Part shown: piece by piece, positions 1 to 47,551 of the stretch | Numbering within the stretch: position 1 is the stretch's first letter | Layout of the letters: every line of letters begins with the position of its first letter | DNA from: an uncultured Polyangiales bacterium | GTDB lineage: Bacteria > Myxococcota_A > Polyangia > Polyangiales > DASUME01 | NCBI GenBank assembly: GCA_964398415.1 | Contig: CAYNOM010000001.1 | Coordinates: 1-47,551, forward strand | Direction: 5' to 3' | Length of the DNA stretch: 47,551 nucleotides | Notes under the pieces: generated by a model | Told to the model about the DNA's origin: nothing | Database searches by the model: none | What the model saw: the letters and a program-made list of their open reading frames with translations, nothing else | Position numbers and translations under genes: made by a program

Positions 1-192
1 GAGCAGCCGCCTCACGCGCTCGCGGGGCAAGAGCTTGCCGCGTGACAAATGCTTCTCGATGGCGCGGGCTCCGCCGCCGCCCGTCACTTGGGCCTGCTTG
101 TCACGCAGGTCGTCGACCGCGCGGCGCATGGCAGCGGCGTTGTCGGCGAAGGTAGAAGACCGCGGATCGATCGCTGTGTGCAGCTCGGACAT
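1..192 (-). CDS. acyl-CoA carboxylase carboxyltransferase (beta) subunit, methylcrotonyl-CoA carboxylase beta-like; first 64 codons only, gene continues past the window edge
   Basis: Not in the ORF track because the edge truncates it. Hand translation of the minus strand from ATG 192..190 gives MSELHTAIDPRSSTFADNAAAMRRAVDDLRDKQAQVTGGGGARAIEKHLSRGKLLPRERVRRLL. The GGG..A...H.SRGKLLPRER block is the conserved N-terminal motif of carboxyltransferase beta subunits. Confidence 0.6.
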   Translation of the reverse strand, partial: MSELHTAIDPRSSTFADNAAAMRRAVDDLRDKQAQVTGGGGARAIEKHLSRGKLLPRERVRRLL

Positions 193-293
193 GGCTCTCG
201 AACTCGAGTAGGTCGCGCGAGGCGTGTGCGCGCGTCGCGTTCATACTAAGGAGCATGTGACCATAGAGCCAATGGATGATTTGTATGATATCC

Positions 294-308
294 ATAGACA
301 GCGTCTAT
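294..308. promoter_or_regulatory. candidate LysR-type operator: perfect dyad ATAGAC-agc-GTCTAT containing a T-N11-A core, overlapping the LysR start codon
   Basis: Read directly: atagac (294-299), agc, gtctat (303-308). T-AGACAGCGTCT-A fits the T-N11-A LysR box. CCATAGA occurs twice (261-267 and 292-298) in the unusually AT-rich 115-bp divergent intergenic region. Confidence 0.4.
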
Positions 309-1179
309 GTTTGAGCTCTACCAGCTGCGCTACTTTCTCGCGGTCGTGGAGACAGGCAGCTTCACCAAGGCCGCCAAACGCGTACGCGTGTCCCAACCTA
401 CGCTCTCGGCGGGCATTCAGAAGCTCGAGGCCGCCCTCAACGTCACGTTGTTCAGCCGCTCGAGCCGGCGCGTGTTCCTCACGCCCGCGGGCACGCGCTT
501 CGTCGAGCGCGCGCGCGTGATCTTGGCGGAGGTGCAACGGGCCCAGGCCGAGGTCGCCGACGTGCAGGCGCGCGAGGTGCTGCACCTCGGCGTGCTCACG
601 ACGATCCCTGCGTCACTCGTCGCACAGCTGCTGCGTGACTTTCTCGGAGCCAAGAGTGGCGTCGTGGTGGAGTTGTTCGAGGGCACCGAGCGCGAGCTCA
701 AGACCCGAGTCGACGGGGAGCAGCTCGACGTCGCGCTCACGATCCAGCGCGCCGATTCGCGCAGCCACAGCGAGGTGCTGTACGAAGAGGGCTACTCACT
801 GGCCATCGCGGCCCACCACCCGCTCGCAAGGAAGCCCGCCATCCAAGTGAACGAGCTGGCCGAGGAGCCGACGATCGTGCGCACACGCTGCGAGGTGCTG
901 AGCGAGACGAGCCGCTTTTTCACGAATCACAACGTGCGTCCACGCCTGGTTTATCGCACTGAACAGGACGAGCGCGCCCTTTCGATGGTCGGCGCGGGGC
1001 TTGGCATCACGGTCATGCCCGATCACTACCGGGCCAGAGGGGTCGCGCGGCTGCCCCTGGTCGGTTTCGACGCACGCAGAAAGGTAGCGCTGCTGCATGG
1101 GCGCGGACGAAAGCGCAGGTCTCCCCTCGTCGAGAGCTTCGTGCAGTTTGCAGCGAGTCAGGCCTTTCCCCGTGACTGA
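307..1179 (+). CDS. LysR-family transcriptional regulator
   Basis: 290-aa ORF. The N-terminal winged-HTH signature MFELYQLRYFLAVVETGSFTKAAKRVRVSQPTLSAGIQKLE is followed by a LysR substrate-binding-type C-terminal domain. The gene is divergent from the carboxyltransferase gene. Confidence 0.93.
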   Translation: MFELYQLRYFLAVVETGSFTKAAKRVRVSQPTLSAGIQKLEAALNVTLFSRSSRRVFLTPAGTRFVERARVILAEVQRAQAEVADVQAREVLHLGVLTTIPASLVAQLLRDFLGAKSGVVVELFEGTERELKTRVDGEQLDVALTIQRADSRSHSEVLYEEGYSLAIAAHHPLARKPAIQVNELAEEPTIVRTRCEVLSETSRFFTNHNVRPRLVYRTEQDERALSMVGAGLGITVMPDHYRARGVARLPLVGFDARRKVALLHGRGRKRRSPLVESFVQFAASQAFPRD

Positions 1180-2314
1180 GCGAAGGCCGTGGCGCAGCGC
1201 TGCGTGCGCGCTCTTCGTGCTCGGCGTCGTCATCGGCTCACTCGGCCAAGCCTCAGCGCAGAGCGATGCGCCCTACGTGCCTGCGAAGGGCGAAGAGCCC
1301 GAAAGCACCCTCGCCTGGTGGTGGAAGCACACGACGCCCGTTCCGATCGTGTTCTACACACCGGAGAATCAGCTTGGCTTTGGCGGCGGTGTGATGACCA
1401 CCTACGCGCTGCCCGGTGCCTGGGCCGATCGCCCGAGCAACGTGCTCCTGTATGGGGTGTACACGACACGCAACCAGACCATCGTAGGAGCCTCGCACGA
1501 GCAGCGCTTCGCCGACGACAGACACGTGCTGATCCAAGAGTTTCGCTTCATCGACTGGCCCGACCGCTTCTACGGCTTCGGCAACGACACGCAGGCCTCC
1601 GATCGTGAAGACTATACAGACCACTACCTGCAGCTCGAGAGCGAGTATCAATACCGCCTTTTGAGCCGGCTCTACGTGGGCGCGCGACATCAGCTGCGCT
1701 CGAGCGAGACGCGCGACGTCGAAGGCGGGGGCACGCTCGACACGAAAAAGCCGCGCGGCGTGGGCCATCTCGTTTGGTCGGGCCTTGGCCCCCTATTGCT
1801 TTGGGACTCACGCGCAGGCTTGTTCTGGCCCACGGGCGGCTCCTTGCTCCGCGCCGATGCCACTCTTTTTCAGCCGGCCTTCGGCGCCGACTTCCGCGCC
1901 ACGCTGCTACGCCTCGATCTGCGGCACTACCAGCCACTGTGGCTCGACCACGTGCTCGCGCTCAGACTCTTCGTGTCGGGTGTGCTCGGCTCACCCCCCT
2001 TTCAGCTCTTGCCCGCACTGGGCGGGAGCCAGCTGTTTCGCGGCTGGTTTCTCGGCCGCCTGCGCGATCGAACCCTGGCCGCCGTGGAGGCGGAGTACCG
2101 CATGGTGTTCTCGACGCGCTTCTCAGGCGTGGTGTTCGGCTCCGTGGGACGCGTGGCAGCTGAGCTGTCTGCGCTCAGCCCCAAGGACCTGCGCGCTGCG
2201 GGTGGGCTCGGCATACGCTTTGCGGTGCGTCCCGAGAGCCGCGCCAACTTCCGGCTCGACTTCGCCTACGGGGACGAGCCCTACGTGTACTTTCAGTTTC
2301 GCGAGGCGTTCTGA
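1172..2314 (+). CDS. Omp85/bacterial-surface-antigen-type outer-membrane beta-barrel protein without an obvious POTRA region
   Basis: Same frame as ORF 1097..2314. I placed the start at GTG 1172 because a signal peptide (RRPWRSAACALFVLGVVIGSLGQASA) begins there. The C-terminal block LGGSQLFRGW...AEYRM...GVVFGSVGRV...GGLGIRF...FRLDFAYG...FREAF resembles the Omp85 barrel and ends in Phe. Confidence 0.75.
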   Translation: MTERRPWRSAACALFVLGVVIGSLGQASAQSDAPYVPAKGEEPESTLAWWWKHTTPVPIVFYTPENQLGFGGGVMTTYALPGAWADRPSNVLLYGVYTTRNQTIVGASHEQRFADDRHVLIQEFRFIDWPDRFYGFGNDTQASDREDYTDHYLQLESEYQYRLLSRLYVGARHQLRSSETRDVEGGGTLDTKKPRGVGHLVWSGLGPLLLWDSRAGLFWPTGGSLLRADATLFQPAFGADFRATLLRLDLRHYQPLWLDHVLALRLFVSGVLGSPPFQLLPALGGSQLFRGWFLGRLRDRTLAAVEAEYRMVFSTRFSGVVFGSVGRVAAELSALSPKDLRAAGGLGIRFAVRPESRANFRLDFAYGDEPYVYFQFREAF

Positions 2315-2321
2315 GCGCGCC

Positions 2322-2573
2322 CTACTGCTCGGCCCCGCACTCCGTGCAGCTCGACCTTTGTGCGGCGAGCGCGTGGACGGGTCCCGCCGCCGCGGCGAAC
2401 AGCATGGCCATGGGCAGAAGCAGCGTGATCTCGGCCAGGACGATCGGCATCAGCGCGGTGAGCACACATAGCCCGGCGTACCAAGCGCGCTTGACCCAGC
2501 GAAACCCCGGCCAGGGCGTCTGCAGCGTGACCTCGCGCGCACAACGCCGGCAATGCCCAAGCTCTGCGCCCAT
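2322..2573 (-). CDS. small membrane protein with N- and C-terminal CxxC pairs (hypothetical)
   Basis: 83-aa ORF with CRRC near the N-terminus, CTEC near the C-terminus and two hydrophobic helices between them. Third codon positions are mostly G/C when read by hand. It lies 46 nt downstream of the globin gene on the same strand. Confidence 0.45.
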   Translation of the reverse strand: MGAELGHCRRCAREVTLQTPWPGFRWVKRAWYAGLCVLTALMPIVLAEITLLLPMAMLFAAAAGPVHALAAQRSSCTECGAEQ

Positions 2574-2619
2574 GGCTCAGCGTTAGGGCCGACGCTCCGA
2601 CAAATCAAGGCCGAACGAC

Positions 2620-3033
2620 TCAGTGTCCGCAGCTGTCTTGCGCGTCGCCCTCGTCATCGCGATTACGCACTGCGTCAGCCACGCGAAAGATGGGCGTCTT
2701 CAGCATCTGCTTGAGCTCGTCGCTCGCGCCGACGCGCTCGAGCGCGACCTCGAAGCAACGCAGCCATTGATCGCGTTCGTCAGGTCCGATGGCGTAGGGC
2801 GCGTGGGGCTTCGTGAGACAGACGCTGCCGGTGCGCTTCGCGTAGAGCGCTGGCCCGCCCATCCAGCCCGACAGATACTCGAAGAGCTTCTGCTTGATCT
2901 CAACCAAGCTGTCGGCGTGCATCTTGCGGATGGTCTCGGCCTGGGGGAGCTCGTCCATCACCTCGTAAAACGTGTCGGCAAGGCGCCGCACGCCCTCCTC
3001 TCCCAGGATCTCGTAGGGCGTCTTGTGCTGCAT
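2620..3033 (-). CDS. glbO: group II truncated hemoglobin (GlbO/YjbI-like)
   Basis: ORF 2620..3042, with the start probably at the second Met (MQHKTPYEILGEEG...). The pattern TPYEILGEEGVRRLADTFYEVM...KQKLFEYLSGWMGGPALY...KPHAPYAIGPDERDQWLRCF matches the truncated-globin fold. Confidence 0.8.
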   Translation of the reverse strand: MQHKTPYEILGEEGVRRLADTFYEVMDELPQAETIRKMHADSLVEIKQKLFEYLSGWMGGPALYAKRTGSVCLTKPHAPYAIGPDERDQWLRCFEVALERVGASDELKQMLKTPIFRVADAVRNRDDEGDAQDSCGH

Positions 3034-3147
3034 CACACACACCTCGAACGTCTGCGTTCGGGCGATAGAGTGCGCGCGGTACGCGCCGCCGCAAGCCGCG
3101 TGGGGCTCCGGGTTGCAGGCGTAGGTTTTCGTGGTTACGGGTGCTCT

Positions 3148-3657
3148 GTGGGAGCACTGTTTCTTCTGTTCACCGTTCTGCCGTTCGTCGAGCTCTATCT
3201 GCTCATTCGAATCGGCACAGTCGTCGGCACACTGCCGACGCTCGGCTTCGTGATCGGCATCGGCATCGCTGGCGCAGTCCTCGCTCGCTCGCAGGGCAGA
3301 CGCGTATTGAGTGAGCTGAGGCTCGCCCTCGCCGAAGGCCGGATGCCTGCCGAAGCTGTGCTCAGCGGAGTGCTGATCCTGATCGGCGGCGTGCTGCTCA
3401 TCACGCCAGGGGTGATCACCGACTTCGTCGGGCTTCTCTTACTGTTTCCGCCGTCACGCCGGCTGCTCATGACGCTCGCGCAAAGGCAGCTCGAAGCGCG
3501 CATCCAGGCGGGCACCGTGCAGGTGCAGAGCCATGGTTTCGGCTCACCCATGGGTCACATGGGGCACGATGTGCGCAGCGTCGGCCAAGCCCCGCGTCCG
3601 CCGAGCCCCACGCCTCGCGGCGACGTCATCGACACGCACGGCGAAGAGGTTCCGTAG
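3148..3657 (+). CDS. fxsA: FxsA-family cytoplasmic membrane protein
   Basis: This is the C-terminal half of track ORF 2623..3657; the first half is antisense to the globin gene. GTG at 3148 gives VGALFLLFTVLPFVELYLLIRIGTVVG...LLITPGVITDFVGLLLLFPPSRR, a typical FxsA pattern. Confidence 0.75.
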   Translation: MGALFLLFTVLPFVELYLLIRIGTVVGTLPTLGFVIGIGIAGAVLARSQGRRVLSELRLALAEGRMPAEAVLSGVLILIGGVLLITPGVITDFVGLLLLFPPSRRLLMTLAQRQLEARIQAGTVQVQSHGFGSPMGHMGHDVRSVGQAPRPPSPTPRGDVIDTHGEEVP

Positions 3658-3689
3658 CATCATGGTGTCTCGATTTGGGGGACATCGAC

Positions 3690-5000
3690 GTGCACACACC
3701 ATGGTCTCGAATTCTGGTTTCACTCTCGCTCGTACACGGCCTGACCGCCTGCGGCTCCGACGGTTCTGGCGCTTCCAATGCCGATGCTTCGACATCACCT
3801 GACGATTCTGATGCCGACACGGACGAAGGTGGAGGCAACGGTGGGGGCGACAGTGGAGGAGGCAGCGGCAGCGCGAACGACGCTCCCGCGGGTCCGCCCT
3901 CCGACGGGCTAGGGCTTGCCGCGCTGCCGAGCTACAGCACCGCAGACAACGACGCGTTCCTCGCTGGCGTCGCCGGCACGCACGAGGTCGTGATCTTCCG
4001 GACGCCACAGGAGAACGAAGGCGCTCTCGGCAAGGGCTCCCTCGTGATCGCGCGCAAAGGTGATGGCTTCACAGCCGAGCTACGCGCAGGCGATGGCTCG
4101 ATTGTGAGTAGCGTCGACAGCGCGACCGCGAAGAACGCGCAGCTCACGCCTGTGATCGGCCAAGTATTTGGGTTTGCAAACGATCAAGTCGATGGCTACC
4201 TCGCGATTCGCATCACCGCTGCGGGCGAGATCACGGGCACTGCGGGCGGCTTCGGACAGGTAGGCTTTCGCAACAACGTCACGGCCTTCGGCCGCAGCGT
4301 GCCCTCGCTGTTCAGACAGCTGGCAGGCACCTACCGAGGCGTCTCCCAGGCGCTCACCTGTGCCCAGCCCGAGGTTGTGCTCGAGCTCGCAGCAGACGGG
4401 AAGGCCGAGCTTTCGGGCTCCTACAACCTCAGCTGCGGCGAACAGACCTTGAGCAACACGTGGGATGGCAACGACGACTACGTGGTGCCCTACGAAGCCG
4501 GCTACGAGCTGATGCTCGACAGCATCAAAGGTGGTGGATCCCAGGAGGGCGGTGGCATCAGCATTCGGGTCAATGCCTGGTCCGACGACGCGCAGATCTT
4601 GCTCGTGAACAGCAACGGCGCGGGCGCCGCGGGCGCGATCGCCTCCGCCTCGCTCATCAAAGATGGCGCGCTGCCCACCCAGGCGCAGTTCGTGGTGCGC
4701 ATGCTCGAGGACACCACGGTCGACGTGGTTGCCAGCGGCAGCACCGACCTCGCCCCGTGGAACATGGCCAACACGTCGTTCACCATCGGCGCCGATCAGA
4801 AGCTCTCGTTCGCAGGACAGCTCTTCGACTATCAGCTCGACAAGCCCGTAGAGGGCACGACGGATCAGAAGACGTTTCGCTTCCAGGCCATCTACGAGAC
4901 GTACAACCTTCTCTTCGTCGAGCTCACCTTCAAGACCGACAAGACCTTCGTGAGCGGCGTGTTCGGCGGCGTGGGCGAAGGCTCGCTCTCGCCGAAGTGA
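3690..5000 (+). CDS. hypothetical lipoprotein with an acidic Gly/Asp/Ser-rich linker
   Basis: Frame of ORF 3675..5000, where 3675 is TTG. GTG at 3690 gives HTPWSRILVSLSLVHGLTAC with the lipobox LTAC. I recognised no domain in the rest of the protein. Confidence 0.65.
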   Translation: MHTPWSRILVSLSLVHGLTACGSDGSGASNADASTSPDDSDADTDEGGGNGGGDSGGGSGSANDAPAGPPSDGLGLAALPSYSTADNDAFLAGVAGTHEVVIFRTPQENEGALGKGSLVIARKGDGFTAELRAGDGSIVSSVDSATAKNAQLTPVIGQVFGFANDQVDGYLAIRITAAGEITGTAGGFGQVGFRNNVTAFGRSVPSLFRQLAGTYRGVSQALTCAQPEVVLELAADGKAELSGSYNLSCGEQTLSNTWDGNDDYVVPYEAGYELMLDSIKGGGSQEGGGISIRVNAWSDDAQILLVNSNGAGAAGAIASASLIKDGALPTQAQFVVRMLEDTTVDVVASGSTDLAPWNMANTSFTIGADQKLSFAGQLFDYQLDKPVEGTTDQKTFRFQAIYETYNLLFVELTFKTDKTFVSGVFGGVGEGSLSPK

Positions 5001-5137
5001 GAGGGAGCTCAGCTCCCGTCCGAAATCGATGCAGAGGCGAGCGCGCCCGCAAAGCTCGGACCGAGGAAGGCTTCCTGCCTTTCGCAGGTCCGGGCTGCGG
5101 ACGTAAGCCGCCTCTGCGCGCTTTCGGCGGGAGCTGG

Positions 5138-7195
5138 CTAGCTTGCGAGCTTCATGCGCCAACCCGGCATGGTCGCGAGCCACTTCTCCAGCTCCTGCGC
5201 AGGCAAGGGCTTCGACATCAAATAGCCCTGCGCATAGCGGCCGCCGAGCCTACGCAGGCGCGCGAGCTCCTCGGGGCGCTCGACCCCCTCGGCCACCACC
5301 GTGAGCCCGAGGTCGCGCCCCAGGTTGATCACGGCCGCGCAGATCTCTTCGCCGGCCGTGTGTTCCATGTCGCGTACGAAGGAGCAGTCGATCTTCAGCG
5401 TATCGATGCGAAAGCGGCGCAGGTAGTGCAGAGAGGAGTAGCCCGTACCGAAGTCGTCCATCGACAGCCTCACTCCCCGCGCCTGCAGCGCCGAAAAGGT
5501 GCGCGAGGCCATCTCGGTGTCCTCGAGCAGGCCGCTCTCGGTGATCTCGAGGCTCAAGTAGTCTGGCGGCAGACCGCTCTTCTCGAGCGCATCGTCGATG
5601 CTGGCCAGGAGATCGGAGCGTCCGAGCTGGGCCACCGAGAGGTTGACGCCCATGCGCCACGCCGGCGCATCCGGAAACTCGCGGCGCAGTCGATCGCCCT
5701 GGCGACAGGCGATGCGCAGCACGCACTCGCCGAGCTGCTCGATCAAGCCAGCCTCTTCCGCGACCGGGATGAACTTGCCTGGGCTCACGGGACCGAGCCG
5801 CGGATGCTGCCAGCGTGCGAGCGCCTCAAACCCCACGACGGCACCGAGCTCGATGTCGACGATGGGCTGATAGTGCACGTGCAGAGTCTCGCCATCGAGG
5901 GCCTTGCGCAGCTCGTTCTCGAGATCGAGGCGCTCGGATACCCGTGCGTGGGACGCGGGATCGAACAGCTCGACGCGACCGCCCCCGAGGTTTTTCGCCT
6001 CGTACATGGCGATGTCCGCCTCGCGCACGATGTCTTCGGGCTCACTGTCCCTGTCTTTGCCGCCGCGCGACAGGCCGACGCTGGCTCCGACCACCACGCG
6101 ATGGCCCTCGATCTCGAGCGGCTGACACAACGCACCGAGCACCTCGCTCGCCACCTCGTCGACCTGCTCGGGTCGTTCGAGATCCTCGAGCAAGATCACG
6201 AACTCGTCACCCCCGAGACGCGCGATGGTGTCCGCAGGGCGCAGCGTCTCACGCAGCAGGCGCCCCACCTTCATCAGCAACAGGTCGCCGGCCGCGTGCC
6301 CGAGGCTGTCGTTGACGACCTTGAAGCGATCGAGGTCCGCGAGCAGCACGGCATAGCTCGAGCCGCGACGCCGCGCGCGCGCGTGGGTCTTCCTGAGCCT
6401 GTCCATGAACAGGGAGCGATTGGGCAGCCCCGTGAGCGCGTCATGAAACGCGAGCCTGCGTAGCTGCGCCTCGGAGCGCTTGTGATCGGTGATGTCGGTG
6501 ATCCAGCCCGTGACGCGGGCCGGGCCGATCTCTCCTGCGGTCGAGGCGACGCCTCGCGTCGAGACCCAGAGCAAGCTGCCATCCTTGCGCCGAATCCGGT
6601 GCTCATGCTCGAAACGCAGGGTCTCGCCGCGCCTGTGGCGCTCGATTTCGCCCTTCAGCGCGGCCACGTCATCGGGATGCACGCGGTCGAACCACTCGTT
6701 GATGCGGGGGGAGAGCTCGTCCCTCGTGCACCCGAGCAGCTCAGGCCACTGCGCGCTGAAGTAGGCGCTGCCCGACTCCACCTCCCACTCCCAGAGCACG
6801 TCGTTGGCGCCGCGGGCCGCGCGCTCGTAGCGGGCCTCGATCAGCCGCCGCAGACGCACCTGGGTCTCGGTGCGGTCGCGCAGGGCGCCGAGACCGAGAC
6901 CGATGGCCAACAGGGCGAGGCTGCCCGCGACGAACGTCAGGTGCGGCGTGCCGCCGAAGTAGACCACCTGATAGTTGACGTAGGCGTGGGTCAGAAAGAT
7001 CAGCATCCAGACCACGAGCACCGCGCGCTTGCCGTGGGCCCAGGCGGCGAGCAACACGGGCGCAGCAGCCAGCGTGTGAATCGGTACCTTCAGCCAGAAC
7101 GAAAGCACGAGAAACAGCACGAGGTAGAGCGCGGTGGTGAGCACCGTGCTCGGCAGACGGCCGCGCGCATCCGGAGCAAGAGACGTCATGCGCAT
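5138..7195 (-). CDS. membrane-anchored PAS-GGDEF-EAL protein (c-di-GMP cyclase/phosphodiesterase), copy 1
   Basis: ORF 5138..7303. The likely start is MRMTS at 7195 or 7189, overlapping the stop of the upstream paralogue. It has hydrophobic N-terminal helices and a PAS-like WEWEVESGSAYFS block. The GGDEF domain reads RPADTIARLGGDEF, with RxxD 5 residues upstream. EAL-domain signatures are EALARW, EITES, DDFGTGYSSL and EGVE. Confidence 0.9.
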   Translation of the reverse strand: MRMTSLAPDARGRLPSTVLTTALYLVLFLVLSFWLKVPIHTLAAAPVLLAAWAHGKRAVLVVWMLIFLTHAYVNYQVVYFGGTPHLTFVAGSLALLAIGLGLGALRDRTETQVRLRRLIEARYERAARGANDVLWEWEVESGSAYFSAQWPELLGCTRDELSPRINEWFDRVHPDDVAALKGEIERHRRGETLRFEHEHRIRRKDGSLLWVSTRGVASTAGEIGPARVTGWITDITDHKRSEAQLRRLAFHDALTGLPNRSLFMDRLRKTHARARRRGSSYAVLLADLDRFKVVNDSLGHAAGDLLLMKVGRLLRETLRPADTIARLGGDEFVILLEDLERPEQVDEVASEVLGALCQPLEIEGHRVVVGASVGLSRGGKDRDSEPEDIVREADIAMYEAKNLGGGRVELFDPASHARVSERLDLENELRKALDGETLHVHYQPIVDIELGAVVGFEALARWQHPRLGPVSPGKFIPVAEEAGLIEQLGECVLRIACRQGDRLRREFPDAPAWRMGVNLSVAQLGRSDLLASIDDALEKSGLPPDYLSLEITESGLLEDTEMASRTFSALQARGVRLSMDDFGTGYSSLHYLRRFRIDTLKIDCSFVRDMEHTAGEEICAAVINLGRDLGLTVVAEGVERPEELARLRRLGGRYAQGYLMSKPLPAQELEKWLATMPGWRMKLAS

Positions 7196-9222
7196 GCCGC
7201 CGTTCGCTCGCGCACCCAGCGCTCGAAGTCGGAGGCCGACAGGGGCTCGGCGAAGAAAAAGCCCTGCGCGCGCGGGCAGCCGAGCGCGCGCAACATGTCC
7301 CACTGACGCTGCGTCTCGACGCCCTCGGCCACCGCCGTGATGTTGAGATTTCTGGCCAAATTGACCAGGGAGCGCACGATCTGGGCTCCCCCCTCACGCG
7401 TCTCCACACCGTGCACGAAGGCGGTCTCGATCTTGAGAAAGTCGACGCGGAAGCGATGCAGATAACTGAGCGACGAGTAGCCGGTGCCGAAGTCGTCCAT
7501 GCACAGCTTCACGCCCTGCTGCCTGAGCTCGTCGAACAGCGCGCTGCCACTCGGCACCTCCTCGAGGATCACGTCTTCGGTCACCTCCACGCACAGCCGC
7601 GCGGGATCGAAGCCCGTGCTCTGCAGGATCACGTCGATGCGCGCCGACAGATCGGGACGCCGGATCTGCTTCGGAGAGAGGTTCACGTGCGCGGTCCATG
7701 TACCTTCGGGGACGAGCTCTGCGACGCGTCGGCCAACCTCGCAGGCATCGTTGAGCACGAGGTCGCCCAGATCCATGATGAGCCCCGTCTCCTCGGCCAA
7801 CTCGATGAACTCGCGCGGCAAGAGCAGGCCCTGGGTCGGATGGCGCCAGCGCGGCAGCGCCTCGAACCCCGCAAAGCCGCCCGCGCCGTCGACGATCGGC
7901 TGATAGAACACCTCGAGCTGCCCCTCGGCGAGCCCGCTCCTCAGCTCGTTCTCGAGGGTCAGACGCTGCACGGCGCGATCGCGCATCGTGGGGTCGAAGA
8001 GGGCCCACTGGCCTCGGCCTTGGGCCTTCGCGCGGTACATCGCGGTGTCGGCGTCGCGCACGATGTCGGCCGGGGTGTCGGTGCCGCTGCCGGTGACGAC
8101 GATGCCGATGCTGCAGCCGCTGGTCACGGCGCGGCCCTTGATCAACACCGGATCGAGCAGCGCGCGCCGCACCCGTCCCGCCACGTCGATCGCGTCTTCG
8201 ACCATCGCCACGTCCTGAAGCAGCAACGCGAACTCGTCGCCTCCGAGCCTCGCCACCGTGTCTTCGGTGCGAACGCAGGTGCGCAGGCGCTCGGCCACCG
8301 CGAGCAAGAGGCCGTCTCCCGCGGAGTGTCCGAGACTGTCGTTCACGCGCTTGAAGCGATCGAGGTCGATCAACAGCACGGCGATGCGCGTCCCGCGTCC
8401 ATCGCGACAACGCAAGAGGGCCTGACGCAGGCGATCGTTGAACAGGCTGCGGTTGGCGAGCCCCGTGAGAGGATCGCGAAACGCGTGAAAGCGCAGCTCT
8501 TGCTCCGCGCTCTTGCGAGCGCTGATGTCCGTGGTCCAGCCCGTGAGCAAGGTGGGACGCGAGGCGTCGATGGCGCTTGCCACCCCCCGCACGTGCACCC
8601 AAAGATAGGTGCCGTCGGAGCAGCGCAGCCGGTGCTCATGCTCGAGCCGCGGCGTGAGCCCCTGCAGATGCTCGTCGATCGCCTGCCTCAGTTCCTCGAT
8701 GTCCTCAGAGTGCACGCGCGTCAGCCACTCGTCGATGTGTGCACCAAGCTGCGCGCGCGTGTGTCCGAGCATCTCGCAGAAGCGCTCGGAGAAGTACGTG
8801 CGCCCCGTCTCGAGCTCCCACTCCCACAGGCCGTCGTTCGCGCCGCGCGCCGCGCGCTCGTAGCGCTGCTCGCACTCCTTTTGGTAGAGGTAGGCCGCGC
8901 GCAAACGCTCGAACAACAGACCGAACACGAAGCCCACGCCCGCAGTCACCACGTTGACGAACAGGCTCGTGCCGATCGCATCGGAGCCTGGCAAGCGATA
9001 GGCGAGCACGAGATGAAGCGGCGCGAACGCGAGCGCGGTCATGAGCCCGCCGCGCGCACCGAAGGCCCACGCGGCAAGGCCCACCGGGATCGTGCACAAC
9101 GGGCCGAGGATCACGCCGTAGTTGAGCGCAACCCAAGACACGACGAGCGAGTACACCGCGGCACTCGACGCTACGTACCAGCGCCAGCGTACCTGGGCAC
9201 GCCTGTCTGCCTCTCGAGCCAT
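7186..9222 (-). CDS. membrane-anchored PAS-GGDEF-EAL protein (c-di-GMP cyclase/phosphodiesterase), copy 2
   Basis: 678-aa ORF with the same architecture as copy 1: YERAARGANDGLWEWELETGRTYFS, RTEDTVARLGGDEF, EALPRW, DDFGTGYSSL and EGVE. Confidence 0.9.
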   Translation of the reverse strand: MAREADRRAQVRWRWYVASSAAVYSLVVSWVALNYGVILGPLCTIPVGLAAWAFGARGGLMTALAFAPLHLVLAYRLPGSDAIGTSLFVNVVTAGVGFVFGLLFERLRAAYLYQKECEQRYERAARGANDGLWEWELETGRTYFSERFCEMLGHTRAQLGAHIDEWLTRVHSEDIEELRQAIDEHLQGLTPRLEHEHRLRCSDGTYLWVHVRGVASAIDASRPTLLTGWTTDISARKSAEQELRFHAFRDPLTGLANRSLFNDRLRQALLRCRDGRGTRIAVLLIDLDRFKRVNDSLGHSAGDGLLLAVAERLRTCVRTEDTVARLGGDEFALLLQDVAMVEDAIDVAGRVRRALLDPVLIKGRAVTSGCSIGIVVTGSGTDTPADIVRDADTAMYRAKAQGRGQWALFDPTMRDRAVQRLTLENELRSGLAEGQLEVFYQPIVDGAGGFAGFEALPRWRHPTQGLLLPREFIELAEETGLIMDLGDLVLNDACEVGRRVAELVPEGTWTAHVNLSPKQIRRPDLSARIDVILQSTGFDPARLCVEVTEDVILEEVPSGSALFDELRQQGVKLCMDDFGTGYSSLSYLHRFRVDFLKIETAFVHGVETREGGAQIVRSLVNLARNLNITAVAEGVETQRQWDMLRALGCPRAQGFFFAEPLSASDFERWVRERTAACA

Positions 9223-9335
9223 CCCCTGTTTAACTTTTACCAGCGCCCACTTGCACGCGGTCGGTGTTTTCGCGTGCAGCCGGGCGATCTTGGGCGAGCA
9301 CGGCCTACAGGGGGGCTCTCGGTCGTACCAGTCGC

Positions 9336-10502
9336 TCAGCCGTTCCAGCGGGGCGAAAGCTCCGCGGAAAGGGCGCCCGCGTAGCGTTCGACGCGACAGC
9401 GCCCAAAGCCCGGAATGCGCTCCAGCAGAGGGATCTCGAGCGCGTCGAGACCCGCGAGGTCGGACACACAGTGTCCCGGCAACACCACCTGTGGGTCGAC
9501 CTTGCGTGCCTGCGCATGACGTGTGCGAAAGTCGGTGAGCAGCTTACGCCGCCGCTTTCGGAGCTCGAGCTCCTGGGCGCTCGGCGCAGGCGGGCACAGG
9601 GTGCGCACCTCATCGCCGGGGGCATCGGCCTCGCGCGCTGCACGGCGCAGCGCGTCGAACAGCGCTTCGCCGTGAACGCTCGCACGACCCGAGAGCGCGC
9701 GCGTGAGCGCAGCCAGGTCGGCGGGAGGACGGGTCGCGAGGTGCACGAGAAGCTGGTTGTTGATGAGGCGGCCGGGTGGCAGGTCGTGCTGCTCGGCCAG
9801 GCCCTCGCGCACCTCGGCCAGCGCGCGCAGGGCGGCACGCTCCCTCGGCATGAGCTGACCTGCGCCTTTGACGCGCATCCAGGCTGGCTGGTCGGGCACG
9901 GGTTTCTGCGCCTGCGCAAGCGCAAAGGCGCACTCCTCGCGCACCTCGTCCTCGATGCCCTGGGCCCTCACCTCGGCGAGCAGCCCCGCCGCGAGCTGTG
10001 GCAGGTAGCGCACATCGTCGGCCAAGTAGCGCAGCATCGCGTCGTCGAGGGGCCGCTTGCCCCAGTCAGCCTGCTGGTGGCCCTTCTCGAGCACGATCCC
10101 GAAGCGCGCGGAGAGCAGGCTCGACAGACCCGTGGCCGCGATGCCGAGAAAGCGTGCCGCCACCGCCGTGTCGAAGACCCTGCCCAGACTGACGCCGTAG
10201 GCCTTGAGCATGCGCGCATCGAACGCCGCGTCGTGGATGATCTTCTCGGGCCCCTCGGCACCGAGCAGCGGCGCGAGCAGGGGCCCCGCATCGAAGGCCA
10301 GCGTGTCGACGATGCTGAGCTCGGTGGCGACGCCGAGCTGCAGGGTGCACAGCCGACCACGGTAGCGAAACATGCCGTCGCCTTCGCCGTCGAGGGCGAG
10401 CTGCGCTGTGCCGCACGTGCGCTCGAGGAAGGCCGAGAGGGCCTCCTCGGTCACGATCAAGCGCTCGGCGAGCTGTGCGTCGAGCGTCCCCTCGCTCGCC
10501 AT
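9336..10502 (-). CDS. rnd: ribonuclease D (DEDDy 3'-5' exonuclease plus HRDC domain)
   Basis: 388-aa ORF. The exonuclease motifs are LALDGEG (DxE), HDAAFDARML and YLADDVRYL (Yx3D). The C-terminal HRDC-like region reads RAALRALAEVREGLAEQHDLPPGRLINNQLL. Confidence 0.85.
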   Translation of the reverse strand: MASEGTLDAQLAERLIVTEEALSAFLERTCGTAQLALDGEGDGMFRYRGRLCTLQLGVATELSIVDTLAFDAGPLLAPLLGAEGPEKIIHDAAFDARMLKAYGVSLGRVFDTAVAARFLGIAATGLSSLLSARFGIVLEKGHQQADWGKRPLDDAMLRYLADDVRYLPQLAAGLLAEVRAQGIEDEVREECAFALAQAQKPVPDQPAWMRVKGAGQLMPRERAALRALAEVREGLAEQHDLPPGRLINNQLLVHLATRPPADLAALTRALSGRASVHGEALFDALRRAAREADAPGDEVRTLCPPAPSAQELELRKRRRKLLTDFRTRHAQARKVDPQVVLPGHCVSDLAGLDALEIPLLERIPGFGRCRVERYAGALSAELSPRWNG

Positions 10503-10505
10503 CGC

Positions 10506-10877
10506 TCAGTCCCGCTCCGGTGCGTTGATCTGGCTCAACGCAAATTGCACGGCCTTGCGCGCACGCACCCGCTCGTGGTCGAGCAGCTCGGACAGGAGCG
10601 ACAGCCCCTCGGGCGTGTCGAGCACCTCCCTGAGCTGTGCAGGAACCGCGATCGTCAGGGGCTTGAGCTCGGTTTCGCTGATCAAATCGACCGTCACACC
10701 CAAGGCCTGGGCCAGCGAGCGCACGTGGTTGATGCTGGGATCGGCAACCTGTCCGGCTTCGAGACGCGCGATGGTGCGCGGGCTGATTCCGACCTTTTCG
10801 GCCAGCTCGGGCTGGCTCATCCCCCGCACCTTGCGCAGCGTGCGCAGGTTGGCGGCGATGACGTCCTTCGTGCTCAT
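10506..10877 (-). CDS. XRE-family helix-turn-helix transcriptional regulator
   Basis: ORF 10506..10919, with the likely start at MSTKDVIAANLRTLRKVRGMSQPELAEKVGISPRTIARLEAG, a Cro/C1-type HTH. Its stop lies 3 nt before the rnd ATG. Confidence 0.85.
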   Translation of the reverse strand: MSTKDVIAANLRTLRKVRGMSQPELAEKVGISPRTIARLEAGQVADPSINHVRSLAQALGVTVDLISETELKPLTIAVPAQLREVLDTPEGLSLLSELLDHERVRARKAVQFALSQINAPERD

Positions 10878-10935
10878 GGGCCGACAATAGTGGCGTTCGG
10901 GAAAGGCACAAGCAGACAATGCGCTCGCGTGGCGA

Positions 10936-12231
10936 TCAGACCCTCAGGCGCTCGAGGACGTCGAAATAGCTCGGGAACGTCTTCGACACGCAGTCTGGGT
11001 CGAGGATCTCGATACCGGGACAGCGCAGGCCGAGCAGCGCAAAGCTCATGGCCATGCGGTGGTCGTCGTAGGTCGACACGGCACCGGGGTGCGGCAGGCC
11101 GGGATGCACCACGTAACCGTCGGCCTCCTCTTCGGCGCGCACGCCGAGCCGATTCAGCTCGGCGACCACGGCCGCCACGCGATCAGTCTCCTTCTTGCGG
11201 ATGAAGCCGATGCCCGTCACCCGCGTGGGCGTCGTGGCGAAGGGCGCGACCGCGGCCAGGGTCTGGGCCACGTCGGAGAGATCGGCCATGTCGACCTCCA
11301 CACCCACGAGACGACCGTTCTCGGGCCCGCACACCTCGGTGAAGTCGTCGCCTTCGTGCACACGGCAGCCCATGCGCGCGAGGATGTGCACGAGACCGCG
11401 GTCGCCCTGCAAAGAGCGGGTTCCGAGGCCGTTCACGCGCACGCGACCGCCGCAGATGGCCGCCGCCGCAAAGAAGTACGACGCGGCCGAGGCATCGGGC
11501 TCGATGCGGTAAGCGCGGCCTCGATAGCGTTGGCCGCCGGGGATCACGATGCGACGCTCACCCTCGCGCTCGAGCGTGGCGCCGAAGTCGCGCATGGCCT
11601 GGGCCGTCATCTCGAGGTAGGGCCGGGACACGAGCTCGCCCTCGAGGTCGAGGATGAGCCCGTCGCGCATGCACGGCGCACCCATCATCAACCCGCTGAT
11701 GTACTGGGAGCTGATGTGACCGGCGATGCGCACCTGCCCGCCGACCAAGCTGCCGCCGTAGACGCGGATCGGCACGCAGCCAGGCTCGCCGAGGCTCTCG
11801 ACCCGCACGTTCAGCGAGGAGAGCGCGTCGAGCAGCGGCGCGATGGGGCGATGACGCATGCGCTCGATGCCGTCGAGCTCGTAGGTGCCCGCTCCGAGCG
11901 CCATCACCACGGGCAGAAAGCGCGCCGCCGTGCCCGCGTTTCCGACGAAGCAGCGGGCGCTCGCGGCCGGCACACGTCCCGCTGCGCCCATCACGTGCAA
12001 GGTGCTCGCCGCCTCGTCGGCCGTCACCGCGACGCCGAGCTCGCGCAGAGCTTCGGCCATGTAGCGCGTGTCGTCGCTGAACAAGGCGCCGCTCAGCTCG
12101 GTGGGGCCCTCGGCGAGCGCGGCGAGCACGAGCGCGCGGTTCGTGTAGCTCTTGGAGCCGACCACCTCGACGTCGTGGTCGAGCGGCCGAGGGAGAGGGT
12201 GAATCACGCGAGACTCGGTCATGGGCGCCAC
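10936..12231 (-). CDS. aroA: 3-phosphoshikimate 1-carboxyvinyltransferase (EPSP synthase)
   Basis: 431-aa ORF with GSKSYTNRALVLAALAEGPTELSGALFSDDTRYMAEALRELG and the C-terminal DHRMAMSFALLGL signature. Confidence 0.93.
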   Translation of the reverse strand: MAPMTESRVIHPLPRPLDHDVEVVGSKSYTNRALVLAALAEGPTELSGALFSDDTRYMAEALRELGVAVTADEAASTLHVMGAAGRVPAASARCFVGNAGTAARFLPVVMALGAGTYELDGIERMRHRPIAPLLDALSSLNVRVESLGEPGCVPIRVYGGSLVGGQVRIAGHISSQYISGLMMGAPCMRDGLILDLEGELVSRPYLEMTAQAMRDFGATLEREGERRIVIPGGQRYRGRAYRIEPDASAASYFFAAAAICGGRVRVNGLGTRSLQGDRGLVHILARMGCRVHEGDDFTEVCGPENGRLVGVEVDMADLSDVAQTLAAVAPFATTPTRVTGIGFIRKKETDRVAAVVAELNRLGVRAEEEADGYVVHPGLPHPGAVSTYDDHRMAMSFALLGLRCPGIEILDPDCVSKTFPSYFDVLERLRV

Positions 12232-12234
12232 AGC

Positions 12235-13932
12235 CTAGCGGAAGGTCCAGGACCGGGGCCAGCCCCGCGTGGGACGGCGCCACCACGCAAGGCTCAGCAG
12301 GATGCCGAGTGCGCTCAGCAGAAGCGCTGGCACCAGCGTCGCGGGCAGGTAGCGCACCTCGATGTCGTGCTTGCCCGCGGGCAGATCGAGGGCGAGCTTG
12401 CCTTCGTGCTCGAGGATCTCGCCGATGTTGGTACGAAAGCCGGGCGCGTAGTTCTGATTCACGAGCAGCCGACCGGGCCCGTCCATGTGCACCTCGAGCC
12501 ACACGCGGTTGTTGGTGCGTGAGAAGGCGAGCAGCTCGCCCGTGCCTTGCAGCAGCCGCGCCTGCGGCCGATCGCCCGTCCAGAGGCCCTTGGCGGGCTT
12601 GAACGCCATGGCCTCGTAGCAACCGCGCGAGCCGAGGTGCATGCGCGGAAAGCTCGCGTAGTGGCGCCGATAGTTGAGCGTCGACAAGTGGTAGCGCTCT
12701 GCGACGAAGTCGGAGCGGACGGGGGGGTACGCCCAGCGGTTGATCGTCGGAAAGTGTACGATGAGCATGTCCGCGCAGATGCCCGCGATGACCAGGTAAG
12801 CCGCCGGTGCGAGCCTGGGGAAGCGCCCGCGCAGCACCTCGAGACCCACCCCGGCCAAGAGCCCCAGGTACAGCGTGAACAACACGGCGAAGCGCGTCGG
12901 CACGCGCAGAGACTCGTAGACCGGCAGCGCATGCAGCAATTCCCAGGGCGAAGCCGGCCCACGGTCACCCATCATCAGCCCGAGAAACACCGCGAGCCCG
13001 ACGGCCACGCGGAACCGGCGCCGCGCAAGTGACCACAGAAGCCCGAGCGCCGACAGGGTGAGGACCCCATACCCCACGTACGTGACGTACTCCGGCCACA
13101 CGAAGGGATGACCTTCGTAGCGAAAGCCGTGCTTGCGCACCGTGAGCATCTCGATCACCTCGGCGAAGGTGATGCCGTCCCTGCTCTGCATGGGGCGTGG
13201 GTTGCGCCTGAGCTCGTCCGCCATCGGCACGAGACGGATCGCGCCCGCAAGCGCCGTGAGGACGCCGCTCACGACACCCGCAAGCAGGATGCCTCGGACG
13301 TTCTCGCGCATCACGAGCCTGACGAAAGCGTCGAACGAAAGCAGCAGAACGAAGTAGGGAAACGGGTACACCCCGCCCTCGAGCAGGGTAAGGACGAGCA
13401 GCGCTGCGACGCTCACCGCATGGCGCGCGTCCGTCGCCGCCGCCCGCCACGCGAGGAGAAGCCACGGCGCGAGGTAGAACGGCATGAACGCGCTGTGGCC
13501 GCCCGAGCCGTGGGAAGCGAAGAAGCCCGAGGCCGCCCACGTCAAGCTCGCGAGGATGGCACCCGCCACGCCGAGGTCGTGCTTGCGCGCGAGCAGGTAC
13601 ATCCCGGCAAAACCGGCCCAGGCGTGCACGAGCACGAACAGCTTGGAGCCGAGCGTCGGCCCAGCGAGGAGTGCGAGCAGGTACGTGGGCGCGAAGTGTT
13701 GGCTCTGAGGGTTTCCGAGGATGGTGATGCCGCCGCAATGGTACGGATCCCACAGCGGCCACTCCCCATGACGCGTGAGCGCGACGTAGCCCGCCTCCCA
13801 CATGTGATGGAAGAACTGCCAATCGCCGAAGCCCGTGGCGTAGGGGTCGCGAAACGCCGGAAACCACAGGAGCAGCGCGGCCAGGAAGGAGCCGAGCGCG
13901 ATGAGCCACGTCGTACGAGAGCAGGGAAGCAT
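12235..13932 (-). CDS. large polytopic membrane protein, possibly a GT-C/YfhO-like glycosyltransferase fold (function uncertain)
   Basis: ORF 12235..14178. I placed the start at ATG 13932 (MLPCSRTTWLIALGSFLAALLLW) because the upstream extension is Arg-rich and overlaps the next gene. The protein has many hydrophobic helices and a soluble C-terminal domain. Its stop lies 3 nt before the aroA start. Confidence 0.6.
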   Translation of the reverse strand: MLPCSRTTWLIALGSFLAALLLWFPAFRDPYATGFGDWQFFHHMWEAGYVALTRHGEWPLWDPYHCGGITILGNPQSQHFAPTYLLALLAGPTLGSKLFVLVHAWAGFAGMYLLARKHDLGVAGAILASLTWAASGFFASHGSGGHSAFMPFYLAPWLLLAWRAAATDARHAVSVAALLVLTLLEGGVYPFPYFVLLLSFDAFVRLVMRENVRGILLAGVVSGVLTALAGAIRLVPMADELRRNPRPMQSRDGITFAEVIEMLTVRKHGFRYEGHPFVWPEYVTYVGYGVLTLSALGLLWSLARRRFRVAVGLAVFLGLMMGDRGPASPWELLHALPVYESLRVPTRFAVLFTLYLGLLAGVGLEVLRGRFPRLAPAAYLVIAGICADMLIVHFPTINRWAYPPVRSDFVAERYHLSTLNYRRHYASFPRMHLGSRGCYEAMAFKPAKGLWTGDRPQARLLQGTGELLAFSRTNNRVWLEVHMDGPGRLLVNQNYAPGFRTNIGEILEHEGKLALDLPAGKHDIEVRYLPATLVPALLLSALGILLSLAWWRRPTRGWPRSWTFR

Positions 13933-13973
13933 ACTGAGATGCGGGAGCCTACGCGATCGCTCGCCGCACGGCC

Positions 13974-14708
13974 CTAGAACGTGAAGGTGAGCCCGACGAA
14001 GGCGGCCTTGCTGCCGCGCGACACCCAGGGCGCCCAGCTGGCGCTCTGGGGCACGAAGTAGCGGTAGGTATCGAGCGCCGCGGGCACGAGCAGCGAGAGC
14101 GACAGAAGCCGCCCGTCGAAGCCCGACATCTGGCGCATGCCGCCGAGATCGCCGTGGGGATCGGACAGCCCCGTCCACTCGCCCGCGATGTAGAGCGCCG
14201 ACAGAAACACGTTGAACAGCAGCATGCCCTTCTGAAAGGGCAGGTCGCGATGACGTAGATCGGGATGGCGCGAGAGGATGATCTCGTCGGTCAGATGCTG
14301 CACGTTGAAGCCCGCGGAGACGATGAAGTACTTGCCGCGGCGTCCTGCCTCGAAGGGATCGCCGTGACGGTCGATGCAGCGCTCGCCGTCACACTGGATG
14401 CGCGGCGCGATGGCGAAGAAGGGGACGAAGCCCCACACCATCAGTCCGTCGAACACCGGCACGTTGCCGAGCAGCAGGTTGGCCGCGACGTGTCCCGCCT
14501 CGTGGGCGACGAAGGCGCTGACGAAGCCGAGGCTTCCGAGCCCCACCCGACGCGCCAAGGACGACTCGCGCTCCTCGGCGGCGGAGGTCACGACGAGGGA
14601 CGGAGCGCTCGTCGCAGGCTCGGCCCGAGCAGATTCTGAAAGCGCTCCCATGACGAGCGTGCAGGCCACGACGAGCGAGAGCTGGGCGAGCCAGCGCCGG
14701 CGATACAC
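13974..14708 (-). CDS. secreted or membrane protein with an HExxH motif (putative zinc metalloprotease-like)
   Basis: 244-aa ORF with a signal peptide (MYRRRWLAQLSLVVACTLVMGALSESARA), the motif FVAHEAGHV (HExxH), hydrophobic segments and a C-terminal ...GLTFTF. Confidence 0.55.
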   Translation of the reverse strand: MYRRRWLAQLSLVVACTLVMGALSESARAEPATSAPSLVVTSAAEERESSLARRVGLGSLGFVSAFVAHEAGHVAANLLLGNVPVFDGLMVWGFVPFFAIAPRIQCDGERCIDRHGDPFEAGRRGKYFIVSAGFNVQHLTDEIILSRHPDLRHRDLPFQKGMLLFNVFLSALYIAGEWTGLSDPHGDLGGMRQMSGFDGRLLSLSLLVPAALDTYRYFVPQSASWAPWVSRGSKAAFVGLTFTF

Positions 14709-14800
14709 AAATCTTTACCTTCCCGAAACGCGACTCTACCGATGGGTACGCCTCTCTCGCGCGTTTCACCAGCGAACCACGAAGCAAGGATGGTAACTCC

Positions 14801-15334
14801 ATGAAGAAGGCCCTCGTACTTTCCATCGTCGCGACCCTGGTCGGATCGAGCCTGGCGCTCGCCCAGCCCACAGAGGAGGAGCGCTCCGCCAAGCACGAGG
14901 CGCGCGCGGAGCGGCACTTCGCGAAGCTCGACCAGAATGGCGACGGCAAGGTGACCAAGGCAGAGTTGGTCGCCGCCCATGAACAGCGCTTCGACGCCAT
15001 GGACCAAAACCGCGACGGCAAGGTGACCCAAGAGGAGCGCAAGGCGGCCAAGGAAGCTCGGCGCGCCGAAATGCTGGCCAAGCACCCCGAGTGGGCCAAC
15101 AAGGCAGGCAAGGGCAAGCGGGGCCACTTCGGCAAGCGGGGCGACTGCGGCCACCACGACGCCGAGGTGACGCGAGCCGACGCGCGTCAGCGAGCCGAGC
15201 AGCGCTTCGCGAAGCTCGACGAGAACGGCGACGGCGCGCTGACACGCGAGGAGCTCGCTGCGGCCCCCTGGCACGGTCGAGGCCGCGGACACGGCCATAG
15301 CCACGGCGGACGCGGCCCCGCGCAGACGCTGTGA
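14801..15334 (+). CDS. secreted EF-hand calcium-binding protein with a His/Gly-rich tail
   Basis: 177-aa ORF with a signal peptide (MKKALVLSIVATLVGSSLALA). It carries three canonical EF loops: DQNGDGKVTKAE, DQNRDGKVTQEE and DENGDGALTREE. The C-terminus is HGRGRGHGHSHGGRG. Confidence 0.85.
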   Translation: MKKALVLSIVATLVGSSLALAQPTEEERSAKHEARAERHFAKLDQNGDGKVTKAELVAAHEQRFDAMDQNRDGKVTQEERKAAKEARRAEMLAKHPEWANKAGKGKRGHFGKRGDCGHHDAEVTRADARQRAEQRFAKLDENGDGALTREELAAAPWHGRGRGHGHSHGGRGPAQTL

Positions 15335-15381
15335 GCGGAGCCGCCGACGCACCCGACCCGAGGAGCTGCTACCCTGCGCGC

Positions 15382-15873
15382 ATGGGCGGCCGTTCGCGCG
15401 AGAGAAACCGAGGCAGGGCACCGAGCGCCATCGGTGAGCTGATGCGCGCGGCGTACCCCTCGCGCGAGCCGGCCGATGTGGCTGCCATTCGAGCCTTCAG
15501 ATGGTGGCGCAAGGCCGTGCCAGAGCGCGTCCTTCGGCGTGCACGACCAGTGCGCCTGGTGCGCGGGGTGCTGTACATCCACACGGCCACGAGCGCCTGG
15601 GCCGCCGAGCTCGACATGCTCAAAGAAGAGCTGCTCGCGTCCGTGCGTGAGCAGGCGCCCGAGGCGGGCATCTGCGACCTGCGCTTTCGCGTCGGCCCCT
15701 TGCCGGAGCTGCCCAAGGGCACGCGCCCCGAAAAGCCCCGCCCTGCCCCGATCGTGCTCGCGACGCTGCCGGAAGAGCTGGCTCGCGCCCTGTCGCGCAT
15801 CGATGACGACGCCCTGCGCGACGCCATCGGCGGTGCGGCGAGTGTGGTCCTCGGTCGCGATCCCCGACGATGA
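15382..15873 (+). CDS. DUF721/DciA-like protein
   Basis: ORF 15331..15873 with the likely start at ATG 15382 (MGGRSRERN...). The block AIRAFRWWRKAVPERVLRRARPVRLVRGVLYIHTATSAWAAELDMLKEELL matches the DUF721 pattern. Confidence 0.65.
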   Translation: MGGRSRERNRGRAPSAIGELMRAAYPSREPADVAAIRAFRWWRKAVPERVLRRARPVRLVRGVLYIHTATSAWAAELDMLKEELLASVREQAPEAGICDLRFRVGPLPELPKGTRPEKPRPAPIVLATLPEELARALSRIDDDALRDAIGGAASVVLGRDPRR

Positions 15874-17426
15874 GCGTGATCCGCTGCCTGCTTGGCCCGA
15901 GCGTGCTGCTGGTGGGGCTCGTGCTCTACGCCTGCGAGCGGCCCCGGCACGACGGCGCAGCCATGACGCCAGAGCCCCTCGAGGCGCTGGACGTGAGGCT
16001 CGGTGAGCCCTTCGAGCTCGCGAGGAGCACCTGCCAGGTCGATGAGGCAAGGACGCTGCTCACCGAGCCGCTGACCGATGGCGAGCTGAAGCGCGTCCCC
16101 CCTGACGTCCACGTGCTCGGCCTGCGCATCGTGTGCGAGGAATCCGACGGGAAGCGCGCTCGCCTCGACGAAGCGCTGCCGCAAGACCTCGTGATCCTCC
16201 TCGAGCGCCCAGGCCAGAGCGCGCTGGCGCCCTCGACACGTCGCTTTGCCCATCTCGACCCGAGCGATGCGCTTTCATTCGAGCTCGAGCCCCCGAGCGG
16301 GCCGGGCGTACGACCACAGAGGCAATACGCAGCGGACACCTGCGCGCGCAAGACACATCGAGCCCCGGAGAAGGCCACGCTCCTCTTGCGGCGTAGACAG
16401 CACGAGATTCGCGTGGGCCTGACGCGGCGCTTCGAAACGCCGGCCTTCGAAGCGGCGCTCGACCTCGCCCTCGGTGCGCTGTGCCTCGATGGCGCGGAAC
16501 ACGCAAGCTCCGAGGCGCTGCGCGAGGCGCGCGCGCTGCATCGCGACATGGTCGGGCGCTTCGGCTATCGCACGCTGCACGTCGAGCACATCGAAGCCAA
16601 GGAGGGAACGTACACGGTCGCGCTGCGTTACGCGCAACCGAAGACGCGCGCGATGCGTACGCAGGCGATGCTCACGCTGCGGCTGTCGGCACAGCACGAC
16701 GCTGGACGCTTCAGGCTCGTGTTGTCGGCCCTCGAACGCGCCGAGGCCCTGCACAAGGCCCTGCGCTGCGAGCGCGAGCTCGACGCATTGAGCTCCAAGG
16801 TCGCGCAGGCTTACGCCGCGCGCTCACAGCCGACGCCCGACTGCAACGTGCTCTCCCTGCTCTTGCCTGGCCCCTGCAGCGCGCTCGACCCAGCGCTCGC
16901 AGAGCCCGTGTTGAAGAGCGCCGCCTCTTGCCTCGACGCGCAGGAGCTCGAGCGAGCTCCCCGACCCTTGCCCGACGAATTTCAACTCACCCTGCGCCGG
17001 GGACGCTCGGGCAGCGCGCTCGATAGAAACCCGCGCTACACCGTGTCGATCTTCGGCAACGGCGCTCTGGTGTTCCACGGTCAGCACTGGGTGAGCGCAC
17101 GCGGGCGCAGTGATGGACGCACGAGCCGTGCGCTGATCGAGCGCCTGTATGCCTACATGCTCGACCTCGACTGGTTCGGTCGACGGGGTGGAGCGTGGTC
17201 GCGCGAGGAGTGCGACCTGAAAGACGAGCGCGGAAACGTCATCACGCTGCACACGAGCCAGGGGGCGCGCATGGTCGTCGATCGCGATGGCTGCCGCGGC
17301 CCCTTCGGTGCAGAGGAGCTCGAGCGCCTGGGCGCTCTGATCGACATGGTGGCGGGCGTGTCGGGCTGGACGTCGCCGCGCCCGAGAAACGCCGACCCGG
17401 GCGTTCACGTCTGGACGGTGGAGTAA
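15870..17426 (+). CDS. hypothetical lipoprotein
   Basis: 518-aa ORF. The N-terminus MSVIRCLLGPSVLLVGLVLYAC has a lipobox-like LYAC. Its start overlaps the upstream stop as ATGA. I recognised no catalytic motif. Confidence 0.6.
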   Translation: MSVIRCLLGPSVLLVGLVLYACERPRHDGAAMTPEPLEALDVRLGEPFELARSTCQVDEARTLLTEPLTDGELKRVPPDVHVLGLRIVCEESDGKRARLDEALPQDLVILLERPGQSALAPSTRRFAHLDPSDALSFELEPPSGPGVRPQRQYAADTCARKTHRAPEKATLLLRRRQHEIRVGLTRRFETPAFEAALDLALGALCLDGAEHASSEALREARALHRDMVGRFGYRTLHVEHIEAKEGTYTVALRYAQPKTRAMRTQAMLTLRLSAQHDAGRFRLVLSALERAEALHKALRCERELDALSSKVAQAYAARSQPTPDCNVLSLLLPGPCSALDPALAEPVLKSAASCLDAQELERAPRPLPDEFQLTLRRGRSGSALDRNPRYTVSIFGNGALVFHGQHWVSARGRSDGRTSRALIERLYAYMLDLDWFGRRGGAWSREECDLKDERGNVITLHTSQGARMVVDRDGCRGPFGAEELERLGALIDMVAGVSGWTSPRPRNADPGVHVWTVE

Positions 17427-17492
17427 CGTACCGCTAAGACCCGGCGACCCACCTCTCGAAAAATGGGCGGCACGCCGCACGAGGAGCAGCAC

Positions 17493-18425
17493 ATGCCGAA
17501 ATGGACGGAAGCCGACATCCCCGAGCTCGATGGCAAGGTGGTCGTCGTCACCGGAGCGAACAGCGGTCTTGGCTTCGAAACGGCACGAGCGCTCACCACC
17601 CACGGCGCCCACGTCATCATGGCGTGCAGAAATCCGGACAAGGCCCAGGCCGCCGCGGCGTCCATTCGCAAAAGCCACCCTCAGGCGTCGCTCGAGCTCG
17701 CGGCCCTCGATCTGTCGAGCTTGTCGTCCGTGCGCGCGTTCTCGAAAGCGCTGCACGACCAGCACGCGCGGCTCGACGTGCTCGTCAACAATGCTGGCAT
17801 CATGGCCATCCCCTACACGAAGACGGTGGATGGCTTTGAGATGCAGTTCGGCACGAACCACCTCGGACACTTCGCGTTGACGGGGCTCGTGCTCGACATC
17901 CTGCTCGCGGCGCCCGCCCCGCGCGTCGTCAACGTGGCGAGCCAGGCTCACTTGATGGGTAAGGTGCGCTTCGACGATCTGGCTTGGGAGCGCGACTACG
18001 CAAAGTGGCCCGCCTACGGCATGAGCAAGCTCGCGAACCTGCTCTTCACCTACGAGCTCGATCGACGGGTCCAGCGCGCGGGCCTCACGCTGCGCTCGAT
18101 CGCCGCCCATCCCGGATATGCCGCGACGAACCTGCAGCACGTGGGCCATGAGCTGTCGGGCTCGAAGATGATGGGCACGATGACACGCCTCGGAAACCCG
18201 ATCCTAGGCCAGTCTGCAGCCATGGGGGCCTTGCCCCAGCTCTACGCCGCGGTGGCCGACGACGCGAACGGCGGTGACTACATCGGTCCACGGGGTCTGT
18301 TCGGAGCGCGTGGCTATCCAACCAAGGCCAAGTCGAACGCGCGCTCGCACGACGCCGACAGCGCGAAACAGCTCTGGGAAGTCAGCGAGCAGCTGACGAA
18401 CGTGCGCTTCGCCGGGCTCGACTAG
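17493..18425 (+). CDS. short-chain dehydrogenase/reductase (classical SDR)
   Basis: ORF 17463..18425 with a likely start at MPKWTE. It has VVVVTGANSGLGFETA (TGxxxGxG), NNAG and the YGMSKLAN (YxxxK) catalytic motif. Confidence 0.88.
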   Translation: MPKWTEADIPELDGKVVVVTGANSGLGFETARALTTHGAHVIMACRNPDKAQAAAASIRKSHPQASLELAALDLSSLSSVRAFSKALHDQHARLDVLVNNAGIMAIPYTKTVDGFEMQFGTNHLGHFALTGLVLDILLAAPAPRVVNVASQAHLMGKVRFDDLAWERDYAKWPAYGMSKLANLLFTYELDRRVQRAGLTLRSIAAHPGYAATNLQHVGHELSGSKMMGTMTRLGNPILGQSAAMGALPQLYAAVADDANGGDYIGPRGLFGARGYPTKAKSNARSHDADSAKQLWEVSEQLTNVRFAGLD

Positions 18426-19168
18426 CGCGGTGACGCGGCATCCTTACGCGCCAGAAAGATGCGGCGCGGCGCGCGTTCGTCCTCCACGTCCGCCTCGTCG
18501 AGCACCTCGACCATGAATCCAGCGCGCTCGAGCAGCTCGACCCAAGTCGCCTCGGGGAACAGCCCGCAGACATGCTCCTCCACGAAGCTGCGCACGCTGC
18601 CGTCGGGCTCTCGTGCGAGGAAGCTATACAGCGTCGCGCTGGTCGTTGCGCTCGGCAAGACCTCGGGAATCCACTCGAGAAAGCGTATGGCGCGCCCGTC
18701 GTCCCCGTCACTTCCCCCACACTCGGTTCCAGGCTCGAAGCGCTCGCGGACATGGTCCGGCACACATACGAAGAGCCCACCAGGGCGAAGGTGCCGATGG
18801 GCGTTCCGAATGGCCAGCTCCAGATCGCCTTCGCTGGTCATGTAGTCGATGGCGTCGTGCGCGAAGACGAGATCGAAGGTCCTCGATAGCGCGAGCGTCC
18901 GCATGTCGCCTTGCACGTGCTCGCAGTCCGGGTTGAGTCGCTTCGACTGGCTCAGCATCGCCTCGCTGATGTCCGTGAGCGTCATGGCGTAGGCCTGCTT
19001 CAGGTAATACGCGTTGTGCCCCCCTCCGCTTCCGAGCTCGAGCATCGTGCGGGACGACGGCGAGCGAGCCTGTATCAGGCGCATGATCTGCTGGTTCTCG
19101 CTCTCGTAGTCCGCGAGGGGAGAGATCAATGGCCACCACGCTGCGAGCGTCTCGTAGAAGGTCTTCAT
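18422..19168 (-). CDS. class I SAM-dependent methyltransferase
   Basis: This is the C-terminal 248 aa of track ORF 18422..19993. The start at ATG 19168 (MKTFYETLAAWW) was checked by hand. Motif I is MLELGSGGGHN. The upstream 275 aa of the track ORF are Arg/Ala/Pro-rich and overlap the hydrolase gene in another frame. Confidence 0.8.
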   Translation of the reverse strand: MKTFYETLAAWWPLISPLADYESENQQIMRLIQARSPSSRTMLELGSGGGHNAYYLKQAYAMTLTDISEAMLSQSKRLNPDCEHVQGDMRTLALSRTFDLVFAHDAIDYMTSEGDLELAIRNAHRHLRPGGLFVCVPDHVRERFEPGTECGGSDGDDGRAIRFLEWIPEVLPSATTSATLYSFLAREPDGSVRSFVEEHVCGLFPEATWVELLERAGFMVEVLDEADVEDERAPRRIFLARKDAASPR

Positions 19169-19188
19169 GTCATCGCCACCAGGTGCCG

Positions 19189-20139
19189 TCAGTCGAGCGC
19201 GCCCTTCCTTTCGAGACGCGCAAGGAACGCGCGGAGGTCCTCCGCCACTCGCTCGGGTGCCTCTTCGTGCGGGACGTGGCCGAGCGTGGGGTACGTGATG
19301 AGCCGGCTCTCCTTCAGCGCCGACACGAACTGCGTCGCCTGCTCGACGCGAGCCAAGCGATCGCGCCGTCCCCAGAGGATCAGCACCGGCCGTTCGATGC
19401 GCGCGAGCAGATCGCGCGTCAGTGCGTGGTCGGGTTCCATGGCGAACTGGGCGATCAGCATCTCGCGCGTGCTTCGACGTTGCAGCGCGCGGTGGTAGCG
19501 AGCGACGTCGCGGGCTCGGATCCGCAGCGGATGGCCGTATGCAAACGCCAAAGACAACGCCGTCGCGGCACGGGGGAGGCCCAGGCGAAACAGCGTGCGC
19601 GTGGGCTCGAACGTCAGCGCGCGAAACGGCCAGGGCGCCCTCTCGTGGAAGCCCGCAGGATCGATCAACACCAGCGCCCGCACGAGCTGCGGGTACTGCA
19701 CCGCCACGTGCAGCGCGACCAGCGCGCCGAGTGAGTTGCCCACGAGCACGGCCTCGCGCAGGCCTAACGCCTGAAGCTCGCAGCCGAGTCGCTGGGCAAA
19801 GCCCGCAGCGTCGGTGCGCCCAGACGGCCACGCGTCGCTCTGGCCAAAGCCTGGCAGATCGAAACGAACGATGCGGTAGGCGTCGCACAGAAGCGCGGCG
19901 AGCTCCTCCCAGGTTTCGAGCGACGCGCCTGAGCCGTGCAACAACACCAGGGCTCGCCCCTCGCCAGTATCCCTGCGGTGCAGCTTCGGCCACGGGCCCC
20001 TGTCCGGAGGGTCCGAACGTCCCTCGGCGGCAGTCACGTCATCCCTCGGCAGCTCATCCTCGGTTTCCGCGGCGCAGGCTACCGCGCCTCTTGCAGAGTG
20101 CCACTCGCCATATAGTTTGTTCACCATTCGGTGCAGCAC
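19189..20139 (-). CDS. alpha/beta-fold hydrolase
   Basis: 316-aa ORF with LVLLHGSGASLETWEEL...FDLPGFGQSD, the nucleophile elbow GNSLGA, and GHVPHEE near the C-terminus. Confidence 0.85.
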   Translation of the reverse strand: MLHRMVNKLYGEWHSARGAVACAAETEDELPRDDVTAAEGRSDPPDRGPWPKLHRRDTGEGRALVLLHGSGASLETWEELAALLCDAYRIVRFDLPGFGQSDAWPSGRTDAAGFAQRLGCELQALGLREAVLVGNSLGALVALHVAVQYPQLVRALVLIDPAGFHERAPWPFRALTFEPTRTLFRLGLPRAATALSLAFAYGHPLRIRARDVARYHRALQRRSTREMLIAQFAMEPDHALTRDLLARIERPVLILWGRRDRLARVEQATQFVSALKESRLITYPTLGHVPHEEAPERVAEDLRAFLARLERKGALD

Positions 20140-20286
20140 CGCGGCGCCTCACTCGCCCCGACGGGGGTCCGCGCGACAGCGTGACGAGCTGGTTTCAAAG
20201 CACCAAATTGTGGGTTGTGCCGCATACGCGGTGTGTGCGAAAGCCCTTGACTGGCGCCAATGTAGGCGTAGAAGCTCTGTCAAACA

Positions 20287-20319
20287 TTGCGCAGCAAGTG
20301 CGTCTTCGCGCCTGCGCAA
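20287..20319. promoter_or_regulatory. dyad symmetry element TTGCGCA-N19-TGCGCAA in the divergent intergenic region (candidate operator or leader hairpin)
   Basis: Read directly: ttgcgca at 20287-20293 and tgcgcaa at 20313-20319. A second, partly overlapping complementarity pairs gcaagt (20292-20297) with acttgc (20327-20332). Confidence 0.2.
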
Positions 20320-20394
20320 GCGAAAGACTTGCGTCCCCGTCCCCTATCGTCGCCGCGAGCGCGCTGCCCGCGCGCACCGCGTTGGAGAGCTTTC

Positions 20395-21789
20395 ATGTTT
20401 CGACGCCGCACCGCCGACCGCCAAGGACACGCCATCGTGATGGGGGCGAGCGTCGCGGGTTTGCTGGCCGCACGCGTGCTGGCGGAGCACTTCGAGACCG
20501 TCACCGTGCTCGAGCGCGATGCCCTCCCGAACGAACCGGACCACCGCAAGGGCCTACCCCAGGCGCATCACCAACACGTGCTGCTGTCACGGGGGCGGGC
20601 GTTGATCGAGCGCTGGTTTCCTGGGTTCGATGCCTCGCTCAAACAGGCGGGAGGACCACTCGCCGACTACACGCGCGACTTCGTCCTCGTCTCGCACGGC
20701 CGTCGCCTGCCTCGCTTCCCTTCCGGCATCGAGCTGCGCCTGTGCCGCCGCATGCACATCGACCATGCTCTCCTCACGCTGCTGGCCGGCGAGCCGCGCG
20801 TACGCGTGCGTGACCGGAGCGCGGTCAAGGGACTGCTCTGGAGCGCTGACCGAAGCCGCGTGCTGGGCGTCGAGCTCGCGAGCGCCGAGCGCTTGCACGC
20901 CGAGCTGGTGGTCGACGCCACCGGTCGCGGCTCGCGCGTTTCGAGATGGCTCTCGGACGCTGGCTACGAGGCGCCGCGCGAGCAAGTGGTGGACGCGCAC
21001 CTCGGCTACGCGACGCGGTTGTTCGAGCGCGCTGAGCACGACGCGGCCGACTTCCGCGCCGTGGAGGTGGCCGCAGTGCCTCCGCACAACCCGCGCGCGG
21101 CCGGCCTCTGGGAGATCGAAGGCGGTCGTTGGCTCTTGACCTTGATCGGCACGGCCGGACAGCACCCGCCCACGGACCACGAAGGCTACATGGCGTTCGC
21201 GGCGCAGCTCGCCGACCCGCTGGTGTACGAGACCATTCGGCGCGCCCGCCCACTTACCGATGCGGTGCCCTTCACCGGCACGGCCAATCGCTTCCGACGC
21301 TACGAGCGCTTGAAGCGCTTTCCGAGCGCGTTGCTGGTCGTGGGTGACGCGCGCTGTGCGTTCAACCCACTCTATGGGCAGGGCATGACGATCGCCGCGC
21401 TCGAGGCGGACGCCCTGCACCGTGCATTGCGCAAGTCGCGCAGCAGAGGTGAGCTCGACCACCTCGCGCTGCGTCGTCACTTCGAGCGCAGCATTGCCCC
21501 AGTGCTCGCCACCGCATGGTTGCTGGCAACCTCGGAGGACCTGCGTTGGCAAGAGACCGAGGGCGAGCGCAACCCGCTTTCGTCGCTGGCGCTCGCCTAC
21601 TTCGAGCAGCTGGTGGCCCTGAGTCCCGAGAGCCCTGCACTGATCGAGACGTTCCTCCGCATCACCAATTTCGAGCGTAGTCCGCTCGCGCTCGCCCGCC
21701 CGCGAATCCTCGTCGACCTCGCGACGGCGTACGTCCGCCGCAGACAGCCTCGCGCCCCTGGGCCGTCGACGAAACCGCTCGCCGCGTGA
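20395..21789 (+). CDS. FAD-dependent monooxygenase (group A flavoprotein hydroxylase-like)
   Basis: ORF 20287..21789 with the likely start at ATG 20395 (MFRRRTADRQGHAIVMGASVAGLLAARVLAE). Supporting motifs are a dinucleotide-binding GxSxxG, VVDATGRGS, and GDARCAFNPLYGQGM (the GD...P..GQG flavin motif). Confidence 0.85.
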   Translation: MFRRRTADRQGHAIVMGASVAGLLAARVLAEHFETVTVLERDALPNEPDHRKGLPQAHHQHVLLSRGRALIERWFPGFDASLKQAGGPLADYTRDFVLVSHGRRLPRFPSGIELRLCRRMHIDHALLTLLAGEPRVRVRDRSAVKGLLWSADRSRVLGVELASAERLHAELVVDATGRGSRVSRWLSDAGYEAPREQVVDAHLGYATRLFERAEHDAADFRAVEVAAVPPHNPRAAGLWEIEGGRWLLTLIGTAGQHPPTDHEGYMAFAAQLADPLVYETIRRARPLTDAVPFTGTANRFRRYERLKRFPSALLVVGDARCAFNPLYGQGMTIAALEADALHRALRKSRSRGELDHLALRRHFERSIAPVLATAWLLATSEDLRWQETEGERNPLSSLALAYFEQLVALSPESPALIETFLRITNFERSPLALARPRILVDLATAYVRRRQPRAPGPSTKPLAA

Positions 21790-21835
21790 ATCGCCAACAG
21801 CTTTCGCTGCTGCACTTCGAGCCTCTGGAGAGAAG

Positions 21836-22921
21836 ATGGACTTCGTATTCGCGACGCAGGCAGTGAACCCGCTCCCCAGCCTGAGGCTTCCGTTTCTTGC
21901 CTCTCTGGCTCGCCCACGACGTGACGGGCGCTTCCGCTTCAGTCCCGAGGAGCGACGGTTCTACCTGATGCAACACGGCTCGAGCACGAGCGCGTACTTC
22001 AACCTGCAGCCTGGAGTCGAGTACTTCGACATGCCCGGGGTCGGCTTCCTGAGCTACTTCACCTACGAGGGGCTACTCGGGCGTGAGCACCTCGTGTTCA
22101 CAAACCCCGTGTGCTCCGACCAGAACCTCGGTCTGCTGATCGACGCCTTCTTGCGCGAGGAGGGAGGCGACCCTGTGTTTGTTGGCATCGATCCCGCGGG
22201 CGCCCGCGTGCTCGAGTCGCGGGGCTACTCGGTCAACCAGATGGGCGTGGAGTTCAACGTTCCCGTGCAGACGTTCAAGGTCACCGGGCGTGGCATGAAG
22301 CACCTGCGCTCAGTGCAGCACTACGCTGAGCGCGGCGTCACGGTATCGGAGCTCCCCTGGTCCGAGGTGGATGCGAGCGAGGTCTCGCGCATCTCGTCGG
22401 CCTGGCTCGGCAAGAAAGCCGTCAAGACCCGTGAGATCAAGCTGCTGAGCCGTCCTCCGGAATGGGAGGACGCGTGGGGCGTGCGCAAGTTCTACGTCTT
22501 CGTCGAAGGACGCCTGGTCGGCTTCGTGTTCTTCGATCCTTTCTTCCGGGATGGTCGCATCGTCGGCTACTGCGCCAACATCCTGCGCAGCCTGCCGGAC
22601 GTGCAGCCTCGGGGCGTTCTCGACTTCGCCATCCTCGAAGCCATCAAAGTCTTTCGGCAAGAGGGAATCGAGACTTTGGCTCTGGGTCTTGCACCTTGCT
22701 ACGACGTCCAGAGCCACCTCAACGAACGCGTCATCCTGCGGCGACTGCTGCAGCTGTTGTTTCGACGCGGCAGCTTTCTGTACAGCTTTCAAGAGCTCGC
22801 CTTTCACAAGACGCGTTGGCGAGGTGCAGAGCAACGCGTGTACGCGTGCCTCCGGGGGACACGAGGGGTCAGCGACCTGCGCGCGGCGATGCTCGCCCTG
22901 CGCAGCATGAACGTGGTCTAA
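21836..22921 (+). CDS. stand-alone DUF2156 protein (homologue of the MprF/LysX C-terminal aminoacyl-phosphatidylglycerol synthase domain), no membrane domain
   Basis: 361-aa ORF with GGAGA 5 nt upstream of the ATG. Length and sequence pattern match the soluble catalytic domain of aminoacyl-PG synthases: YLMQHGSSTSAYFNLQPGVEYF...GFLSY, KHLRSVQHYAERGV, WLGKKAVKTREIKLLSRPP and LYSFQELAFHKTRW. No hydrophobic helices are visible. Confidence 0.7.
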   Translation: MDFVFATQAVNPLPSLRLPFLASLARPRRDGRFRFSPEERRFYLMQHGSSTSAYFNLQPGVEYFDMPGVGFLSYFTYEGLLGREHLVFTNPVCSDQNLGLLIDAFLREEGGDPVFVGIDPAGARVLESRGYSVNQMGVEFNVPVQTFKVTGRGMKHLRSVQHYAERGVTVSELPWSEVDASEVSRISSAWLGKKAVKTREIKLLSRPPEWEDAWGVRKFYVFVEGRLVGFVFFDPFFRDGRIVGYCANILRSLPDVQPRGVLDFAILEAIKVFRQEGIETLALGLAPCYDVQSHLNERVILRRLLQLLFRRGSFLYSFQELAFHKTRWRGAEQRVYACLRGTRGVSDLRAAMLALRSMNVV

Positions 22922-22936
22922 CGCTCGGAGTGACTG

Positions 22937-23605
22937 ATGGAGAAGACCCACGACAACGACTACGGCGTGGTTGCCGCTGTCTATGACGCCGCCGCGCACC
23001 TCTACAGCGGTGGTCAGATTCGCGCTTGCAAGCAGTTCCAGATTCCAGAGATCAGGCCGCGCGATCGCGTCTTGTATGCGGGCGCTGGCACTGGCTATGA
23101 CGCGGCCCTCGCCGCACGTCGTGGCGGACGCGTCACCGTCGTCGAGCTCTCTCGGAAGATGGCCGACCGAGCGCGGCGCACCTTCGTCGATTTCGGCGTG
23201 GTCGACGATGTCGAGCTCGTGGTCGGCGACGTGCTCGCGCACGATCGTCCCGATACTTACGACGTCGTGGCGGCAAACTTCTTCCTCAACGTGTTCTCCC
23301 CCGAGCTGATGCCGCGTGTGCTGTCGCACCTCGCGTCGCAGCTTCGCCCCGAGGGCAAGCTGCTGATCGCAGACTTCGCGCCGGCGCGCACCACGCGGCT
23401 CGAGCGCGGCTTTCAGCAGGCCTATTTCGGCCTTGCGCGCACGGCGTTCCAGTTGCTGTCCAACAACGCAGCTCACCCCCTGTACGATTACGCGGAGGTC
23501 TTGCGATCGCTCGGTCTCGAGCTCACCTGGAGCCAGGACTTCCCGCTCTTCGGGGTAGGGCCCGCCTGGTATCGATCGATGGTCGCCCATCGAAGAAGCG
23601 CATGA
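22937..23605 (+). CDS. class I SAM-dependent methyltransferase
   Basis: 222-aa ORF with motif I VLYAGAGTGYDA, an acidic motif II residue in VVELS, and post-I/III-like DVVAANFFLNV...LRPEGKLLIADF. Confidence 0.85.
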   Translation: MEKTHDNDYGVVAAVYDAAAHLYSGGQIRACKQFQIPEIRPRDRVLYAGAGTGYDAALAARRGGRVTVVELSRKMADRARRTFVDFGVVDDVELVVGDVLAHDRPDTYDVVAANFFLNVFSPELMPRVLSHLASQLRPEGKLLIADFAPARTTRLERGFQQAYFGLARTAFQLLSNNAAHPLYDYAEVLRSLGLELTWSQDFPLFGVGPAWYRSMVAHRRSA

Positions 23606-23609
23606 GCCG

Positions 23610-25970
23610 ATGTACGCCGCGCTGGTTCGTTTGCGTGTTCCGATAGCCGTCGTGCTCTGCGCAGTCGTGGCGACGGCAGCGCTGGGGATCGCCCGCGCGG
23701 TCGTACCAGACAACTCGATCACGGCCTGGTTTCTGCCTGACGATCCAGCGGTGCAGAGCTACGAGCGCTTCCACGAGCACTTCGGCAACGATGAGGTGAT
23801 CCTCATCCAAGTGCACGAGCCGACGGGCGTGTTGACGCGAGACGTCCTCTCGCGTCTGCAGAAGCTCACGCACGCACTCGAGAACATCGACGGCATCGCC
23901 CGGGTGCACTCGGTCGTGACGGTCGAGGACGCCATCGACACGCCGGAAGGCATTCGCTTCGAGCGCAGGTTCAGCGATCCCTTACCGGACGATGCCGGCT
24001 TGATGCAAGCGGCGGCCGCGGCGCGCAACAGCGTCTTGTTTCGTGACCGCCTGCTGAACCCCTCGGGCACGCGCACGCTCTTGTGGGTCGAGATGGCGGT
24101 GTCCGATCGCGTGGACGACGAGCGCGGTCGCATCGTTCAGCAAGTCCGTGCGCAATCGGACCTCATCCTCGCTGGGCTCGAGCATCCCATGGCCGGATTC
24201 GGCGTGACCTACGCTGGGATCGACGAGCTCACCAAGCGCGACTTCGGGCTCTTTCTGGGTCTGTGTTACGCGGTGATGGTGGCATTTCTCGCTTGGGTCT
24301 TTCGCGAGCGCAGATTCGTCGTTGCCACCCTCGGCGTGATGCTTCTCAGCAGCGTCGCGGCGCTCGGGAGCCTCGGACTCGCGGGACATCGCATCAACAT
24401 GGTCACGTCCGTGCTGCCGACGTTGATCCTGGTCCTCGGCATCGCAGATGCGATTCACATGCCGGCTGCGTTCATGCTCGAAGAACGCGCACGTCCTGAT
24501 GCATCGCGTTTCGACATCGCGGTCGCGGCGCTGCGCCGTGTCGCGCTGCCCTGTCTGCTCACCAGCGCCACCACCATGGCGGGCTTCGCCTCGCTCGCCG
24601 TCTCGAAGATGGCGGTGATGTCCCAGCTCGGGCTGTTTGCGGCGATTGGGATGGCAGCGGCCTTGCTGCTGACGCTTTCGCTGATGACCGTCGCGTACAT
24701 GTCTGGCGCGAGGGCGCCCGCCACGGCGGCCCAGTCGTGGCTGTCGGCTTTGCTCGAAGCAGCCCACGCCTTCGTGACGCGGCGCACGGCTTGGGCCGCG
24801 GGCGTCCTGTTGACGTTGTCGGGGTGTGCTGTCTGGGGGGCACTGCAAGTCGAGGCAGACACCTATAGCCTCGGCTATCTTCCCGAGGACAGTCGCATCG
24901 TGACGGAGCACGAACAGATCGTCCGCGGCTGGGGCCACTACAGTCCGCTCGACTACACGATCGTGCCAAAGGAGGGGCAGCGCGTCGACAGCCCCGAGCT
25001 GTTGTCCAAGGTGGCCGAGTTCGTGCGCGAGGCGAGTCAGCTCGAGCAGGTTCACTACGGATTCGCAGCCCACGACTTCCACCGCGCGGTCGCTCAGGCA
25101 TTCGGTGCAGAGGTTCGCGCCGACGAGCCGCTCGCCAGCGACGTGATGGCCCAGGTCGGCCTGTTGCTCGAGGGCCAGGCGCAAGACCTCGAGTGGGATC
25201 AAACGAAGCCCGCCTACTTCGACAACTTCCTCGCACCGTTTCGCACGCGCGACGCCGACCTGGGCCGCGTCACCTTGGTGGTGGACATGATGAGCGCCCG
25301 GGGATTCGCGGAGCTGTTGGCCAAGCTCGAGCCCATCGCCGAGCGCACGCTGGGCGAATACGCTGCGCTGTCGCCGAGCGGCTACCTGCCGCTGTACGTC
25401 GGCGTGATCGACCACGTGATCTCGGCGCAGGTGCAGAGCTTCTTCATGGCGCTCGGCATCATCTTCGCCATCATGCTGATCTGGACGCGCTCCCTACGCC
25501 TTTCGTTGATCAGCCTCGTTCCGAATGTGTTCCCCGTGCTCGTGATGCTCGGTGTGATGGGTGCGTTCGATATCGACCTCGACATCGCCACGGCGACGGT
25601 GGCTGCCATCGTATTTGGCGTCGCGATCGACAACACCATCCACTTCATGCACCACTATCGCGAAGGGAAACGGCAGGGCCTCTCGTGGGACGATGCCCTC
25701 GCGCACTCCTATCGCAGTGCCGGTCATCCCGCGTTGATCACGGCGTGCTCGTTGCTCATCGGTTATCCCGTGCTGATGTTCGCGGCGGTCAAGCCCGTGT
25801 TCTATTTCGGGTTGCTCACGACGCTCGCTACGGTAGCCGCGCTCGTCGGAGATCTGTTGCTCTTGCCGCTGTTGCTGCGTTTCTTCGATCGTGCCCCTAG
25901 CCTTGCACCGTCATCTCGCGCGACGACGGCCGAGGTTGCGCTCGTCGACGGGCTTTCTTCCAGGAGATGA
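23610..25970 (+). CDS. MMPL/RND-superfamily transporter (HpnN-like lipid exporter architecture)
   Basis: 786-aa ORF with two repeats of one TM helix, a soluble loop and five TM helices. The N-terminus has the typical MMPL pattern (DNSITAWFLPDDPAVQSYERFHEHFGNDEVILIQV). The start lies 4 nt after the methyltransferase stop. Confidence 0.85.
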   Translation: MYAALVRLRVPIAVVLCAVVATAALGIARAVVPDNSITAWFLPDDPAVQSYERFHEHFGNDEVILIQVHEPTGVLTRDVLSRLQKLTHALENIDGIARVHSVVTVEDAIDTPEGIRFERRFSDPLPDDAGLMQAAAAARNSVLFRDRLLNPSGTRTLLWVEMAVSDRVDDERGRIVQQVRAQSDLILAGLEHPMAGFGVTYAGIDELTKRDFGLFLGLCYAVMVAFLAWVFRERRFVVATLGVMLLSSVAALGSLGLAGHRINMVTSVLPTLILVLGIADAIHMPAAFMLEERARPDASRFDIAVAALRRVALPCLLTSATTMAGFASLAVSKMAVMSQLGLFAAIGMAAALLLTLSLMTVAYMSGARAPATAAQSWLSALLEAAHAFVTRRTAWAAGVLLTLSGCAVWGALQVEADTYSLGYLPEDSRIVTEHEQIVRGWGHYSPLDYTIVPKEGQRVDSPELLSKVAEFVREASQLEQVHYGFAAHDFHRAVAQAFGAEVRADEPLASDVMAQVGLLLEGQAQDLEWDQTKPAYFDNFLAPFRTRDADLGRVTLVVDMMSARGFAELLAKLEPIAERTLGEYAALSPSGYLPLYVGVIDHVISAQVQSFFMALGIIFAIMLIWTRSLRLSLISLVPNVFPVLVMLGVMGAFDIDLDIATATVAAIVFGVAIDNTIHFMHHYREGKRQGLSWDDALAHSYRSAGHPALITACSLLIGYPVLMFAAVKPVFYFGLLTTLATVAALVGDLLLLPLLLRFFDRAPSLAPSSRATTAEVALVDGLSSRR

Positions 25971-25973
25971 AAC

Positions 25974-26465
25974 ATGATCACGATACGCGTCGAGACTCAC
26001 AAGCATGCGATCGTCCACGCCACGTTGCGTTCGGTCTTCGAGCTGCTCAGGAACGTGGAGGACGTCGCGCGCATGATGCCTGGCGTCGAGCGCACCGAGT
26101 CCGTGGGACCAGGCCGTTATCGCTGCGTGCTCAAGCCCCAGTCGACCCTGGGCATGACGTTCCAGGGCGACTACGTCTGCGCGTATCGAGACAATGGACG
26201 CGACGAGATTTCTTGGACCTCGCCCGAGGGCAACATGAAGTCGGAGGGCACGTTTCGCATCGCGGGTCGTGATCATGCCGTGGCGCTGTCCCTCTCGGTC
26301 GTCAGCGATGTCGAGCTGCCTTTTCCACGGATGGTACGCGTGCCAGCCCAGAAGTATGCGGAGTACGTGACGAGTCGCGGCGTGGACGTTCAGCTCGCGC
26401 GCATTCGAGACCGCCTCGAGGCCAAAGTCGCGAGCTACCCACAGGTCGCAACGCTCGCCGAGTGA
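25974..26465 (+). CDS. SRPBCC-superfamily (START/CoxG/polyketide-cyclase-like) ligand-binding protein
   Basis: 163-aa ORF. The pattern RVETHKHAIVHATLRSVFELLRNVEDVARMMPGVE...G..KSEGTFRI is typical of SRPBCC folds. The start lies 3 nt after the MMPL stop. Confidence 0.6.
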   Translation: MITIRVETHKHAIVHATLRSVFELLRNVEDVARMMPGVERTESVGPGRYRCVLKPQSTLGMTFQGDYVCAYRDNGRDEISWTSPEGNMKSEGTFRIAGRDHAVALSLSVVSDVELPFPRMVRVPAQKYAEYVTSRGVDVQLARIRDRLEAKVASYPQVATLAE

Positions 26466-26755
26466 AGATCTGCCTGGGCGTGTGAACAACTCGGCCGCCG
26501 CACTGTGACCGACTCGCAGACAGGGCGACCTCACCCGTCCGCGAGAATCGCTTGTATCTTCGAGCGACACATCGTGGCACGCAGCGTGCAGTGGCAAGCC
26601 CACGTCGCATGCGCTCACGGGCCTGCATGCGCAGGAGCGAGGGTTGACCGATGTGTGTAGACGTTGCGGAGAACGAGACCTTACCTGGTGGGCCGCCCAA
26701 CACGGCAACGCGAGCGGCCAGGGGGGCGAACAGGCAGCGTGATCGCGTGAACACA

Positions 26756-27706
26756 ATGCTCGCCCTGGGCCTGCTCGCGCTCGGCGGGTGCCAGGACAGC
26801 GTAGGTTTCGCGGTCGACGACGGCGGGGCCATCGACGGCGGGGCCATCGACGGAGAGGCCCCGATCGGCTCAGATGCCGACACCAGCTCGCAGGGCACGG
26901 ACGGCGCAGCATCGGGCGACGGCAGCCCGAGCGGTGGCGACGGCTGTATGCCACCCGACATGCTCCTCGTGCTCGACCGCACGATGAGTATGTCCAAGAC
27001 CCCCGCCGGCCCTTCACCCGAGAACACGACGGAGGGCCGTCGCGCGTCGAAGTGGCACCTCGCGATCGCTGCGTTCGAAACGCTCACGTCGCAGCTCGAC
27101 GGAACGATTCGCTTCGGCCTCGAGCTCTTTCCCAAGGACCCGGGCAAAGACCAATGCCTGACCCTCGCACAACGCATCGAAGGTCAGACCGCCACGAACG
27201 CGAAGTGCCAGGGCGGTGAAGTGTTGGTAGTGCCAGCGCTCGAGACAGGCGATGCCATCGCGAGTGCGCTCGATCCGGAGACAACCCTCTTGTGCACGAG
27301 CACGCCGATCGGAGCGGGCCTGGCCACGGCGCGCGCGGCCCTCTCCGACATCGCGAGTCAGGCGCGCAAGCAGTACGCCGTGCTGCTCACGGATGGCAGG
27401 GACACGTGCGACGAGTCGCTGTCGCTCACGAATGCGCAGAACCTCGTCTCCGACGGCGTTGGCCTGTACGTGATCGGATTCGATGGCTCGGGCAAGGGCG
27501 TCGACAACGGCCACCTCAACGACCTCGCCTGCGCGGGCCACACGGCCAAGGGCTTTCCTGACGCATGCGTGGAAGACGCCGCAGGCAACTTCACCGCGAA
27601 GGATCGCGAGGGCGCCGCGCTGTACATCCTCGCCCAAGATCAGACACAGCTGATCGACGAGCTGAAGAGCGTGGCCGGCCAGGTCTGCTGCAACTGCGTG
27701 ATCTGA
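26756..27706 (+). CDS. von Willebrand factor A (VWA) domain lipoprotein
   Basis: ORF 26651..27706 with the likely start at ATG 26756 (MLALGLLALGGC, lipobox). The MIDAS-like motif is LVLDRTMSMS. Later blocks GLELFP, TPIGAGL and VLLTDGRDTC fit a VWA fold. The C-terminus is Cys-rich (VCCNCVI). Confidence 0.8.
   Translation: MLALGLLALGGCQDSVGFAVDDGGAIDGGAIDGEAPIGSDADTSSQGTDGAASGDGSPSGGDGCMPPDMLLVLDRTMSMSKTPAGPSPENTTEGRRASKWHLAIAAFETLTSQLDGTIRFGLELFPKDPGKDQCLTLAQRIEGQTATNAKCQGGEVLVVPALETGDAIASALDPETTLLCTSTPIGAGLATARAALSDIASQARKQYAVLLTDGRDTCDESLSLTNAQNLVSDGVGLYVIGFDGSGKGVDNGHLNDLACAGHTAKGFPDACVEDAAGNFTAKDREGAALYILAQDQTQLIDELKSVAGQVCCNCVI
26822..26851 (+). repeat. perfect 15-bp tandem duplication (ggcggggccatcgac x2) inside the VWA lipoprotein linker
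   Basis: Read directly: 26822-26836 equals 26837-26851, encoding GGAID-GGAID. A degenerate third copy follows. Confidence 0.9.
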
Positions 27707-27715
27707 GTCAATGAG

Positions 27716-28339
27716 TCAGGTCGCTGTGGGCTCCGCGCGGGCCGCGCGGACGAAGGCCTGCACGAGCACCTGACTCTTCACGCCCGGCGAGCCCTCGACG
27801 CCGCTCGCCGTGTCCACGCAGAAGGGCGACACGGCGCGGATGGCGTCGGCTACGTTTTCGGCCGTCAGGCCGCCCGCCAACGTCAGCTTGCGCTCTGCGG
27901 CCACCTGGCTCGCAACGCTCCAGTCGAAGGTTGCGCCGGTGCCTCCCGGGAGTCCCGGCACGTAGGCGTCGAGCAGGATGTGCTCGCCAGGATAGCGACG
28001 CGCATCCTCCACCGCCGAGCGACCACGCACGCGCAAGGCCTTGTACGCGTGGGGCAAGAGCTGCGCGACCAGGTCGGGAGGCTCGTCGCCGTGCAGCTGC
28101 ACGCAACCTAGGCCGAGCTCTCCGATGTGCCGCCGAATCTCCTCGAGCTCAGCGTCGACGAACACCCCGACGACCAGCACACGGCCTTGCACAGCCTGCG
28201 CGATGGCCTTCGCGGTGTCGAAGGCGCAGGCGCGCACCGAACCTGGCCAGAAATTCAGCCCAAGAGCATCGACGCCGGCCTCGACACACATCAGCGCGTC
28301 TTCGACCGAGGTCAGCCCGCACACCTTCACGCGCGTCAT
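27716..28339 (-). CDS. trpF: phosphoribosylanthranilate isomerase
   Basis: ORF 27716..28351 with the likely start at MTRVKVCGLTSVEDALMCVEAGVDALGLNFWPGS. This is the canonical TrpF N-terminus (KICG...D...GAD..G.F). The protein is about 207 aa. Confidence 0.88.
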   Translation of the reverse strand: MTRVKVCGLTSVEDALMCVEAGVDALGLNFWPGSVRACAFDTAKAIAQAVQGRVLVVGVFVDAELEEIRRHIGELGLGCVQLHGDEPPDLVAQLLPHAYKALRVRGRSAVEDARRYPGEHILLDAYVPGLPGGTGATFDWSVASQVAAERKLTLAGGLTAENVADAIRAVSPFCVDTASGVEGSPGVKSQVLVQAFVRAARAEPTAT

Positions 28340-28389
28340 CCCCAAGACCATAGCAGCGCGCGGTCGGCCTGCCTCGTCGTCGCAGGAGC

Positions 28390-28767
28390 TCAGTCGAGCT
28401 TGAGCAGCTCCTTGACCTTCTCGATCACCTGCGGCGCCTGGATCGGCTTCGTGATGTAGGCATTGGCCCCGAGGGCCAGGGCGCGAGTGCGATCTTCCTG
28501 GGAGCCCTCGGTGGTGATGATGATGATCGGCACATCCTTGTGCGCCTCATCGGTTCGGATCCGCTTCACCAACTTCAGCCCATCCATGATCGGCATGTTG
28601 ATGTCGGTGATGATGATGTCGAACTTGGCTCCAGCCAGTTTGCGCAGGCCATCGACGCCGTCGTCTGCCTCCGTCACCTCGACCTCACGCACACGCTGCA
28701 AAGCGAAGACGAGAAGCTGCCGCATCATGGGCGAGTCTTCGACAACGAGACATCGGTACTGGGCCAT
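28390..28767 (-). CDS. cheY: single-domain response regulator (CheY-like), distal copy
   Basis: 125-aa ORF with VVEDSP, the phospho-acceptor IITDINMPIMDG, IIITTEG and YITKP (conserved Lys). Confidence 0.9.
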   Translation of the reverse strand: MAQYRCLVVEDSPMMRQLLVFALQRVREVEVTEADDGVDGLRKLAGAKFDIIITDINMPIMDGLKLVKRIRTDEAHKDVPIIIITTEGSQEDRTRALALGANAYITKPIQAPQVIEKVKELLKLD

Positions 28768-28773
28768 GTAGCC

Positions 28774-29670
28774 TCACTTCAAACTCTCGCCGAGGCCGGC
28801 GAGAGCGCTGAGTAGGTCTTGTTCTTTCTGATACAGATGCGCCGCGAGCAGCGCGGTCGCGGCATGTGAGCCGAGGAGATGAAACAGCTCCTGGTCGACC
28901 TGGACCCAGGCGTGCTTTTGCTCGAGCAGCTGCACGATGGCGATCACCCCCACGGTTTGGTTGTCGACCAGCATGGGCAACACGGCGAGCGGGCTCTGGA
29001 GCGAGCCCTCGCCGAGCGGATCGCCCTGCTTGACCGACGACACCCCGCTCGCGCACACGCTGCCGATCGCGCCTTGGCCTATCGTGATCGGCACGAGCTC
29101 GCTCTCGATGATGCCCTCGGAGCCCACCGGCATGGCGTGCGTGCCCTCGTCGTTCAGCACGTAGACCGCGAAGCGTTCAGCGCCCACCAACTGCGCGAGC
29201 AGCTCTTTGATGTGCTGCAAGACGTGAGCGGGCTTGAGCGTCGAGTGGAGCTGAAAGCTCGCCACGTACAGATTGGCCAGGTCGTTCAGCTCCTGCTCGA
29301 TGGCCGCATAGCGCCCTTCGTGACGCCGTGAGGCCTGCTCGAGCTGACTCGACTTCTCGAGCAGACTGCGCTTCTCTTGCTCGAGTCGCTCGATGTTGCG
29401 CAGAAAGTCGCGGATCGCGTCGTCGCTCTTCACCTGAGCCCGGAGCGCGGCGTTGTCGGCCTCGAGCATGTTGATGCGGTGCCGCAGCCCGTCGTTCTCG
29501 TGAAGCAGCTCCTCCGTGAACTCGACGCCCTTGCGCAGGAAGTTGCGCACGAAGGCCTCACGCTCACGGGTCAGCTCCCCGGATGAGCTGGGTCTCGGAT
29601 GAATGGTCGGGCTGTCGTCGTCCATTTCGCTCGTGCTCTCGCTCATGTTCCCATGCCCATGCGTGGTCAC
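28774..29670 (-). CDS. coiled-coil plus GAF-domain protein
   Basis: 298-aa ORF. The N-terminal heptad-rich segment reads RHRINMLEADNAALRAQV...IERLEQEKRSLLEKSSQLEQASRR. It is followed by a GAF-like block: LKPAHVLQHIKELLAQLVGAERFAVYVLND...GAIGSV...LAVLPMLVDNQTVGVIAIVQLL. Its start overlaps the cheB stop (ATGA). Confidence 0.7.
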   Translation of the reverse strand: MTTHGHGNMSESTSEMDDDSPTIHPRPSSSGELTREREAFVRNFLRKGVEFTEELLHENDGLRHRINMLEADNAALRAQVKSDDAIRDFLRNIERLEQEKRSLLEKSSQLEQASRRHEGRYAAIEQELNDLANLYVASFQLHSTLKPAHVLQHIKELLAQLVGAERFAVYVLNDEGTHAMPVGSEGIIESELVPITIGQGAIGSVCASGVSSVKQGDPLGEGSLQSPLAVLPMLVDNQTVGVIAIVQLLEQKHAWVQVDQELFHLLGSHAATALLAAHLYQKEQDLLSALAGLGESLK

Positions 29671-30761
29671 ACAATGAGATCTGCAAGATGGGTCGCCAGT
29701 GCACCGAGGGGCAGACTGCGATCGACCTCACCCGTGCGGACCGCTGCGCCCGGCATGCCGTAGATCACGGCCGTTTCGGGCGCTTCGGCGTACACCGTCC
29801 CGCCATGCGCCTTGATCGCGACCACACCGCGCGCACCGTCGTCGCCCATGCCCGTGAGCACGACGCCGATCACGCGCTCGGCCGCCACCTCGGCTGCGCT
29901 CTTGAAGAGTCGATCGACTGAAGGGATGAAGCGATCGCCTGGCGCAGGATCCACCACGCTCGCCGCAAAGCCGTTTCCGAACGTGACGATCTCGAGGCAC
30001 TTGCCGCCAGGACACAACACGGCCTTGCCCGGCGTGAGTGGCTCGAACTCGCGCGCCTCACTGACCTTGAGCCCTCCGAGCTTGTGCAAGCGCTCGGCGA
30101 AGGTTCGCGTGAAGCGCTCGGGCATGTGCTGCGCCACCACCACCGCCGCATTGGAGGCGGGCTTGAAGTGGGAGAACACCTCGACGAGCGCGCTCGGTCC
30201 GCCCGTCGAAGCGCCGATCACCACCAGCTTGTTCACCGCTTGATCACGCTCGACCACGACCGGCGGCGCGGGCGCGGGCATGGCCGTCGCCGGTTGGCTG
30301 AAGACGCCGGTCAAGGGGCCTCCAGCGCGCACGACGCGGCGCTTTGGATCTCGGCCCGCCGGGGTGAGCTGGCGGACCATCGACACCTTCTCTCCGAGCT
30401 CCTGCTCGATGGCGGACAGGTCGCTCGCGATGGTGCGCGTCGGCTTGGCGATGAAGTCGATGGCTCCGAGCTCGAGCGCGCGAAAAACGTTCTCTCGAGC
30501 AGAGTTGCCGCTGACGACGATCACCGGCGTGGGCTGGCGTGCCATCAACAGGCGCAGGAAGGTGAAGCCATCCATGCGCGGCATTTCGAGGTCCAAGGTG
30601 ATCAGATCGGGCGTCAACGAGGCCGCGAGCTTCAGCGCTTCGTCGCCATCGGCGGCTTTGCCGACGACCTCGACCCCGTCGATGTTCATCAACAGGTCTC
30701 CAATCGTGCGTCGATTGAAGGCTGAATCGTCTACGACCATCACGCGCAACTTGGCGGTCAT
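29667..30761 (-). CDS. cheB: chemotaxis response regulator protein-glutamate methylesterase
   Basis: 364-aa ORF. The receiver domain has VMVVDDS and LITLDLEMPRMDG. The CheB catalytic domain has VVIGASTGGPSAL, VVAQHMP..FT..FA.RL and LTGMGDDGA. Confidence 0.93.
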   Translation of the reverse strand: MTAKLRVMVVDDSAFNRRTIGDLLMNIDGVEVVGKAADGDEALKLAASLTPDLITLDLEMPRMDGFTFLRLLMARQPTPVIVVSGNSARENVFRALELGAIDFIAKPTRTIASDLSAIEQELGEKVSMVRQLTPAGRDPKRRVVRAGGPLTGVFSQPATAMPAPAPPVVVERDQAVNKLVVIGASTGGPSALVEVFSHFKPASNAAVVVAQHMPERFTRTFAERLHKLGGLKVSEAREFEPLTPGKAVLCPGGKCLEIVTFGNGFAASVVDPAPGDRFIPSVDRLFKSAAEVAAERVIGVVLTGMGDDGARGVVAIKAHGGTVYAEAPETAVIYGMPGAAVRTGEVDRSLPLGALATHLADLIV

Positions 30762-31642
30762 CGAGTCTCTCCCTTTCCTAGAGGAGGCTTTGCGGGAGTC
30801 GGTGGCTTTCGGTATGCGAGATCGGATGAGAGATGCATGAGCTCGAATGCGGTTGACACGTTGAGGAGTGACTCGCTGTGCCCGAGGAACAGATACCCTT
30901 CGGGCTGCAGGCGCTCGTAGAAGCCCTCGATCACTTTACGCCGTGACGCGGTGTCGAAGTAGATCAGTACGTTACGGCAGAAGATCGCTTCTACCATCCC
31001 GATCACGCTGTAGCGTGCCGCATCGAGCAGGTTGAGGTGCGCAAAGTTGCACATGGCGCGAATGTCCGCGCGCACCGTGCGCCCCTCCGAAGTCTCCACG
31101 AAGTACTCCGCATACTGCTCGGGCATGCTGCGAAAGCTTGACGGACCGTAGGTCGCCCGGCGCGCCACCTGCAGCACGCGACGCGAGATGTCGTTGCCGA
31201 TCACGCGTACATCCCAGCCCTCGAACATACCCGATTCGCGGATCAGAATGGCGAGCGTGTAGACCTCCTCGCCCGTCGAGCAGCCAGCGCTCCAGATCGA
31301 GAGCCTGCGCATCCGACGACCACGCTCGTAGAGCATCGGCAGCACCTCACGCTGAAACGCGCGTAGCTGGTACTCCTCGCGAAACAGGTAGGTCTCGTTG
31401 GTGGTGAGCACATCTACCGCGCGCTCGATCTCCGCCTTGGCATCCGGGTGATAGCGCAGGTAGTGGTAGTACTCGCCGAAGTCGGCGATATCGAGATCTT
31501 GCAGGCGTTCCTTGAGCTTGCGTTCGAGCACGAACTGCATGTCGTCCGGAAAGCGAATGCCGCAGAAGTCGTTGACCAAGTCCCGCAGGAGGCGAAACTC
31601 CTCCGGCTTGATCTTCGGGCCCGTATCGAAGAGCAAGGGCAC
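30758..31642 (-). CDS. cheR: chemotaxis protein-glutamate O-methyltransferase
   Basis: 294-aa ORF with TTNETYLFRE, RLSIWSAGCSTGEEVYTLAIL, VIGNDIS, FCRNVLIYFD and LFLGHSES. Confidence 0.93.
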   Translation of the reverse strand: MPLLFDTGPKIKPEEFRLLRDLVNDFCGIRFPDDMQFVLERKLKERLQDLDIADFGEYYHYLRYHPDAKAEIERAVDVLTTNETYLFREEYQLRAFQREVLPMLYERGRRMRRLSIWSAGCSTGEEVYTLAILIRESGMFEGWDVRVIGNDISRRVLQVARRATYGPSSFRSMPEQYAEYFVETSEGRTVRADIRAMCNFAHLNLLDAARYSVIGMVEAIFCRNVLIYFDTASRRKVIEGFYERLQPEGYLFLGHSESLLNVSTAFELMHLSSDLAYRKPPTPAKPPLGKGETR

Positions 31643-31643
31643 C

Positions 31644-33695
31644 TTAGGCCTCCTCTCCGAGGGCTCTGAGAGCCTGAATGAAGGCCACGCGCGCGAGATC
31701 GTCCGACTCGTGCTCGAGCTGCGATTTCAGCGCCGGCACGGCATTCACCACGCCGAGGTCGCCTATCAGCTCGGCCGACATCTGGCGCACATCCCACGCC
31801 GCGTGGGAGAGCGCGGCGATGAGCTTCTCGGGCGCCGCCGGATCGTGACTGTCCGAGAGGGCCTTGAGCGCGGCCTTCACGACCTCGCGATCGGCGTGGT
31901 GCAGCGCGTCTTCGAGGATGCCCGCGAGCTCGCCGGGGCTCAGCGCCCCGAGCGCCTCCACCGCCGCCATGGCCGCGCCCGTATCCTCGGAGCGTAAGAG
32001 CTCCTGCAATGGCTCCACCGCACGCGTGGAGCCGGTGTAGCCGAGGGCCCGGGCGGCCGCCTGACGGATCTGGGGTAGCTCCGAGCCGAGCGCGAGAATG
32101 AGCTCTGCGGCGCCCGGCGCATCGCCGGCCTCGTCGCGAATGTGCCCGAGCACCTGGGTCGCGACCACTTGCACCGTGGGGTCCTCGTCGGCGAGGGCGA
32201 GCGCGACGAGCTCCGCGGCACGCCGCCCTCCGACGCGCCCGAGCCCGTGCAGCGCCGCCCGGCGCACGTCCGCGTCGTCGCCGGACAGAAGCCCCTGCAA
32301 ACGGTCGAGCGCACGGGGCCCACCGAGCGCGGCGACCACCGGAGCCAAAGCGCCACTCTGCGGCCCCGACAGCGTCGCACCGGAGAGGGCCTTCTCGACC
32401 GCATCGGGCGCACGTCGCACGAGGGCCTCGAGGGCCGTGGCACAGGCGCGGGCGACGGCAGGATCGGCCGAGAGCGCATGTCCGACCAAGAGCGCTGCAT
32501 CGGCATCGTCTGCCCAGTGCGCGAGACAGCGCGCCGCGGCCGCCACGATCGGGTGCTCGCGATCGGACAGACTGCGCCGCAAGGTGCTGCGCACGCGCTC
32601 GCGCACCGCAGGCTCGATGCCCTCCGCGACGAGCGCGAGATCGGCAGTGAGCTCGAGCGCCACCGCCCGCTCCTGCACGCTCGAGAGCGTCGGCAAGAGG
32701 GCCAGCATCGGCGCCACCGCGTCGCGTCCCCAGGCCCGGAGCGCAGCCAGAGTCTGGGGCGAAGGCGCCTCGCTCGTCAGATGCGCGACGAGCGCCGACA
32801 GCGACTCGGAATCGCGAGCCCAAGCGAGCAGCTCTGCGGCCGAGCGGCGCGCCTCCGCATCACCACTGCCCGTGAGCACCGCACGCAGCCAGGCCCGAGC
32901 GCGGTCGTCGAGCAAGGCAAGCCGTGGCGCCGCCGCCTTGGCGATCTGAGGCGAGCCACCGCTGAGGCGCGCGATGGCGATGGCCGCCGCGCCCACCACG
33001 TGCACGGTCGACTCCTCGAGCGCAGAAAACAGGGGCTCGAGGGCTTCGATGCGCCCCGTACGGCCCAGGGCCGAGATGGCCACACGGCGCAGCAGGCGAT
33101 CGGTCAAGAGCGGCTCGAGCTCCTCCCAGGGGATCACGGCGTGCAAACGATTGAGCGCGTCGAGAGCCGCCATGCGCAGGAACGGATCGCTGGCGCCGAG
33201 CCTCGAGCGCATGATCCGCTCGGCTTCGGGCCCCCCGATGCGCGCCAGGGCTTCGATGGCTTCACCGGCCACGTTCGGGTCCTCGGACGCCGCAGCCTTC
33301 GCGAGCTCGCGCACGACCTGATGCCCGCCCGACTCGCCCAGCGCTTCGACCACGAACTTGCGCGCGTGCTCAGGCACGTTGGGCAGCGCTGCGATCAGCG
33401 CCGGTGCAGCGTTCGGTCCGAGGGACTCGAGCACGTCGAGCGCGGCGTTGCGCAGGCCCACGTTCTCGCCCTGACAGATCGACTGCACGAGCGCCTCGAT
33501 CAGAGACAGCTCGACCGCCCGCTTCGTCGCGACCTGCACGGCTTCCTTGCGCACGCGCCAGTCATCGTCGCCCAAGGCCTCGAGGATCAAGGGCCCCACC
33601 GCTTCGTCCACCTCGGTGGCAGCGTGCAGAACGCCACGCCGGCGCGTCTCCGCGTCCGGATCCAAGAGAGCCTGCTTCAAGCGCTCGACGCTCAT
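31644..33695 (-). CDS. HEAT-repeat (PBS-lyase-type) protein, about 683 aa
   Basis: ORF 31644..33950. I placed the start at ATG 33695 (MSVERLKQALLDPDAETRRRG), which forms an ATGA overlap with the cheW stop. The upstream extension is Arg-rich. Repeats of the type D..VR..A..ALG recur along the whole length, for example GDDDWRVRKEAVQ, SEDPNVAGEAIEALARIG, SGDDADVRRAALHGLGRVG, ELPQIRQAAARALGYTG and HAAWDVRQMSAELIGDLG. Confidence 0.8.
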   Translation of the reverse strand: MSVERLKQALLDPDAETRRRGVLHAATEVDEAVGPLILEALGDDDWRVRKEAVQVATKRAVELSLIEALVQSICQGENVGLRNAALDVLESLGPNAAPALIAALPNVPEHARKFVVEALGESGGHQVVRELAKAAASEDPNVAGEAIEALARIGGPEAERIMRSRLGASDPFLRMAALDALNRLHAVIPWEELEPLLTDRLLRRVAISALGRTGRIEALEPLFSALEESTVHVVGAAAIAIARLSGGSPQIAKAAAPRLALLDDRARAWLRAVLTGSGDAEARRSAAELLAWARDSESLSALVAHLTSEAPSPQTLAALRAWGRDAVAPMLALLPTLSSVQERAVALELTADLALVAEGIEPAVRERVRSTLRRSLSDREHPIVAAAARCLAHWADDADAALLVGHALSADPAVARACATALEALVRRAPDAVEKALSGATLSGPQSGALAPVVAALGGPRALDRLQGLLSGDDADVRRAALHGLGRVGGRRAAELVALALADEDPTVQVVATQVLGHIRDEAGDAPGAAELILALGSELPQIRQAAARALGYTGSTRAVEPLQELLRSEDTGAAMAAVEALGALSPGELAGILEDALHHADREVVKAALKALSDSHDPAAPEKLIAALSHAAWDVRQMSAELIGDLGVVNAVPALKSQLEHESDDLARVAFIQALRALGEEA

Positions 33696-34207
33696 TTTCC
33701 CCCCGTGAGCATCGGTGGAATGGTGCTCGTGTCGATTTCGTCGGCGGCCGACGCGACGACCTGAGGATCGACGACGAACACGAGGCTGCCCTCGTGCGAA
33801 TAGACGTTGGCGATCCCGCGACGCTCCGCACCGGAGCCGATCTCGGGCAGGTTGCGTTGCTCTCTGTGGCCAGCCCCAAACACGTCGGTCACGGCGTCCA
33901 CCACGAGCGCAACCGGCTGCGCACGATGGGGCAGGCGCACGATGATCCACTTGGTGCGGCGCGTCGCCTCCGTGCGCGGGAGCCCGAAGCGACAGCGTAG
34001 ATCGACCACGGGCAAGACGTCTCCACGATGGTCTGCGACGCCAAGCACCTCGGTGGGCGCGTGGGGCAAGGTGACCGTCGGCAGTGGATTGACGATCTCA
34101 CGCACGATGTGAATCTCGACGGCATAGCGCACCTCTCCCACGAGGAAGCTCACCAGATTCTTCGCCTGGTCCGAACGGTAACGCGTGGTGGCATCGTGCT
34201 CGGTCAT
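33692..34207 (-). CDS. cheW: CheW-like coupling protein (second copy)
   Basis: 171-aa ORF with LVSFLVGEVRYAVEIHIVREIV..P.VT.LP.AP..VLGVADHRGDVLPVVDLR...IIV...VALVVDAVTDV, a CheW domain pattern. Confidence 0.88.
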   Translation of the reverse strand: MTEHDATTRYRSDQAKNLVSFLVGEVRYAVEIHIVREIVNPLPTVTLPHAPTEVLGVADHRGDVLPVVDLRCRFGLPRTEATRRTKWIIVRLPHRAQPVALVVDAVTDVFGAGHREQRNLPEIGSGAERRGIANVYSHEGSLVFVVDPQVVASAADEIDTSTIPPMLTGGK

Positions 34208-34752
34208 CGTTGCAGCAAAGGCTCGGCGTTGAGCAGGATGAGGATGTCGTTCGGGTCATCGCGGTCTTGGCTCGAAGAGCGACCGAGGGTACGCACGGCA
34301 CGCGGGCGACCGATGCCCAGGACGTACTCGTTCATCTCGCCCCCCACGGCGGATGCGAGCTCGACCTCGTCTTCGTAGAGCCGGTAAACCTGCAGCACCG
34401 AATCCACGAGCATACCGAGGATCTCGTCTCCTGCGTCGACGAGAAGCACGCGTGTGTTTTTGTCCATCGGGGCTTCGACGAGGCGCAGACGCCGGCGCAG
34501 ATCCAGCACCGTCGTAACGCGCCCGCGCACCGACACGATGCCGAGCACCTCGTAGGGCGAGCGCGGCACCTGCGTGATTCGCGGCGGCTTCAGGATCTCC
34601 TGCACGCCCGCGAGCGGCAGGGCGTAGGTCTCACCGCCCAGCTTGAAGGCCAAGAACTCGTAGATCGCGCCGTCCGCGCCGGTCAGACGCTGGTTGCCCT
34701 TGCTGTCGCCCTGCATCACGCCTGGCACGAGGCTCGGCACGAGCATGCTCAT
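34204..34752 (-). CDS. cheW: CheW-like coupling protein (first copy)
   Basis: ORF 34204..35049. The start at ATG 34752 (MSMLVPSL) forms an ATGA overlap with the cheA stop. The CheW pattern is YEFLAFKLGGETYALPLAGVQEIL...VLGIVSVRGRVTTVLDLRRRL...VLLVDAGDEILGMLVDSVLQV. Confidence 0.88.
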   Translation of the reverse strand: MSMLVPSLVPGVMQGDSKGNQRLTGADGAIYEFLAFKLGGETYALPLAGVQEILKPPRITQVPRSPYEVLGIVSVRGRVTTVLDLRRRLRLVEAPMDKNTRVLLVDAGDEILGMLVDSVLQVYRLYEDEVELASAVGGEMNEYVLGIGRPRAVRTLGRSSSQDRDDPNDILILLNAEPLLQR

Positions 34753-36884
34753 GACATGACCTCCATCATGCGTGCGCGGTCGGAGCCGGCCAGCATCTCC
34801 TCGAGGATCTGCGGCGTATCGAGCACCAAGGTCACGGCCTGGTCGCCGAGATCCGTGGCGCCAGCGAAGCCGCGCACCCCAGCCACACTCTGCCCCAGCG
34901 ACTTGATGACGATGTCCTGCTGGCCGAGCAGGAGATCGACGACCATGCCGAGCCGCCGCGCACCGAGCTGACTGACGACCACGAACTGCCGTGTCGACCT
35001 CTCGTGCCCGGGCGGCTCTTCGAGCCGAAACAGATCGCGGATACGGCACAGCGGCAGCGTGCCACCGCGCAGCGTCATCACCTCGCGCCCTTCGACCGTG
35101 CGAATGGCCTTCGGATCGAGCATCAACGCTTCCTGCACATTGGCGAGCGGGATCGCGTAGGTGTGCCCCGACACGCGCACGACGAGCGCGCTGATGATCG
35201 CCAACGTGATCGGCAGCGTGATGATGAAGGTCGTGCCCTTGCCCACCTCGCTGCGCAGGTCGACGACGCCCCCGAGCTTACCGATGTTCGTCTTGACCAC
35301 GTCCATGCCCACGCCGCGGCCCGACAGATCGGTCACCTGCTCGGTGGTACTGAAGCCCGGCATGAAGATCATGTTGAGGATGTCTTCGCGGCTGAGCTCG
35401 TCTCGCTCCTTTTCGGAGATCAGACCTCGGGAGATGGCCTTGTCGACGATGCGCTGCGGATCGATGCCCGCGCCGTCGTCCTTCACCTCGATCAAGACGT
35501 GATTGCCCTTCTGGTAGGCGTACAGCGCCAGAAAGCCGATGGGATTTTTGCCGCGTTCTTTGCGCTTGTCAGGGGCCTCGATGCCGTGATCGATGGCGTT
35601 TCGGATCAGGTGCATGAGTGGATCACTCAGCTCCTCGACGATCAGCTTGTCGACCTCCGTCTCCGAGCCCTTCACCTCGAGGCGGATCTCCTTTTTCGCA
35701 TCGCGAGCAGCCTGCCGCACCACGCGCGCGAGCTTGTCGAACACCTGCCCGAGCGGCACCATGCGCACGTCGAGGATGCCATCCTGCAGCTCGGCGAGGT
35801 TGCGCTCGAAGCCGCGCGCGATGCGGTGCAGCTCGGTCGACAGCGTGCGAAGCTCGGGCCGATCGCGCAGGCGCTCGGTGATCTGAGCGACGGCACCGCG
35901 TACGATCGCGAGCTCTCCCACCACGTTCATCAGGTGGTCGAGCTTCTGGATGTTGACGCGCACCGTGTTCGCGACCGAACGCAGAGACAGCGCATCGGCG
36001 CCCACCTTGTCCATCACCTGCGGCGGCACCGTGGGCGGCGGGGCGGCCGTGAGATCGGGCGCACCCTTGTCCCCAATCGCAGGCTCGGGGGCGACCTGGG
36101 GAACGACCGTATCGATGCGTTGCGCACCGCGGCGCGGCACCGGCTGTAGCACCGCGTCGTCGCTACACAGGATCTCCTTGAGCTGTAGCGGATCGGCCCG
36201 ACTCGCGAGCAGCACCTCGAGCTCGATCAGATCGTCGCTGCCGCCTCCCATGCTCGGCAGGTACGTGATGAGCTCGGCCACGGGGCGGGCTCGCGCCTTG
36301 AGATCCTCGAGCGCGGTGTCGATGGACGCGAGCGCGAAGCTCACGCTCAGTCGGTAGAGCTGCACGCCTTGCGCAATGTTCGTGCGCAGCCGGTGCTCCT
36401 CGTACTCGGTCAGGACCGAGAGCACGTTCTCGCCGAGCTCGTACTCCGAGAGGACGTCGCGTTCTTCGGGCGCCTCGGCCACCCGATCGACGCTGTCTGC
36501 GAAGTCCGAGACGTCGACGTCGTCGGCATCGTCTCCGCTCGATGCGAGGATGCGCTGGATGCGCTCCACGCCGTCGAACAAGACGTCGAGGGTGTCCTGC
36601 GTGATGTCGACGCGACCCAGGCGCAGGTCGTCGAGCAGGTTCTCGAGCGAGTGGGCCAGGTTCGACAGGCTCGTCATGCCGAACATGCCCGCGAGGCCCT
36701 TGAGCGTGTGCACCGCGCGGAAGATGTCGTTGAGCAGATCGGGGTCGTTGCGTCCCTCCTTCTGACTCTGCTCGAGCAGAAGCAAGTCGCGGGATAGCGT
36801 CTCGACGATCTCCTGCGCCTCCGACAGGAACTCCTCGCGAACGCTGTCGTTCTCGTCCCCGGCCACTAGGCTAAACCCCCCCAA
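34749..36884 (-). CDS. cheA: chemotaxis histidine kinase CheA (P1-P5, no C-terminal receiver)
   Basis: 711-aa ORF. P1/Hpt reads IFRAVHTLKGLAGMFG and the dimerisation domain reads VRVNIQKLDHLMNVVGELAI. The kinase boxes are N LIRNAIDHGIE, G1 DDGAGID, F FMPGFST and G2 GRGVGMDVV. The P5 CheW-like region reads LVVRVSGHTYAIPLANVQE. The start must be non-ATG: TTG 36884 or GTG 36866. Confidence 0.93.
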   Translation of the reverse strand: MGGFSLVAGDENDSVREEFLSEAQEIVETLSRDLLLLEQSQKEGRNDPDLLNDIFRAVHTLKGLAGMFGMTSLSNLAHSLENLLDDLRLGRVDITQDTLDVLFDGVERIQRILASSGDDADDVDVSDFADSVDRVAEAPEERDVLSEYELGENVLSVLTEYEEHRLRTNIAQGVQLYRLSVSFALASIDTALEDLKARARPVAELITYLPSMGGGSDDLIELEVLLASRADPLQLKEILCSDDAVLQPVPRRGAQRIDTVVPQVAPEPAIGDKGAPDLTAAPPPTVPPQVMDKVGADALSLRSVANTVRVNIQKLDHLMNVVGELAIVRGAVAQITERLRDRPELRTLSTELHRIARGFERNLAELQDGILDVRMVPLGQVFDKLARVVRQAARDAKKEIRLEVKGSETEVDKLIVEELSDPLMHLIRNAIDHGIEAPDKRKERGKNPIGFLALYAYQKGNHVLIEVKDDGAGIDPQRIVDKAISRGLISEKERDELSREDILNMIFMPGFSTTEQVTDLSGRGVGMDVVKTNIGKLGGVVDLRSEVGKGTTFIITLPITLAIISALVVRVSGHTYAIPLANVQEALMLDPKAIRTVEGREVMTLRGGTLPLCRIRDLFRLEEPPGHERSTRQFVVVSQLGARRLGMVVDLLLGQQDIVIKSLGQSVAGVRGFAGATDLGDQAVTLVLDTPQILEEMLAGSDRARMMEVMS

Positions 36885-36913
36885 AAAACGCGCGCCACAA
36901 GGCGTGCCTCAGA

Positions 36914-37306
36914 TCACTCGTTGCCGTCGCTCCGCGCCTCGGACTGCCCCACCAAACGTTTCGCCGTCTCGCGCAGCTCCTCGGGCAGAAAGGGCTTCGT
37001 GAGATAGGCATTGGCCCCGAGCGCCATGCCCCGCTCCCGATCTCTCTGCGCGCCCTCGGTGCTCACGATGATCACGGGCGTCGTCTTGTGCTGCGCCGTC
37101 TTGCGCATGAACGAGATCAACTCGAGCCCGTGGATGTCCGGCATGTTGATGTCGGTCACCACCAGATCGTACTGCTCACGGGGCAGCAGTCTGAGCGCCT
37201 CGAAGCCGTTGCCGGCCTCCGTCACCTCCGCTAGGCCGCCCTCCTCGAGAGTGGCCCGAACGAACGTGCGCATGGCCGGAGAGTCTTCGACGACGAGCAC
37301 TCGCAT
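36914..37306 (-). CDS. cheY: single-domain response regulator (CheY-like), proximal copy
   Basis: ORF 36914..37393 with the likely start at MRVLVVEDSPAMR (ATG 37306). GGAGG lies upstream. It has VVTDINMPDIHG, IIVSTEG and YLTKP. Confidence 0.9.
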   Translation of the reverse strand: MRVLVVEDSPAMRTFVRATLEEGGLAEVTEAGNGFEALRLLPREQYDLVVTDINMPDIHGLELISFMRKTAQHKTTPVIIVSTEGAQRDRERGMALGANAYLTKPFLPEELRETAKRLVGQSEARSDGNE

Positions 37307-37458
37307 AGTCAAAGCTGCCTCCCCTTCTGCACAGCCCTCGGGGGATCGTAACCGAAACGGCAATTGCTTTGAAAGATCGCGGGAAAGGATCACGAAATCG
37401 TAGCGGGAGAGTGCGGCATGCTGCGCATCTCACCACAGGGTGCGCGCGCGTAAGTGCT

Positions 37459-38208
37459 TCAACCGCTGAACAGCCGACTCGATAGCTCCTCTTTGACGTG
37501 GGCCGCAACGAAGGCGGCCACCGCCGCGCGGGCCTGCTTGAGCTCGGCTTCGGGCCAGGGCTCCTGGGCGGCGCTGAGCCAGTCAGCAGACAGCGCCGAG
37601 AGCATTCGGGCGCGGGCTCTGGCGCTGAGCAGAAAGGGGCCCCCGCCAAAACGCCGCGACACGACGGCCCCGAGCGCGGGGTCGAAGTAGGCCGCCTTGC
37701 CCTCGGGCACCACATCCCCCGACCTGCCACAGCGCGCGAGCTGGGGCGACAGCCCCGACAGGGCGAGCACGCGCAGCGCGAAAGCCAGAAGGCGCGACCT
37801 GTCCGGATCGCCGGCGAGCTCGAGCAGGGTCAGAAACTGCACCGCGTTGACGAACATCGGGGCGTCGGGCGCCCGCCCCGGATGGGCCTCGCGAAGCAGC
37901 GAAAGGGCCGCACCGGCGACGTCCATCTTCTCGAAGCTGCCCAGGATGCCCGGAAACACCCGGTCGATTTCGGCGCGCTTGAGGGTAAACAGCTCCGTAC
38001 GCGTGGCCTCGAGCTCGACGCGGATCACCGCATAGGGCTCGAGCGCGCCCGCAAAGCGACGCTTGCTCTCGCGGGCCCCACGCGCGACGGCGGAGACCTT
38101 GCCGAGATGCTGGGTGAAGAGCGTCAGGATGCGGTCGGTGTCGCGGTAGTCGGTGGCACGCAGGACGAGCGCATCGGTGACCTGCGAGCGCGAGACCGTG
38201 CCGCTCAC
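37459..38208 (-). CDS. recO: DNA repair protein RecO
   Basis: 249-aa ORF with ALVLRATDYRDTDRILTLFTQHLGKVSAVARGARESKRRFAGALEPY, the RecO OB-fold N-terminus. The GTG start overlaps the upstream stop (GTGA). Confidence 0.85.
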   Translation of the reverse strand: MSGTVSRSQVTDALVLRATDYRDTDRILTLFTQHLGKVSAVARGARESKRRFAGALEPYAVIRVELEATRTELFTLKRAEIDRVFPGILGSFEKMDVAGAALSLLREAHPGRAPDAPMFVNAVQFLTLLELAGDPDRSRLLAFALRVLALSGLSPQLARCGRSGDVVPEGKAAYFDPALGAVVSRRFGGGPFLLSARARARMLSALSADWLSAAQEPWPEAELKQARAAVAAFVAAHVKEELSSRLFSG

Positions 38209-38660
38209 ACGCGTTGGGTGGCGTCGACGAGGCGGTCGTTCATCGAGCCGGCCGACGCGCGCACCGACAGCTCGAGCGGCGCATCGCGATGCCGCGGCCG
38301 AAGCACGATCGACAGGGCCAACGTGAACAGAATCACCAGAATGACGAGCGCGATGGCGATCCCGAAGCGACGACCTCGCTCAGGCGCCTGAATGGACGAC
38401 AAGAGCGGCGCAGGCGACGGTGCCTCCACCTTGCGCCCCTCGCCGTAGCGCTCGAGGACCTGCTCGGCGCTCAGGCCGAGAGCCCGCGCATAAGAGCGCA
38501 GAAAGCCACGCGCGAACACTTCGCCTGGCAGCTCCTCGAATCGATCGTCTTCGATCCGCTGCAGCATGCGCAGGGGGATGCGCGTGGTCTGAACGAGCTC
38601 TTCGAGAGAGACGTGACGCAGCTCTCGCTCACGGCGAAGATATGCACCAATCGAGTCCAT
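38205..38660 (-). CDS. RodZ-like helix-turn-helix membrane protein
   Basis: ORF 38205..38702 with the likely start at MDSIGAYLRRERELRHVSLEELVQTTRIPLRMLQRIEDDRFEELPGEVFARGFLRSYARALGL, a RodZ-type HTH. One TM helix follows (FGIAIALVILVILFTLALSIVL). Confidence 0.7.
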   Translation of the reverse strand: MDSIGAYLRRERELRHVSLEELVQTTRIPLRMLQRIEDDRFEELPGEVFARGFLRSYARALGLSAEQVLERYGEGRKVEAPSPAPLLSSIQAPERGRRFGIAIALVILVILFTLALSIVLRPRHRDAPLELSVRASAGSMNDRLVDATQRV

Positions 38661-38671
38661 GGCGTGCTCCT

Positions 38672-39472
38672 TCAATGCGTCGCCTCGAGGTAGCCCTGAC
38701 ACGCGTGCCCCGCCTCACTCTGAGACTCGAGCTCCACGCAGCGCTCGAAGTCGGCGATGGCGTCCTGTCGTAGCCCGAGCTGAGCCCGAGCTTCACCACG
38801 CAGACGCCACGCGTCCTGCAGCGATTTGCAGGCCGGGTCGGTCACTTCGAGACAGCGCGTGAGCGCATCATCCGCGCGCTCGAAGTCGCGCAGTGCGGTG
38901 TAGGTTTTGCCGAGACGATAGAAACCGAGGCAGAAGCGGGTTTGCTGCCGCACGGCCTGCGTCAAGGCTTCGACTGCGCGGTTGTACTCCCCGCGCTCAT
39001 GGTAGGCCCAGCCGAGGTTGCCCCAGGCGAGATGGGGATTGCGATTGAGGATGTTGCCCGCCGCGTCGCGCAACTCGACGATGGCTTCGTCGTGGCGCTT
39101 CAAGTGCACGAGAACCACGCCGAGGCTGTTTTGGACCTCGGAGACGAAGGGCGGCCCGTAGGCGTCGTTTTCGGCGCCGAGCTCTTTGGCCTCGCGCAGC
39201 TCGCCTTCGGCTTTGTCGAAATCACCGCGCAGCATGTAGAGATTGCCGAGCAAGAGGTGGGCTTCGGGGTTCTTCGGATCGAGCTCGATGGCCTTGAACA
39301 GATGCTCGAAGGCCGCGGCGATGTTCTGCTCGCTCATCATGCCGACCGCGAGCTCGTACTCTTTCTGGCCGCGCAAAACCGCGTCTGCCGACGCAGGCCC
39401 GCCACAAGCGCTCGCGGCGCTCGCCCAAGCAAGCGCGCACAACACGGCCAACAGCACGGTTCGAGCTCGCAT
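38672..39472 (-). CDS. TPR-repeat lipoprotein
   Basis: ORF 38672..39604 with the likely start at MRARTVLLAVLCALAWASAASAC (lipobox). It carries several TPR-like units, including AAAFEHLFKAIELDPKNPEAHLLLGNLYMLRGDFDKAE and GNLGWAYHERGEYNRAVEALTQAV. Confidence 0.8.
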   Translation of the reverse strand: MRARTVLLAVLCALAWASAASACGGPASADAVLRGQKEYELAVGMMSEQNIAAAFEHLFKAIELDPKNPEAHLLLGNLYMLRGDFDKAEGELREAKELGAENDAYGPPFVSEVQNSLGVVLVHLKRHDEAIVELRDAAGNILNRNPHLAWGNLGWAYHERGEYNRAVEALTQAVRQQTRFCLGFYRLGKTYTALRDFERADDALTRCLEVTDPACKSLQDAWRLRGEARAQLGLRQDAIADFERCVELESQSEAGHACQGYLEATH

Positions 39473-39616
39473 CAAACGCTGTATTCCCTCGCTCAACAGC
39501 CGACAGCCCCGTGATTTACCGGCTTCGACTGTGTCCGTCAATACGAACCGGGCGACCCACCCGGAGCGCACCCTAGCCCTGTCGGTACACCGACACTTGG
39601 CCACAACATTCTGTTT

Positions 39617-40630
39617 TCATGCAATTTTTGGTGATGCAAGCGGCCCTATCGCAGCGCCTTCGACGAGGTGACAGGCCACCTCGTGCCCCTCTGCCACGGC
39701 CCGAGGGAGCGGTCGCTCCAGATCGCAGAGGCCCGCCTGGGCCTCGGGACAACGGGGATGAAAGGCGCAGCCAGTGGGGGGCGCAAGGGGGCTTGGAACG
39801 TCCCCGAGCAAGGGCAGCCTGCGCCGCTCGGCCCCGGGGGCGAGCACCGGGATCGCGCTGAGCAGGGCCCGCGTGTAAGGGTGCCGCGGGTTCTCGAAGA
39901 GGGCAGCCACGGGGGCGAGCTCGACGATGCGCCCGAGGTACATCACCGCCACCCGCTGGCTCATCAGCTCGATCACCCTCAGGTCGTGGGCCACGAACAG
40001 GTAGCTCAGGCCGAGCTCCTCGGAGAGGTCTTTCAGCAAGTTCACGATCTGAGCTTGAACCGACACGTCGAGGGCGCTGACGGGCTCGTCGCATACGATC
40101 AACCGCGGCGCTACGGCGAGCGCGCGCGCGATCCCGATGCGCTGCCTCTGCCCCCCGGAGAACTCATGGGGATAGCGCTCCATGTGCGCCTTGAGCAGGC
40201 CCACGCGATCGAGCAGCTCACCGACACGCTTGGTCTCGTCGGCCGCGTTGTTGTTGGCGAGGCCGTGCACGCGCAGCACCTCGGCGATGGCGTCGCGCAC
40301 CGTCATCCTCGGGTTGAGCGAGCTCTGGGGATCTTGAAACACGATCTGCATGTGGCGGCGCAGGGCGCGCAGCTCGTGCTTGCCGAGGGTCGTGATCTCC
40401 TGCCCCTCGAAGCGCACGCTGCCCGACGTGGGCTCGATCAAGCGCAGCACGGCCCGCCCCAGCGTGCTCTTGCCGCAGCCGCTCTCGCCCACGAGGCCGA
40501 GGGTCTCGCCCGCGGCCAAATCGAAGCTGACGTCGCTGACCGCGTGCACCTTGCGCGCGTCACGTCCGAAGGCCCCCGCGCGCACGTCGAACACCTTCGA
40601 CAGCCCGCGCACGCTCAACAGCGGTGTCAT
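39617..40630 (-). CDS. Opp/Dpp-type ABC transporter ATP-binding protein (OppF/DppF-like)
   Basis: ORF 39617..40660. The start at [12 protein letters not shown] forms an ATGA overlap with the upstream stop. It has Walker [10 protein letters not shown], the signature LSGGQRQR (as [12 protein letters not shown]) and Walker B LIVCDEP. The C-terminal oligopeptide-type extension contains GCAFHPRCP. Confidence 0.9.
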
Positions 40631-41610
40631 CGCGTCTCCTTCGGCTCGACGAGGTGACACGCCGAGGCGCGGCCGCCTGAAAGCGTATGCAGGCGTGGCT
40701 CATCGCGTCGGCAACGCTCCAGCGCCTCGGCGCAGCGATCCTGAAAGCGGCAGCCGGGCGGAAGCTCGAGGAGATCGGGCACGACGCCCGCGATCGTGGG
40801 CAGGCGCTTCTTGCCGACGTTTTCGCCGTAGCCCGGCACGCTGCGCAGAAGCCCGCGGGTGTAGGGATGTTGGGGCGCGCTGAACAGCTGGCTGACGTTT
40901 GCACGCTCGGCCACCTTGCCCGCGTACATCACCACCACCTCGTGGGCGTGCTCTGCGACGACGCCGAGGTCGTGGGTGATGAGCAGCATGCTCATCCCGA
41001 GCTCGCGCTGCAGGCCCGACAAGAGCTCGAGGATCTGGGCCTGGATCGTGACGTCGAGGGCCGTCGTGGGCTCGTCGGCGATCAGGAGCTCGGGCTCGGC
41101 CGCGAGCGCTATCGCGATCATCACGCGCTGACGCATCCCTCCCGAGAGCTGGTGCGGATAGGCGTCGACGCGCTCGGCCGGTGCAGGGATCCCGACCCTA
41201 GAAAACAGCTCGATGGCACGGGCGCGCGCGGCCTTGTGCGACACCGTGTGATGGGCGCGCACGGCTTCCATCACCTGCATGCCCACCGTGAACACCGGGT
41301 TGAGCGACGTCATGGGCTCTTGGAAGATCATCGCCATGTGTCGTCCGCGCATGCCGCGCATCTCGCGTTCGGACAGCGCGAGCACGTCGCGTCCAGCAAA
41401 GCGAATGCTGCCCGCCTCGATGCGCGCAGGAGGCATGGCGAGCAGGCGCATGATGCTGAGCGAGGTGACGCTCTTGCCGCAACCGCTCTCGCCCACGAGG
41501 CCCACGGTCTTTCCCGCCTCGACCTCGAAGGATACGCCGTCGACGGCGCGAATGACGCCGCGATCGGTGTGAAAGGCGACGACCAGGTCGCGAACTTCGA
41601 GCAGTGCCAT
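40627..41610 (-). CDS. Opp/Dpp-type ABC transporter ATP-binding protein (OppD/DppD-like)
   Basis: ORF 40627..41628 with the likely start at [11 protein letters not shown]. It has Walker [20 protein letters not shown] and [12 protein letters not shown]. The C-terminal extension contains GCRFQDRC. Confidence 0.9.
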
Positions 41611-41683
41611 GGACCCAGAACCTACCATCTCACAGACCAGGCCGAGGTCGCCGAACGCAGCGGGCCTGCGTCATCGCACGTCG

Positions 41684-42493
41684 TCAGTCCGCGCACGACA
41701 CCTCTTCGATCGCGAGCCCCCGGCGTGGCGTCTGCGCGAAGGCGCCTTCCGGGATAGCCACGTCGAGGTCGATGTCCGTGAAGCGCAGCATGGCGTCGGC
41801 CTTTCTTCGCAAGTCCTCGACGTGCACCACGAAGGGCATGAGCGCCTCGCCCACACGGCGATGGTCGTCGTAGCTCACGCGCCAGAGCGCCTTACCAGCG
41901 CGGTCGTAGCGCTGCAGGCGCACGAGCCTCAGGCGCTGCTCGCTGGGCAGCTTTGCGAGGTCGTCCTCGTGCACCTCGAGCTCGAGCACTTGCCGCTCGC
42001 CTCCTGGGGCAGTGCTCTCGAGCACGTAGCCGCCCTCCCCAGAGCACGCGAGCGACTCCCTGGCGGAAGCCACGCGGGGCGCATCGCCGAACAACACGCT
42101 CACCACGTCCGAAGCCGATAGCGCGACGCCGATCATGCGCGCGATGTTCGACGCGCAAGCAGGCCCCGTGAGGTAGCGGTTTTCCTTCATGTCGCTGAGC
42201 GCGAAGTGCTCGCCGTCACTGGTGAGGATCAGGGCCGGTCCGAACTGAGTGACGACGTCGAAGCGCACACGATCGGGGCGCTCCAGAAACATCATCACCC
42301 TGCCCTTCACGCGCCCGTCTCTACTGCGCTGATCGACACGCGCCTCTGCGCGCAGCGTGCGTGCGGTGCCCAGGTTTTGCGCGTGGCGCGCGAGGGCCTC
42401 GGACGGATCGACGAGCAGGTGCTTGGGGCAGGCCGCACCCCCGCACGCCGCGAGCGCGAGGCTCAGCGCGAGCACGCACGCGAGGCGCATCAT
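41684..42493 (-). CDS. lipoprotein, LolA/LolB-fold-like (DUF4292-like; function uncertain)
   Basis: 269-aa ORF. MMRLACVLALSLALAACGG has a lipobox. The central pattern LRAEARVDQRS.DGRVKGRVMMFLERPDRVRFDV resembles lipoprotein-sorting-fold proteins. Its start overlaps the upstream stop (ATGA). Confidence 0.6.
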   Translation of the reverse strand: MMRLACVLALSLALAACGGAACPKHLLVDPSEALARHAQNLGTARTLRAEARVDQRSRDGRVKGRVMMFLERPDRVRFDVVTQFGPALILTSDGEHFALSDMKENRYLTGPACASNIARMIGVALSASDVVSVLFGDAPRVASARESLACSGEGGYVLESTAPGGERQVLELEVHEDDLAKLPSEQRLRLVRLQRYDRAGKALWRVSYDDHRRVGEALMPFVVHVEDLRRKADAMLRFTDIDLDVAIPEGAFAQTPRRGLAIEEVSCAD

Positions 42494-44382
42494 CGGACGA
42501 TGCCCTCGATCACCTGCAAAGCCAGCTCGTAGCGACCGAAGGGTGGCATCACGTAGGCGCCGGCCACGCGGTCTTTCACGGACGCGAGCATCTCGCGCGC
42601 CACCGCCACGCCCTCGCGTCGCCCCGGCTCGCCCGAGCCCGCTTTGCGCATGCGCTCGCGGATGTGCTCGGGAATCTGCATGCCCGGCACCTCGTTGTGC
42701 AGGAACTCGGCATTGCGATAGCTCGCGAGCGGCAAGAGGCCGACGAGCCCTGGCATGCCGAGGGGCTCGATGTCGCGCAGCATGCGCTCGAGCACGGCCG
42801 AGTCGTAAACCGGCTGCGTCATCACGAGCTCCGCGCCCGCGTCACGCTTCTGCTTGAGGCGTTCGAGCTCGCGCTCGTAGTCGTGGGCGCCGGGCTCGGT
42901 GCCCGTGGCGCACAGAAAGCGTGTCGCGCCGCCGAGCGGCTTACCCCCAGGATCGAAGCCGTGATTCATGGCGCGGATCAAGCGCAAGAGCCCCACCGAG
43001 TCGGTGTCGTAGACCGCGGTCGCGTCGGGAAAGTCGCCCATCTTGGGCGGATCGCCTGTGATCACGACCAGGTTGTGCACGCCGAGCTCGTGCGCCGCGA
43101 GCAAGTAGGCCACCTGTCCAAGCAGGTTTCGGTCGCGCGCCGTGATGTGCATGAGCGCCGGCATGCCGAGCTGCTCTTGGACGCGCAAGCACAGGGCGAT
43201 GTTGCCCATGCGCGCCTGGGCTCGCGCACCGTCCGCCACGTTGATCACGTCGACGCCGCCCTCCTTCAGGATGCGCGCGCCCTCGAGCGCCGAGGCAAGC
43301 GAAAGACCAGGCGGAGGATTGACCTCCACCGAGACCACGAACTTGTGGCCGAGCTTCGCGCCAAGCTCACCCTTCTCCGCCAGCGTCAGCGCGCGCACCC
43401 CCGGTGCCGTCTCTTCTGCGCCACGCGGGGTCGGCTCGCGCATACCGCCGCCCGAGACCTCGACCGTGGTCGGATGACCGCCGACCATGCGCGCCGCGGC
43501 CACGATCTTGCGGATGTGCTCGGGTGTGGTGCCACAGCAGCCTCCCACCACCGCCACACCCGCCTTGAACAGGCGACGCGCGTAAAGCTGGAAGTACTCG
43601 GGCGTGGCCATGTAGGCGAGGCGCCCTTCGACCTGCTGCGGCATGCCCGCGTTCGGGATCGCCACGAGCGGCTTGTGGGGCGCCTGCATGCGCGTGACCA
43701 TCTCGTAGACGCCCGCAGGGCCGGCCGCGCAGTTCACGCCGATGGCGTCGGCCTGCCAGGAGGCGATCAGCTCGGCCACCTCCTCCGGGCCCTTGCCGTC
43801 CGCCGTCGTACCGTCCGCGTCGAAGGTGATGCAGGCGAGGATCGCCAGCTTGCCCTCGGTCACCTCGCGCGCCGCCTCGAGGGCGAGTCGCAGCTCCTCG
43901 GGCTCACGAAACGTCTCGAGGATCAACCCGTCGACGCCTTCGTCGAGCAGCGCCTGCGCTTGCTCGCGAAAGGCCTCCTTGACGTCGGCGAGCCACGCCT
44001 TCGGCAGCGTCTCGAGCACGAGCCCCGTGGGACCGATGTCTCCGATCACGAAGGCCTTGCCCTGCGCTGCTTCGCGCGCGATGCGCACCCCCGCGGCGTT
44101 GATCTCGCGCACCTTGCCTTCGAAGCCGTGACGCGCGAGGCGGAAGCGGTTGGCCCCGAAGGTGTTCGTCTCGAGGGCCTGGGCGCCCGCATCGACGAAG
44201 CCCTGGTGCACCTGACGAATCACGTCGGGTCGCGACAGATTCAGCTCATCGAAGCATTGCGAGTAGAGGTTGCCCTTCTCGTACAGGGCCGTCCCCATCG
44301 CCCCGTCGAACACGAGCCCGCCAGCCTCGAGCGCCGCACGAAAGGCCTCGGGCCGAGCAGCAAAGATGTCCACCATGGACAC
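42490..44382 (-). CDS. bifunctional homocysteine S-methyltransferase / 5,10-methylenetetrahydrofolate reductase-type protein
   Basis: 630-aa ORF. The N-terminal half has the Hcy-methyltransferase pattern: FDGAMGTALY, IRQVHQGFVDAGAQALETNTFGAN and GGCCGTTPEHI. The C-terminal half is MTHFR-like: SVEVNPP, ARDRN and VVITGDPPK. Confidence 0.85.
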   Translation of the reverse strand: MSMVDIFAARPEAFRAALEAGGLVFDGAMGTALYEKGNLYSQCFDELNLSRPDVIRQVHQGFVDAGAQALETNTFGANRFRLARHGFEGKVREINAAGVRIAREAAQGKAFVIGDIGPTGLVLETLPKAWLADVKEAFREQAQALLDEGVDGLILETFREPEELRLALEAAREVTEGKLAILACITFDADGTTADGKGPEEVAELIASWQADAIGVNCAAGPAGVYEMVTRMQAPHKPLVAIPNAGMPQQVEGRLAYMATPEYFQLYARRLFKAGVAVVGGCCGTTPEHIRKIVAAARMVGGHPTTVEVSGGGMREPTPRGAEETAPGVRALTLAEKGELGAKLGHKFVVSVEVNPPPGLSLASALEGARILKEGGVDVINVADGARAQARMGNIALCLRVQEQLGMPALMHITARDRNLLGQVAYLLAAHELGVHNLVVITGDPPKMGDFPDATAVYDTDSVGLLRLIRAMNHGFDPGGKPLGGATRFLCATGTEPGAHDYERELERLKQKRDAGAELVMTQPVYDSAVLERMLRDIEPLGMPGLVGLLPLASYRNAEFLHNEVPGMQIPEHIRERMRKAGSGEPGRREGVAVAREMLASVKDRVAGAYVMPPFGRYELALQVIEGIVR

Positions 44383-44429
44383 GCTGTACCCCGCGTGCCG
44401 CGATCACGCCAACGCGCAGCCAGGCGGAT

Positions 44430-45518
44430 TCAGGGTCCCGCGTCGGCGCCGCCGTTGCCAGCCCCGGCCTCGTCCACAGGCTCGCCGGGCGCAGGCGCAC
44501 CGGCCAAGATCCAAGCCGCCATCTGGCGCACACCACACTCGAGCTTGTTCTGGCCGAGGGGCATGGGCAGTCCGCACAAGTTGAAGTTGGCGAGGTCAGC
44601 GGCGCCCATCTTGGTGAGGATGTAGCTCTCCTCGGGCTTGCCCGGCACCACCGAGGCCGGCGCCGGCTGGTTTCTGCCACAGTTGTCGCTGCCGCCATCG
44701 CTGGTCGTCAGCGTCTCGTAGGCCGCCTCTTTGGTGTGCAGCAGATACTCCCCCGGGAAGCCGCCCGGCGCGTGGCAGCCGGTGACGCAGGACTGCTGGA
44801 TCACCTTCGTGTAGAGGTCGTCGAAGGTGATGGGATCGTCGCAGGCGTCGCCCCCGCCGCAGAGCGGCATCTGCTGGCCCACGGTTCCGGGGTTGCCCGC
44901 GGCGACCTTGGCCAGCGTGTTGACGGGCACGCTCTCGCTCGACACCTCGACCACCGGCGCGCCGCAAGCCAGCCAGTTACGCATGATCTCGCGCGTGCTC
45001 GCGTTGGCGAACGGCTCGAACGGCTCGCCCGCCTCGCAAGCCTGCCCGTTTGGGCTGCGCACGAGGACGGCTCCGAGCGAGGCCTTCCGATAGCTCGCAC
45101 CCACCCCATCGGGCGGCATCAGTGCGTCCTCGACCTGCTCCCAGATCTCGTCTCGCCAGTCGAACACCGAACGCTGATTCTGGCGCAGCCGCGACAGCTG
45201 GGCTCTGTCGACCCACACGCCCTCCGACTGCACGGCACCCTCGGCGTCGGCGGCGAGCACCGCGGCAGGCTCGACGTTGAAATCGAGGCCCTTGGGCACG
45301 CCCTGTCGCGCCTTTCCCGTGGCGCCGCTCGAGTGGCACTGGCCCGCCGCGCAGGAGCGATTCATCACCGCCTGCCCAGCGTAGAGCACCTGCCCGGAGC
45401 CCGCGACCACGAGCGTGCGTGCCTCGGTCTCGTCGCACGCACCCAAGCCTTCGCAGCCGGAGGAGAGAAGGAGCGCGGCGAGGCCGCACGAACCGATGAG
45501 AAACGGTCGAAATTGCAT
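44430..45518 (-). CDS. lipoprotein with CX4CH and CX3CH motifs (possible atypical c-type haem protein; hypothetical)
   Basis: ORF 44430..45704. The start at ATG 45518 (MQFRPFLIGSCGLAALLLSSGC, lipobox) was checked by hand. The motifs are SCAAGQCHS and SCVTGCHAPG. Confidence 0.6.
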   Translation of the reverse strand: MQFRPFLIGSCGLAALLLSSGCEGLGACDETEARTLVVAGSGQVLYAGQAVMNRSCAAGQCHSSGATGKARQGVPKGLDFNVEPAAVLAADAEGAVQSEGVWVDRAQLSRLRQNQRSVFDWRDEIWEQVEDALMPPDGVGASYRKASLGAVLVRSPNGQACEAGEPFEPFANASTREIMRNWLACGAPVVEVSSESVPVNTLAKVAAGNPGTVGQQMPLCGGGDACDDPITFDDLYTKVIQQSCVTGCHAPGGFPGEYLLHTKEAAYETLTTSDGGSDNCGRNQPAPASVVPGKPEESYILTKMGAADLANFNLCGLPMPLGQNKLECGVRQMAAWILAGAPAPGEPVDEAGAGNGGADAGP

Positions 45519-45609
45519 GGGTCCCGAGGAAGATGAAGCGGGTCTCGGGCAGAGGTCAAGGCTTCTTTGTGGCCGCTTCCGAGCGGATGCTATAAGCCGG
45601 CCACTCGAG

Positions 45610-46260
45610 ATGCCGACGAGCCCCCCCAAAACGAAGCGCGAGCGCAATCCCGAGGAGACGCGACGACGCATCCTCGATGCAGCCGAGGCCGAGTTCGCCC
45701 GCAAGGGCTACGACGGCACGCGCTTGCGCGACGTGGCACTCGCCGTGGGCGTGCACCACGCGCTGTTGCACCACTACTTCAAGGACAAAGAGGGCCTCTT
45801 TCGCGCGGTCGTCGAGCGCGCCATCGAGGGTGTGTCGTCGAAGGCCTTCGAGCTGCTCCGCACCACCGGCGACATTCGCGCGCTCACGGTGAGCTTCGTC
45901 GAAACGCTGGTGGCCTTCCTCGCCGAAAACCAGCATCTGGCCCTGATCCTGCACTTCGCGAGCCTCGACGAGGGCTCACCGGCCTACTCGGTGTGCGAGG
46001 AGATCGGTTTCAGGTTGGTCAAGCCCCTGCTCGATGCCACCTCCGAAGCGATCAAGGCGGGCCAAGCCGGCGGCGTGCTGCGCGACGACATCGACGCGCG
46101 CTCGATGGTGATCGCAGGGCTCGGCGCCGTCGCCTTCCCTTTTCATGCCGACAAGCTGATCAAGGGCGTGTTCGGCCTCGACCCGCGCGCCGATACGCAG
46201 GTCGAGCGCCACAAGCGCGCCGCCTCCGCGTTGATTCTGAAGGGCGTCCTGCGCGGCTGA
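45610..46260 (+). CDS. TetR-family transcriptional regulator
   Basis: ORF 45415..46260 with the likely start at ATG 45610 (MPTSPPKTKRERNPEETRRRILDAAEAEFARKGYDGTRLRDVALAVGVHHALLHHYFKDKEGLF), a TetR HTH signature. Confidence 0.9.
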   Translation: MPTSPPKTKRERNPEETRRRILDAAEAEFARKGYDGTRLRDVALAVGVHHALLHHYFKDKEGLFRAVVERAIEGVSSKAFELLRTTGDIRALTVSFVETLVAFLAENQHLALILHFASLDEGSPAYSVCEEIGFRLVKPLLDATSEAIKAGQAGGVLRDDIDARSMVIAGLGAVAFPFHADKLIKGVFGLDPRADTQVERHKRAASALILKGVLRG

Positions 46261-46269
46261 GCCGACAGC

Positions 46270-47070
46270 TCAGGCGGCCGGCGCAAACTGCGACAACGCG
46301 CCGCGCAGCTTGTCGCGCACGCGCACCTCGAGCTGGCGTACGCGCTCCTTGCTCACCCCAAGCTCCTTGCCGAGCTCCTCGAGCGTGCGCGGCTCCTCGC
46401 TCAGCAACCTGGCCTGCACGATGCGTCGCTCGCGCTTGTCGAGGCGCCTGAGGGCAAGCCGCACCGCGCTCTGCGCAACCTGGGCCTCGCGGCGCAGCAG
46501 AGCCACCTCCTCGGGCGTGGGCAGGTTGCTCGCGAGGCGCTCGACCACCAGCCCCCGCGCGTCGTCGTAGGTGGCGTCGAGGGAGGTGTCGCCGTGGGCG
46601 AGCAGCGGCCACAGCTTCTCGCAGCGCGCGATGGGCATACCGCTCTTTTCGGCCAGCTCGGCGGGATTCTCCACGCCCTCGCGGCGGAAGGTGCGCAGGG
46701 CGCGCCGCTCGGTGCGCGTGGTGCCGAGGCGCACGATGCGGTAGCTGCGAACGAGATAGTCGCGAATCTCTGCGCGAATCCAGTACACGGCGTAGGTGAT
46801 GAGCCGCACGTGCATGTCCGCATCGAACTTCTCCGCTGCGCGCAAGAGGCCGAGGTTTCCTTGCTGGACGAGATCCTCGAGCGGCACCCCCCAGCGGCGG
46901 TACTCGACTGCGATGCGAATCACGAAGGGCAGGCAGGCCTCGATCAGCTTCTCCCCGGCACGCCTGTCCCCCGCGCGATAGGCCCGAGCGAGCTCGCGCT
47001 CCGAGTCCGCAGCGAGCGGCGCGCGTCCCTTGAGCGACTCGATATACTCGTCCAGGCCGGAGCGGATCAT
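46270..47070 (-). CDS. RpoH-like (group 3) sigma-70-family RNA polymerase sigma factor
   Basis: ORF 46270..47256. The likely start is ATG 47070 (MIRSGLDEYI), with GGAGG about 6 nt upstream. Region 2 reads LVQQGNLGLLRAAEKFD...ITYAVYWIRAEI. An RpoH-box-like segment reads YRIVRLGTTRTERRAL. Region 4 HTH reads LEELGKELGVSKERVRQLE. Confidence 0.88.
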   Translation of the reverse strand: MIRSGLDEYIESLKGRAPLAADSERELARAYRAGDRRAGEKLIEACLPFVIRIAVEYRRWGVPLEDLVQQGNLGLLRAAEKFDADMHVRLITYAVYWIRAEIRDYLVRSYRIVRLGTTRTERRALRTFRREGVENPAELAEKSGMPIARCEKLWPLLAHGDTSLDATYDDARGLVVERLASNLPTPEEVALLRREAQVAQSAVRLALRRLDKRERRIVQARLLSEEPRTLEELGKELGVSKERVRQLEVRVRDKLRGALSQFAPAA

Positions 47071-47429
47071 GGGCACCTCCACGCCGCCCCGCAATGCAGC
47101 ATGCGTGCCCACCTGAAAAATCAAATGATCCCATCGGTGCGCAGGGCACCGCATCCCTGGTGCGCATGCGTGCCGCGGCAGAATGCCGCATGGCGACGCG
47201 CCCAAGCGGGCTAGTCGCTCCGAATCGCTAGAACCTCGTGGTGACGAACAGCTCACCGAACGGGTGCTCGGTGCGCCAGATCTTAGAAGTAAGCCCCGGA
47301 CGTGAAGGGCAAGCGGGCCCGGACCCGTCGCGGGGCCCCATGCTCATCGCGCGCACGAAAACGCCGAACAGGCGCTTTGCCCGCTCGGCGTCTGTCGTGC
47401 TGGTGGCGATTTAGGGTACGAAGACGGCC

Positions 47430-47551
47430 CTAGGTCGCTGCAGGCGCTTCGGCCAAAGGTGCAGCGTCGGAGCGAACTTCGAGACGGTAACGGCTATTCG
47501 CCGTTTGTAGGTAGTACACCTCGCGCCCCGCCAACCGCAAAATGCGCTTCA
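47430..47551 (-). CDS. possible 3' end of a gene entering from beyond the window (hypothetical)
   Basis: Hand translation of the minus strand gives ...KRILRLAGREVYYLQTANSRYRLEVRSDAAPLAEAPAAT, then TAG at 47432..47430. It covers only 39 codons. Third-position G/C is about 27 of 39, weaker than in neighbouring genes. Confidence 0.25.
   Translation of the reverse strand, partial: KRILRLAGREVYYLQTANSRYRLEVRSDAAPLAEAPAAT

What the first reader, a model, noticed from the sequence alone, without database searches (positions are those of the whole stretch)
20395..26465. Five-gene operon coupling a flavin monooxygenase, a stand-alone MprF-C-like (DUF2156) transferase and a methyltransferase to an MMPL exporter and an SRPBCC ligand-binding protein
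**Seen in sequence.** Five same-strand genes are separated by 46, 15, 4 and 3 nt, which argues for one transcription unit. A 255-bp intergenic region precedes them.

**Established knowledge.**
- DUF2156 is the catalytic domain of aminoacyl-phosphatidylglycerol synthases (MprF, LysX), which use aminoacyl-tRNA as donor.
- To my knowledge a soluble homologue, VlmA of the valanimycin pathway, transfers serine from seryl-tRNA onto a hydroxylamine made by a flavin monooxygenase.
- MMPL/RND transporters export lipids (mycobacterial MmpL proteins, HpnN for hopanoids).
- SRPBCC proteins bind hydrophobic ligands.

**Inference.** The operon could make a tRNA-dependent aminoacylated, then oxidised and methylated, lipid or small molecule, hand it to a carrier and export it. 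I do not recognise this gene combination as a described pathway. The divergent alpha/beta hydrolase and methyltransferase (18422-20139) and the convergent SDR (17493-18425) may belong to the same locus.
Basis: partly seen in the sequence, partly recalled or inferred. Interest (0 to 1): 0.8.

Follow-up and report, generated by a model that had tools for sequence, protein, structure and literature searches.

The report
Undescribed tRNA-dependent lipid-tailoring gene module
The five-gene cluster is real, and its first three genes (a polyether-type olefin epoxidase, a free-standing MprF-like aminoacyl-tRNA transferase and a methyltransferase) form a conserved, sometimes fused module found in several bacterial phyla that no paper I could find describes. 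It probably makes an amino-acid-esterified, oxidised and methylated lipid, while the exporter and lipid-binding protein are add-ons seen only in this lineage.

Summary
Five co-directional genes lie at 20395-26465 with gaps of 46, 15, 4 and 3 nt, and all five domain assignments hold.

- **The flavoprotein** is a full-length homologue of the polyether olefin epoxidases MonCI and Lsd18 (E 1e-74 and 1e-63). It is not an N-hydroxylase, so the valanimycin analogy is weak.
- **The five-gene order is not conserved.** Among 66 evaluable distinct loci of this DUF2156 family, none has the MMPL or SRPBCC gene.
- **The core trio is conserved.** Thirteen loci (a Polyangiaceae MAG, Oleiphilaceae, Pseudomonadales) have epoxidase and methyltransferase flanking DUF2156. 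The epoxidase never occurs without the methyltransferase.
- **Fusions link the parts.** Natural fusions exist for epoxidase::DUF2156 (three verified in DNA), DUF2156::methyltransferase, DUF2156 with an alpha/beta hydrolase (both orders) and thioester-reductase::DUF2156.

Best reading: a self-contained module aminoacylates a hydroxyl of a long-chain olefinic lipid from aminoacyl-tRNA, epoxidises it and methylates it. The divergent alpha/beta hydrolase probably reverses the ester, as ErdH and AhyD do. In this lineage an HAE3-type RND pump and a cytoplasmic SRPBCC protein were added, probably for handling and export.

The product, the amino acid and the order of steps are unknown. I found no described equivalent in the searchable literature.

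The parts
20395..21789 (+). Class A FAD monooxygenase of the MonCI/Lsd18 olefin-epoxidase family (464 aa). First gene of the conserved core trio.
   Evidence: PDB phmmer gives MonCI E 1.1e-74 over residues 4-443 and Lsd18/LasC E 8e-64 to 5e-63. The motifs GASVAG, DATGRGS and GDARCAFNPLYGQGM align with those of MonCI. Only sub-threshold Pfam hits. Adjacent to, or fused with, DUF2156 in 13 other distinct loci.
21836..22921 (+). Free-standing DUF2156 (LPG_synthase_C) aminoacyl-tRNA-dependent transferase (361 aa). It has no flippase or membrane domain.
   Evidence: PF09924 E 9.3e-44, profile positions 4-297 of 298. LysPGS 4v36 E 1.5e-15. AF2 pLDDT 89.5 with best Foldseek hits to aaPGS domains. The basic helix (W190, K194, R206) and the R251 and K325 positions are conserved across the family.
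22937..23605 (+). Class I SAM-dependent methyltransferase MT1 (222 aa). Third gene of the core trio.
   Evidence: Methyltransf_25 E 2e-14 and related models. Directly downstream of DUF2156 in 15 of 66 evaluable distinct loci, 13 of them with the epoxidase. Fused to DUF2156 in P0201 and P0207. Substrate atom not inferable.
23610..25970 (+). MMPL/HAE3-type RND transporter (786 aa). An accessory gene specific to this lineage.
   Evidence: MMPL E 1.6e-15, Patched SSD E 5e-6, TIGR00921 HAE3 E 5e-48, below its trusted cut-off. Nearest solved relative is HpnN, E 7e-7. Absent from all other DUF2156 loci. The three closest relatives whose context I read (45-48% identical) sit in a different lipid-type cluster.
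25974..26465 (+). SRPBCC (CoxG/START-like) protein (163 aa) with no signal peptide. A lineage-specific accessory gene.
   Evidence: COXG 22.7 bits against a cut-off of 22.2. 3p9v E 7e-9. AF2 model (pLDDT 66) has the SRPBCC topology and hits 3p9v at Foldseek E 4e-12, TM 0.75, followed by START proteins, ABA receptors and polyketide cyclases. Only 3 homologues were found. One (64% identical) lies directly after the trio on the contig of the 68%-identical DUF2156.
19189..20139 (-). Divergent alpha/beta-fold hydrolase (up to 316 aa, start uncertain). A probable partner esterase of the module.
   Evidence: Abhydrolase_1 E 3.8e-32. It has the GNSLG nucleophile elbow and a C-terminal His, and no signal peptide. 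Homologues lie within 6 kb in 5 of 9 trio loci with long flanks, against 1 of 38 non-trio loci, and also in L079. DUF2156 and ABH occur fused in P0232, P0284 and P0343.
18422..19168 (-). Second class I methyltransferase MT2 (248 aa), downstream of the hydrolase. Variable and not part of the core.
   Evidence: Methyltransf_25/11; start at MKTFYE. The 734 bp at 18446-19179 are replaced by 2 bp in the roughly 96%-identical contig L052. No homologue next to the trio elsewhere.
17463..18425 (+). Convergent SDR of the PRK06197 family (320 aa). Membership in the locus is doubtful.
   Evidence: adh_short E 2.8e-31; NF004846 E 1e-122. It is kept next to the hydrolase in the near-identical strains only. 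The SDRs seen in the Oleiphilus and L051 loci belong to a different subfamily and are not detected with this protein.
20140..20394 (.). 255-bp divergent intergenic region between the hydrolase and the epoxidase. Presumed to hold promoters for both.
   Evidence: Coordinates. No sigma-70-like consensus found, so this role is inferred only.

Best explanation
**Core module (20395-23605).** These three genes form a self-contained tailoring module that acts on a hydrophobic, olefin-bearing acceptor. That acceptor is most likely a long-chain fatty, polyketide or isoprenoid alcohol, or another neutral lipid.
- The free-standing DUF2156 enzyme takes an aminoacyl group from a charged tRNA of the cellular pool and esterifies a hydroxyl of the acceptor. 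This chemistry is inferred from every characterised DUF2156 enzyme.
- The MonCI-type class A flavoenzyme epoxidises a C=C of the same molecule, using NAD(P)H and O2. This is inferred from about 40% identity along the whole length to MonCI and Lsd18.
- The class I methyltransferase then methylates the product. The target atom is unknown; N-methylation of the new amino group and O-methylation are both possible.

**Hydrolase.** The divergently transcribed cytoplasmic alpha/beta hydrolase most likely cleaves the aminoacyl ester again, for turnover or homeostasis. This is the role ErdH plays for ErdS, and AhyD or PA0919 for aaPGS.

**Lineage-specific additions.** This lineage has added an HAE3-type RND pump and a cytoplasmic SRPBCC protein, with start and stop codons 3-4 nt apart. 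The likeliest roles are to hold the greasy product and move it out of the inner membrane. That would replace the flippase domain that MprF carries in the same polypeptide.

**What is shown.** Gene arrangement, domain and fold identities, cross-phylum conservation of the trio, and the gene fusions.

**What is inferred.** The donor, the acceptor class, the reaction order, the hydrolase role and the export step.
For: **Coupling of the three enzymes.**
- In 66 evaluable distinct loci of this DUF2156 family, 13 have epoxidase and MT1 flanking DUF2156, 2 have MT1 only and 0 have the epoxidase only.
- These loci come from a Polyangiaceae MAG, Oleiphilaceae, Pseudomonadales and unassigned metagenome contigs.
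- Single-ORF epoxidase::DUF2156 fusions are seen in the DNA of L038, L042 and L079 and in P0206 and P0212.
- DUF2156::MT1 fusions are P0201 and P0207.

**Hydrolase.**
- Fusions are P0232, P0284 and P0343.
- Co-occurrence is 5 of 9 trio loci against 1 of 38 non-trio loci.
- The same pairing logic is published for erdS/erdH, which are also divergent, and for aaPGS hydrolases (PMC7334510).

**Acceptor class.**
- MonCI acts on a long polyene chain, and squalene monooxygenase is its close structural homologue (PMC10560226).
- A thioester-reductase (NAD_binding_4)::DUF2156 fusion exists, P0287.
- Free-standing thioester reductases, ACP and KS genes flank the trio in L055.
- In L051 a thioester reductase lies upstream and a co-directional type II PKS/aryl-polyene-like array lies downstream.
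- Oleiphilus loci place BVMO, esterase and SDR genes, plus a secreted protein with a weak START match, just upstream.

**Self-contained module.** In L059, L064 and L076 the trio sits among unrelated genes. The window holds no PKS, FAS or terpene genes.

**Transferase competence.** The fold is confident and aaPGS-like. The basic tRNA-binding helix and the Arg and Lys positions proposed for catalysis in aaPGS, FemX and ErdS are conserved.

**Export.** The 4-nt and 3-nt junctions. Homology to HpnN and the HAE3 family. The three MMPL relatives examined sit in another lipid-type cluster with a BtaA-like DUF3419 gene, an HMG-CoA-reductase-like fusion and a UbiA-like gene. The SRPBCC gene again follows the trio in a 68%-identical relative.
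Against: - No product, donor amino acid or acceptor is known for any member of this family.
- Most family members (51 of 66) are lone DUF2156 genes, mainly in Marinobacter. The transferase therefore has a role that needs neither the epoxidase nor the methyltransferase.
- MMPL and SRPBCC are absent from every other locus. The export step rests on spacing alone.
- SRPBCC proteins can also be enzymes; polyketide cyclases are among the fold hits.
- The window contains no gene that would make a special acceptor.
- The neighbourhoods that suggest an alcohol acceptor are heterogeneous and each is seen in only a few loci.
- Both solved aaPGS domains have Asp in the 'DLMR' motif. This family has Asn at that position (N248 in 'ANILR'; invariant in the 11-sequence alignment, at least 90% in the 36-sequence one). 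I could not establish what this difference means.
- The hydrolase could equally create the acceptor hydroxyl, for example by hydrolysing a BVMO-derived ester in Oleiphilus, rather than remove the amino acid.
- The consensus scans give no evidence on transcription.
Confidence: 0.5

Rival explanations
1. This is MprF-like modification of an ordinary membrane glycerolipid. DUF2156 aminoacylates phosphatidylglycerol, cardiolipin or diacylglycerol. The RND pump stands in for the missing flippase. The epoxidase and methyltransferase further modify the acyl chains or the amino group, giving for example an N-methylated, betaine-like head group.
For: - The nearest solved relatives are aaPGS domains, by both sequence and fold.
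- The module is self-contained in several genomes, which fits a ubiquitous acceptor.
- aaPGS enzymes are commonly paired with hydrolases.
- The MMPL relatives examined lie next to a BtaA-like DUF3419 head-group enzyme.
Against: - Identity to aaPGS is only about 20%.
- The family has Asn where both solved aaPGS domains have Asp in 'DLMR'.
- Fusion to a polyene-type epoxidase and to a thioester reductase is hard to explain for a head-group reaction on PG.
- The hydrolase has no signal peptide, whereas the aaPG hydrolases are extracytoplasmic.
- The pump is missing in all other trio loci.
Confidence: 0.15
2. The cluster is a mosaic. The trio plus hydrolase is one functional unit. MMPL and SRPBCC form an unrelated lipid-transport pair that landed downstream and is only co-transcribed. 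On this reading there is no dedicated hand-off and export of the trio's product. This is compatible with the core of the best explanation and rivals only its export step.
For: - 0 of 66 other loci carry MMPL or SRPBCC.
- The three MMPL relatives examined belong to a different conserved cluster.
- In the 68%-identical relative the SRPBCC gene follows MT1 directly, and no close MMPL fragment from that contig was recovered.
- G+C drops to 0.64 across 22-26 kb, against 0.67-0.69 on the upstream side; the downstream side is itself 0.64-0.67.
Against: - The junctions are 4 nt and 3 nt.
- The arrangement is retained in strains that differ by about 4% in DNA and have lost MT2 next door.
- SRPBCC stays linked to the trio in a relative that is only 64-68% identical.
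- A second, unrelated START-like protein sits beside the trio in Oleiphilus, on weak evidence.
Confidence: 0.3
3. The module is a detoxification or catabolic conjugation system. An exogenous or endogenous alkene or hydrocarbon is epoxidised or hydroxylated, conjugated with an amino acid, methylated, and here pumped out by the RND transporter, in the manner of phase I, II and III xenobiotic handling.
For: - Many carriers are hydrocarbon-degrading Oleiphilaceae and Marinobacter.
- In Oleiphilus the trio follows BVMO, esterase and SDR genes, which are typical of sub-terminal alkane or ketone oxidation.
- An RND pump is present in the window.
Against: - To my knowledge, no DUF2156 enzyme is known to act in catabolism or detoxification.
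- Spending charged tRNA on detoxification would be unusual.
- The trio also occurs in Myxococcota next to biosynthetic type II PKS genes.
- The pump is absent from the hydrocarbon degraders' loci.
Confidence: 0.1
4. This is a valanimycin- or azodyrecin-type pathway. The flavoenzyme N-hydroxylates an alkylamine and DUF2156 makes an O-aminoacyl hydroxylamine. This rearranges to a compound with an N-N bond (azoxy), and the methyltransferase forms a methyl ester.
For: - VlmA and Ady7 are PF09924 proteins. They work together with a flavin monooxygenase and, in azodyrecin, a methyltransferase that acts on a long alkyl-chain product (PMC9379638).
- That paper reports Trp-halogenase-like flavoproteins (PF04820) near some VlmA groups. 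The window's flavoprotein has a weak PF04820 hit.
Against: - The flavoenzyme is a single-component class A epoxidase homologue, not a VlmH/VlmR-type two-component N-hydroxylase.
- No aminotransferase, flavin reductase or acyl-CoA-dehydrogenase-like (VlmH-type) domain appears in the window or, in general, next to the trio. VlmB and VlmO, reported as highly conserved next to VlmA, were not searched for directly because I had no sequences for them.
- Ady1 belongs to a different methyltransferase family (PF04072).
Confidence: 0.05

Closest known systems
ErdS/ErdH and ErgS of fungi (tRNA-dependent ergosteryl-aspartate and -glycine synthesis, with a dedicated hydrolase)
   Same: - A DUF2156 transferase without membrane-spanning segments acts on the hydroxyl of a neutral lipid.
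- A divergently encoded cytoplasmic alpha/beta hydrolase removes the amino acid (PMC7334510, PMC8913301, PMC13219428).
- The window shows the same divergent transferase-hydrolase layout.
   Different: - Bacterial, with no fused aminoacyl-tRNA synthetase.
- The hydrolase belongs to a different alpha/beta subfamily (Abhydrolase_1, not PF07859).
- It is coupled, and sometimes fused, to an epoxidase and a methyltransferase.
- The acceptor is unknown, and no sterol genes lie in the window.
MprF / aminoacyl-phosphatidylglycerol synthases (LysPGS, AlaPGS, LpiA)
   Same: - Same Pfam family and tandem-GNAT fold.
- These are the best hits by sequence and by structure.
- The basic helix and the catalytic Arg and Lys positions are conserved.
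- They also have hydrolase partners.
   Different: - No N-terminal flippase domain.
- About 20% identity.
- Asn replaces the Asp of the 'DLMR' motif.
- It is a separate family of stand-alone proteins of 320-380 aa.
- The RND pump is a separate gene, present only in this lineage.
VlmA / Ady7 (valanimycin and azodyrecin biosynthesis)
   Same: A free-standing PF09924 transferase in a small-molecule pathway, together with a flavin monooxygenase and, in azodyrecin, a methyltransferase and a fatty-acid-derived chain.
   Different: - Different class of flavoenzyme.
- No VlmH-like, flavin-reductase or aminotransferase domain seen (VlmB and VlmO not tested by sequence).
- Different methyltransferase family.
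- Those pathways are actinobacterial.
MonCI / Lsd18 polyether epoxidases
   Same: Full-length homology (E 1e-74 and 1e-63) with shared FAD motifs. A long hydrophobic polyene substrate is expected.
   Different: - No modular PKS, dedicated ACP or epoxide-opening cyclase (MonB or Lsd19) in the window.
- The partner is a tRNA-dependent transferase, in some genomes within the same polypeptide.
HpnN / MmpL-type lipid exporters (HAE3 RND family) and aryl-polyene clusters that combine an MMPL exporter with a lipid carrier
   Same: An RND transporter with two MMPL or SSD halves next to lipid-tailoring genes. One related trio locus (L051) abuts an aryl-polyene-like type II PKS array.
   Different: - Only distant similarity (HpnN E 7e-7; below the HAE3 trusted cut-off).
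- The carrier is a cytoplasmic SRPBCC protein, not a LolA-like periplasmic one.
- The pump is not conserved with the trio.

Membership tests
DUF2156 / LPG_synthase_C aminoacyl-tRNA transferases (PF09924) | Full-length match to the family profile above the curated cut-off | tested here: met
   150.1 bits against a cut-off of 27.5, profile positions 4-297 of 298.
DUF2156 / LPG_synthase_C aminoacyl-tRNA transferases (PF09924) | Tandem GNAT fold resembling solved aaPGS catalytic domains | tested here: met
   AF2 pLDDT 89.5. Foldseek top hits are 5vrv, 4v36 and 4v35 at E about 1e-19, TM 0.69-0.80, followed by Sbb17 and FemX.
DUF2156 / LPG_synthase_C aminoacyl-tRNA transferases (PF09924) | Positively charged helix for the tRNA acceptor stem, and the basic residue that polarises the aminoacyl ester | tested here: met
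   In the 11-sequence alignment W190, K194, E200 and R206 are invariant in 'WLGKKAVKTREIKLLSRPP', and R251 ('ANILR') and H324-K325-x-R327 are invariant. They align to the corresponding aaPGS positions (roles as described in PMC6103681 and PMC13219428). This is based on alignment only.
DUF2156 / LPG_synthase_C aminoacyl-tRNA transferases (PF09924) | Use of aminoacyl-tRNA as donor | not testable with these tools
   Needs an enzyme assay. No tRNA or aminoacyl-tRNA synthetase gene lies in the window.
MprF proper (bifunctional aaPG synthase and flippase) | N-terminal multi-pass flippase domain fused to the synthase | tested here: not met
   The protein is 361 aa and the N-terminal 35 residues are disordered in the model. 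NF033480 scores 73 bits against a cut-off of 600.
MonCI/Lsd18-type class A flavin epoxidases | Full-length sequence homology including the FAD-binding motifs | tested here: met
   E 1.1e-74 over residues 4-443. The GASxAG, DATGRGS and GD..FNP.YG.GM motifs are shared.
MonCI/Lsd18-type class A flavin epoxidases | Polyether context: modular PKS, carrier protein and epoxide-opening cyclase nearby | tested here: not met
   None in the window. ACP and KS genes are present only in the related loci L051 and L055.
Valanimycin/azodyrecin-type azoxy pathway | VlmA homologue paired with a VlmH/VlmR two-component N-hydroxylase and with VlmB and VlmO | tested here: not met
   Only the VlmA-like gene is present. 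No acyl-CoA-dehydrogenase-like, flavin-reductase or aminotransferase domain lies within the window. The requirement is taken from PMC9379638. I had no VlmB or VlmO sequences to search with directly.
MMPL / HAE3 RND transporters | Two MMPL halves, profile match above the cut-off | tested here: met
   PF03176 57.4 bits against a cut-off of 20.5, in two stretches. TIGR00921 scores 163.7 bits, below its trusted cut-off of 351.9, so the subfamily placement is approximate.
SRPBCC (START/Bet v 1/CoxG) superfamily | Helix-grip fold with a hydrophobic cavity | tested here: met
   COXG 22.7 bits against a cut-off of 22.2. 3p9v E 7e-9. The model topology is beta-alpha-alpha-beta6-alpha, and Foldseek gives 349 hits at E <= 1e-3; all 50 hits listed are SRPBCC-superfamily proteins. 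The model is only moderate (pLDDT 66), and the cavity and ligand were not examined.
Operon (single transcription unit) of five genes | Same strand, short gaps, no internal terminator; conserved order; one transcript | tested here: inconclusive
   Strand and gaps are met. Terminator-like sites are no more frequent than in shuffled sequence. The order is conserved only for the first three genes. The transcript itself cannot be tested here.

The most novel reading that the evidence does not exclude
The epoxidase-DUF2156-methyltransferase trio makes a class of bacterial lipid not yet seen. The product would be a long-chain polyene, isoprenoid or fatty alcohol that is epoxidised and carries a tRNA-derived, methylated amino-acid ester. 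This would be the first bacterial counterpart of the fungal steryl-amino acids, that is, tRNA-dependent aminoacylation of a non-glycerolipid. It would have its own esterase for turnover and, in this myxobacterium-like lineage, a dedicated SRPBCC chaperone and RND exporter to the cell envelope.
Probability: 0.3. Interest if true: 0.8.

Novelty: new variant of a known kind. Interest (0 to 1): 0.62.

Why it matters
tRNA-dependent aminoacylation outside translation is known for only a few acceptors. These are PG, cardiolipin, DAG and glucosyl-DAG in bacteria, sterols in fungi, and a handful of actinomycete antibiotics.

- **A new enzyme partnership.** A conserved and repeatedly fused partnership between such a transferase and a polyether-type epoxidase plus a methyltransferase points to a further acceptor and product class. 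It is spread over Myxococcota and marine Gammaproteobacteria.
- **A small testable unit.** The module is three genes and about 3.2 kb. It gives natural fusion proteins for biochemistry. Cultured relatives with the lone transferase (Marinobacter nauticus, M. xestospongiae, Halovibrio, Vreelandella) can be used to find the basic acceptor.
- **A wider role for MonCI-type enzymes.** It would also extend the known range of MonCI-type epoxidases beyond actinomycete polyethers.
- **A possible flippase substitute.** If the export reading holds, it shows how a free-standing transferase can be supplied with an RND pump in place of the MprF flippase.

Tried and rejected
- **Squalene or sterol epoxidase reading of the flavoprotein.** Rejected. 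Squalene monooxygenase matches only the FAD N-terminus (E 0.16), and there are no cyclase or sterol genes in the window.
- **N-hydroxylase (valanimycin) reading.** Rejected as the main model.
- **A biosynthetic cluster elsewhere in the window that would supply the acceptor.** None found. The remaining genes are regulators, chemotaxis genes, aroA, trpF, recO, ABC transporters and similar.
- **Promoter and terminator scan.** Uninformative.
- **tRNA genes.** None.
- **Methyltransferase target atom.** Not inferable. NCBIfam and PDB matches are limited to the SAM-binding core.
- **Is the 163-aa gene in the MMPL-relative cluster L056 an SRPBCC homologue?** No similarity and no Pfam hit.
- **Profile-profile comparison of the Oleiphilus 256-aa protein with the window's SRPBCC.** No relationship. 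There is only a weak START match to 3qsz (E 0.021).
- **Metagenome scan with the SRPBCC alignment.** Nothing found. DNA for the 68%-identical relative's contig was not available, so the gene after its SRPBCC stays unidentified. No close MMPL fragment from that contig appeared in the MMPL search.
- **Literature check of the catalytic role of the aaPGS 'DLMR' Asp.** I could not find a source. The Asp-to-Asn difference is therefore reported as an observation only.
- **Taxonomic placement of the window by housekeeping proteins.** Myxococcota is inferred from the closest named relatives, a Polyangiaceae MAG for the trio and Myxococcales for the MMPL.

Full report
**1. Observation.**

The window has five co-directional ORFs at 20395-21789, 21836-22921, 22937-23605, 23610-25970 and 25974-26465. 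The gaps are 46, 15, 4 and 3 nt, and a 255-bp spacer separates the first gene from a divergent gene.

The start of the first gene at ATG 20395 agrees with an independent gene call on a near-identical contig. It also agrees with the beginning of the homology to MonCI.

The second gene could start at Met45, which is what JGI called and which would widen the first gap to 178 nt. However, the residues upstream of Met45 are conserved in a 68%-identical homologue and align to solved aaPGS domains from residue 37. I therefore keep 21836.

Consensus scans for sigma-70 promoters and intrinsic terminators found no more than shuffled sequence gives. The operon claim rests on spacing only.

**2. What each protein is.**

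- **Gene 2** is a firm member of DUF2156/LPG_synthase_C (E 9e-44, whole profile). A confident AF2 model (pLDDT 89.5) is most similar to aaPGS catalytic domains (TM 0.7-0.8), and after those to the tRNA-dependent Sbb17 and FemX enzymes. It has no membrane domain. The basic helix, and the Arg and Lys positions that reviews and the ErdS structure paper assign to tRNA binding and ester activation, are conserved across its family. One difference stands out. Both solved aaPGS domains have Asp in 'DLMR', whereas this family has Asn at that position ('ANILR'). I could not document what that means.
- **Gene 1** misses every Pfam cut-off. It nevertheless aligns along its whole length with the polyether epoxidases MonCI (E 1e-74) and Lsd18/LasC (E 1e-63), and shares their FAD motifs. 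MonCI is a class A flavin monooxygenase. It epoxidises olefins of a long, ACP-bound polyene, and its close structural relative is squalene monooxygenase (PMC10560226). This is not the enzyme class of the valanimycin N-hydroxylase.
- **Gene 3** is a class I SAM methyltransferase. Its target atom cannot be inferred.
- **Gene 4** is an MMPL/HAE3-type RND transporter. Its nearest solved relative is the hopanoid exporter HpnN.
- **Gene 5** is marginal by sequence (COXG 22.7 bits against a cut-off of 22.2). It matches the uncharacterised Marinobacter protein 3p9v (E 7e-9), and its model has the SRPBCC helix-grip topology. It has no signal peptide.
- **Upstream genes.** These are an alpha/beta hydrolase (19189-20139, minus strand, with a GNSLG elbow and no signal peptide), a second methyltransferase (18422-19168, minus strand) and a convergent SDR.
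- **Rest of the window.** It encodes regulators, chemotaxis proteins, aroA, trpF, recO, ABC transporters and the like. There are no PKS, FAS or terpene genes, and no tRNA or aminoacyl-tRNA synthetase genes.

**3. Conservation.**

The DUF2156 protein belongs to a distinct family of stand-alone proteins of 320-380 aa. The indexed search found 77 clusters. The exhaustive search found 179 clusters at E <= 1e-30.

I collected 106 loci, of which 78 are distinct, from species-representative genomes, metagenomes and contig look-ups. I then searched them with the window's proteins. Sixty-six loci have enough flank on both sides to be evaluated:

| Neighbours of DUF2156 | Loci (of 66) |
|---|---|
| Epoxidase immediately upstream and MT1 immediately downstream | 13 |
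| MT1 only | 2 |
| Epoxidase only | 0 |
| Neither | 51 |
| MMPL or SRPBCC homologue | 0 |

- The 51 lone genes are mostly in Marinobacter and relatives.
- The trio occurs in a Polyangiaceae MAG (53% identity), Oleiphilaceae, a Pseudomonadales MAG and unassigned contigs. Stops and starts often overlap by 4 nt.
- A rough neighbour-joining tree, without support values, places trio-linked transferases in two coherent groups that are separate from the lone Marinobacter-type genes.
- The full five-gene arrangement is seen only on contigs of about 96% DNA identity to the window.
- In one 68%-identical relative the order is MOSC, epoxidase, DUF2156, MT, SRPBCC (64% identical), then a gene cut off by the contig end.

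**4. Fusions.**

- **Epoxidase::DUF2156.** Single continuous ORFs encode this fusion in L038 (831 aa), L042 (810 aa) and L079 (850 aa), which come from different assemblies. P0206 and P0212 are further examples.
- **DUF2156::MT1.** P0201 (55% identical to the window protein) and P0207.
- **DUF2156 with an alpha/beta hydrolase.** Found in both orders, in P0232, P0284 and P0343.
- **Other partners.** DUF2156 is fused to a thioester-reductase domain (NAD_binding_4) in P0287 and to a GMC oxidoreductase in P0253.

Together with the neighbourhood statistics, this is strong evidence that the epoxidase, transferase, methyltransferase and a hydrolase act in one pathway.

Hydrolase homologues lie within 6 kb in 5 of 9 trio loci with long flanks, against 1 of 38 non-trio loci. 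A further one is present in L079.

**5. Clues to the acceptor.**

- The trio is sometimes embedded among unrelated genes (L059, L064, L076). It is therefore probably self-sufficient on a generally available substrate.
- **L055:** a free-standing thioester reductase (TIGR01746, E 2.5e-41) precedes the trio, and ACP and KS genes follow it.
- **L051:** a thioester reductase lies upstream. A co-directional type II PKS/aryl-polyene-like array lies downstream, with KR, two ACPs, four KS/CLF genes, a hydrolase, a thioesterase and ApeI-like dehydratases.
- **L031 and L060:** reductase genes are nearby.
- **Oleiphilus loci:** the order is BVMO, esterase, SDR, a 256-aa secreted protein, then the trio. 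The 256-aa protein has a weak START-domain match (3qsz, E 0.021).

All these contexts can deliver long-chain alcohols. Together with the polyene-type epoxidase, they make a long-chain olefinic alcohol or other neutral lipid the most economical acceptor. This is inference, the contexts are heterogeneous, and PG or DAG are not excluded.

**6. MMPL and SRPBCC.**

The MMPL's closest relatives are 37-48% identical and come from Myxococcales, Vicinamibacterales and other groups. The three whose context I read (45-48% identical) do not sit next to the trio. They lie in another conserved cluster: AMP-binding enzyme, DUF3419 (BtaA-like), MMPL, then an HMG-CoA-reductase-like::kinase fusion, with a UbiA-like gene in one case.

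So this pump subfamily seems to serve lipid-type pathways, and it was recruited here. The tight junctions, the retention in strains that have lost the neighbouring MT2, and the recurrence of SRPBCC after the trio in a 64-68%-identical relative all argue that the pair is used with the trio in this lineage. That step is the least secure part of the model.

**7. Comparison with known systems.**

- **ErdS/ErdH of fungi** is the closest in logic. A soluble DUF2156 enzyme esterifies a neutral lipid alcohol, and a divergently encoded cytoplasmic alpha/beta hydrolase reverses the ester.
- **The aaPGS/MprF synthase domains** are the closest in sequence and fold. The defining flippase fusion is absent, so this is not MprF.
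- **The VlmA/Ady7 azoxy pathways** are the closest natural-product precedents, but their defining partners are missing.
- **Literature.** Full-text searches for DUF2156, PF09924, MprF-like clusters and combinations with epoxidase and methyltransferase found no description of this trio. The library does not hold most subscription journals, so this is absence of evidence within that limit.

**8. Verdict.**

The real unit is a conserved, cross-phylum module of epoxidase, DUF2156 and methyltransferase, with an associated hydrolase. It has not been described as far as I could find, and its product is unknown. The exporter and the SRPBCC protein are lineage-specific additions.

I rate it a new variant of a known kind, namely tRNA-dependent aminoacyl transfer to lipids or small molecules. 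Interest is 0.62. It is a concrete, small and testable lead to a probably new class of aminoacylated lipid or natural product, but so far without any chemistry.

Noticed in passing
window 18446-19179 (MT2 gene 18422-19168, minus strand) versus L052 7209-7210: A clean 734-bp indel removes the second methyltransferase gene in a contig that is otherwise about 96% identical. L052 still keeps the last roughly 8 codons of MT2, which suggests a deletion in that lineage rather than an insertion here.
   Followed up: yes
L056 4290-12012, L057 5871-13695, L058 1740-10245: The three MMPL relatives whose context I read (45-48% identical) sit in a conserved cluster that I do not recognise as described. Its order is AMP-binding enzyme, DUF3419 (BtaA-like), MMPL, then an HMG-CoA-reductase-like::APH/EcKL-kinase fusion, with a UbiA-like gene in L058.
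   Followed up: partly
L010 7683-8453 (also L009 2361-3200, L014 7756-8457, L038 11639-12373): A conserved 244-256-aa protein with an N-terminal signal-like segment lies beside the trio in Oleiphilaceae. It has no Pfam or NCBIfam hit and only a weak match to a bacterial START-domain structure (3qsz, E 0.021).
   Followed up: partly
L038 8456-10951, L042 8624-11056, L079 6362-8914: Single ORFs of 810-850 aa fuse the MonCI-like epoxidase to DUF2156. They would be convenient targets for biochemistry and structure work.
   Followed up: yes
L111-L114 (for example L112 10001-12014): A more distant DUF2156 group (31-34% identity) has a convergent alpha/beta hydrolase immediately downstream. It has no epoxidase or methyltransferase.
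   Followed up: no
window 5138-7303 and 7186-9222 (minus strand): Two tandem paralogous PAS-GGDEF-EAL genes. The predicted ORFs overlap by about 118 nt, so the start of the downstream gene (5138-7303) is probably later than listed.
   Followed up: no
window 26591-26842 versus L052 14623-14765; synteny break upstream of window 13975: A second length difference between the two strains lies upstream of, or within, the N-terminal part of the VWA gene. Upstream of 13975 the window no longer aligns with L052, which carries a Peptidase_S8 gene there.
   Followed up: no
window 12235-14178 (minus strand) and 3675-5000 (plus strand): Long ORFs with coding-like codon-position G+C have no Pfam match. The strand assignment in this high-GC sequence was not verified.
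   Followed up: no
window 28774-37393: A chemosensory cluster on the minus strand: a GAF protein, CheB, CheR, a large HEAT-repeat protein, a CheA-CheW hybrid and a response regulator.
   Followed up: no

What the first reader, a model, noticed from the sequence alone, without database searches (positions are those of the whole stretch)
21836..22921. DUF2156 (aminoacyl-PG synthase catalytic domain) encoded without any flippase or membrane domain
The ORF is 361 aa, and I see no hydrophobic helices in it. Canonical MprF/LysX proteins carry this domain behind a large polytopic flippase domain or fused to a lysyl-tRNA synthetase. Here the only membrane partner in the operon is an MMPL transporter. 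That pairing suggests a split arrangement of synthase plus exporter, or a non-lipid acceptor as in VlmA-type enzymes.
Basis: partly seen in the sequence, partly recalled or inferred. Interest (0 to 1): 0.6.

Follow-up and report, generated by a model that had tools for sequence, protein, structure and literature searches.

The report
Stand-alone tRNA-type aminoacyl transferase cassette
The gene encodes a real, soluble relative of the enzyme domain that bacteria use to attach amino acids to membrane lipids. Its conserved partners are an epoxidase and a methyltransferase rather than a flippase or exporter, which points to an undescribed lipid or polyketide modification pathway.

Summary
Window 21836-22921 (+) encodes a 361-aa protein that covers the whole DUF2156/LPG_synthase_C profile (E 9e-44). 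No 19-residue stretch is hydrophobic enough for a membrane helix. The model is confident (pLDDT 89) and its best structural matches are the solved aminoacyl-PG synthase domains.

Lacking a flippase is not rare. The 150 nearest cluster representatives have a median length of 347 aa and none is polytopic.

What is new is the context. The gene belongs to a clade that almost always sits in the order MonCI/Lsd18-type flavin epoxidase, DUF2156, small SAM methyltransferase. This order recurs in Myxococcota, Bdellovibrionota and Gammaproteobacteria. In some lineages the pieces are fused, either epoxidase::DUF2156 or DUF2156::methyltransferase.

The RND/MMPL exporter and the SRPBCC-like gene that complete this operon are local additions. 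Orthologues of the RND elsewhere never accompany the cassette.

The cassette was not found in 60 related genomes. It lies in a roughly 10-kb variable segment.

Most likely (about 45%) the enzyme transfers an amino acid from aminoacyl-tRNA onto an oxygenated lipid-like acceptor made by the epoxidase. The product would then be N-methylated and, in this organism, exported.

The acceptor, the amino acid and tRNA dependence are all inferred. No look-alike was noted elsewhere in the scan.

The parts
19189..20139 (-). Alpha/beta-fold serine hydrolase (316 aa, GNSLGA nucleophile motif, no N-terminal hydrophobic segment), transcribed divergently from the operon. It is a possible esterase for the aminoacylated product.
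   Evidence: It is the best match in the organism's own genome to the cassette-linked hydrolase of locus L055 (E 1.6e-15, 24% identity). Alpha/beta hydrolases recur next to cassette genes or fused to related DUF2156 proteins. Orthology to those hydrolases is not shown.
20140..20394 (.). 255-bp intergenic region between the divergent hydrolase gene and the operon. It is the presumed promoter region.
   Evidence: Sequence read. The consensus scan found no sigma-70-like site, so the promoter is not identified.
20395..21789 (+). FAD-dependent monooxygenase of the MonCI/Lsd18 (polyether epoxidase) family, 464 aa, with the GASVAG dinucleotide-binding motif at residues 16-21.
   Evidence: phmmer against PDB sequences gives MonCI at E 1.1e-74 over residues 4-443 and Lsd18/LasC at E about 1e-63. 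The next hit is a halogenase at 5.5e-05. Orthologues lie directly upstream of the DUF2156 gene, or are fused to it, in 13 other loci.
21836..22921 (+). The finding itself: a stand-alone soluble DUF2156 (tandem-GNAT, aminoacyl-PG-synthase-type) transferase of 361 aa.
   Evidence: The Arg of the (D/N)-x-x-R motif is kept as R251. The basic helix G-x-x-M-K-x-L-R (residues 151-158) is also kept.
22937..23605 (+). Small class I SAM-dependent methyltransferase (222 aa), 15 nt downstream of the DUF2156 gene.
   Evidence: Pfam Methyltransf_25/11/23/12 at E 2e-14 to 2e-11. There is no specific NCBIfam assignment; the best is CpaM at 84 bits against a cut-off of 180. Orthologues follow the DUF2156 gene in every cassette locus read, and are fused to it in P0083 and P0089.
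23610..25970 (+). RND-superfamily transporter (786 aa, about 12 hydrophobic segments) of HAE3/MMPL/HpnN-like type, 4 nt downstream of the methyltransferase gene. It is the presumed exporter of the product in this organism only.
   Evidence: TIGR00921 HAE3 at E 5e-48 (below cut-off) and Pfam MMPL at 1.6e-15. It is not conserved with the cassette.
25974..26465 (+). 163-aa protein with weak SRPBCC/CoxG-like similarity, 3 nt downstream of the RND gene. It is a possible lipid-binding carrier.
   Evidence: Pfam COXG at E 8.9e-05 (just over cut-off) and Polyketide_cyc2 at 8e-04 (below cut-off). The assignment is weak.

Best explanation
The protein is the transferase of a compact, horizontally mobile three-enzyme cassette: a MonCI-type flavin epoxidase, a stand-alone DUF2156 transferase and a small SAM methyltransferase.

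Proposed mechanism:
1. The flavoenzyme oxygenates a C=C bond (or an aromatic ring) of a hydrophobic acceptor. Candidates are an unsaturated acyl, alkyl or polyene chain or another common lipid. This gives an epoxide that opens to a hydroxyl, or a hydroxyl directly.
2. The DUF2156 enzyme binds an aminoacyl-tRNA from the normal cellular pool through its conserved basic helix. It transfers the amino acid onto that oxygen as an ester, using the conserved Arg as in aminoacyl-PG synthases.
3. The methyltransferase methylates the product, most simply on the free alpha-amino group, giving a more permanently cationic head group.
4. In this genome the RND transporter and the SRPBCC-like protein move the product out of the inner membrane. 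The divergent alpha/beta hydrolase may remove the amino acid again.

What is shown: the fold and family of each protein, the conserved gene order, the fusions, the joint inheritance and the accessory status of the locus.

What is inferred: the order of the steps, tRNA dependence, the identity of the acceptor and of the amino acid, the site of methylation and the role of the hydrolase.
For: Fold and family:
- PF09924 matches at E 9e-44.
- L-PGS 4v36 matches at E 1.5e-15 over residues 37-344.
- Foldseek gives TM 0.75-0.80 to solved DUF2156 domains.

Conserved catalytic features:
- R251 aligns with the Arg of the D-L-M-R strand of both solved synthases.
- The helix G151..K155..L157-R158 aligns with the basic helix of L-PGS and A-PGS.
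- The roles of that Arg and helix are as described in PMC6103681.

Partner enzyme:
- The upstream flavoprotein matches MonCI at E 1e-74 and Lsd18 at 1e-63.

Gene order:
- The epoxidase lies upstream of, or is fused to, the DUF2156 gene in this window and 13 other loci. The methyltransferase lies downstream or is fused in all 17 cassette loci read.
- These loci come from three phyla.

Fusions:
- L015 is a single 775-aa protein with both domains. L040, L044 and P0094 are similar.
- P0083 (55% identical) and P0089 are DUF2156::methyltransferase fusions.

Joint inheritance:
- All linked or fused members fall in one clade of the DUF2156 tree (support 84/98).
- The cassette epoxidases form a clade (100/99) that excludes three paralogues in the organism's own genome. 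The sub-clades of the two trees are congruent.

Lipid-like context:
- This window has the RND HAE3/MMPL-type transporter and the SRPBCC-like gene.
- L004 has a thioester reductase, ACP and KS next to the cassette.
- L078 has a reductase, AT, KR, two ACPs and two KS/CLF pairs.
- L112 has a fatty-acid desaturase.
- P0169 is a reductase::DUF2156 fusion.
- Alpha/beta hydrolases recur as neighbours or fusions. This parallels the synthase/hydrolase pairs described for aminoacyl-PG and ergosteryl-aspartate (PMC7334510).
Against: - There are no experimental data, and no member of this clade is characterised.
- An epoxide is not a nucleophile. The scheme therefore needs ring opening or true hydroxylase activity, and the minimal cassette encodes no epoxide hydrolase. 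The linked hydrolases have a Ser nucleophile (GNSMGG), not the Asp of epoxide hydrolases.
- The Asp of the D-L-M-R motif is replaced by an invariant Asn (N248) in all 28 aligned family members. That Asp is kept in both solved synthases and in the organism's own second DUF2156 protein. Donor binding may therefore differ.
- In L015, L040 and L044 the cassette sits among housekeeping genes with no lipid or polyketide genes nearby. The acceptor is then either a common metabolite or encoded elsewhere.
- The RND partner is unique to this locus.
- The methyltransferase has no specific family assignment.
- In the small 16-row tree the monophyly of the cassette DUF2156 proteins is unresolved.
Confidence: 0.45

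Rival explanations
1. Split MprF. The protein makes ordinary aminoacyl-phosphatidylglycerol (or aminoacyl-diacylglycerol) at the inner face of the membrane. The RND/MMPL transporter replaces the missing flippase domain. The epoxidase and methyltransferase modify something else.
For: The closest solved relatives by sequence and by fold are aaPG synthase domains. The catalytic Arg and the basic helix are kept. The RND gene is 4 nt downstream of the methyltransferase gene in the same operon. The genome has no canonical MprF with an N-terminal flippase domain.
Against: The RND is absent from all other cassette loci read. Its orthologues elsewhere lie in a different conserved module. The epoxidase and the methyltransferase are physically fused to the DUF2156 domain in several lineages, which is hard to reconcile with unrelated functions. 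The NCBIfam MprF equivalog scores 73 bits against a cut-off of 600. The Asp of the D-L-M-R motif is an invariant Asn here.
Confidence: 0.15
2. Natural-product tailoring enzyme of the VlmA/PacB/Sbb17 kind. An amino acid from aminoacyl-tRNA is added to a hydroxyl or amine of a secreted polyketide-type metabolite. The epoxidase and methyltransferase are further tailoring steps, and the RND acts as an efflux or self-resistance pump.
For: MonCI and Lsd18 are polyketide-tailoring epoxidases. L078 places the cassette inside a type II PKS-like cluster (two KS/CLF pairs, two ACPs, KR, AT, reductase, thioesterase). L004 places it beside a reductase, ACP and KS. Sbb17/Sba18 and FemX are the next structural neighbours. 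tRNA-dependent GNAT-fold enzymes in antibiotic pathways are documented in PMC6103681.
Against: Most cassette loci, including this window, have no PKS, NRPS or other scaffold genes nearby. The fold matches lipid aminoacyl transferases better (TM 0.75-0.80) than Sbb17 or FemX (0.55-0.62). No dedicated aminoacyl-tRNA synthetase or tRNA gene accompanies the cassette. This rival overlaps the best explanation if the polyketide is itself a membrane lipid.
Confidence: 0.2
3. tRNA-independent amino-acid adduct formation. As proposed for the DUF2156-type domain embedded in leinamycin-type PKS, the protein adds a free amino acid as a nucleophile (carboxylate, amine or thiol) to an electrophilic carbon. 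Here that carbon would be the epoxide made by the fused or adjacent epoxidase, and the adduct would then be methylated.
For: DUF2156 domains occur inside trans-AT PKS modules next to a PLP domain (table in PMC3870968). The family is therefore not restricted to lipid aminoacylation. My recollection that this domain adds cysteine without tRNA is not from a tool. The epoxidase::DUF2156 fusions would suit hand-over of a reactive epoxide, and this removes the need for a hydrolase. The Asp-to-Asn change in the donor-side motif allows a different donor.
Against: The basic helix that binds the tRNA acceptor stem in this superfamily is conserved with L-PGS and A-PGS. The catalytic Arg is invariant. No PLP-dependent partner is present. 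No sequence comparison with the PKS-embedded domains could be made here.
Confidence: 0.15
4. Decaying remnant of an MprF gene with no function.
For: None, beyond the absence of a membrane domain.
Against: The protein covers the full profile with no stops. Forty residues are invariant across 28 homologues from several phyla. At E <= 1e-30 there are 179 cluster representatives, and nearly all of the 150 listed are of the same short length. The gene order is conserved and there are fusions.
Confidence: 0.02

Closest known systems
Aminoacyl-phosphatidylglycerol synthase domain of MprF (B. licheniformis L-PGS 4v36, P. aeruginosa A-PGS 4v34/4v35, Rhizobium LpiA 6lv0)
   Same: It has the same Pfam domain over its whole length and the same tandem-GNAT fold (TM 0.75-0.80). 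The Arg of the D-L-M-R strand and the basic helix are conserved.
   Different: It has no flippase domain and no membrane segment. Sequence identity is only about 20%. The Asp of the motif is an invariant Asn. The conserved partners are an epoxidase and a methyltransferase. The acceptor is probably not PG.
Fungal ErgS, a freestanding DUF2156 that makes ergosteryl-3beta-O-glycine (PMC8913301), and ErdS/ErdH (PMC7334510)
   Same: ErgS is a freestanding DUF2156 that uses aminoacyl-tRNA from the cellular pool to esterify a lipid that is not a glycerolipid. In the ErdS system a partner alpha/beta hydrolase reverses the modification. This is the best functional analogy.
   Different: This protein is bacterial. 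No sterol genes are linked to it. It is coupled or fused to an epoxidase and a methyltransferase, which the fungal systems lack. The phylogenetic relation was not tested, because no fungal sequences were available to the tools.
VlmA (valanimycin) and other tRNA-dependent GNAT-fold tailoring enzymes (PacB, DhpH/K, FzmI, Orf11/Sbb17/Sba18)
   Same: These are stand-alone soluble enzymes that use aminoacyl-tRNA within a small-molecule pathway, next to oxidative tailoring enzymes (PMC6103681). Sbb17 and Sba18 are structural neighbours.
   Different: The structural match is weaker (TM 0.5-0.6) than to the lipid synthases. No dedicated synthetase gene is present. Most loci lack scaffold-forming genes.
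DUF2156 domain embedded in leinamycin-type trans-AT PKS modules (PMC3870968)
   Same: It shares the Pfam family and an association with polyketide or ACP-bound chemistry, as in loci L004 and L078.
   Different: Those domains lie inside megasynthases and are followed by a PLP-dependent domain. Here the protein is free-standing or fused to a flavoenzyme or a methyltransferase, and no PLP enzyme is present.
MonCI / Lsd18 polyether epoxidases (for the partner gene 20395-21789)
   Same: The alignment runs the full length at E 1e-74 and 1e-63, with the same FAD-binding motifs.
   Different: No modular polyether PKS and no epoxide hydrolase/cyclase is linked. The cassette epoxidases form their own clade apart from three paralogues in the same genome.

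Membership tests
Bifunctional MprF (aaPG synthase/flippase) | C-terminal DUF2156 tandem-GNAT catalytic domain | tested here: met
   PF09924 at E 9e-44 over the full profile. Foldseek TM is 0.75-0.80 to solved domains.
Bifunctional MprF (aaPG synthase/flippase) | N-terminal polytopic flippase domain in the same polypeptide | tested here: not met
   The protein is 361 aa, with a maximum KD19 of 1.32 and no segment at or above 1.6. The upstream gene is a complete flavoprotein with its own stop.
Bifunctional MprF (aaPG synthase/flippase) | Score above the NCBIfam equivalog cut-off (NF033480, 600 bits) | tested here: not met
   It scores 73.4 bits.
Bifunctional MprF (aaPG synthase/flippase) | Phosphatidylglycerol as acceptor and Lys- or Ala-tRNA as donor | not testable with these tools
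   This needs biochemistry. The Asp-to-Asn change in the D-L-M-R motif hints at a difference but proves nothing.
LysX (LysRS-MprF fusion) | Fusion to a lysyl-tRNA synthetase | tested here: not met
   There is no synthetase domain. NF002821 scores 16 bits against a cut-off of 742.
Aminoacyl-tRNA transferases of the GNAT superfamily (functional class) | Positively charged helix between the GNAT halves that binds the tRNA acceptor stem | tested here: met
   Helix 152-160 of the model carries G151, K155, L157 and R158. These align with the basic helix of 4v36 and 4v34 and are invariant or nearly so in the family. The role of the helix is as described in PMC6103681 and PMC7334510. Binding itself was not tested.
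Aminoacyl-tRNA transferases of the GNAT superfamily (functional class) | Catalytic Arg or Lys that polarises the aminoacyl ester carbonyl | tested here: inconclusive
   R251 is invariant and aligns with the Arg of the D-L-M-R strand in both solved synthases. That this is the Arg named in the review rests on my recollection of residue numbers, not on a tool.
Freestanding DUF2156 lipid aminoacyl transferases (ErgS type) | DUF2156 as the only domain, with the donor supplied by a separate synthetase | tested here: met
   It is a single-domain protein. No synthetase or tRNA gene lies in the window or in 11 cassette loci.
Freestanding DUF2156 lipid aminoacyl transferases (ErgS type) | Sterol acceptor, and common ancestry with the fungal clade | not tested
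   No fungal sequences could be obtained. No sterol genes are linked.
VlmA-type natural-product transferases | Location in a biosynthetic cluster with scaffold genes and a dedicated synthetase | tested here: not met
   The window has no PKS, NRPS or synthetase genes near the operon. Only 2 of 17 cassette loci (L004, L078) have ACP/KS genes.
Epoxidase-DUF2156-methyltransferase cassette (defined here) | MonCI-like flavoprotein gene directly upstream and a small SAM methyltransferase gene directly downstream, on the same strand | tested here: met
   The gaps are 46 nt and 15 nt. The families are shown. The same order occurs in 13 other loci.

The most novel reading that the evidence does not exclude
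The cassette makes a class of bacterial lipid that has not been described. An amino acid is taken from aminoacyl-tRNA and esterified to an oxygen introduced by a MonCI-type epoxidase into the hydrocarbon part of a common lipid or polyene, not onto a glycerol head group or a sterol. The amino group is then N-methylated to give a cationic, betaine-like group. This would be the first tRNA-dependent aminoacylation of a non-glycerolipid acceptor in bacteria. It would also assign a function to a large family of freestanding bacterial DUF2156 proteins.
Probability: 0.3. Interest if true: 0.8.

Novelty: new variant of a known kind. Interest (0 to 1): 0.6.

Why it matters
tRNA-dependent lipid aminoacylation is known for phosphatidylglycerol, cardiolipin, diacylglycerol and glycolipids through MprF-type enzymes, and for ergosterol in fungi. 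It affects resistance to cationic peptides and membrane properties.

The search here shows that bacteria and metagenomes hold a large family of short, soluble DUF2156 proteins. There are 179 cluster representatives at E <= 1e-30, and no experimental study of them appeared in the library searched.

The conserved and sometimes fused trio of epoxidase, DUF2156 and methyltransferase gives a concrete three-gene unit. It can be expressed in a laboratory host to find the product. If the product is a new aminoacylated lipid, it widens the known chemistry of lipid aminoacylation and of MonCI-type epoxidases beyond polyether antibiotics.

If the reaction turns out to be tRNA-independent, it would redefine what this domain family can do.

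Tried and rejected
1. Missed membrane domain or frameshift upstream. Rejected: the upstream ORF is a complete MonCI-like flavoprotein with its own stop, and a Shine-Dalgarno sequence precedes the ATG.

2. Single-sequence scan of genome contigs. It found nothing. The alignment-based scan was needed and gave 57 loci.

3. Presence in relatives. The protein was not found at E <= 1e-30 in 60 related genomes, including 9 of the same genus.

4. RND as a dedicated partner. Rejected for the family.

5. Cassette-linked alpha/beta hydrolases (c17) as epoxide hydrolases that would supply the hydroxyl. Rejected: they carry a G-N-S-M-G-G serine motif and an N-terminal hydrophobic anchor.

6. Homology between the window's SRPBCC-like protein and the unknown secreted protein c18 of the Oleiphilus loci. 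No similarity was found.

7. A repeated epoxidase-plus-transporter module at the three paralogous epoxidases of the organism's own genome. Their neighbours are unrelated to one another and to this operon.

8. A type II PKS-like partner cluster in the organism's own genome. Contig C125 has FAAL, ACP, KS, a KS-like gene and an aminotransferase. It has no link to the cassette and no reductase orthologue.

9. Dedicated tRNA genes near the cassette. None were found.

10. Specific assignment of the methyltransferase. Only generic class I hits were found.

11. Literature. Twelve held papers mention DUF2156, and none describes this cassette or a bacterial freestanding member with an epoxidase. The structural paper on L-PGS and A-PGS (PMC4553816) is not held, so residue roles come from the review and from my own recollection.

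12. The promoter and terminator scan was uninformative.
Full report
OBSERVATION

The ORF at 21836-22921 on the + strand encodes 361 residues followed by a stop. It matches Pfam PF09924 (LPG_synthase_C, formerly DUF2156) at E 9.3e-44. The match covers residues 43-338 and positions 4-297 of the 298-position profile.

A Kyte-Doolittle scan with a 19-residue window peaks at 1.32, so no segment reaches the 1.6 threshold. The RND protein two genes downstream gives about twelve such segments under the same test.

The ATG is preceded by GGAGA four bases upstream. The closest homologue, P0003 (68% identical), aligns from the first residue. A public gene call of the same protein (P0002, 317 aa) starts at Met45. 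I take Met1 as the start.

The upstream gene (20395-21789) ends with its own stop 46 nt before the ATG and is a complete flavoprotein. No membrane domain has therefore been lost to a frameshift.

An AlphaFold2 model built on 28 homologues has mean pLDDT 89.3 and pTM 0.86. Its best PDB matches by Foldseek are the solved DUF2156 domains: 5vrv, L-PGS 4v36, A-PGS 4v34/4v35, LpiA 6lv0 and the full-length MprF cryo-EM structures. E-values are about 1e-20 to 1e-17 and TM-scores on the target 0.75-0.80. The tRNA-dependent peptide synthases Sbb17/Sba18 and FemX follow at TM 0.55-0.62.

HOW UNUSUAL IS A DUF2156 WITHOUT A FLIPPASE?

A phmmer search of 1.84 billion cluster representatives gave three counts:
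- 1640 proteins at E <= 1e-3;
- 583 at E <= 1e-10;
- 179 at E <= 1e-30.

Among the best 150, the median length is 347 aa. 136 have no hydrophobic 19-residue window at all, 14 have one marginal window, and none is polytopic. The thirteen longer proteins are fusions to other soluble enzymes, not to flippase domains.

The protein therefore belongs to a large family of stand-alone soluble DUF2156 proteins. Forty positions are invariant across 28 aligned members from several phyla, which excludes a decaying MprF fragment.

WHAT IS CONSERVED AROUND IT

The operon reads as follows:
- flavoprotein, 20395-21789;
- DUF2156, 21836-22921;
- class I SAM methyltransferase, 22937-23605;
- RND transporter of HAE3/MMPL/HpnN-like type, 23610-25970;
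- a 163-aa protein with weak SRPBCC/CoxG similarity, 25974-26465.

The gaps are 46, 15, 4 and 3 nt.

The flavoprotein is not a generic oxidoreductase. It aligns over its whole length with the polyether epoxidases MonCI (E 1.1e-74) and Lsd18/LasC (E about 1e-63). The next PDB hit is a halogenase at 5.5e-05.

An alignment-based scan of one genome per prokaryotic species returned 57 loci that encode relatives. Contig look-ups for metagenomic homologues added more. Three results stand out.

1. Conserved order. The order epoxidase, DUF2156, methyltransferase recurs in the following loci:
- Oleiphilaceae (L007, L008, L010, L012);
- a Pseudomonadales MAG (L004);
- a Polyangiaceae MAG (L055);
- metagenomic contigs L078, L089 and L111;
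- the contig of P0003.
Start and stop codons often overlap.

2. Fusions. The epoxidase and the DUF2156 domain form one polypeptide in a Halobacteriovorax MAG (L015, 775 aa, both domains confirmed by Pfam). The same is true in two Oleiphilaceae MAGs (L040, 831 aa; L044, 810 aa) and in P0094 (804 aa). The DUF2156 domain and the methyltransferase form one polypeptide in P0083 (638 aa, 55% identical to the query) and in P0089 (562 aa).

3. Tallies. Of the cassette loci where the upstream side can be read, 14 have the epoxidase adjacent or fused and one (L076) lacks it. All 17 have the methyltransferase adjacent or fused.

In a maximum-likelihood tree of 66 family members, every epoxidase-linked or fused member falls in one clade of 19 rows (support 84/98). 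Sister clades hold the Marinobacter, Halomonadaceae, Hahella and Oleiphilaceae proteins that lack the epoxidase. In a small 16-row tree this monophyly is not resolved, so I call it moderately supported.

The cassette epoxidases form a clade with 100/99 support that excludes three MonCI-like paralogues of the organism's own genome. Their sub-clades mirror those of the DUF2156 tree: (window, L055, L078, (L089, L111)); the four Oleiphilus loci; and L040 with L044. The three genes thus travel together as a unit.

THE EXPORTER IS A LOCAL ADDITION

No other cassette locus with readable DNA has a homologue of the window's RND.

Orthologues of the RND (43-49% identical) occur in 11 of 300 other genomes sampled from the phylum. 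None has the cassette genes within 1.5 kb. In six of them, read over 6-10 kb on each side, five place the RND in a different conserved module. That module holds a UbiA-family prenyltransferase, an AMP-binding enzyme, a DUF3419 protein, the RND and an HMG-CoA-reductase fusion protein.

This suggests that the transporter family carries lipids. It also shows that the family was recruited to the cassette only here. The contig of the closest homologue, P0003, has a 165-aa gene and a truncated gene after the methyltransferase, but its DNA could not be fetched.

ACCESSORY STATUS

The protein was not found at E <= 1e-30 in 60 related genomes: 9 of the same genus and 51 of the same order.

DNA and protein comparisons with same-genus genomes show that the flanks are conserved. 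These are the DciA-like gene and the lipoprotein gene on one side, and trpF and the che operon on the other. The segment from about 17.4 to 27.7 kb is replaced by an unrelated 12 kb in a complete genome of the same genus. G+C falls from 67-69% to 64% across the operon.

The cassette's distribution across Myxococcota, Bdellovibrionota and Gammaproteobacteria points to horizontal transfer.

WHAT THE ACCEPTOR MIGHT BE

Variable neighbours of the cassette repeatedly belong to lipid or polyketide chemistry:
- L004 has a thioester or fatty-acyl reductase, an ACP and a ketosynthase.
- L078 has a reductase, a malonyl transferase, a ketoreductase, two ACPs, two KS/CLF pairs, a hydrolase and a thioesterase.
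- L112 has a fatty-acid desaturase and a hydrolase.
- The Oleiphilus loci have a Baeyer-Villiger-type monooxygenase, a membrane-anchored serine hydrolase, a short-chain dehydrogenase and an unknown secreted protein.
- L055 has a similar hydrolase.

In the wider family, DUF2156 is fused to a reductase of the NAD_binding_4 type (P0169), to alpha/beta hydrolases (P0114, P0166, P0225) and to a GMC oxidoreductase (P0135).

In the window, an alpha/beta serine hydrolase (19189-20139, minus strand) is transcribed divergently from the operon. Synthase/hydrolase pairs are the rule for aminoacyl-PG and for ergosteryl-aspartate (PMC7334510).

Against this, the fused cassettes of L015, L040 and L044 lie among housekeeping genes such as NifU, glucose-6-phosphate dehydrogenase, FtsJ and YebC. 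There the two-gene unit is self-contained. Its substrate must be either a common cellular molecule or one encoded elsewhere.

MECHANISM PROPOSED

The alignment with the two solved synthases shows that the Arg of the strand motif D-L-M-R is kept as R251. It is invariant in the family. The helix G151-x-x-x-K155-x-L157-R158 corresponds to the basic helix of L-PGS and A-PGS.

According to the review PMC6103681, an Arg polarises the aminoacyl ester and a positively charged helix binds the tRNA acceptor stem in all aminoacyl-tRNA transferases of this fold. That R251 is that particular Arg rests on my recollection of the residue numbering (D765/R768 in A-PGS), not on a tool.

On this basis I propose four steps:
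1. The flavoenzyme oxygenates a double bond or ring of a hydrophobic acceptor.
2. The DUF2156 enzyme esterifies an amino acid from the ordinary aminoacyl-tRNA pool onto the resulting oxygen. No tRNA or synthetase gene is linked.
3. The methyltransferase methylates the product, most simply on its amino group.
4. In this organism the RND and the SRPBCC-like protein export the product.

The families, the order, the fusions and the joint inheritance are shown. The step order, the donor, the acceptor, the amino acid and the methylation site are inferred. I put this at about 45%.

WEAK POINTS AND RIVALS

An epoxide is an electrophile, not a nucleophile. The scheme needs ring opening or a genuine hydroxylase activity. 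The linked hydrolases have a serine nucleophile, not the aspartate of epoxide hydrolases.

The Asp of the D-L-M-R motif is an invariant Asn (N248) in this family. It is Asp in both solved synthases and in the organism's own second DUF2156 protein. This is unexplained and may mean a different donor.

The rivals follow from these points:
- A split MprF that makes ordinary aa-PG, with the RND as flippase (15%). The fusions and the non-conserved RND speak against it.
- A VlmA- or Sbb17-like tailoring enzyme of a secreted polyketide (20%). Only 2 of 17 loci have scaffold genes.
- A tRNA-independent addition of a free amino acid to the epoxide (15%). This is by analogy with the DUF2156-type domains embedded in leinamycin-type PKS (domain strings in PMC3870968). 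The conserved basic helix speaks against it.
- A dead remnant, which is excluded (2%).

COMPARISON WITH KNOWN SYSTEMS

As a fold and family, the protein is a DUF2156 aminoacyl-PG-synthase-type domain.
- It is not a member of the bifunctional MprF family. It has no flippase domain and scores 73 bits against the 600-bit equivalog cut-off.
- It is not a LysX.
- The nearest functional analogy is the fungal freestanding DUF2156 enzyme ErgS, with the ErdS/ErdH synthase/hydrolase pair (PMC8913301, PMC7334510). Ancestry with those could not be tested.

The library holds only 12 papers that mention DUF2156. None describes a bacterial freestanding member linked to an epoxidase and a methyltransferase. 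The scan's own index has no look-alike on other DNA.

VERDICT

The feature is real, and the stand-alone nature by itself is ordinary. The conserved and sometimes fused epoxidase-DUF2156-methyltransferase cassette appears to be undescribed. It is a new variant of a known kind, and it gives a direct three-gene experiment. Interest is 0.6.

Noticed in passing
own genome contig C328 (locus L002:717-2159, minus strand): The genome's only other clear DUF2156 protein is also non-canonical. It is about 480 aa, with the DUF2156 domain at the N-terminus and 4-5 hydrophobic helices at the C-terminus, rather than an N-terminal flippase domain. The long 702-aa ORF call has an Arg/Ala/Ser-rich N-terminal part that looks like an over-extension. 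No canonical MprF was found in this genome, which is 99.7% complete but fragmented.
   Followed up: partly
window 18422-20139, minus strand: The 523-aa ORF 18422-19993 is probably an over-extended call. An alpha/beta hydrolase gene (19189-20139) overlaps it in another frame. The methyltransferase domain occupies only the last roughly 240 codons (about 18422-19150). Two genes are therefore likely here.
   Followed up: partly
loci L115-L119 (RND orthologues in other genomes of the phylum), e.g. L119:1343-12845: A conserved module holds a PEP-utilising (PPDK-like) enzyme, a UbiA prenyltransferase, an AMP-binding enzyme, a DUF3419 protein, an RND transporter and an HMG-CoA reductase fused to a kinase-like domain. 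It looks like an isoprenoid-lipid head-group and export cluster.
   Followed up: no
own genome contigs C297:3553-5043, C10:7214-8692, C101:12038-13360: There are three further MonCI-like epoxidase paralogues (33-36% identical to the operon's) in unrelated gene contexts. None is linked to a DUF2156 gene.
   Followed up: partly
own genome contig C125 (locus L120:3355-9498): This cluster holds an ACP, a fatty-acyl-AMP-ligase-like enzyme, a ketosynthase, a KS-like protein and a 565-aa class I/II aminotransferase (alpha-oxoamine-synthase-like). It may be a sphingolipid-like or amino-lipid pathway.
   Followed up: no
L078:2569-15269: The cassette is embedded in a type II PKS-like cluster: a reductase, AT, KR, two ACPs, two KS/CLF pairs, a hydrolase and a thioesterase-like protein. 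By my recollection only, this resembles aryl-polyene-type clusters.
   Followed up: partly
L025:7857-10207 and L028:7941-10258: In Oceanospirillaceae, a DUF2156 protein outside the cassette clade is followed, 2-3 nt downstream, by a different FAD_binding_3 monooxygenase. This is a second, independent pairing of this family with a flavin monooxygenase.
   Followed up: no
window 17400-27700: This roughly 10-kb segment between the lipoprotein gene and trpF is replaced by an unrelated 12 kb in a complete genome of the same genus. G+C dips to 64% over the operon.
   Followed up: partly
L008:5683-6453, L007:2361-3200, L012:5756-6457, L040:9639-10373: An unknown protein of about 250 aa with an N-terminal hydrophobic leader and no Pfam or NCBIfam match lies next to the cassette in four Oleiphilaceae loci.
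   Followed up: no

What the first reader, a model, noticed from the sequence alone, without database searches (positions are those of the whole stretch)
28390..37306. Complete chemosensory operon (CheA, 2 CheW, CheR, CheB, 2 CheY) that encodes no MCP
**Seen in sequence.** Nine contiguous minus-strand genes run cheY-cheA-cheW-cheW-HEAT-cheR-cheB-GAF/coiled-coil-cheY. The flanking genes are housekeeping (recO upstream, trpF downstream). None of the translated ORFs in any frame over 28.4-37.4 kb shows the highly conserved MCP signalling-hairpin sequence.

**Established knowledge.** CheR and CheB are known to act on glutamates of MCPs, and CheA/CheW arrays are nucleated by MCP trimers. The Myxococcus xanthus Che7 cluster also contains a HEAT-repeat protein (Cpc7) linked to CheY7, but that cluster carries its own soluble MCP.

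**Inference.** There are two possibilities. The module may borrow receptors encoded elsewhere. Alternatively, the HEAT-repeat and/or coiled-coil GAF proteins may replace the receptor as scaffold, input or methylation substrate, which would be a new kind of Che pathway.
Basis: partly seen in the sequence, partly recalled or inferred. Interest (0 to 1): 0.75.

Follow-up and report, generated by a model that had tools for sequence, protein, structure and literature searches.

The report
Receptor-less Che8-type chemosensory operon
This is a real nine-gene chemosensory operon with no receptor gene, but it belongs to an already described operon type (Myxococcus Che8, Geobacter beta-group/Esn) that most likely uses receptors encoded elsewhere, so it is not a new kind of pathway.

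Summary
Nine translationally coupled minus-strand genes (cheY-cheA-cheW-cheW-HEAT-cheR-cheB-coiled-coil/GAF-cheY, 28390-37306) lie between recO and trpF. No MCP signalling domain occurs in any frame of the 47.5 kb window.

The striking interpretation does not hold.
- **Conservation:** the same receptor-less order is kept in 80 Polyangia loci, in other Myxococcota including Anaeromyxobacteraceae, and in a Geobacter-type locus. There every window protein, HEAT and GAF included, best-hits the gene in the same position.
- **Literature:** this type is already described as M. xanthus Che8 (no Mcp8) and as the Geobacter "beta-group" clusters ("no mcp genes"). In G. sulfurreducens its CheA and CheW pair with an orphan GAF-MCP, EsnA.
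- **Receptors alongside HEAT:** two distant members (L090, L088) carry MCP genes inside the cluster, next to HEAT-cheR-cheB and, in L088, the GAF gene. So HEAT and GAF coexist with receptors and do not replace them.
- **Enzymes and substrates:** CheR and CheB catalytic residues are invariant. HEAT and GAF have no methylation-site consensus.

Best reading: an alternative-function Che pathway fed by receptors encoded elsewhere. The HEAT solenoid and the GAF protein are conserved accessory or output parts whose roles are still unknown. It is a new member of a known kind, of modest interest.

The parts
36914..37306 (-). cheY (first response regulator, 130 aa)
   Evidence: Response_reg E 4e-30. The start was set at MRVLVVEDS. 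57% identical to the REC gene in the same position of the Geobacter-type locus L084.
34749..36884 (-). cheA (P1 Hpt, P3 dimerisation, P4 HATPase, P5 CheW-like; no P2 hit, no REC)
   Evidence: Pfam. Relatives are 49-76% identical in 80 Polyangia loci, 44% in L084 and 41% in L090. M. xanthus CheA8 has the same domain architecture.
34204..34752 (-). cheW-1 (182 aa)
   Evidence: CheW E 4e-30. ATGA overlap with the cheA stop. Keeps the E. coli CheW R62-G63 and V-x-E-I positions.
33692..34207 (-). cheW-2 (171 aa)
   Evidence: CheW E 8e-26. Keeps R62-G63. Best-hits the second CheW of L084 and L082.
31644..33695 (-). HEAT-repeat solenoid protein (683 aa)
   Evidence: - Domains: HEAT_2 E 5e-57, and no other domain.
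- Start: ATG overlaps the cheW-2 stop.
- Structure: AlphaFold2 gives an all-alpha solenoid of 42 helices, pLDDT 94. The nearest folds are SF3B1, karyopherin-beta2, CAND1 and the PP2A A subunit.
- Family: members are full-length and colinear, about 660-716 aa, down to 30% identity.
- Context: every member whose surroundings could be read sits directly upstream of cheR-cheB. L089 was too short to show this.
30758..31642 (-). cheR methyltransferase (294 aa)
   Evidence: CheR_N+CheR. Aligns to P. aeruginosa CheR1 and Salmonella CheR. The catalytic Arg, the SAM loop, the Asp and the RNVLIY motif are invariant or nearly so in 63 orthologues.
29667..30761 (-). cheB methylesterase with receiver domain (364 aa)
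   Evidence: REC+CheB_methylest. Aligns to Salmonella CheB 1A2O. The phospho-Asp, Ser and His are invariant in 60 orthologues, and the catalytic Asp is kept in 59 of them.
28774..29670 (-). long-helix (coiled-coil) + GAF protein (about 290 aa)
   Evidence: - Domains: GAF_3, GAF_2 and GAF at residues 147-274.
- Structure: AlphaFold2 gives a single 112-residue helix (22-133) followed by a GAF fold, pLDDT 84. The nearest folds are cyclic-nucleotide-type GAF domains.
- Family: stand-alone, about 285 aa, with no fusions among the best 120 hits.
- Orthologues: 40% identical over 262 aa to the gene after cheB in L084, and 40% over 261 aa to the one in L091.
28390..28767 (-). cheY (second response regulator, 125 aa)
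   Evidence: Response_reg E 7e-30. 60% identical to the terminal REC gene of L084 and L091.

Best explanation
**What it is.** This is the Polyangiales version of the Che8 / 'beta-group' / Esn type of chemosensory operon. That type is an alternative-cellular-function Che pathway conserved in Myxococcota and in Geobacter-type bacteria, where it never carries its own receptor gene.

**How it most likely works.**
- Input: one or more MCPs encoded elsewhere in the genome assemble with the two CheWs and CheA. This step is inferred.
- Signalling: CheA phosphorylates the two CheYs and the receiver domain of CheB. This follows from the domain content.
- Adaptation: CheR and CheB methylate and demethylate those distant receptors. 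This is inferred from their intact catalytic sites.
- Accessory parts: the HEAT solenoid and the coiled-coil GAF protein are conserved members of this pathway type, not receptor substitutes.
- HEAT role: most likely a protein-binding scaffold that is the partner or target of a CheY-like regulator. This is inferred from gene adjacency and from the Che7/Cpc7 and haloarchaeal precedents.
- GAF role: probably adds a small-molecule input or output link. This is an inference.
- Output: probably not motility. Extracellular matrix or biofilm control, or a stress response, is more likely, by analogy with Geobacter and M. xanthus.
For: **Gene content and coupling.**

**Conservation of the receptor-less order.**
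- The cheY-cheA-cheW-cheW-HEAT-cheR-cheB order recurs in the loci whose contigs extend far enough. These are the best 80 of 497 relatives, all labelled Polyangia or unclassified delta-proteobacteria, 1.43 Mb in total.
- None has an MCP, even at E<1.

**The same cluster at 30% HEAT identity.**
- L081 and L082. L082 even keeps the oligopeptide-ABC/TPR/RodZ/recO ... trpF flanks.
- L083 and an Anaeromyxobacteraceae-labelled locus, L086.
- L091.
- A Geobacter-type locus, L084: PatA_N-REC, REC, CheA, AAA ATPase, CheW, REC, CheW, Zn-ribbon-REC, HEAT, CheR, CheB, GAF, REC, then a multihaem cytochrome.
- Every window protein best-hits the gene in the same position of L084: 57, 44, 37, 39, 30, 49, 48, 40 and 60% identity, in gene order.

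**Literature.**
- PMC3945109: M. xanthus che8 is MXAN_4759 cheY8b, 4758 cheA8, 4757 and 4756 cheW, two unlisted genes, 4753 cheR8, 4752 cheB8 and 4751 cheY8a, with no Mcp. Orphan McpB and McpJ, plus Mcp7, are linked to Che7/Che8.
[quoted passage not shown] They occur in Geobacter, Stigmatella, Anaeromyxobacter, Plesiocystis and M. xanthus. A knockout of G. sulfurreducens cluster 5 affects extracellular matrix, which the authors report as unpublished.
- PMC2330069: che8 is conserved in Anaeromyxobacter and G. sulfurreducens.
- PMC5585712: GSU2222 CheA, GSU2221 ATPase and GSU2220 CheW share a phenotype and a two-hybrid interaction with the orphan GAF-MCP EsnA, GSU1704.
- PMC6194562: Sorangiineae and Nannocystineae genomes encode 2-5 MCPs.

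**HEAT and GAF coexist with receptors.**
- L090 reads ...CheW, CheW, MCP, MCP, REC, HEAT, CheR, CheB.
- L088 reads MCP, MCP, REC, HEAT, CheR, CheB, GAF.

**Enzymes and couplers look functional.**
- CheB and CheR catalytic residues are invariant or nearly so across about 60 orthologues.
- Both CheWs and the P5 domain keep E. coli CheW R62-G63.

**HEAT as a partner of a REC protein.**
- A REC-domain gene lies immediately upstream of HEAT, touching or overlapping it, in L083, L084, L088, L090 and L091.
- The HEAT fold matches protein-binding scaffolds.
- A haloarchaeal HEAT_PBS protein acts downstream of CheY (PMC2666748).
Against: - No receptor for this particular operon was identified. I could not scan the source genome, and the window's own contig is not in the look-up collection.
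- Orthology to M. xanthus Che8 rests on published gene order, domain tables and published synteny statements. I could not retrieve the MXAN_4751-4759 sequences, and I do not know what MXAN_4754 and 4755 encode.
- L084 is an unnamed metagenome contig. Its identification with the GSU2212-2224 cluster rests on the CheA-ATPase-CheW order and the neighbouring multihaem cytochrome.
- The roles proposed for HEAT and GAF are inferred from adjacency and analogy, not from any assay.
- Sorangiineae-type genomes have very few MCPs, so one receptor might have to serve several Che systems.
Confidence: 0.72

Rival explanations
1. The HEAT solenoid, with or without the coiled-coil GAF protein, replaces the MCP. 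It would nucleate the CheW/CheA complex and/or serve as the substrate of CheR and CheB, making this a receptor-independent Che pathway.
For: - No MCP was found in the window or in 87 related loci from Myxococcota and Geobacter-type organisms.
- Where the surroundings could be read, HEAT is present and sits between the cheW and cheR genes, where L090 has its MCP genes.
- The GAF protein has a 112-residue helix that could form a coiled coil.
- Sorangiineae-type genomes have only 2-5 MCPs.
Against: - In L090 and L088 the same HEAT-cheR-cheB module, plus GAF in L088, lies next to canonical HAMP-MCPsignal genes. HEAT and GAF therefore coexist with receptors.
- The methylation consensus [ASTG][ASTG]xx[EQ][EQ]xx[ASTG][ASTG] has 0 matches in either protein, and a looser 8-residue form also has 0.
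- The GAF helix is modelled as a single helix, not an antiparallel hairpin, and has no similarity to the MCP signalling domain.
- In Geobacter the orthologous CheA and CheW bind an orphan MCP.
- The GAF gene is missing from most Polyangiaceae loci while cheR and cheB stay intact.
Confidence: 0.08
2. The HEAT protein is an adaptation scaffold. It docks CheR and CheB onto distant receptors that lack a C-terminal pentapeptide tether. That would explain why HEAT-cheR-cheB is the constant triad of the family. Receptors are still needed.
For: - HEAT is directly followed by cheR-cheB in every locus with readable context, with or without in-cluster MCPs.
- In the window the HEAT stop codon (31644-31646) and the cheR start (31642) are separated by a single base.
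- PMC2577667 places CheRs from mcp-less or 40H/44H clusters in a pentapeptide-independent group.
- The solenoid fold is typical of multi-partner scaffolds such as the PP2A A subunit and CAND1.
Against: - There is no direct evidence. Adjacency alone cannot separate this idea from the CheY-partner idea.
- A REC gene, not cheR, is the neighbour most tightly coupled to HEAT on its upstream side in five lineages.
- Published HEAT precedents in Che systems (Cpc7, haloarchaeal OE2401F) act on the CheY or output side.
Confidence: 0.15
3. The operon recently lost its MCP gene by deletion in this genome, and is therefore a degenerate or decaying cluster.
For: Distant members of the family do have MCP genes at the cheW|HEAT junction (L090).
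Against: - The receptor-less order is shared by all 80 Polyangia loci, other Myxococcota, Anaeromyxobacteraceae and the Geobacter-type loci. Any loss is therefore ancient and stable.
- All nine genes are intact and translationally coupled, and catalytic residues are invariant or nearly so in orthologues.
- cheW-2 and HEAT overlap by ATGA, leaving no scar.
Confidence: 0.02

Closest known systems
Myxococcus xanthus Che8 cluster (MXAN_4751-4759; Zusman 2007 scheme as tabulated by Moine et al. 2014, PMC3945109)
   Same: - The order is the same: cheY-cheA-cheW-cheW-(two genes)-cheR-cheB-cheY.
- No MCP is listed for che8.
- CheA8 has Hpt, dimerisation, HATPase and CheW domains with no receiver, like the window CheA.
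- Protein sizes are similar: CheW 174 and 188 aa against 171 and 182; CheR 290 against 294; CheB 345 against 364; CheY 124-126 against 125-130.
   Different: - CheA8 is longer (862 aa against 711).
- M. xanthus has two unnamed genes where the window has one HEAT gene, and I could not see what they are.
- M. xanthus has no gene between cheB8 and cheY8a, whereas the window has the GAF gene there.
Geobacter 'beta-group' che cluster (G. sulfurreducens cluster 5; Esn network, GSU2220 EsnB CheW / GSU2222 EsnC CheA with orphan MCP EsnA GSU1704; PMC2577667, PMC5585712)
   Same: [quoted passage not shown]
- The Geobacter-type locus L084 has all nine window genes in the same order, including HEAT, GAF and the terminal cheY, at 30-60% identity.
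   Different: - The Geobacter-type cluster has extra genes: a PatA_N-REC protein, an AAA ATPase between cheA and cheW, a REC between the two cheW genes, and a Zn-ribbon-REC before HEAT.
- The window lacks all of these.
- The window lies in a recO/trpF housekeeping context rather than next to a multihaem cytochrome.
Myxococcus xanthus Che7 cluster with the HEAT-repeat protein Cpc7 (Darnell et al. 2014; cited in PMC9040617 and PMC6194562)
   Same: It is a Che pathway with alternative function that contains a HEAT-repeat protein functionally tied to the pathway. It falls in the same phylogenetic group as Che8 (Group 1: Dif, Che7, Che8).
   Different: - Che7 has one CheW and its own soluble Mcp7.
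- From my own knowledge, it also has a desaturase gene, and its HEAT gene lies after cheB.
- The window has two CheWs, no MCP and no desaturase, and its HEAT gene lies between cheW and cheR.
- I could not read the Darnell paper.
Haloarchaeal HEAT_PBS protein OE2401F in che/fla regions (PMC2666748)
   Same: It is a protein made only of HEAT repeats, encoded in a che gene region and needed for pathway output. It interacts with CheD and the CheY-binding CheF.
   Different: It is archaeal, it links to the archaellum, no homology beyond the repeat type is shown, and its gene context is different.

Membership tests
Che8 / beta-group / Esn-type chemosensory cluster | Gene content and order: cheY-cheA-cheW-cheW-...-cheR-cheB-...-cheY. 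| tested here: met
   Pfam. The same order is tabulated for MXAN_4759-4751 and is seen in L081-L084, L086 and L091.
Che8 / beta-group / Esn-type chemosensory cluster | No mcp gene inside the cluster. | tested here: met
   No MCPsignal hit in six frames of the window or in L001-L080. The method has a positive control. The literature describes the same absence.
Che8 / beta-group / Esn-type chemosensory cluster | CheA without a fused receiver domain (P1-P3-P4-P5). | tested here: met
   compared with the CheA8 row of Table 2 in PMC3945109.
Che8 / beta-group / Esn-type chemosensory cluster | Position-by-position sequence orthology to a Geobacter-type cluster that has the CheA-ATPase-CheW signature of GSU2222-2220. 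| tested here: met
   Each window protein best-hits the gene in the same position of L084. The comparison ran in one direction only, and L084 is an unnamed metagenome contig.
Che8 / beta-group / Esn-type chemosensory cluster | Sequence orthology to M. xanthus MXAN_4751-4759 itself. | not testable with these tools
   The M. xanthus sequences could not be retrieved. The link rests on published gene order and on published synteny of che8 with the Anaeromyxobacter and Geobacter clusters, plus an Anaeromyxobacteraceae-labelled member of the HEAT family in such a cluster.
Che8 / beta-group / Esn-type chemosensory cluster | Signalling through an MCP encoded elsewhere. | not testable with these tools
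   This is shown for Geobacter EsnA and predicted for M. xanthus McpB and McpJ. The source genome could not be scanned.
Canonical MCP-CheW-CheA chemotaxis core with CheR/CheB adaptation | Catalytically competent CheR and CheB. | tested here: met
   Alignments to 1A2O and 5XLY. The key residues are invariant or nearly so in about 60 orthologues.
Canonical MCP-CheW-CheA chemotaxis core with CheR/CheB adaptation | CheW and P5 keep conserved positions that I know to be linked to receptor binding in E. coli CheW (R62-G63, V36-x-E38-I39). | tested here: met
The residue roles are from my own knowledge, not from a tool.
Canonical MCP-CheW-CheA chemotaxis core with CheR/CheB adaptation | Receptor (MCP) encoded with the pathway genes. 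| tested here: not met
   It is met only in the distant members L088 and L090.
M. xanthus Che7-type cluster (Cpc7) | Own soluble MCP in the cluster, a single CheW, and the HEAT gene after cheB. | tested here: not met
   The window has no MCP and two CheWs, and its HEAT gene lies between cheW and cheR. The Che7 composition is and from my own knowledge.
Methyl-accepting substrate (HEAT or GAF protein as a CheR/CheB target) | Presence of the methylation-site consensus [ASTG][ASTG]xx[EQ][EQ]xx[ASTG][ASTG]. | tested here: not met
   There are 0 strict and 0 loose matches in either protein. The shuffle expectation is 0.05-1.1.

The most novel reading that the evidence does not exclude
The 683-aa HEAT solenoid may be a stoichiometric structural component that defines this class of chemosensory array. 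One version is a docking platform that brings the pentapeptide-independent CheR and CheB, and/or a CheY-like regulator, to receptors encoded elsewhere. The more extreme version is an alternative scaffold or methyl-acceptor that lets CheA signal without an MCP in Myxococcota. Either version would add a new core part to the Che toolkit. It would also explain why HEAT-cheR-cheB is the constant triad of the family, both where MCP genes sit in the cluster and where they do not.
Probability: 0.15. Interest if true: 0.65.

Novelty: new member of a known kind. Interest (0 to 1): 0.3.

Why it matters
**For the finding itself.** It matters little. A receptor-less che operon of this exact layout has been in the literature since 2007-2008, and a distant receptor for its Geobacter counterpart was identified in 2017.

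**What this analysis adds.**
- The M. xanthus Che8, Geobacter beta-group/Esn and Polyangia clusters look like one family. The tie to Che8 rests on published gene order and synteny. The ties to the Geobacter-type and Polyangia loci rest on sequence.
- The core of that family includes a conserved HEAT solenoid of about 680 aa and often a coiled-coil GAF protein.
- Distant members keep MCP genes in the cluster. This argues that HEAT and GAF are accessories, not receptor substitutes.

**What remains open.** The function of the HEAT protein is untested, as is the output of Che8-type pathways. M. xanthus authors still call the function of Che8 unidentified. Both questions could be addressed in tractable organisms such as M. 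xanthus and G. sulfurreducens.

Tried and rejected
**Literature that could not be read.**
- Sharma et al. 2018 (J Bacteriol, myxobacterial chemosensory systems) and Darnell et al. 2014 (Che7/Cpc7) are not held.
- Searches for MXAN_4754/4755 and GSU2212-2218 annotations found nothing useful.
- The supplementary figure of Tran 2008 showing beta-group gene maps is held only as an image placeholder.

**Attempts to reach M. xanthus Che8 sequences.**
- The genome scan returned only the best 80 loci, all Polyangia-like.
- Cluster look-ups of ten distant HEAT representatives gave almost no organism names.
- A profile search from three distant HEAT proteins reached Anaeromyxobacteraceae but no named Myxococcus.

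**Attempts to extend the window.** Both edge proteins were 'not on record'. No receptor census of the source genome was therefore possible.

**Hairpin-tip motif scan.**
- Strict regular expressions for the MCP hairpin tip found nothing in 1.59 Mb.
- They also miss the genuine MCPs of L088, so I discard that result as evidence.
- The phmmer search is the valid test.

**Uninformative searches.**
- A PDB sequence search with the GAF family profile gave only weak generic GAF and designed coiled-coil hits, which say nothing about the ligand.
- Promoter and terminator scans were uninformative in this high-GC DNA.

**Ideas rejected.**
- The long helix of the GAF protein is not a degenerate MCP signalling hairpin. 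It has no similarity to Tsr and is modelled as a single helix, not a hairpin.
- The long plus-strand ORFs inside the HEAT gene (for example 32142-33764) are not genes. They are mirror ORFs of a 72% GC, Ala/Arg/Leu-rich repeat gene.

Full report
**1. The observation**

- Pfam assigns the minus-strand ORFs between 28390 and 37393 as follows:
  - a receiver (CheY);
  - CheA (Hpt, H-kinase_dim, HATPase_c, CheW);
  - two CheWs;
  - a protein made only of HEAT repeats;
  - CheR (CheR_N+CheR);
  - CheB (REC+methylesterase);
  - a protein with a C-terminal GAF domain;
  - a second receiver.
- Reading the ORFs gives likely starts that make neighbouring genes touch or overlap:
  - cheA stop / cheW-1 start, ATGA;
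  - cheW-2 stop / HEAT start, ATGA;
  - cheB stop / GAF start, GTGA;
  - cheW-1/cheW-2 and cheR/cheB overlap by four bases;
  - the HEAT stop codon and the cheR start are separated by one base.
- No terminator-like site lies inside.
- The flanks are trpF (27716-28351) and recO (37459-38208), followed by RodZ-like, Tgl-like TPR and oligopeptide-ABC genes.
- No frame of the whole 47.5 kb window resembles an MCP signalling domain. The best phmmer E-value with the Tsr signalling domain, filters off, is 0.16.
- That test has a positive control. The same query finds all four MCP genes in two distant related loci at E 1e-15 to 1e-23.

**2. Conservation**

*Polyangia relatives*
- A scan of one genome per species with CheA found 497 relatives.
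- The best 80 are all MAGs labelled Polyangiales, Sandaracinaceae, Polyangiaceae, Sorangium, Labilithrix or unclassified delta-proteobacteria. They are 49-76% identical.
- Wherever the contig extends far enough, the order cheY-cheA-cheW-cheW-HEAT-cheR-cheB recurs.
- The GAF gene and second cheY, together with the recO/trpF flanks, are kept in the closer subset.
- No MCP is present within 10 kb either side in any of these 1.43 Mb, even at E<1.
- A recent deletion in this genome is therefore excluded.

*The HEAT family*
- The HEAT protein defines a large family of very constant length: 675-690 aa among close relatives.
- More than 100 cluster representatives at 50% identity align end to end with it, at 660-716 aa and down to 30% identity.

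*Gene contexts of distant members*
- L081 and L082 have the same eight-gene core. L082 even has the same oligopeptide-ABC/TPR/RodZ/recO ... trpF-trpB-trpA surroundings.
- L083, a JGI contig and the Anaeromyxobacteraceae-labelled L086 have the core next to the riboflavin/nusB genes.
- L091 has the full set including GAF and the terminal cheY.
- L084/L085 read PatA_N-REC, REC, CheA, AAA ATPase, CheW, REC, CheW, Zn-ribbon-REC, HEAT, CheR, CheB, GAF, REC, followed by a multihaem cytochrome.
- Every window protein has its best L084 match in the gene at the same position: 57, 44, 37, 39, 30, 49, 48, 40 and 60% identity, in gene order.
- The GAF protein and second CheY are therefore old parts of the cluster, not a local addition.

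**3. What the literature already says**

*M. xanthus Che8*
- Moine et al. list che8 as MXAN_4759 cheY8b, 4758 cheA8, 4757 cheW8b, 4756 cheW8a, 4753 cheR8, 4752 cheB8 and 4751 cheY8a.
- No MCP is assigned to che8. CheA8 has the same four domains and no receiver.
- Their phylogeny links Mcp7 and the orphans McpB and McpJ to Che7/Che8.

*Geobacter beta-group clusters*
- They found it in Geobacter, Stigmatella, Anaeromyxobacter, Plesiocystis and M. xanthus.
- They reported, as unpublished, that knockouts of G. sulfurreducens cluster 5 alter extracellular matrix.
- The Anaeromyxobacter genome paper states that che8 is conserved in Anaeromyxobacter and G. sulfurreducens.

*The Esn network*
- Chan et al. 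found that GSU2220 (CheW), GSU2221 (ATPase) and GSU2222 (CheA) are needed for electrode colonisation. That gene order is the one seen in L084.
- So is GSU1704 (EsnA), a GAF-sensor MCP encoded elsewhere.
- EsnA interacts with that CheW and CheA in a two-hybrid assay.

*Other points*
- In M. xanthus, CheA8 and CheA7 are reported to phosphorylate the orphan regulator MXAN_4468. The function of Che8 is otherwise called unidentified.
- Sorangiineae and Nannocystineae genomes are reported to encode 2-5 MCPs each, so receptors do exist in such genomes.

**4. Do HEAT or GAF replace the receptor?**

The decisive evidence comes from two distant, lower-GC members of the HEAT family.
- L090 reads PatA_N, REC, CheA, AAA ATPase, hemerythrin, CheW, CheW, MCP (684 aa), MCP (710 aa), REC, HEAT, CheR, CheB.
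- L088 reads MCP (partial), MCP (711 aa), REC, HEAT, CheR, CheB, then the start of a coiled-coil GAF protein. That protein carries the same ANLYVASxQLHSTL motif as the window protein.
- The L090 proteins are homologous to the window proteins: CheY 52%, CheA 41%, CheW 37%, HEAT 27% over 699 aa, CheR 50%, CheB 42%.
- So the HEAT protein, and in L088 the GAF protein, sit side by side with ordinary HAMP-MCPsignal receptors in the same kind of cluster.
- This is hard to reconcile with HEAT or GAF standing in for the receptor.

Further points against replacement:
- Neither protein has the methylation-site consensus. There are 0 strict and 0 loose matches.
- The GAF protein's N-terminal 112 residues are modelled as one long helix, not an MCP-like hairpin.
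- The HEAT protein is a plain 42-helix solenoid (pLDDT 94). Its nearest folds are multi-partner scaffolds: SF3B1, karyopherin-beta2, CAND1 and the PP2A A subunit.

Points for a conventional receptor-dependent core:
- In CheB, the phospho-Asp, Ser and His are invariant in 60 orthologues, and the catalytic Asp is kept in 59 of them.
- In CheR, the Arg, the SAM loop, the Asp and the RNVLIY motif are invariant or nearly so in 63 orthologues.
- Both CheWs and CheA-P5 keep the Arg-Gly and V-x-E-I positions of E. coli CheW.
- That these positions matter for receptor coupling is my own knowledge, not a tool result.

**5. Mechanism, with its status**

*Shown*
- It is a nine-gene operon, orthologous to Geobacter-type and other Myxococcota clusters.
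- It has no receptor gene.
- Its enzymes are intact.
- HEAT and GAF coexist with MCPs in relatives.

*Inferred*
- One or more MCPs encoded elsewhere nucleate the CheW/CheA complex.
- CheA phosphorylates the two CheYs and CheB.
- CheR and CheB adapt the distant receptor.

*Role of HEAT*

I favour a binding platform for a CheY-like regulator on the output side.
- A REC-domain gene lies immediately upstream of HEAT, touching or overlapping it, in five lineages: L083, L084, L088, L090 and L091.
- HEAT-repeat proteins act with or after CheY in M. xanthus Che7 (as cited) and in Halobacterium.
- A rival reading comes from the constant HEAT-cheR-cheB triad and the pentapeptide-independent type of CheR. 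In it, HEAT docks the adaptation enzymes.

*Role of GAF*
- The GAF domain resembles cyclic-nucleotide-type GAFs only at fold level. Its ligand is unknown.
- In several Polyangiaceae loci the GAF and cheY genes are absent, and a REC-GAF-PAS-PAS-HisKA kinase follows cheB instead.
- This suggests that a receiver-GAF link is a recurring downstream element.

*Output*

It is probably not motility control. The nearest studied systems affect matrix, biofilm or electrode colonisation or chaperone gene regulation.

**6. Comparison and novelty**

- What it works like: a Che8 / beta-group / Esn pathway.
- Membership features that were tested and met:
  - gene order;
  - absence of an mcp;
  - CheA architecture;
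  - position-by-position homology to a Geobacter-type locus.
- Membership features that could not be tested:
  - direct sequence orthology to the M. xanthus genes;
  - the identity of the distant receptor.
- It is not a Che7-type cluster.
- It is therefore a new member, from an uncultured Polyangiales bacterium, of a known kind.
- The finding as framed ('a new kind of Che pathway') is not supported.

**7. Limits**

The Tsr probe is validated by the L088/L090 control.
- L084 is an unnamed metagenome contig.
- The source genome could not be searched for receptors.
- My strict hairpin-motif regular expressions miss real MCPs and should be ignored.

Noticed in passing
L090 5446-9613; L088 3-3072: Distant lower-GC members of the same HEAT-cheR-cheB cluster family carry two tandem MCP genes inside the cluster. 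L090 MCP2 and the complete L088 MCP have two CXXCH haem-binding motifs in their N-terminal sensor region, and L090 also has a hemerythrin gene between the ATPase and cheW. This suggests redox or oxygen sensing.
   Followed up: partly
L083 9263-10000; L084 9076-9987; L088 3253-4092; L090 9610-10029; L091 9124-9999: In five lineages a REC-domain protein (139-303 aa, sometimes with a zinc ribbon) is encoded immediately upstream of the HEAT gene, touching or overlapping it. The window and the Polyangia loci lack this gene. It hints that HEAT pairs with a receiver protein.
   Followed up: partly
L084 6491-7288; L086 7519-8343; L090 3110-3937: An AAA_22-type ATPase gene sits between cheA and the first cheW in the Geobacter-type, Anaeromyxobacteraceae and L090 clusters. 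It matches the 'GSU2221 ATPase' that scored in the Geobacter Tn-Seq screen. It is absent from the window.
   Followed up: no
L041 18489-20561; L043 14094-16421; L073 17950-20730: In several Polyangiaceae loci the stand-alone GAF and second cheY genes are missing. A REC-GAF-PAS-PAS-HisKA hybrid kinase gene lies downstream of cheB instead. In L083 a GAF-PAS histidine kinase lies next to cheB on the opposite strand.
   Followed up: partly
window 37459-41628 and 27716-28351, compared with L082 1681-6298 and 18487-21093: The neighbourhood of two oligopeptide-ABC ATPases, a TPR protein, a RodZ-like HTH protein and recO, then the che cluster, then trpF, is kept in a relative whose HEAT protein is only 30% identical. 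In L082 trpB and trpA follow trpF. The cluster has evidently stayed at this chromosomal position for a long time.
   Followed up: partly
window 31414-33764 (for example + strand ORF 32142-33764, 540 aa; - strand ORF 31414-32823, 469 aa): Very long alternative-frame and antisense ORFs overlap the HEAT gene, and GC peaks at 71.7% at 32-34 kb. They are by-products of an Ala/Arg/Leu-rich repeat gene in high-GC DNA, not genes.
   Followed up: yes
window 42490-44382 (-): One 630-aa ORF joins a homocysteine S-methyltransferase domain (E 6e-70) to a methylenetetrahydrofolate reductase domain (E 7e-27).
   Followed up: no
window 38672-39604 (-) and 26651-27706 (+): A TPR lipoprotein resembles the social-motility protein Tgl (E 3e-26, below the curated cut-off). 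A VWA-domain protein gives a faint CglB (gliding motility) hit. Both fit a Myxococcota origin for the window.
   Followed up: no
window 15870-17426 (+), 20287-21789 (+), 44430-45704 (-): Three long ORFs (518, 500 and 424 aa) overlap stretches with coding-like GC3 but have no Pfam family at E<=1e-5.
   Followed up: no

What the first reader, a model, noticed from the sequence alone, without database searches (positions are those of the whole stretch)
31644..33695. 683-aa all-HEAT-repeat protein in the slot between cheW and cheR, translationally coupled to cheW
PBS-lyase-type HEAT repeats (the D..VR..A..ALG pattern) recur from the N-terminus to the C-terminus, and I see no other domain. The start codon overlaps the cheW stop (ATGA at 33692-33695). 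The stop lies 1 nt before the cheR ATG, which suggests stoichiometric co-production with the coupling and adaptation proteins. In canonical che operons this position is often taken by the receptor gene. A HEAT solenoid of this size could act as a scaffold or as the regulated output, as proposed for Cpc7 in M. xanthus.
Basis: partly seen in the sequence, partly recalled or inferred. Interest (0 to 1): 0.6.

Follow-up and report, generated by a model that had tools for sequence, protein, structure and literature searches.

The report
HEAT scaffold of Che8-type operon
The 683-residue helical-repeat protein encoded between cheW and cheR is a real, conserved subunit of a known but little-studied chemotaxis-like operon that has no receptor gene (Myxococcus Che8 / Geobacter beta-group type), and it is most likely a docking platform for the methyltransferase CheR and a CheY, not a stand-in for the receptor.

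Summary
Window 31644-33695 (-) encodes a 683-aa protein made only of HEAT repeats. AlphaFold2 gives 42 helices at pLDDT 93.5. Its ATG overlaps the cheW stop, and its TAA lies 1 nt before the cheR start, which is GTG, not ATG.

The coupling is not special to this gene: five other junctions in the operon overlap by 4 nt.

The gene has full-length, nearly gap-free orthologues (about 665-690 aa) in Polyangia, other Myxococcota classes and Geobacteraceae. In about 100 loci it always sits directly before cheR, in the order cheY-cheA-cheW-cheW-[mcp]-HEAT-cheR-cheB-[GAF-cheY].

It does not replace the receptor. In other Myxococcota classes the receptor gene lies just upstream of HEAT. In this genome its closest relative is an unlinked MCP on another contig, which co-occurs with the cluster.

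The layout matches the published mcp-less beta-group / Che8 / Esn cluster type. Cpc7 of Che7 is the only studied HEAT protein in a bacterial che cluster of this kind.

Evolutionary-rate covariation ties HEAT most strongly to CheR, then to CheY1. That fits a docking scaffold, but no binding was tested.

The scan has noted this cluster type before on other DNA. Verdict: a new member of a known kind, of modest interest.

The parts
36914..37306 (-). cheY1: single-domain response regulator, first gene of the operon. The likely start is the ATG at 37306; the longest frame reaches 37393.
   Evidence: Pfam Response_reg E 3.6e-30. The sequence has the acceptor-site residues (DSP, TDINMP, STEG, KP). It is present upstream of cheA in every related locus.
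34749..36884 (-). cheA: histidine kinase with Hpt, dimerisation, HATPase and CheW-like P5 domains.
   Evidence: Pfam. Its stop overlaps the cheWa start (ATGA).
34204..34752 (-). cheWa: first coupling protein, 182 aa.
   Evidence: Pfam CheW E 3.7e-30. Start fixed at the ATGA overlap with cheA.
33692..34207 (-). cheWb: second coupling protein, 171 aa.
   Evidence: Pfam CheW E 8.2e-26. It has ATGA overlaps on both sides.
31644..33695 (-). The finding: a 683-aa all-HEAT alpha-solenoid of about 21 two-helix repeats.
   Evidence: Pfam HEAT_2 E 1.1e-57. AF2 model pLDDT 93.5 with 42 helices. Foldseek matches only large HEAT scaffolds: SF3B1, CAND1, karyopherin-beta2 and the PP2A A subunit. More than 1400 homologues of tightly conserved length.
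33246..33572 (-). Codons for residues 42-150 (repeats 2-5), the most conserved stretch of the protein. Near-invariant residues are G42 D43 W46 R47 V48 R49 K50, N78 G80 R82 N83, R112 K113 F114 and D139 N141. It is a candidate partner-binding surface.
   Evidence: Weighted conservation over 234 full-length family members from Polyangia, Geobacteraceae and others. The same motifs align with Geotalea sp. SG265 protein P0219.
30758..31642 (-). cheR: methyltransferase, 294 aa, GTG start 1 nt after the HEAT stop.
   Evidence: Pfam CheR_N + CheR E 1.1e-55. GGAGG lies 8-9 nt upstream of the GTG. It follows HEAT within about -13 to +34 nt in 84 of 90 loci.
29667..30761 (-). cheB: methylesterase with a receiver domain.
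   Evidence: Pfam. 4-nt overlaps with cheR and with the GAF gene.
28774..29670 (-). Coiled-coil + GAF protein, 298 aa.
   Evidence: Pfam GAF_3/GAF_2/GAF. It is conserved after cheB in the nearer Polyangia relatives, in other Myxococcota classes and in Geobacteraceae. It was not found after cheB in 36 mostly Polyangiaceae/Labilithrix loci.
28390..28767 (-). cheY2: second single-domain response regulator, last gene of the operon.
   Evidence: Pfam Response_reg E 7.4e-30. It is the slowest-evolving protein of the cluster among mid-distance relatives (median 81% identity where HEAT is 44%).

Best explanation
The gene encodes a non-catalytic HEAT solenoid of about 21 repeats. It is an integral, co-translated subunit of a non-flagellar chemosensory pathway of the beta-group / Che8 / Esn type: cheY-cheA-cheW-cheW-HEAT-cheR-cheB-GAF-cheY. 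The pathway's receptor is encoded elsewhere, and the MCP on contig C136 is the candidate.

I propose that the solenoid is a docking platform. Its conserved N-terminal repeats 2-5 and its C-terminal repeats would hold the methyltransferase CheR, and probably phospho-CheY1 as well. This would link the phosphorelay to the adaptation branch, to downstream partners, or to both.

Shown here:
- the fold;
- the family and its tight length conservation;
- the invariant HEAT-cheR adjacency;
- the coexistence of HEAT with an in-cluster MCP in other classes;
- the co-occurrence of the cluster with the unlinked MCP;
- the rate covariation of HEAT with CheR and CheY1.

Inferred only:
- any physical binding;
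- which face binds which partner;
- the physiological output.
For: 1. All-HEAT fold, with structural matches only to protein-binding scaffolds.
2. Orthologues are 665-690 aa and align almost without gaps over 698 columns. This points to a fixed architecture, not a loose repeat array.
3. In 83 Polyangia loci the order is always cheY-cheA-cheW-cheW-HEAT-cheR-cheB. The same module is colinear in a Geobacteraceae MAG, where all eight window proteins match.
4. The upstream neighbour varies (cheW here, mcp in other classes, Zn-ribbon-REC in Geobacteraceae). cheR follows HEAT with a median gap of 0 nt, within -13 to +34 nt in 84 of 90 loci.
5. Mirror-tree analysis on 43 loci, with the mean distance of the other proteins regressed out. 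HEAT-CheR has the highest partial correlation of all 21 pairs (0.58; 5-95% range 0.47-0.65 over 300 subsamples; best partner of HEAT in 264 of 300). The known CheA-CheW complex comes second (0.55) and HEAT-CheY1 fourth (0.37). Other adjacent pairs score low (cheWb-HEAT 0.02, cheR-cheB 0.19).
6. Near-invariant family-specific residues cluster in repeats 2-5.
7. Precedents: Cpc7 binds CheY7 in M. xanthus (Darnell 2014, as summarised in PMC11514114). A haloarchaeal HEAT_PBS protein interacts with CheD and CheF and is essential for taxis (PMC2666748).
Against: - No interaction was tested, and the tools return no complex model or contact map.
- Mirror-tree correlations use non-independent pairs. 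Lineage-specific rate shifts or shared recombination tracts between neighbouring genes can inflate them.
- HEAT is the fastest-evolving protein of the cluster (median 34% identity where CheA, CheR and CheY1 are 54-57%). Constraint is therefore limited to patches.
- Sequence homology to Cpc7 itself could not be checked.
- Several of the 'invariant' residues (D43, V48, R49, A52) belong to the generic HEAT_PBS repeat motif and may be structural.
Confidence: 0.5

Rival explanations
1. Pure output target, as in the Cpc7 model. Phospho-CheY (CheY1 or CheY2) binds the solenoid, and the solenoid relays the signal to unknown downstream proteins. It has no role in adaptation, and its position before cheR is historical.
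For: - Published CheY7-Cpc7 interaction (cited in PMC11514114).
- By locus tags, the gene slot between mcp7 (MXAN_6962) and cheR7 (MXAN_6960) matches this position.
- HEAT-CheY1 has the second-best covariation for HEAT.
- The pathway has no flagellar link, so it needs a protein-protein output.
Against: - Covariation with CheR is stronger and more stable than with CheY1.
- Adjacency to cheR is conserved across phyla while everything upstream varies.
- Loss of GAF-CheY2 in 36 mostly Polyangiaceae/Labilithrix loci leaves the HEAT conservation profile unchanged (r 0.74, no relaxed region). CheY2 is therefore unlikely to be the key partner.
Confidence: 0.27
2. Structural part of the receptor array, or a replacement for the receptor. 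The solenoid takes the MCP's place, bridges CheA and CheW, and might itself be the CheR/CheB substrate.
For: There is no mcp in the window or within 9 kb of the gene in 83 Polyangia loci, yet cheR and cheB are kept.
Against: - In other Myxococcota classes a large MCP is encoded directly upstream of the same HEAT gene, so the two coexist.
- The closest relative of that MCP in this genome is an unlinked gene. It scores about 200 bits against the in-cluster MCPs, versus less than 110 bits for the other three MCPs.
- That MCP is present in 35 of 35 same-order genomes with a strong HEAT match, and in 3 of 13 without.
- In Geobacter an unlinked MCP (EsnA) interacts with the CheW and CheA of the same cluster type in two-hybrid assays.
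- HEAT shows no covariation with CheA, CheWa or CheWb (about -0.06 to 0.02).
Confidence: 0.06
3. Bilin-lyase or NblB-like chaperone that loads or removes a cofactor on the GAF protein of the operon.
For: Weak similarity to NblB, CpcE, CpeY and CpcF models (E 5e-20 to 1e-5). A GAF protein is encoded two genes downstream.
Against: - All scores are far below the curated cut-offs (72 bits against 300 for NblB, 47 against 330 for CpcE). They reflect the shared repeat only.
- The protein is about three times longer than E/F-type lyases.
- 36 mostly Polyangiaceae/Labilithrix loci keep HEAT with the same conservation profile but show no GAF gene after cheB.
Confidence: 0.04

Closest known systems
Myxococcus xanthus Che8 cluster (MXAN_4751-4759; Moine et al. 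2014, PMC3945109)
   Same: By the published tables the order is cheY8b, cheA8, cheW8b (188 aa), cheW8a (174 aa), two unlisted genes, cheR8 (290 aa), cheB8, cheY8a, with no mcp8. Here the order is cheY, cheA, cheW (182 aa), cheW (171 aa), HEAT, cheR (294 aa), cheB, GAF, cheY, with no mcp.
   Different: I could not retrieve the Che8 sequences, so orthology rests on gene order and lengths only. Whether MXAN_4754 or MXAN_4755 is the HEAT gene is inferred. CheA8 is longer (862 aa against about 711 aa). The function of Che8 is unknown.
Geobacter 'beta-group' che cluster / Esn network (Tran et al. 2008, PMC2577667; Chan et al. 2017, PMC5585712)
   Same: - It is an mcp-less cluster with cheA, cheW, cheR and cheB, conserved in delta-proteobacteria including M. 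xanthus and Plesiocystis.
- A Geobacteraceae locus is colinear with the window: CheY1 54%, CheA 44%, HEAT 29% over residues 13-679, CheR 49%, CheB 46%, GAF 39%, CheY2 60%.
- An unlinked MCP (EsnA) serves the cluster's CheW and CheA. This parallels the unlinked MCP found here.
   Different: The Geobacteraceae version has three extra genes absent here: PATAN-REC, an AAA ATPase between cheA and cheW, and a Zn-ribbon-REC gene just before HEAT. The HEAT gene itself was not studied in those papers.
Cpc7, the HEAT-repeat partner of CheY7 in the M. xanthus Che7 system (Darnell et al. 2014, J Bacteriol 196:3160)
   Same: It is a HEAT-repeat protein of a non-motility che cluster. By locus tags it is encoded between mcp7 and cheR7. 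That is the same order as the mcp-HEAT-cheR clusters of other Myxococcota classes, which carry full-length relatives of this protein.
   Different: Cpc7 is described with 27 helices against 42 here. Che7 has one cheW, its own mcp and a desaturase gene, and no GAF-cheY tail.
Haloarchaeal HEAT_PBS taxis protein OE2401F (Schlesner et al. 2009, PMC2666748)
   Same: It is an all-HEAT_PBS protein encoded in che regions. It is needed for signal output and interacts with Che-pathway proteins (CheD, CheF).
   Different: It is archaeal, always sits next to CheF (DUF439), and acts at the archaellum switch. There is no CheF here. The resemblance is one of function only.
Phycobilisome HEAT proteins CpcE/CpcF/NblB
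   Same: The same PBS-type HEAT repeat motif.
   Different: Scores lie far below the family cut-offs. Length, context and organism all differ. It is not a member.

Membership tests
HEAT / PBS-type alpha-solenoid repeat proteins (Pfam HEAT_2, HEAT, HEAT_PBS) | Tandem two-helix repeats that match the HEAT models above the gathering score. | tested here: met
   HEAT_2 192.7 bits (cut-off 27.7), HEAT 70.8 (23.5), HEAT_PBS 26.1 (20.9). 42 helices in the AF2 model.
Bilin lyase / NblB equivalogs (NCBIfam CpcE, CpcF, CpeY, NblB) | A score above the curated equivalog cut-off. | tested here: not met
   72 against 300, 47.5 against 330, 46.8 against 600 and 24.8 against 220 bits.
beta-group / Che8 / Esn-type chemosensory cluster | The cluster holds cheA, cheW, cheR and cheB but no mcp. 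| tested here: met
   Pfam on all genes of the cluster and its flanks. MCPsignal hits in the genome lie only on four other contigs.
beta-group / Che8 / Esn-type chemosensory cluster | Sequence-level colinearity with a Geobacteraceae cluster that has an ATPase between cheA and cheW, as in the published GSU2222-2221-2220 order. | tested here: met
   L147: CheY, CheA, AAA_22, CheW, CheW, Zn-ribbon-REC, HEAT, CheR, CheB, GAF, CheY. All eight window proteins hit in order.
beta-group / Che8 / Esn-type chemosensory cluster | Served by an unlinked MCP. | tested here: inconclusive
   The candidate MCP on C136 is the closest relative of the in-cluster MCPs of other classes and co-occurs with the cluster. 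No interaction data exist.
M. xanthus Che8 | Orthology of the component proteins to MXAN_4751-4759. | not testable with these tools
   Only the published gene order and lengths could be compared. Probes of unnamed Myxococcota genomes did not recover a recognisable Myxococcus cluster.
Cpc7-like CheY-binding HEAT proteins (Che7) | Sequence homology to Cpc7. | not testable with these tools
   The paper is not held and the sequence could not be retrieved.
Cpc7-like CheY-binding HEAT proteins (Che7) | Phosphorylation-dependent binding to the cluster's single-domain CheY. | not testable with these tools
   This needs biochemistry or multimer modelling. The only indirect signal is the HEAT-CheY1 covariation of 0.37.
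Haloarchaeal HEAT_PBS taxis protein (OE2401F type) | Adjacent to a CheF (DUF439) gene in an archaeal che/fla region. | tested here: not met
   No DUF439 among the neighbours. The context is bacterial.

The most novel reading that the evidence does not exclude
The solenoid is a phospho-CheY-controlled tether for CheR. CheY1~P binding to one end of the HEAT superhelix would change how the other end presents CheR (and perhaps CheB) to the unlinked, pentapeptide-less receptor. Methylation, which is constitutive in textbook chemotaxis, would then come under phosphorelay feedback. This would make the protein a new class of adaptation scaffold, shared by Che7-, Che8- and Esn-type pathways in several phyla.
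Probability: 0.2. Interest if true: 0.6.

Novelty: new member of a known kind. Interest (0 to 1): 0.3.

Why it matters
Chemosensory pathways with functions other than motility are common in Myxococcota, in Geobacter and elsewhere. How they produce an output and how they adapt is largely unknown.

This HEAT protein is a universal, fixed-length component of one such pathway type, and it has never been studied directly.

Three results give concrete, cheap experiments in tractable relatives such as G. sulfurreducens, M. xanthus and Labilithrix luteola:
- it always precedes cheR and co-evolves with it;
- it coexists with the receptor and does not replace it;
- a defined, near-invariant N-terminal patch exists.

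For the scan itself the result is mostly a clarification. The apparent receptor-less operon with a HEAT protein in the receptor's place is an already described cluster type whose receptor gene has moved.

Tried and rejected
1. Receptor replacement or methylation substrate. Rejected because an MCP and HEAT coexist in relatives, and the related MCP is unlinked here and co-occurs with the cluster.

2. Special coupling to cheW. Rejected because all junctions in the operon are coupled.

3. Bilin lyase or NblB. Rejected on NCBIfam cut-offs and on the GAF-less clades.

4. Test of whether loss of GAF-CheY2 relaxes part of the solenoid. It does not: the profiles correlate at 0.74 and no region stands out. 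GAF and CheY2 are therefore unlikely to be the main partners.

5. Search for the M. xanthus Cpc7 and Che8 HEAT sequences. All of these failed:
- the paper is not held;
- locus-tag literature searches found nothing, and no supplement text was found;
- weak HEAT hits in large-genome families turned out to be unrelated HEAT proteins without che neighbours;
- CheR-centred probes of five genomes found no orthologous cluster;
- a back-translated WRVRKEA DNA pattern was too strict and added only two chance hits.

6. A read-through fusion of HEAT and CheR for structure prediction. Considered and dropped, because the tool returns no contacts or PAE and so no interface could be judged.

7. The long open frames around the far-class MCPs looked like CheW-MCP fusions. 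The frames differ, so they are not fusions (coordinates).
Full report
**1. Observation**

The minus-strand ORF 31644-33695 translates to 683 residues without a stop. A longer frame from GTG 33950 exists. However, 16 diverse orthologues align from the ATG at 33695, and gene calls in three relatives start at the same place.

Pfam finds only HEAT-type repeats: HEAT_2 at E 1.1e-57 in 8 stretches, plus HEAT and HEAT_PBS. NCBIfam has no family above its cut-off.

AlphaFold2 with alignment A1 gives a confident all-helical model, with mean pLDDT 93.5, pTM 0.73 and 42 helices, which is about 21 hairpins. Foldseek against the PDB returns only large HEAT scaffolds: SF3B1, CAND1, karyopherin-beta2 and the PP2A A subunit, at TM 0.3-0.54.

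The ATG overlaps the stop of the upstream cheW (ATGA). The TAA stop is followed by 1 nt and then the cheR start. That start is GTG, not ATG, and it is preceded by GGAGG.

**2. The operon**

On the minus strand the genes run as follows:

| Gene | Coordinates |
|---|---|
| recO (flank) | upstream |
| cheY1 | 36914-37306 |
| cheA | 34749-36884 |
| cheWa | 34204-34752 |
| cheWb | 33692-34207 |
| HEAT | 31644-33695 |
| cheR | 30758-31642 |
| cheB | 29667-30761 |
| coiled-coil + GAF protein | 28774-29670 |
| cheY2 | 28390-28767 |
| trpF (flank) | downstream |

Five junctions overlap by 4 nt: cheA/cheWa, cheWa/cheWb, cheWb/HEAT, cheR/cheB and cheB/GAF. Coupling is therefore a property of the whole operon, not of the HEAT gene.

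There is no mcp in the window. The genome (a MAG of 8.17 Mb in 1579 contigs) has four MCPsignal hits, all on other contigs.

**3. The family**

The large protein database holds more than 1400 homologues. The best 120 are 42-99% identical and, apart from one 461-aa fragment, 673-716 aa long. A 17-sequence alignment spanning 41-73% identity is almost gap-free over 698 columns.

In the species-representative genome set, 499 stretches encode a relative. The best 80 are all Polyangia: Polyangiales, Sandaracinaceae, Polyangiaceae, and the cultured Labilithrix luteola DSM 27648.

I ran tblastn with the window's Che proteins and the genome's four MCP signalling domains against all 83 loci. Every locus shows cheY-cheA-cheW-cheW-HEAT-cheR-cheB as far as the contig reaches, and none has an MCP hit within 9 kb.

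GAF-cheY2 follow cheB in the nearer relatives. They were not found after cheB in 36 mostly Polyangiaceae/Labilithrix loci.

**4. Where the receptor is**

A search of 300 sampled genomes of the phylum found full-length relatives outside the class as well. In those genomes the cluster reads cheY-cheA-cheW-cheW-MCP-HEAT-cheR-cheB-GAF-cheY. A roughly 900-1000-aa MCP frame lies directly between cheWb and HEAT (for example G228 has the MCP at 1,293,194-1,294,357 and HEAT at 1,296,269-1,298,338). HEAT and the receptor therefore coexist, and HEAT is not a substitute for the receptor.

Of this genome's four MCPs, three sit in their own che clusters on C68, C87 and C10. The fourth, on C136, is unlinked to any che gene and lies between a Ser/Thr kinase gene and tatA/tatC. 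It is by far the closest to the in-cluster MCPs, at about 200 bits against less than 110 for the other three.

Using the same genome sample, this MCP type co-occurs with the cluster:

| Group | Genomes with a strong HEAT match (E < 1e-50 in the order; E < 1e-40 in the class) | Genomes without one |
|---|---|---|
| Same order (MCP at E < 1e-70) | 35 of 35 have the MCP | 3 of 13 have the MCP |
| Same class (MCP at E < 1e-100) | 6 of 6 | 0 of 4 |

Related genomes are not independent, so this is a pattern and not a statistic.

Where both genes lie on one contig in Polyangia they are 0.47-2.1 Mb apart (G140, G085, G240).

If the C136 frame is read from its upstream Met, it has two hydrophobic segments, then a charged coiled coil, then the signalling domain. 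Pfam finds no sensor domain.

**5. What is already known**

Leads from earlier notes of this scan pointed to Che8 and to the Geobacter beta group. I checked both.

- Tran et al. [quoted passage not shown] They are conserved in Geobacter, Stigmatella, Anaeromyxobacter, Plesiocystis pacifica and M. xanthus.
- The tables of Moine et al. 2014 give M. xanthus Che8 as CheY8b(4759)-CheA8(4758)-CheW8b(4757, 188 aa)-CheW8a(4756, 174 aa)-[4755, 4754 not listed]-CheR8(4753, 290 aa)-CheB8(4752)-CheY8a(4751), with no Mcp8.
- The same tables give Che7 as CheY7(6965)-CheA7-CheW7-Mcp7(6962)-[6961]-CheR7(6960)-CheB7. They place Che7 and Che8 in one phylogenetic group.
- The order and sizes here match Che8. The mcp-HEAT-cheR order in the other classes matches Che7.
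- Chan et al. 2017 show that in G. sulfurreducens the CheW (GSU2220) and CheA (GSU2222) work with an unlinked MCP, EsnA. The two genes are separated by an ATPase gene.

For a sequence-level test I used a far relative of the HEAT protein as query. It finds 660-690-aa relatives in Geobacteraceae, Geotalea sp. SG265, Desulfuromonadales, Nitrospirota and Thermodesulfobacteriota.

One Geobacteraceae locus reads PATAN-REC, CheY, CheA, AAA ATPase, CheW, CheW, Zn-ribbon-REC, HEAT (673 aa), CheR, CheB, GAF, CheY. All eight window proteins hit it in order. The N-terminal motifs align with the Geotalea protein.

The gene is thus the HEAT subunit of a published cluster type. That subunit itself has not been studied.

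The only characterised HEAT protein of a bacterial che cluster is Cpc7, which binds CheY7 (Darnell 2014, as summarised). I could not obtain that paper or the sequence, so homology to Cpc7 is untested. A haloarchaeal HEAT_PBS protein that interacts with CheD and CheF is a functional analogue.

**6. Clues to mechanism**

(a) Conservation. Over 234 full-length members, the near-invariant residues cluster in repeats 2-5: G42 D43 W46 R47 V48 R49 K50; N78 G80 R82 N83; R112 K113 F114; D139 N141. A few more lie in the C-terminal third: R478, D503, V508, W634, V636, R637. Residues 240-460 are the least conserved. Some of these residues belong to the generic repeat motif. W46, R47, K50, N78, N83, K113, F114 and N141 are specific to the family.

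(b) Rate. HEAT is the fastest-evolving component of the cluster. Its median identity is 34% where CheA, CheR and CheY1 are 54-57%.

(c) Neighbours. The upstream neighbour varies: cheW, mcp or Zn-ribbon-REC. cheR follows with a median gap of 0 nt, within -13 to +34 nt in 84 of 90 loci. The CheR starts are estimated from alignment offsets.

(d) Loss of GAF-CheY2. The 36 loci that lack GAF-cheY2 keep the same HEAT conservation profile (r 0.74, no relaxed segment). This argues against GAF or CheY2 as the main partner.

(e) Rate covariation on 43 loci, after regressing out the mean distance of the other proteins:

| Pair | Partial correlation |
|---|---|
| HEAT-CheR | 0.58 (5-95% range 0.47-0.65) |
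| CheA-CheWb (known complex) | 0.55 |
| CheA-CheB | 0.43 |
| HEAT-CheY1 | 0.37 |
| cheR-cheB (adjacent genes) | 0.19 |
| cheWb-HEAT (adjacent genes) | 0.02 |
| HEAT with CheA, CheWa, CheWb | about 0 |

HEAT-CheR is the top pair of all 21 in 191 of 300 subsamples, and CheR is the best partner of HEAT in 264 of 300. The low values for other adjacent pairs show that adjacency alone does not explain the signal. The N-terminal third of HEAT covaries most with CheR (0.54). This is weak evidence, but it agrees with (c).

**7. Reading**

The most likely reading (0.5) is a non-catalytic docking scaffold of the pathway that holds CheR and probably phospho-CheY1.

The rivals are:
- a pure CheY~P output target on the Cpc7 model (0.27);
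- an array component or receptor substitute (0.06);
- a bilin-lyase-like chaperone for the GAF protein (0.04).

The remainder is unknown. No binding was tested, and the tools give no complex models.

**8. Verdict**

The finding is a new member of a known kind. The same cluster type has been noted repeatedly by this scan on other DNA. Interest is modest. The useful additions are the relocated cognate-receptor candidate, the defined conserved patch, and the link between HEAT and CheR.

Noticed in passing
L134:4791-6905 (+), own genome contig C136: An MCP with no che genes nearby, lying between a Ser/Thr kinase gene and tatA/tatC. If read from the upstream Met it has two hydrophobic N-terminal segments. 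These are followed by a long Arg/Glu/Ser/Asp-rich periodic coiled coil and the signalling domain. Pfam finds no sensor domain and there is no C-terminal pentapeptide. It is the likely cognate receptor of the window's che operon.
   Followed up: partly
window 36914-37393 (-): The longest cheY1 frame (159 aa, GTG start) carries a 29-residue N-terminal extension that relatives lack. The ATG at 37306 (130 aa) is the likely start.
   Followed up: partly
window 25911-28351 (-) versus L001-L003: The flanks recO-che operon-trpF are syntenic across Polyangia. In relatives trpB and trpA follow trpF. In this window two ORFs without any Pfam match (27014-27637 and 25911-27017) follow trpF instead.
   Followed up: no
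L057, L059, L130 (G165), L129 (G230), L002/L015: In several MAGs the HEAT, cheA, cheB or cheY genes appear split into two adjacent frames. Some of these assemblies may be long-read. The splits look more like assembly indels than real pseudogenes.
   Followed up: no
L147:8027-9001 and 1652-3343 (Geobacteraceae MAG): The Geobacteraceae version of the cluster carries three genes absent from the Polyangia version: a Zn-ribbon + receiver gene directly upstream of HEAT, a PATAN-receiver gene at the head of the cluster, and an AAA ATPase between cheA and cheW.
   Followed up: no
L131 (G285:C22) and G265/G280 (genus g27): One same-order genome keeps only an N-terminal HEAT fragment next to cheWb. Two others keep the unlinked MCP type but show no strong HEAT match. 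These may be cases of cluster decay.
   Followed up: no
window 28390-28767 (-): CheY2 is the slowest-evolving protein of the cluster at mid distance (about 81% identity where HEAT is 44%). It is nevertheless lost, together with the GAF gene, in the loci that lack GAF (mostly Polyangiaceae/Labilithrix).
   Followed up: partly
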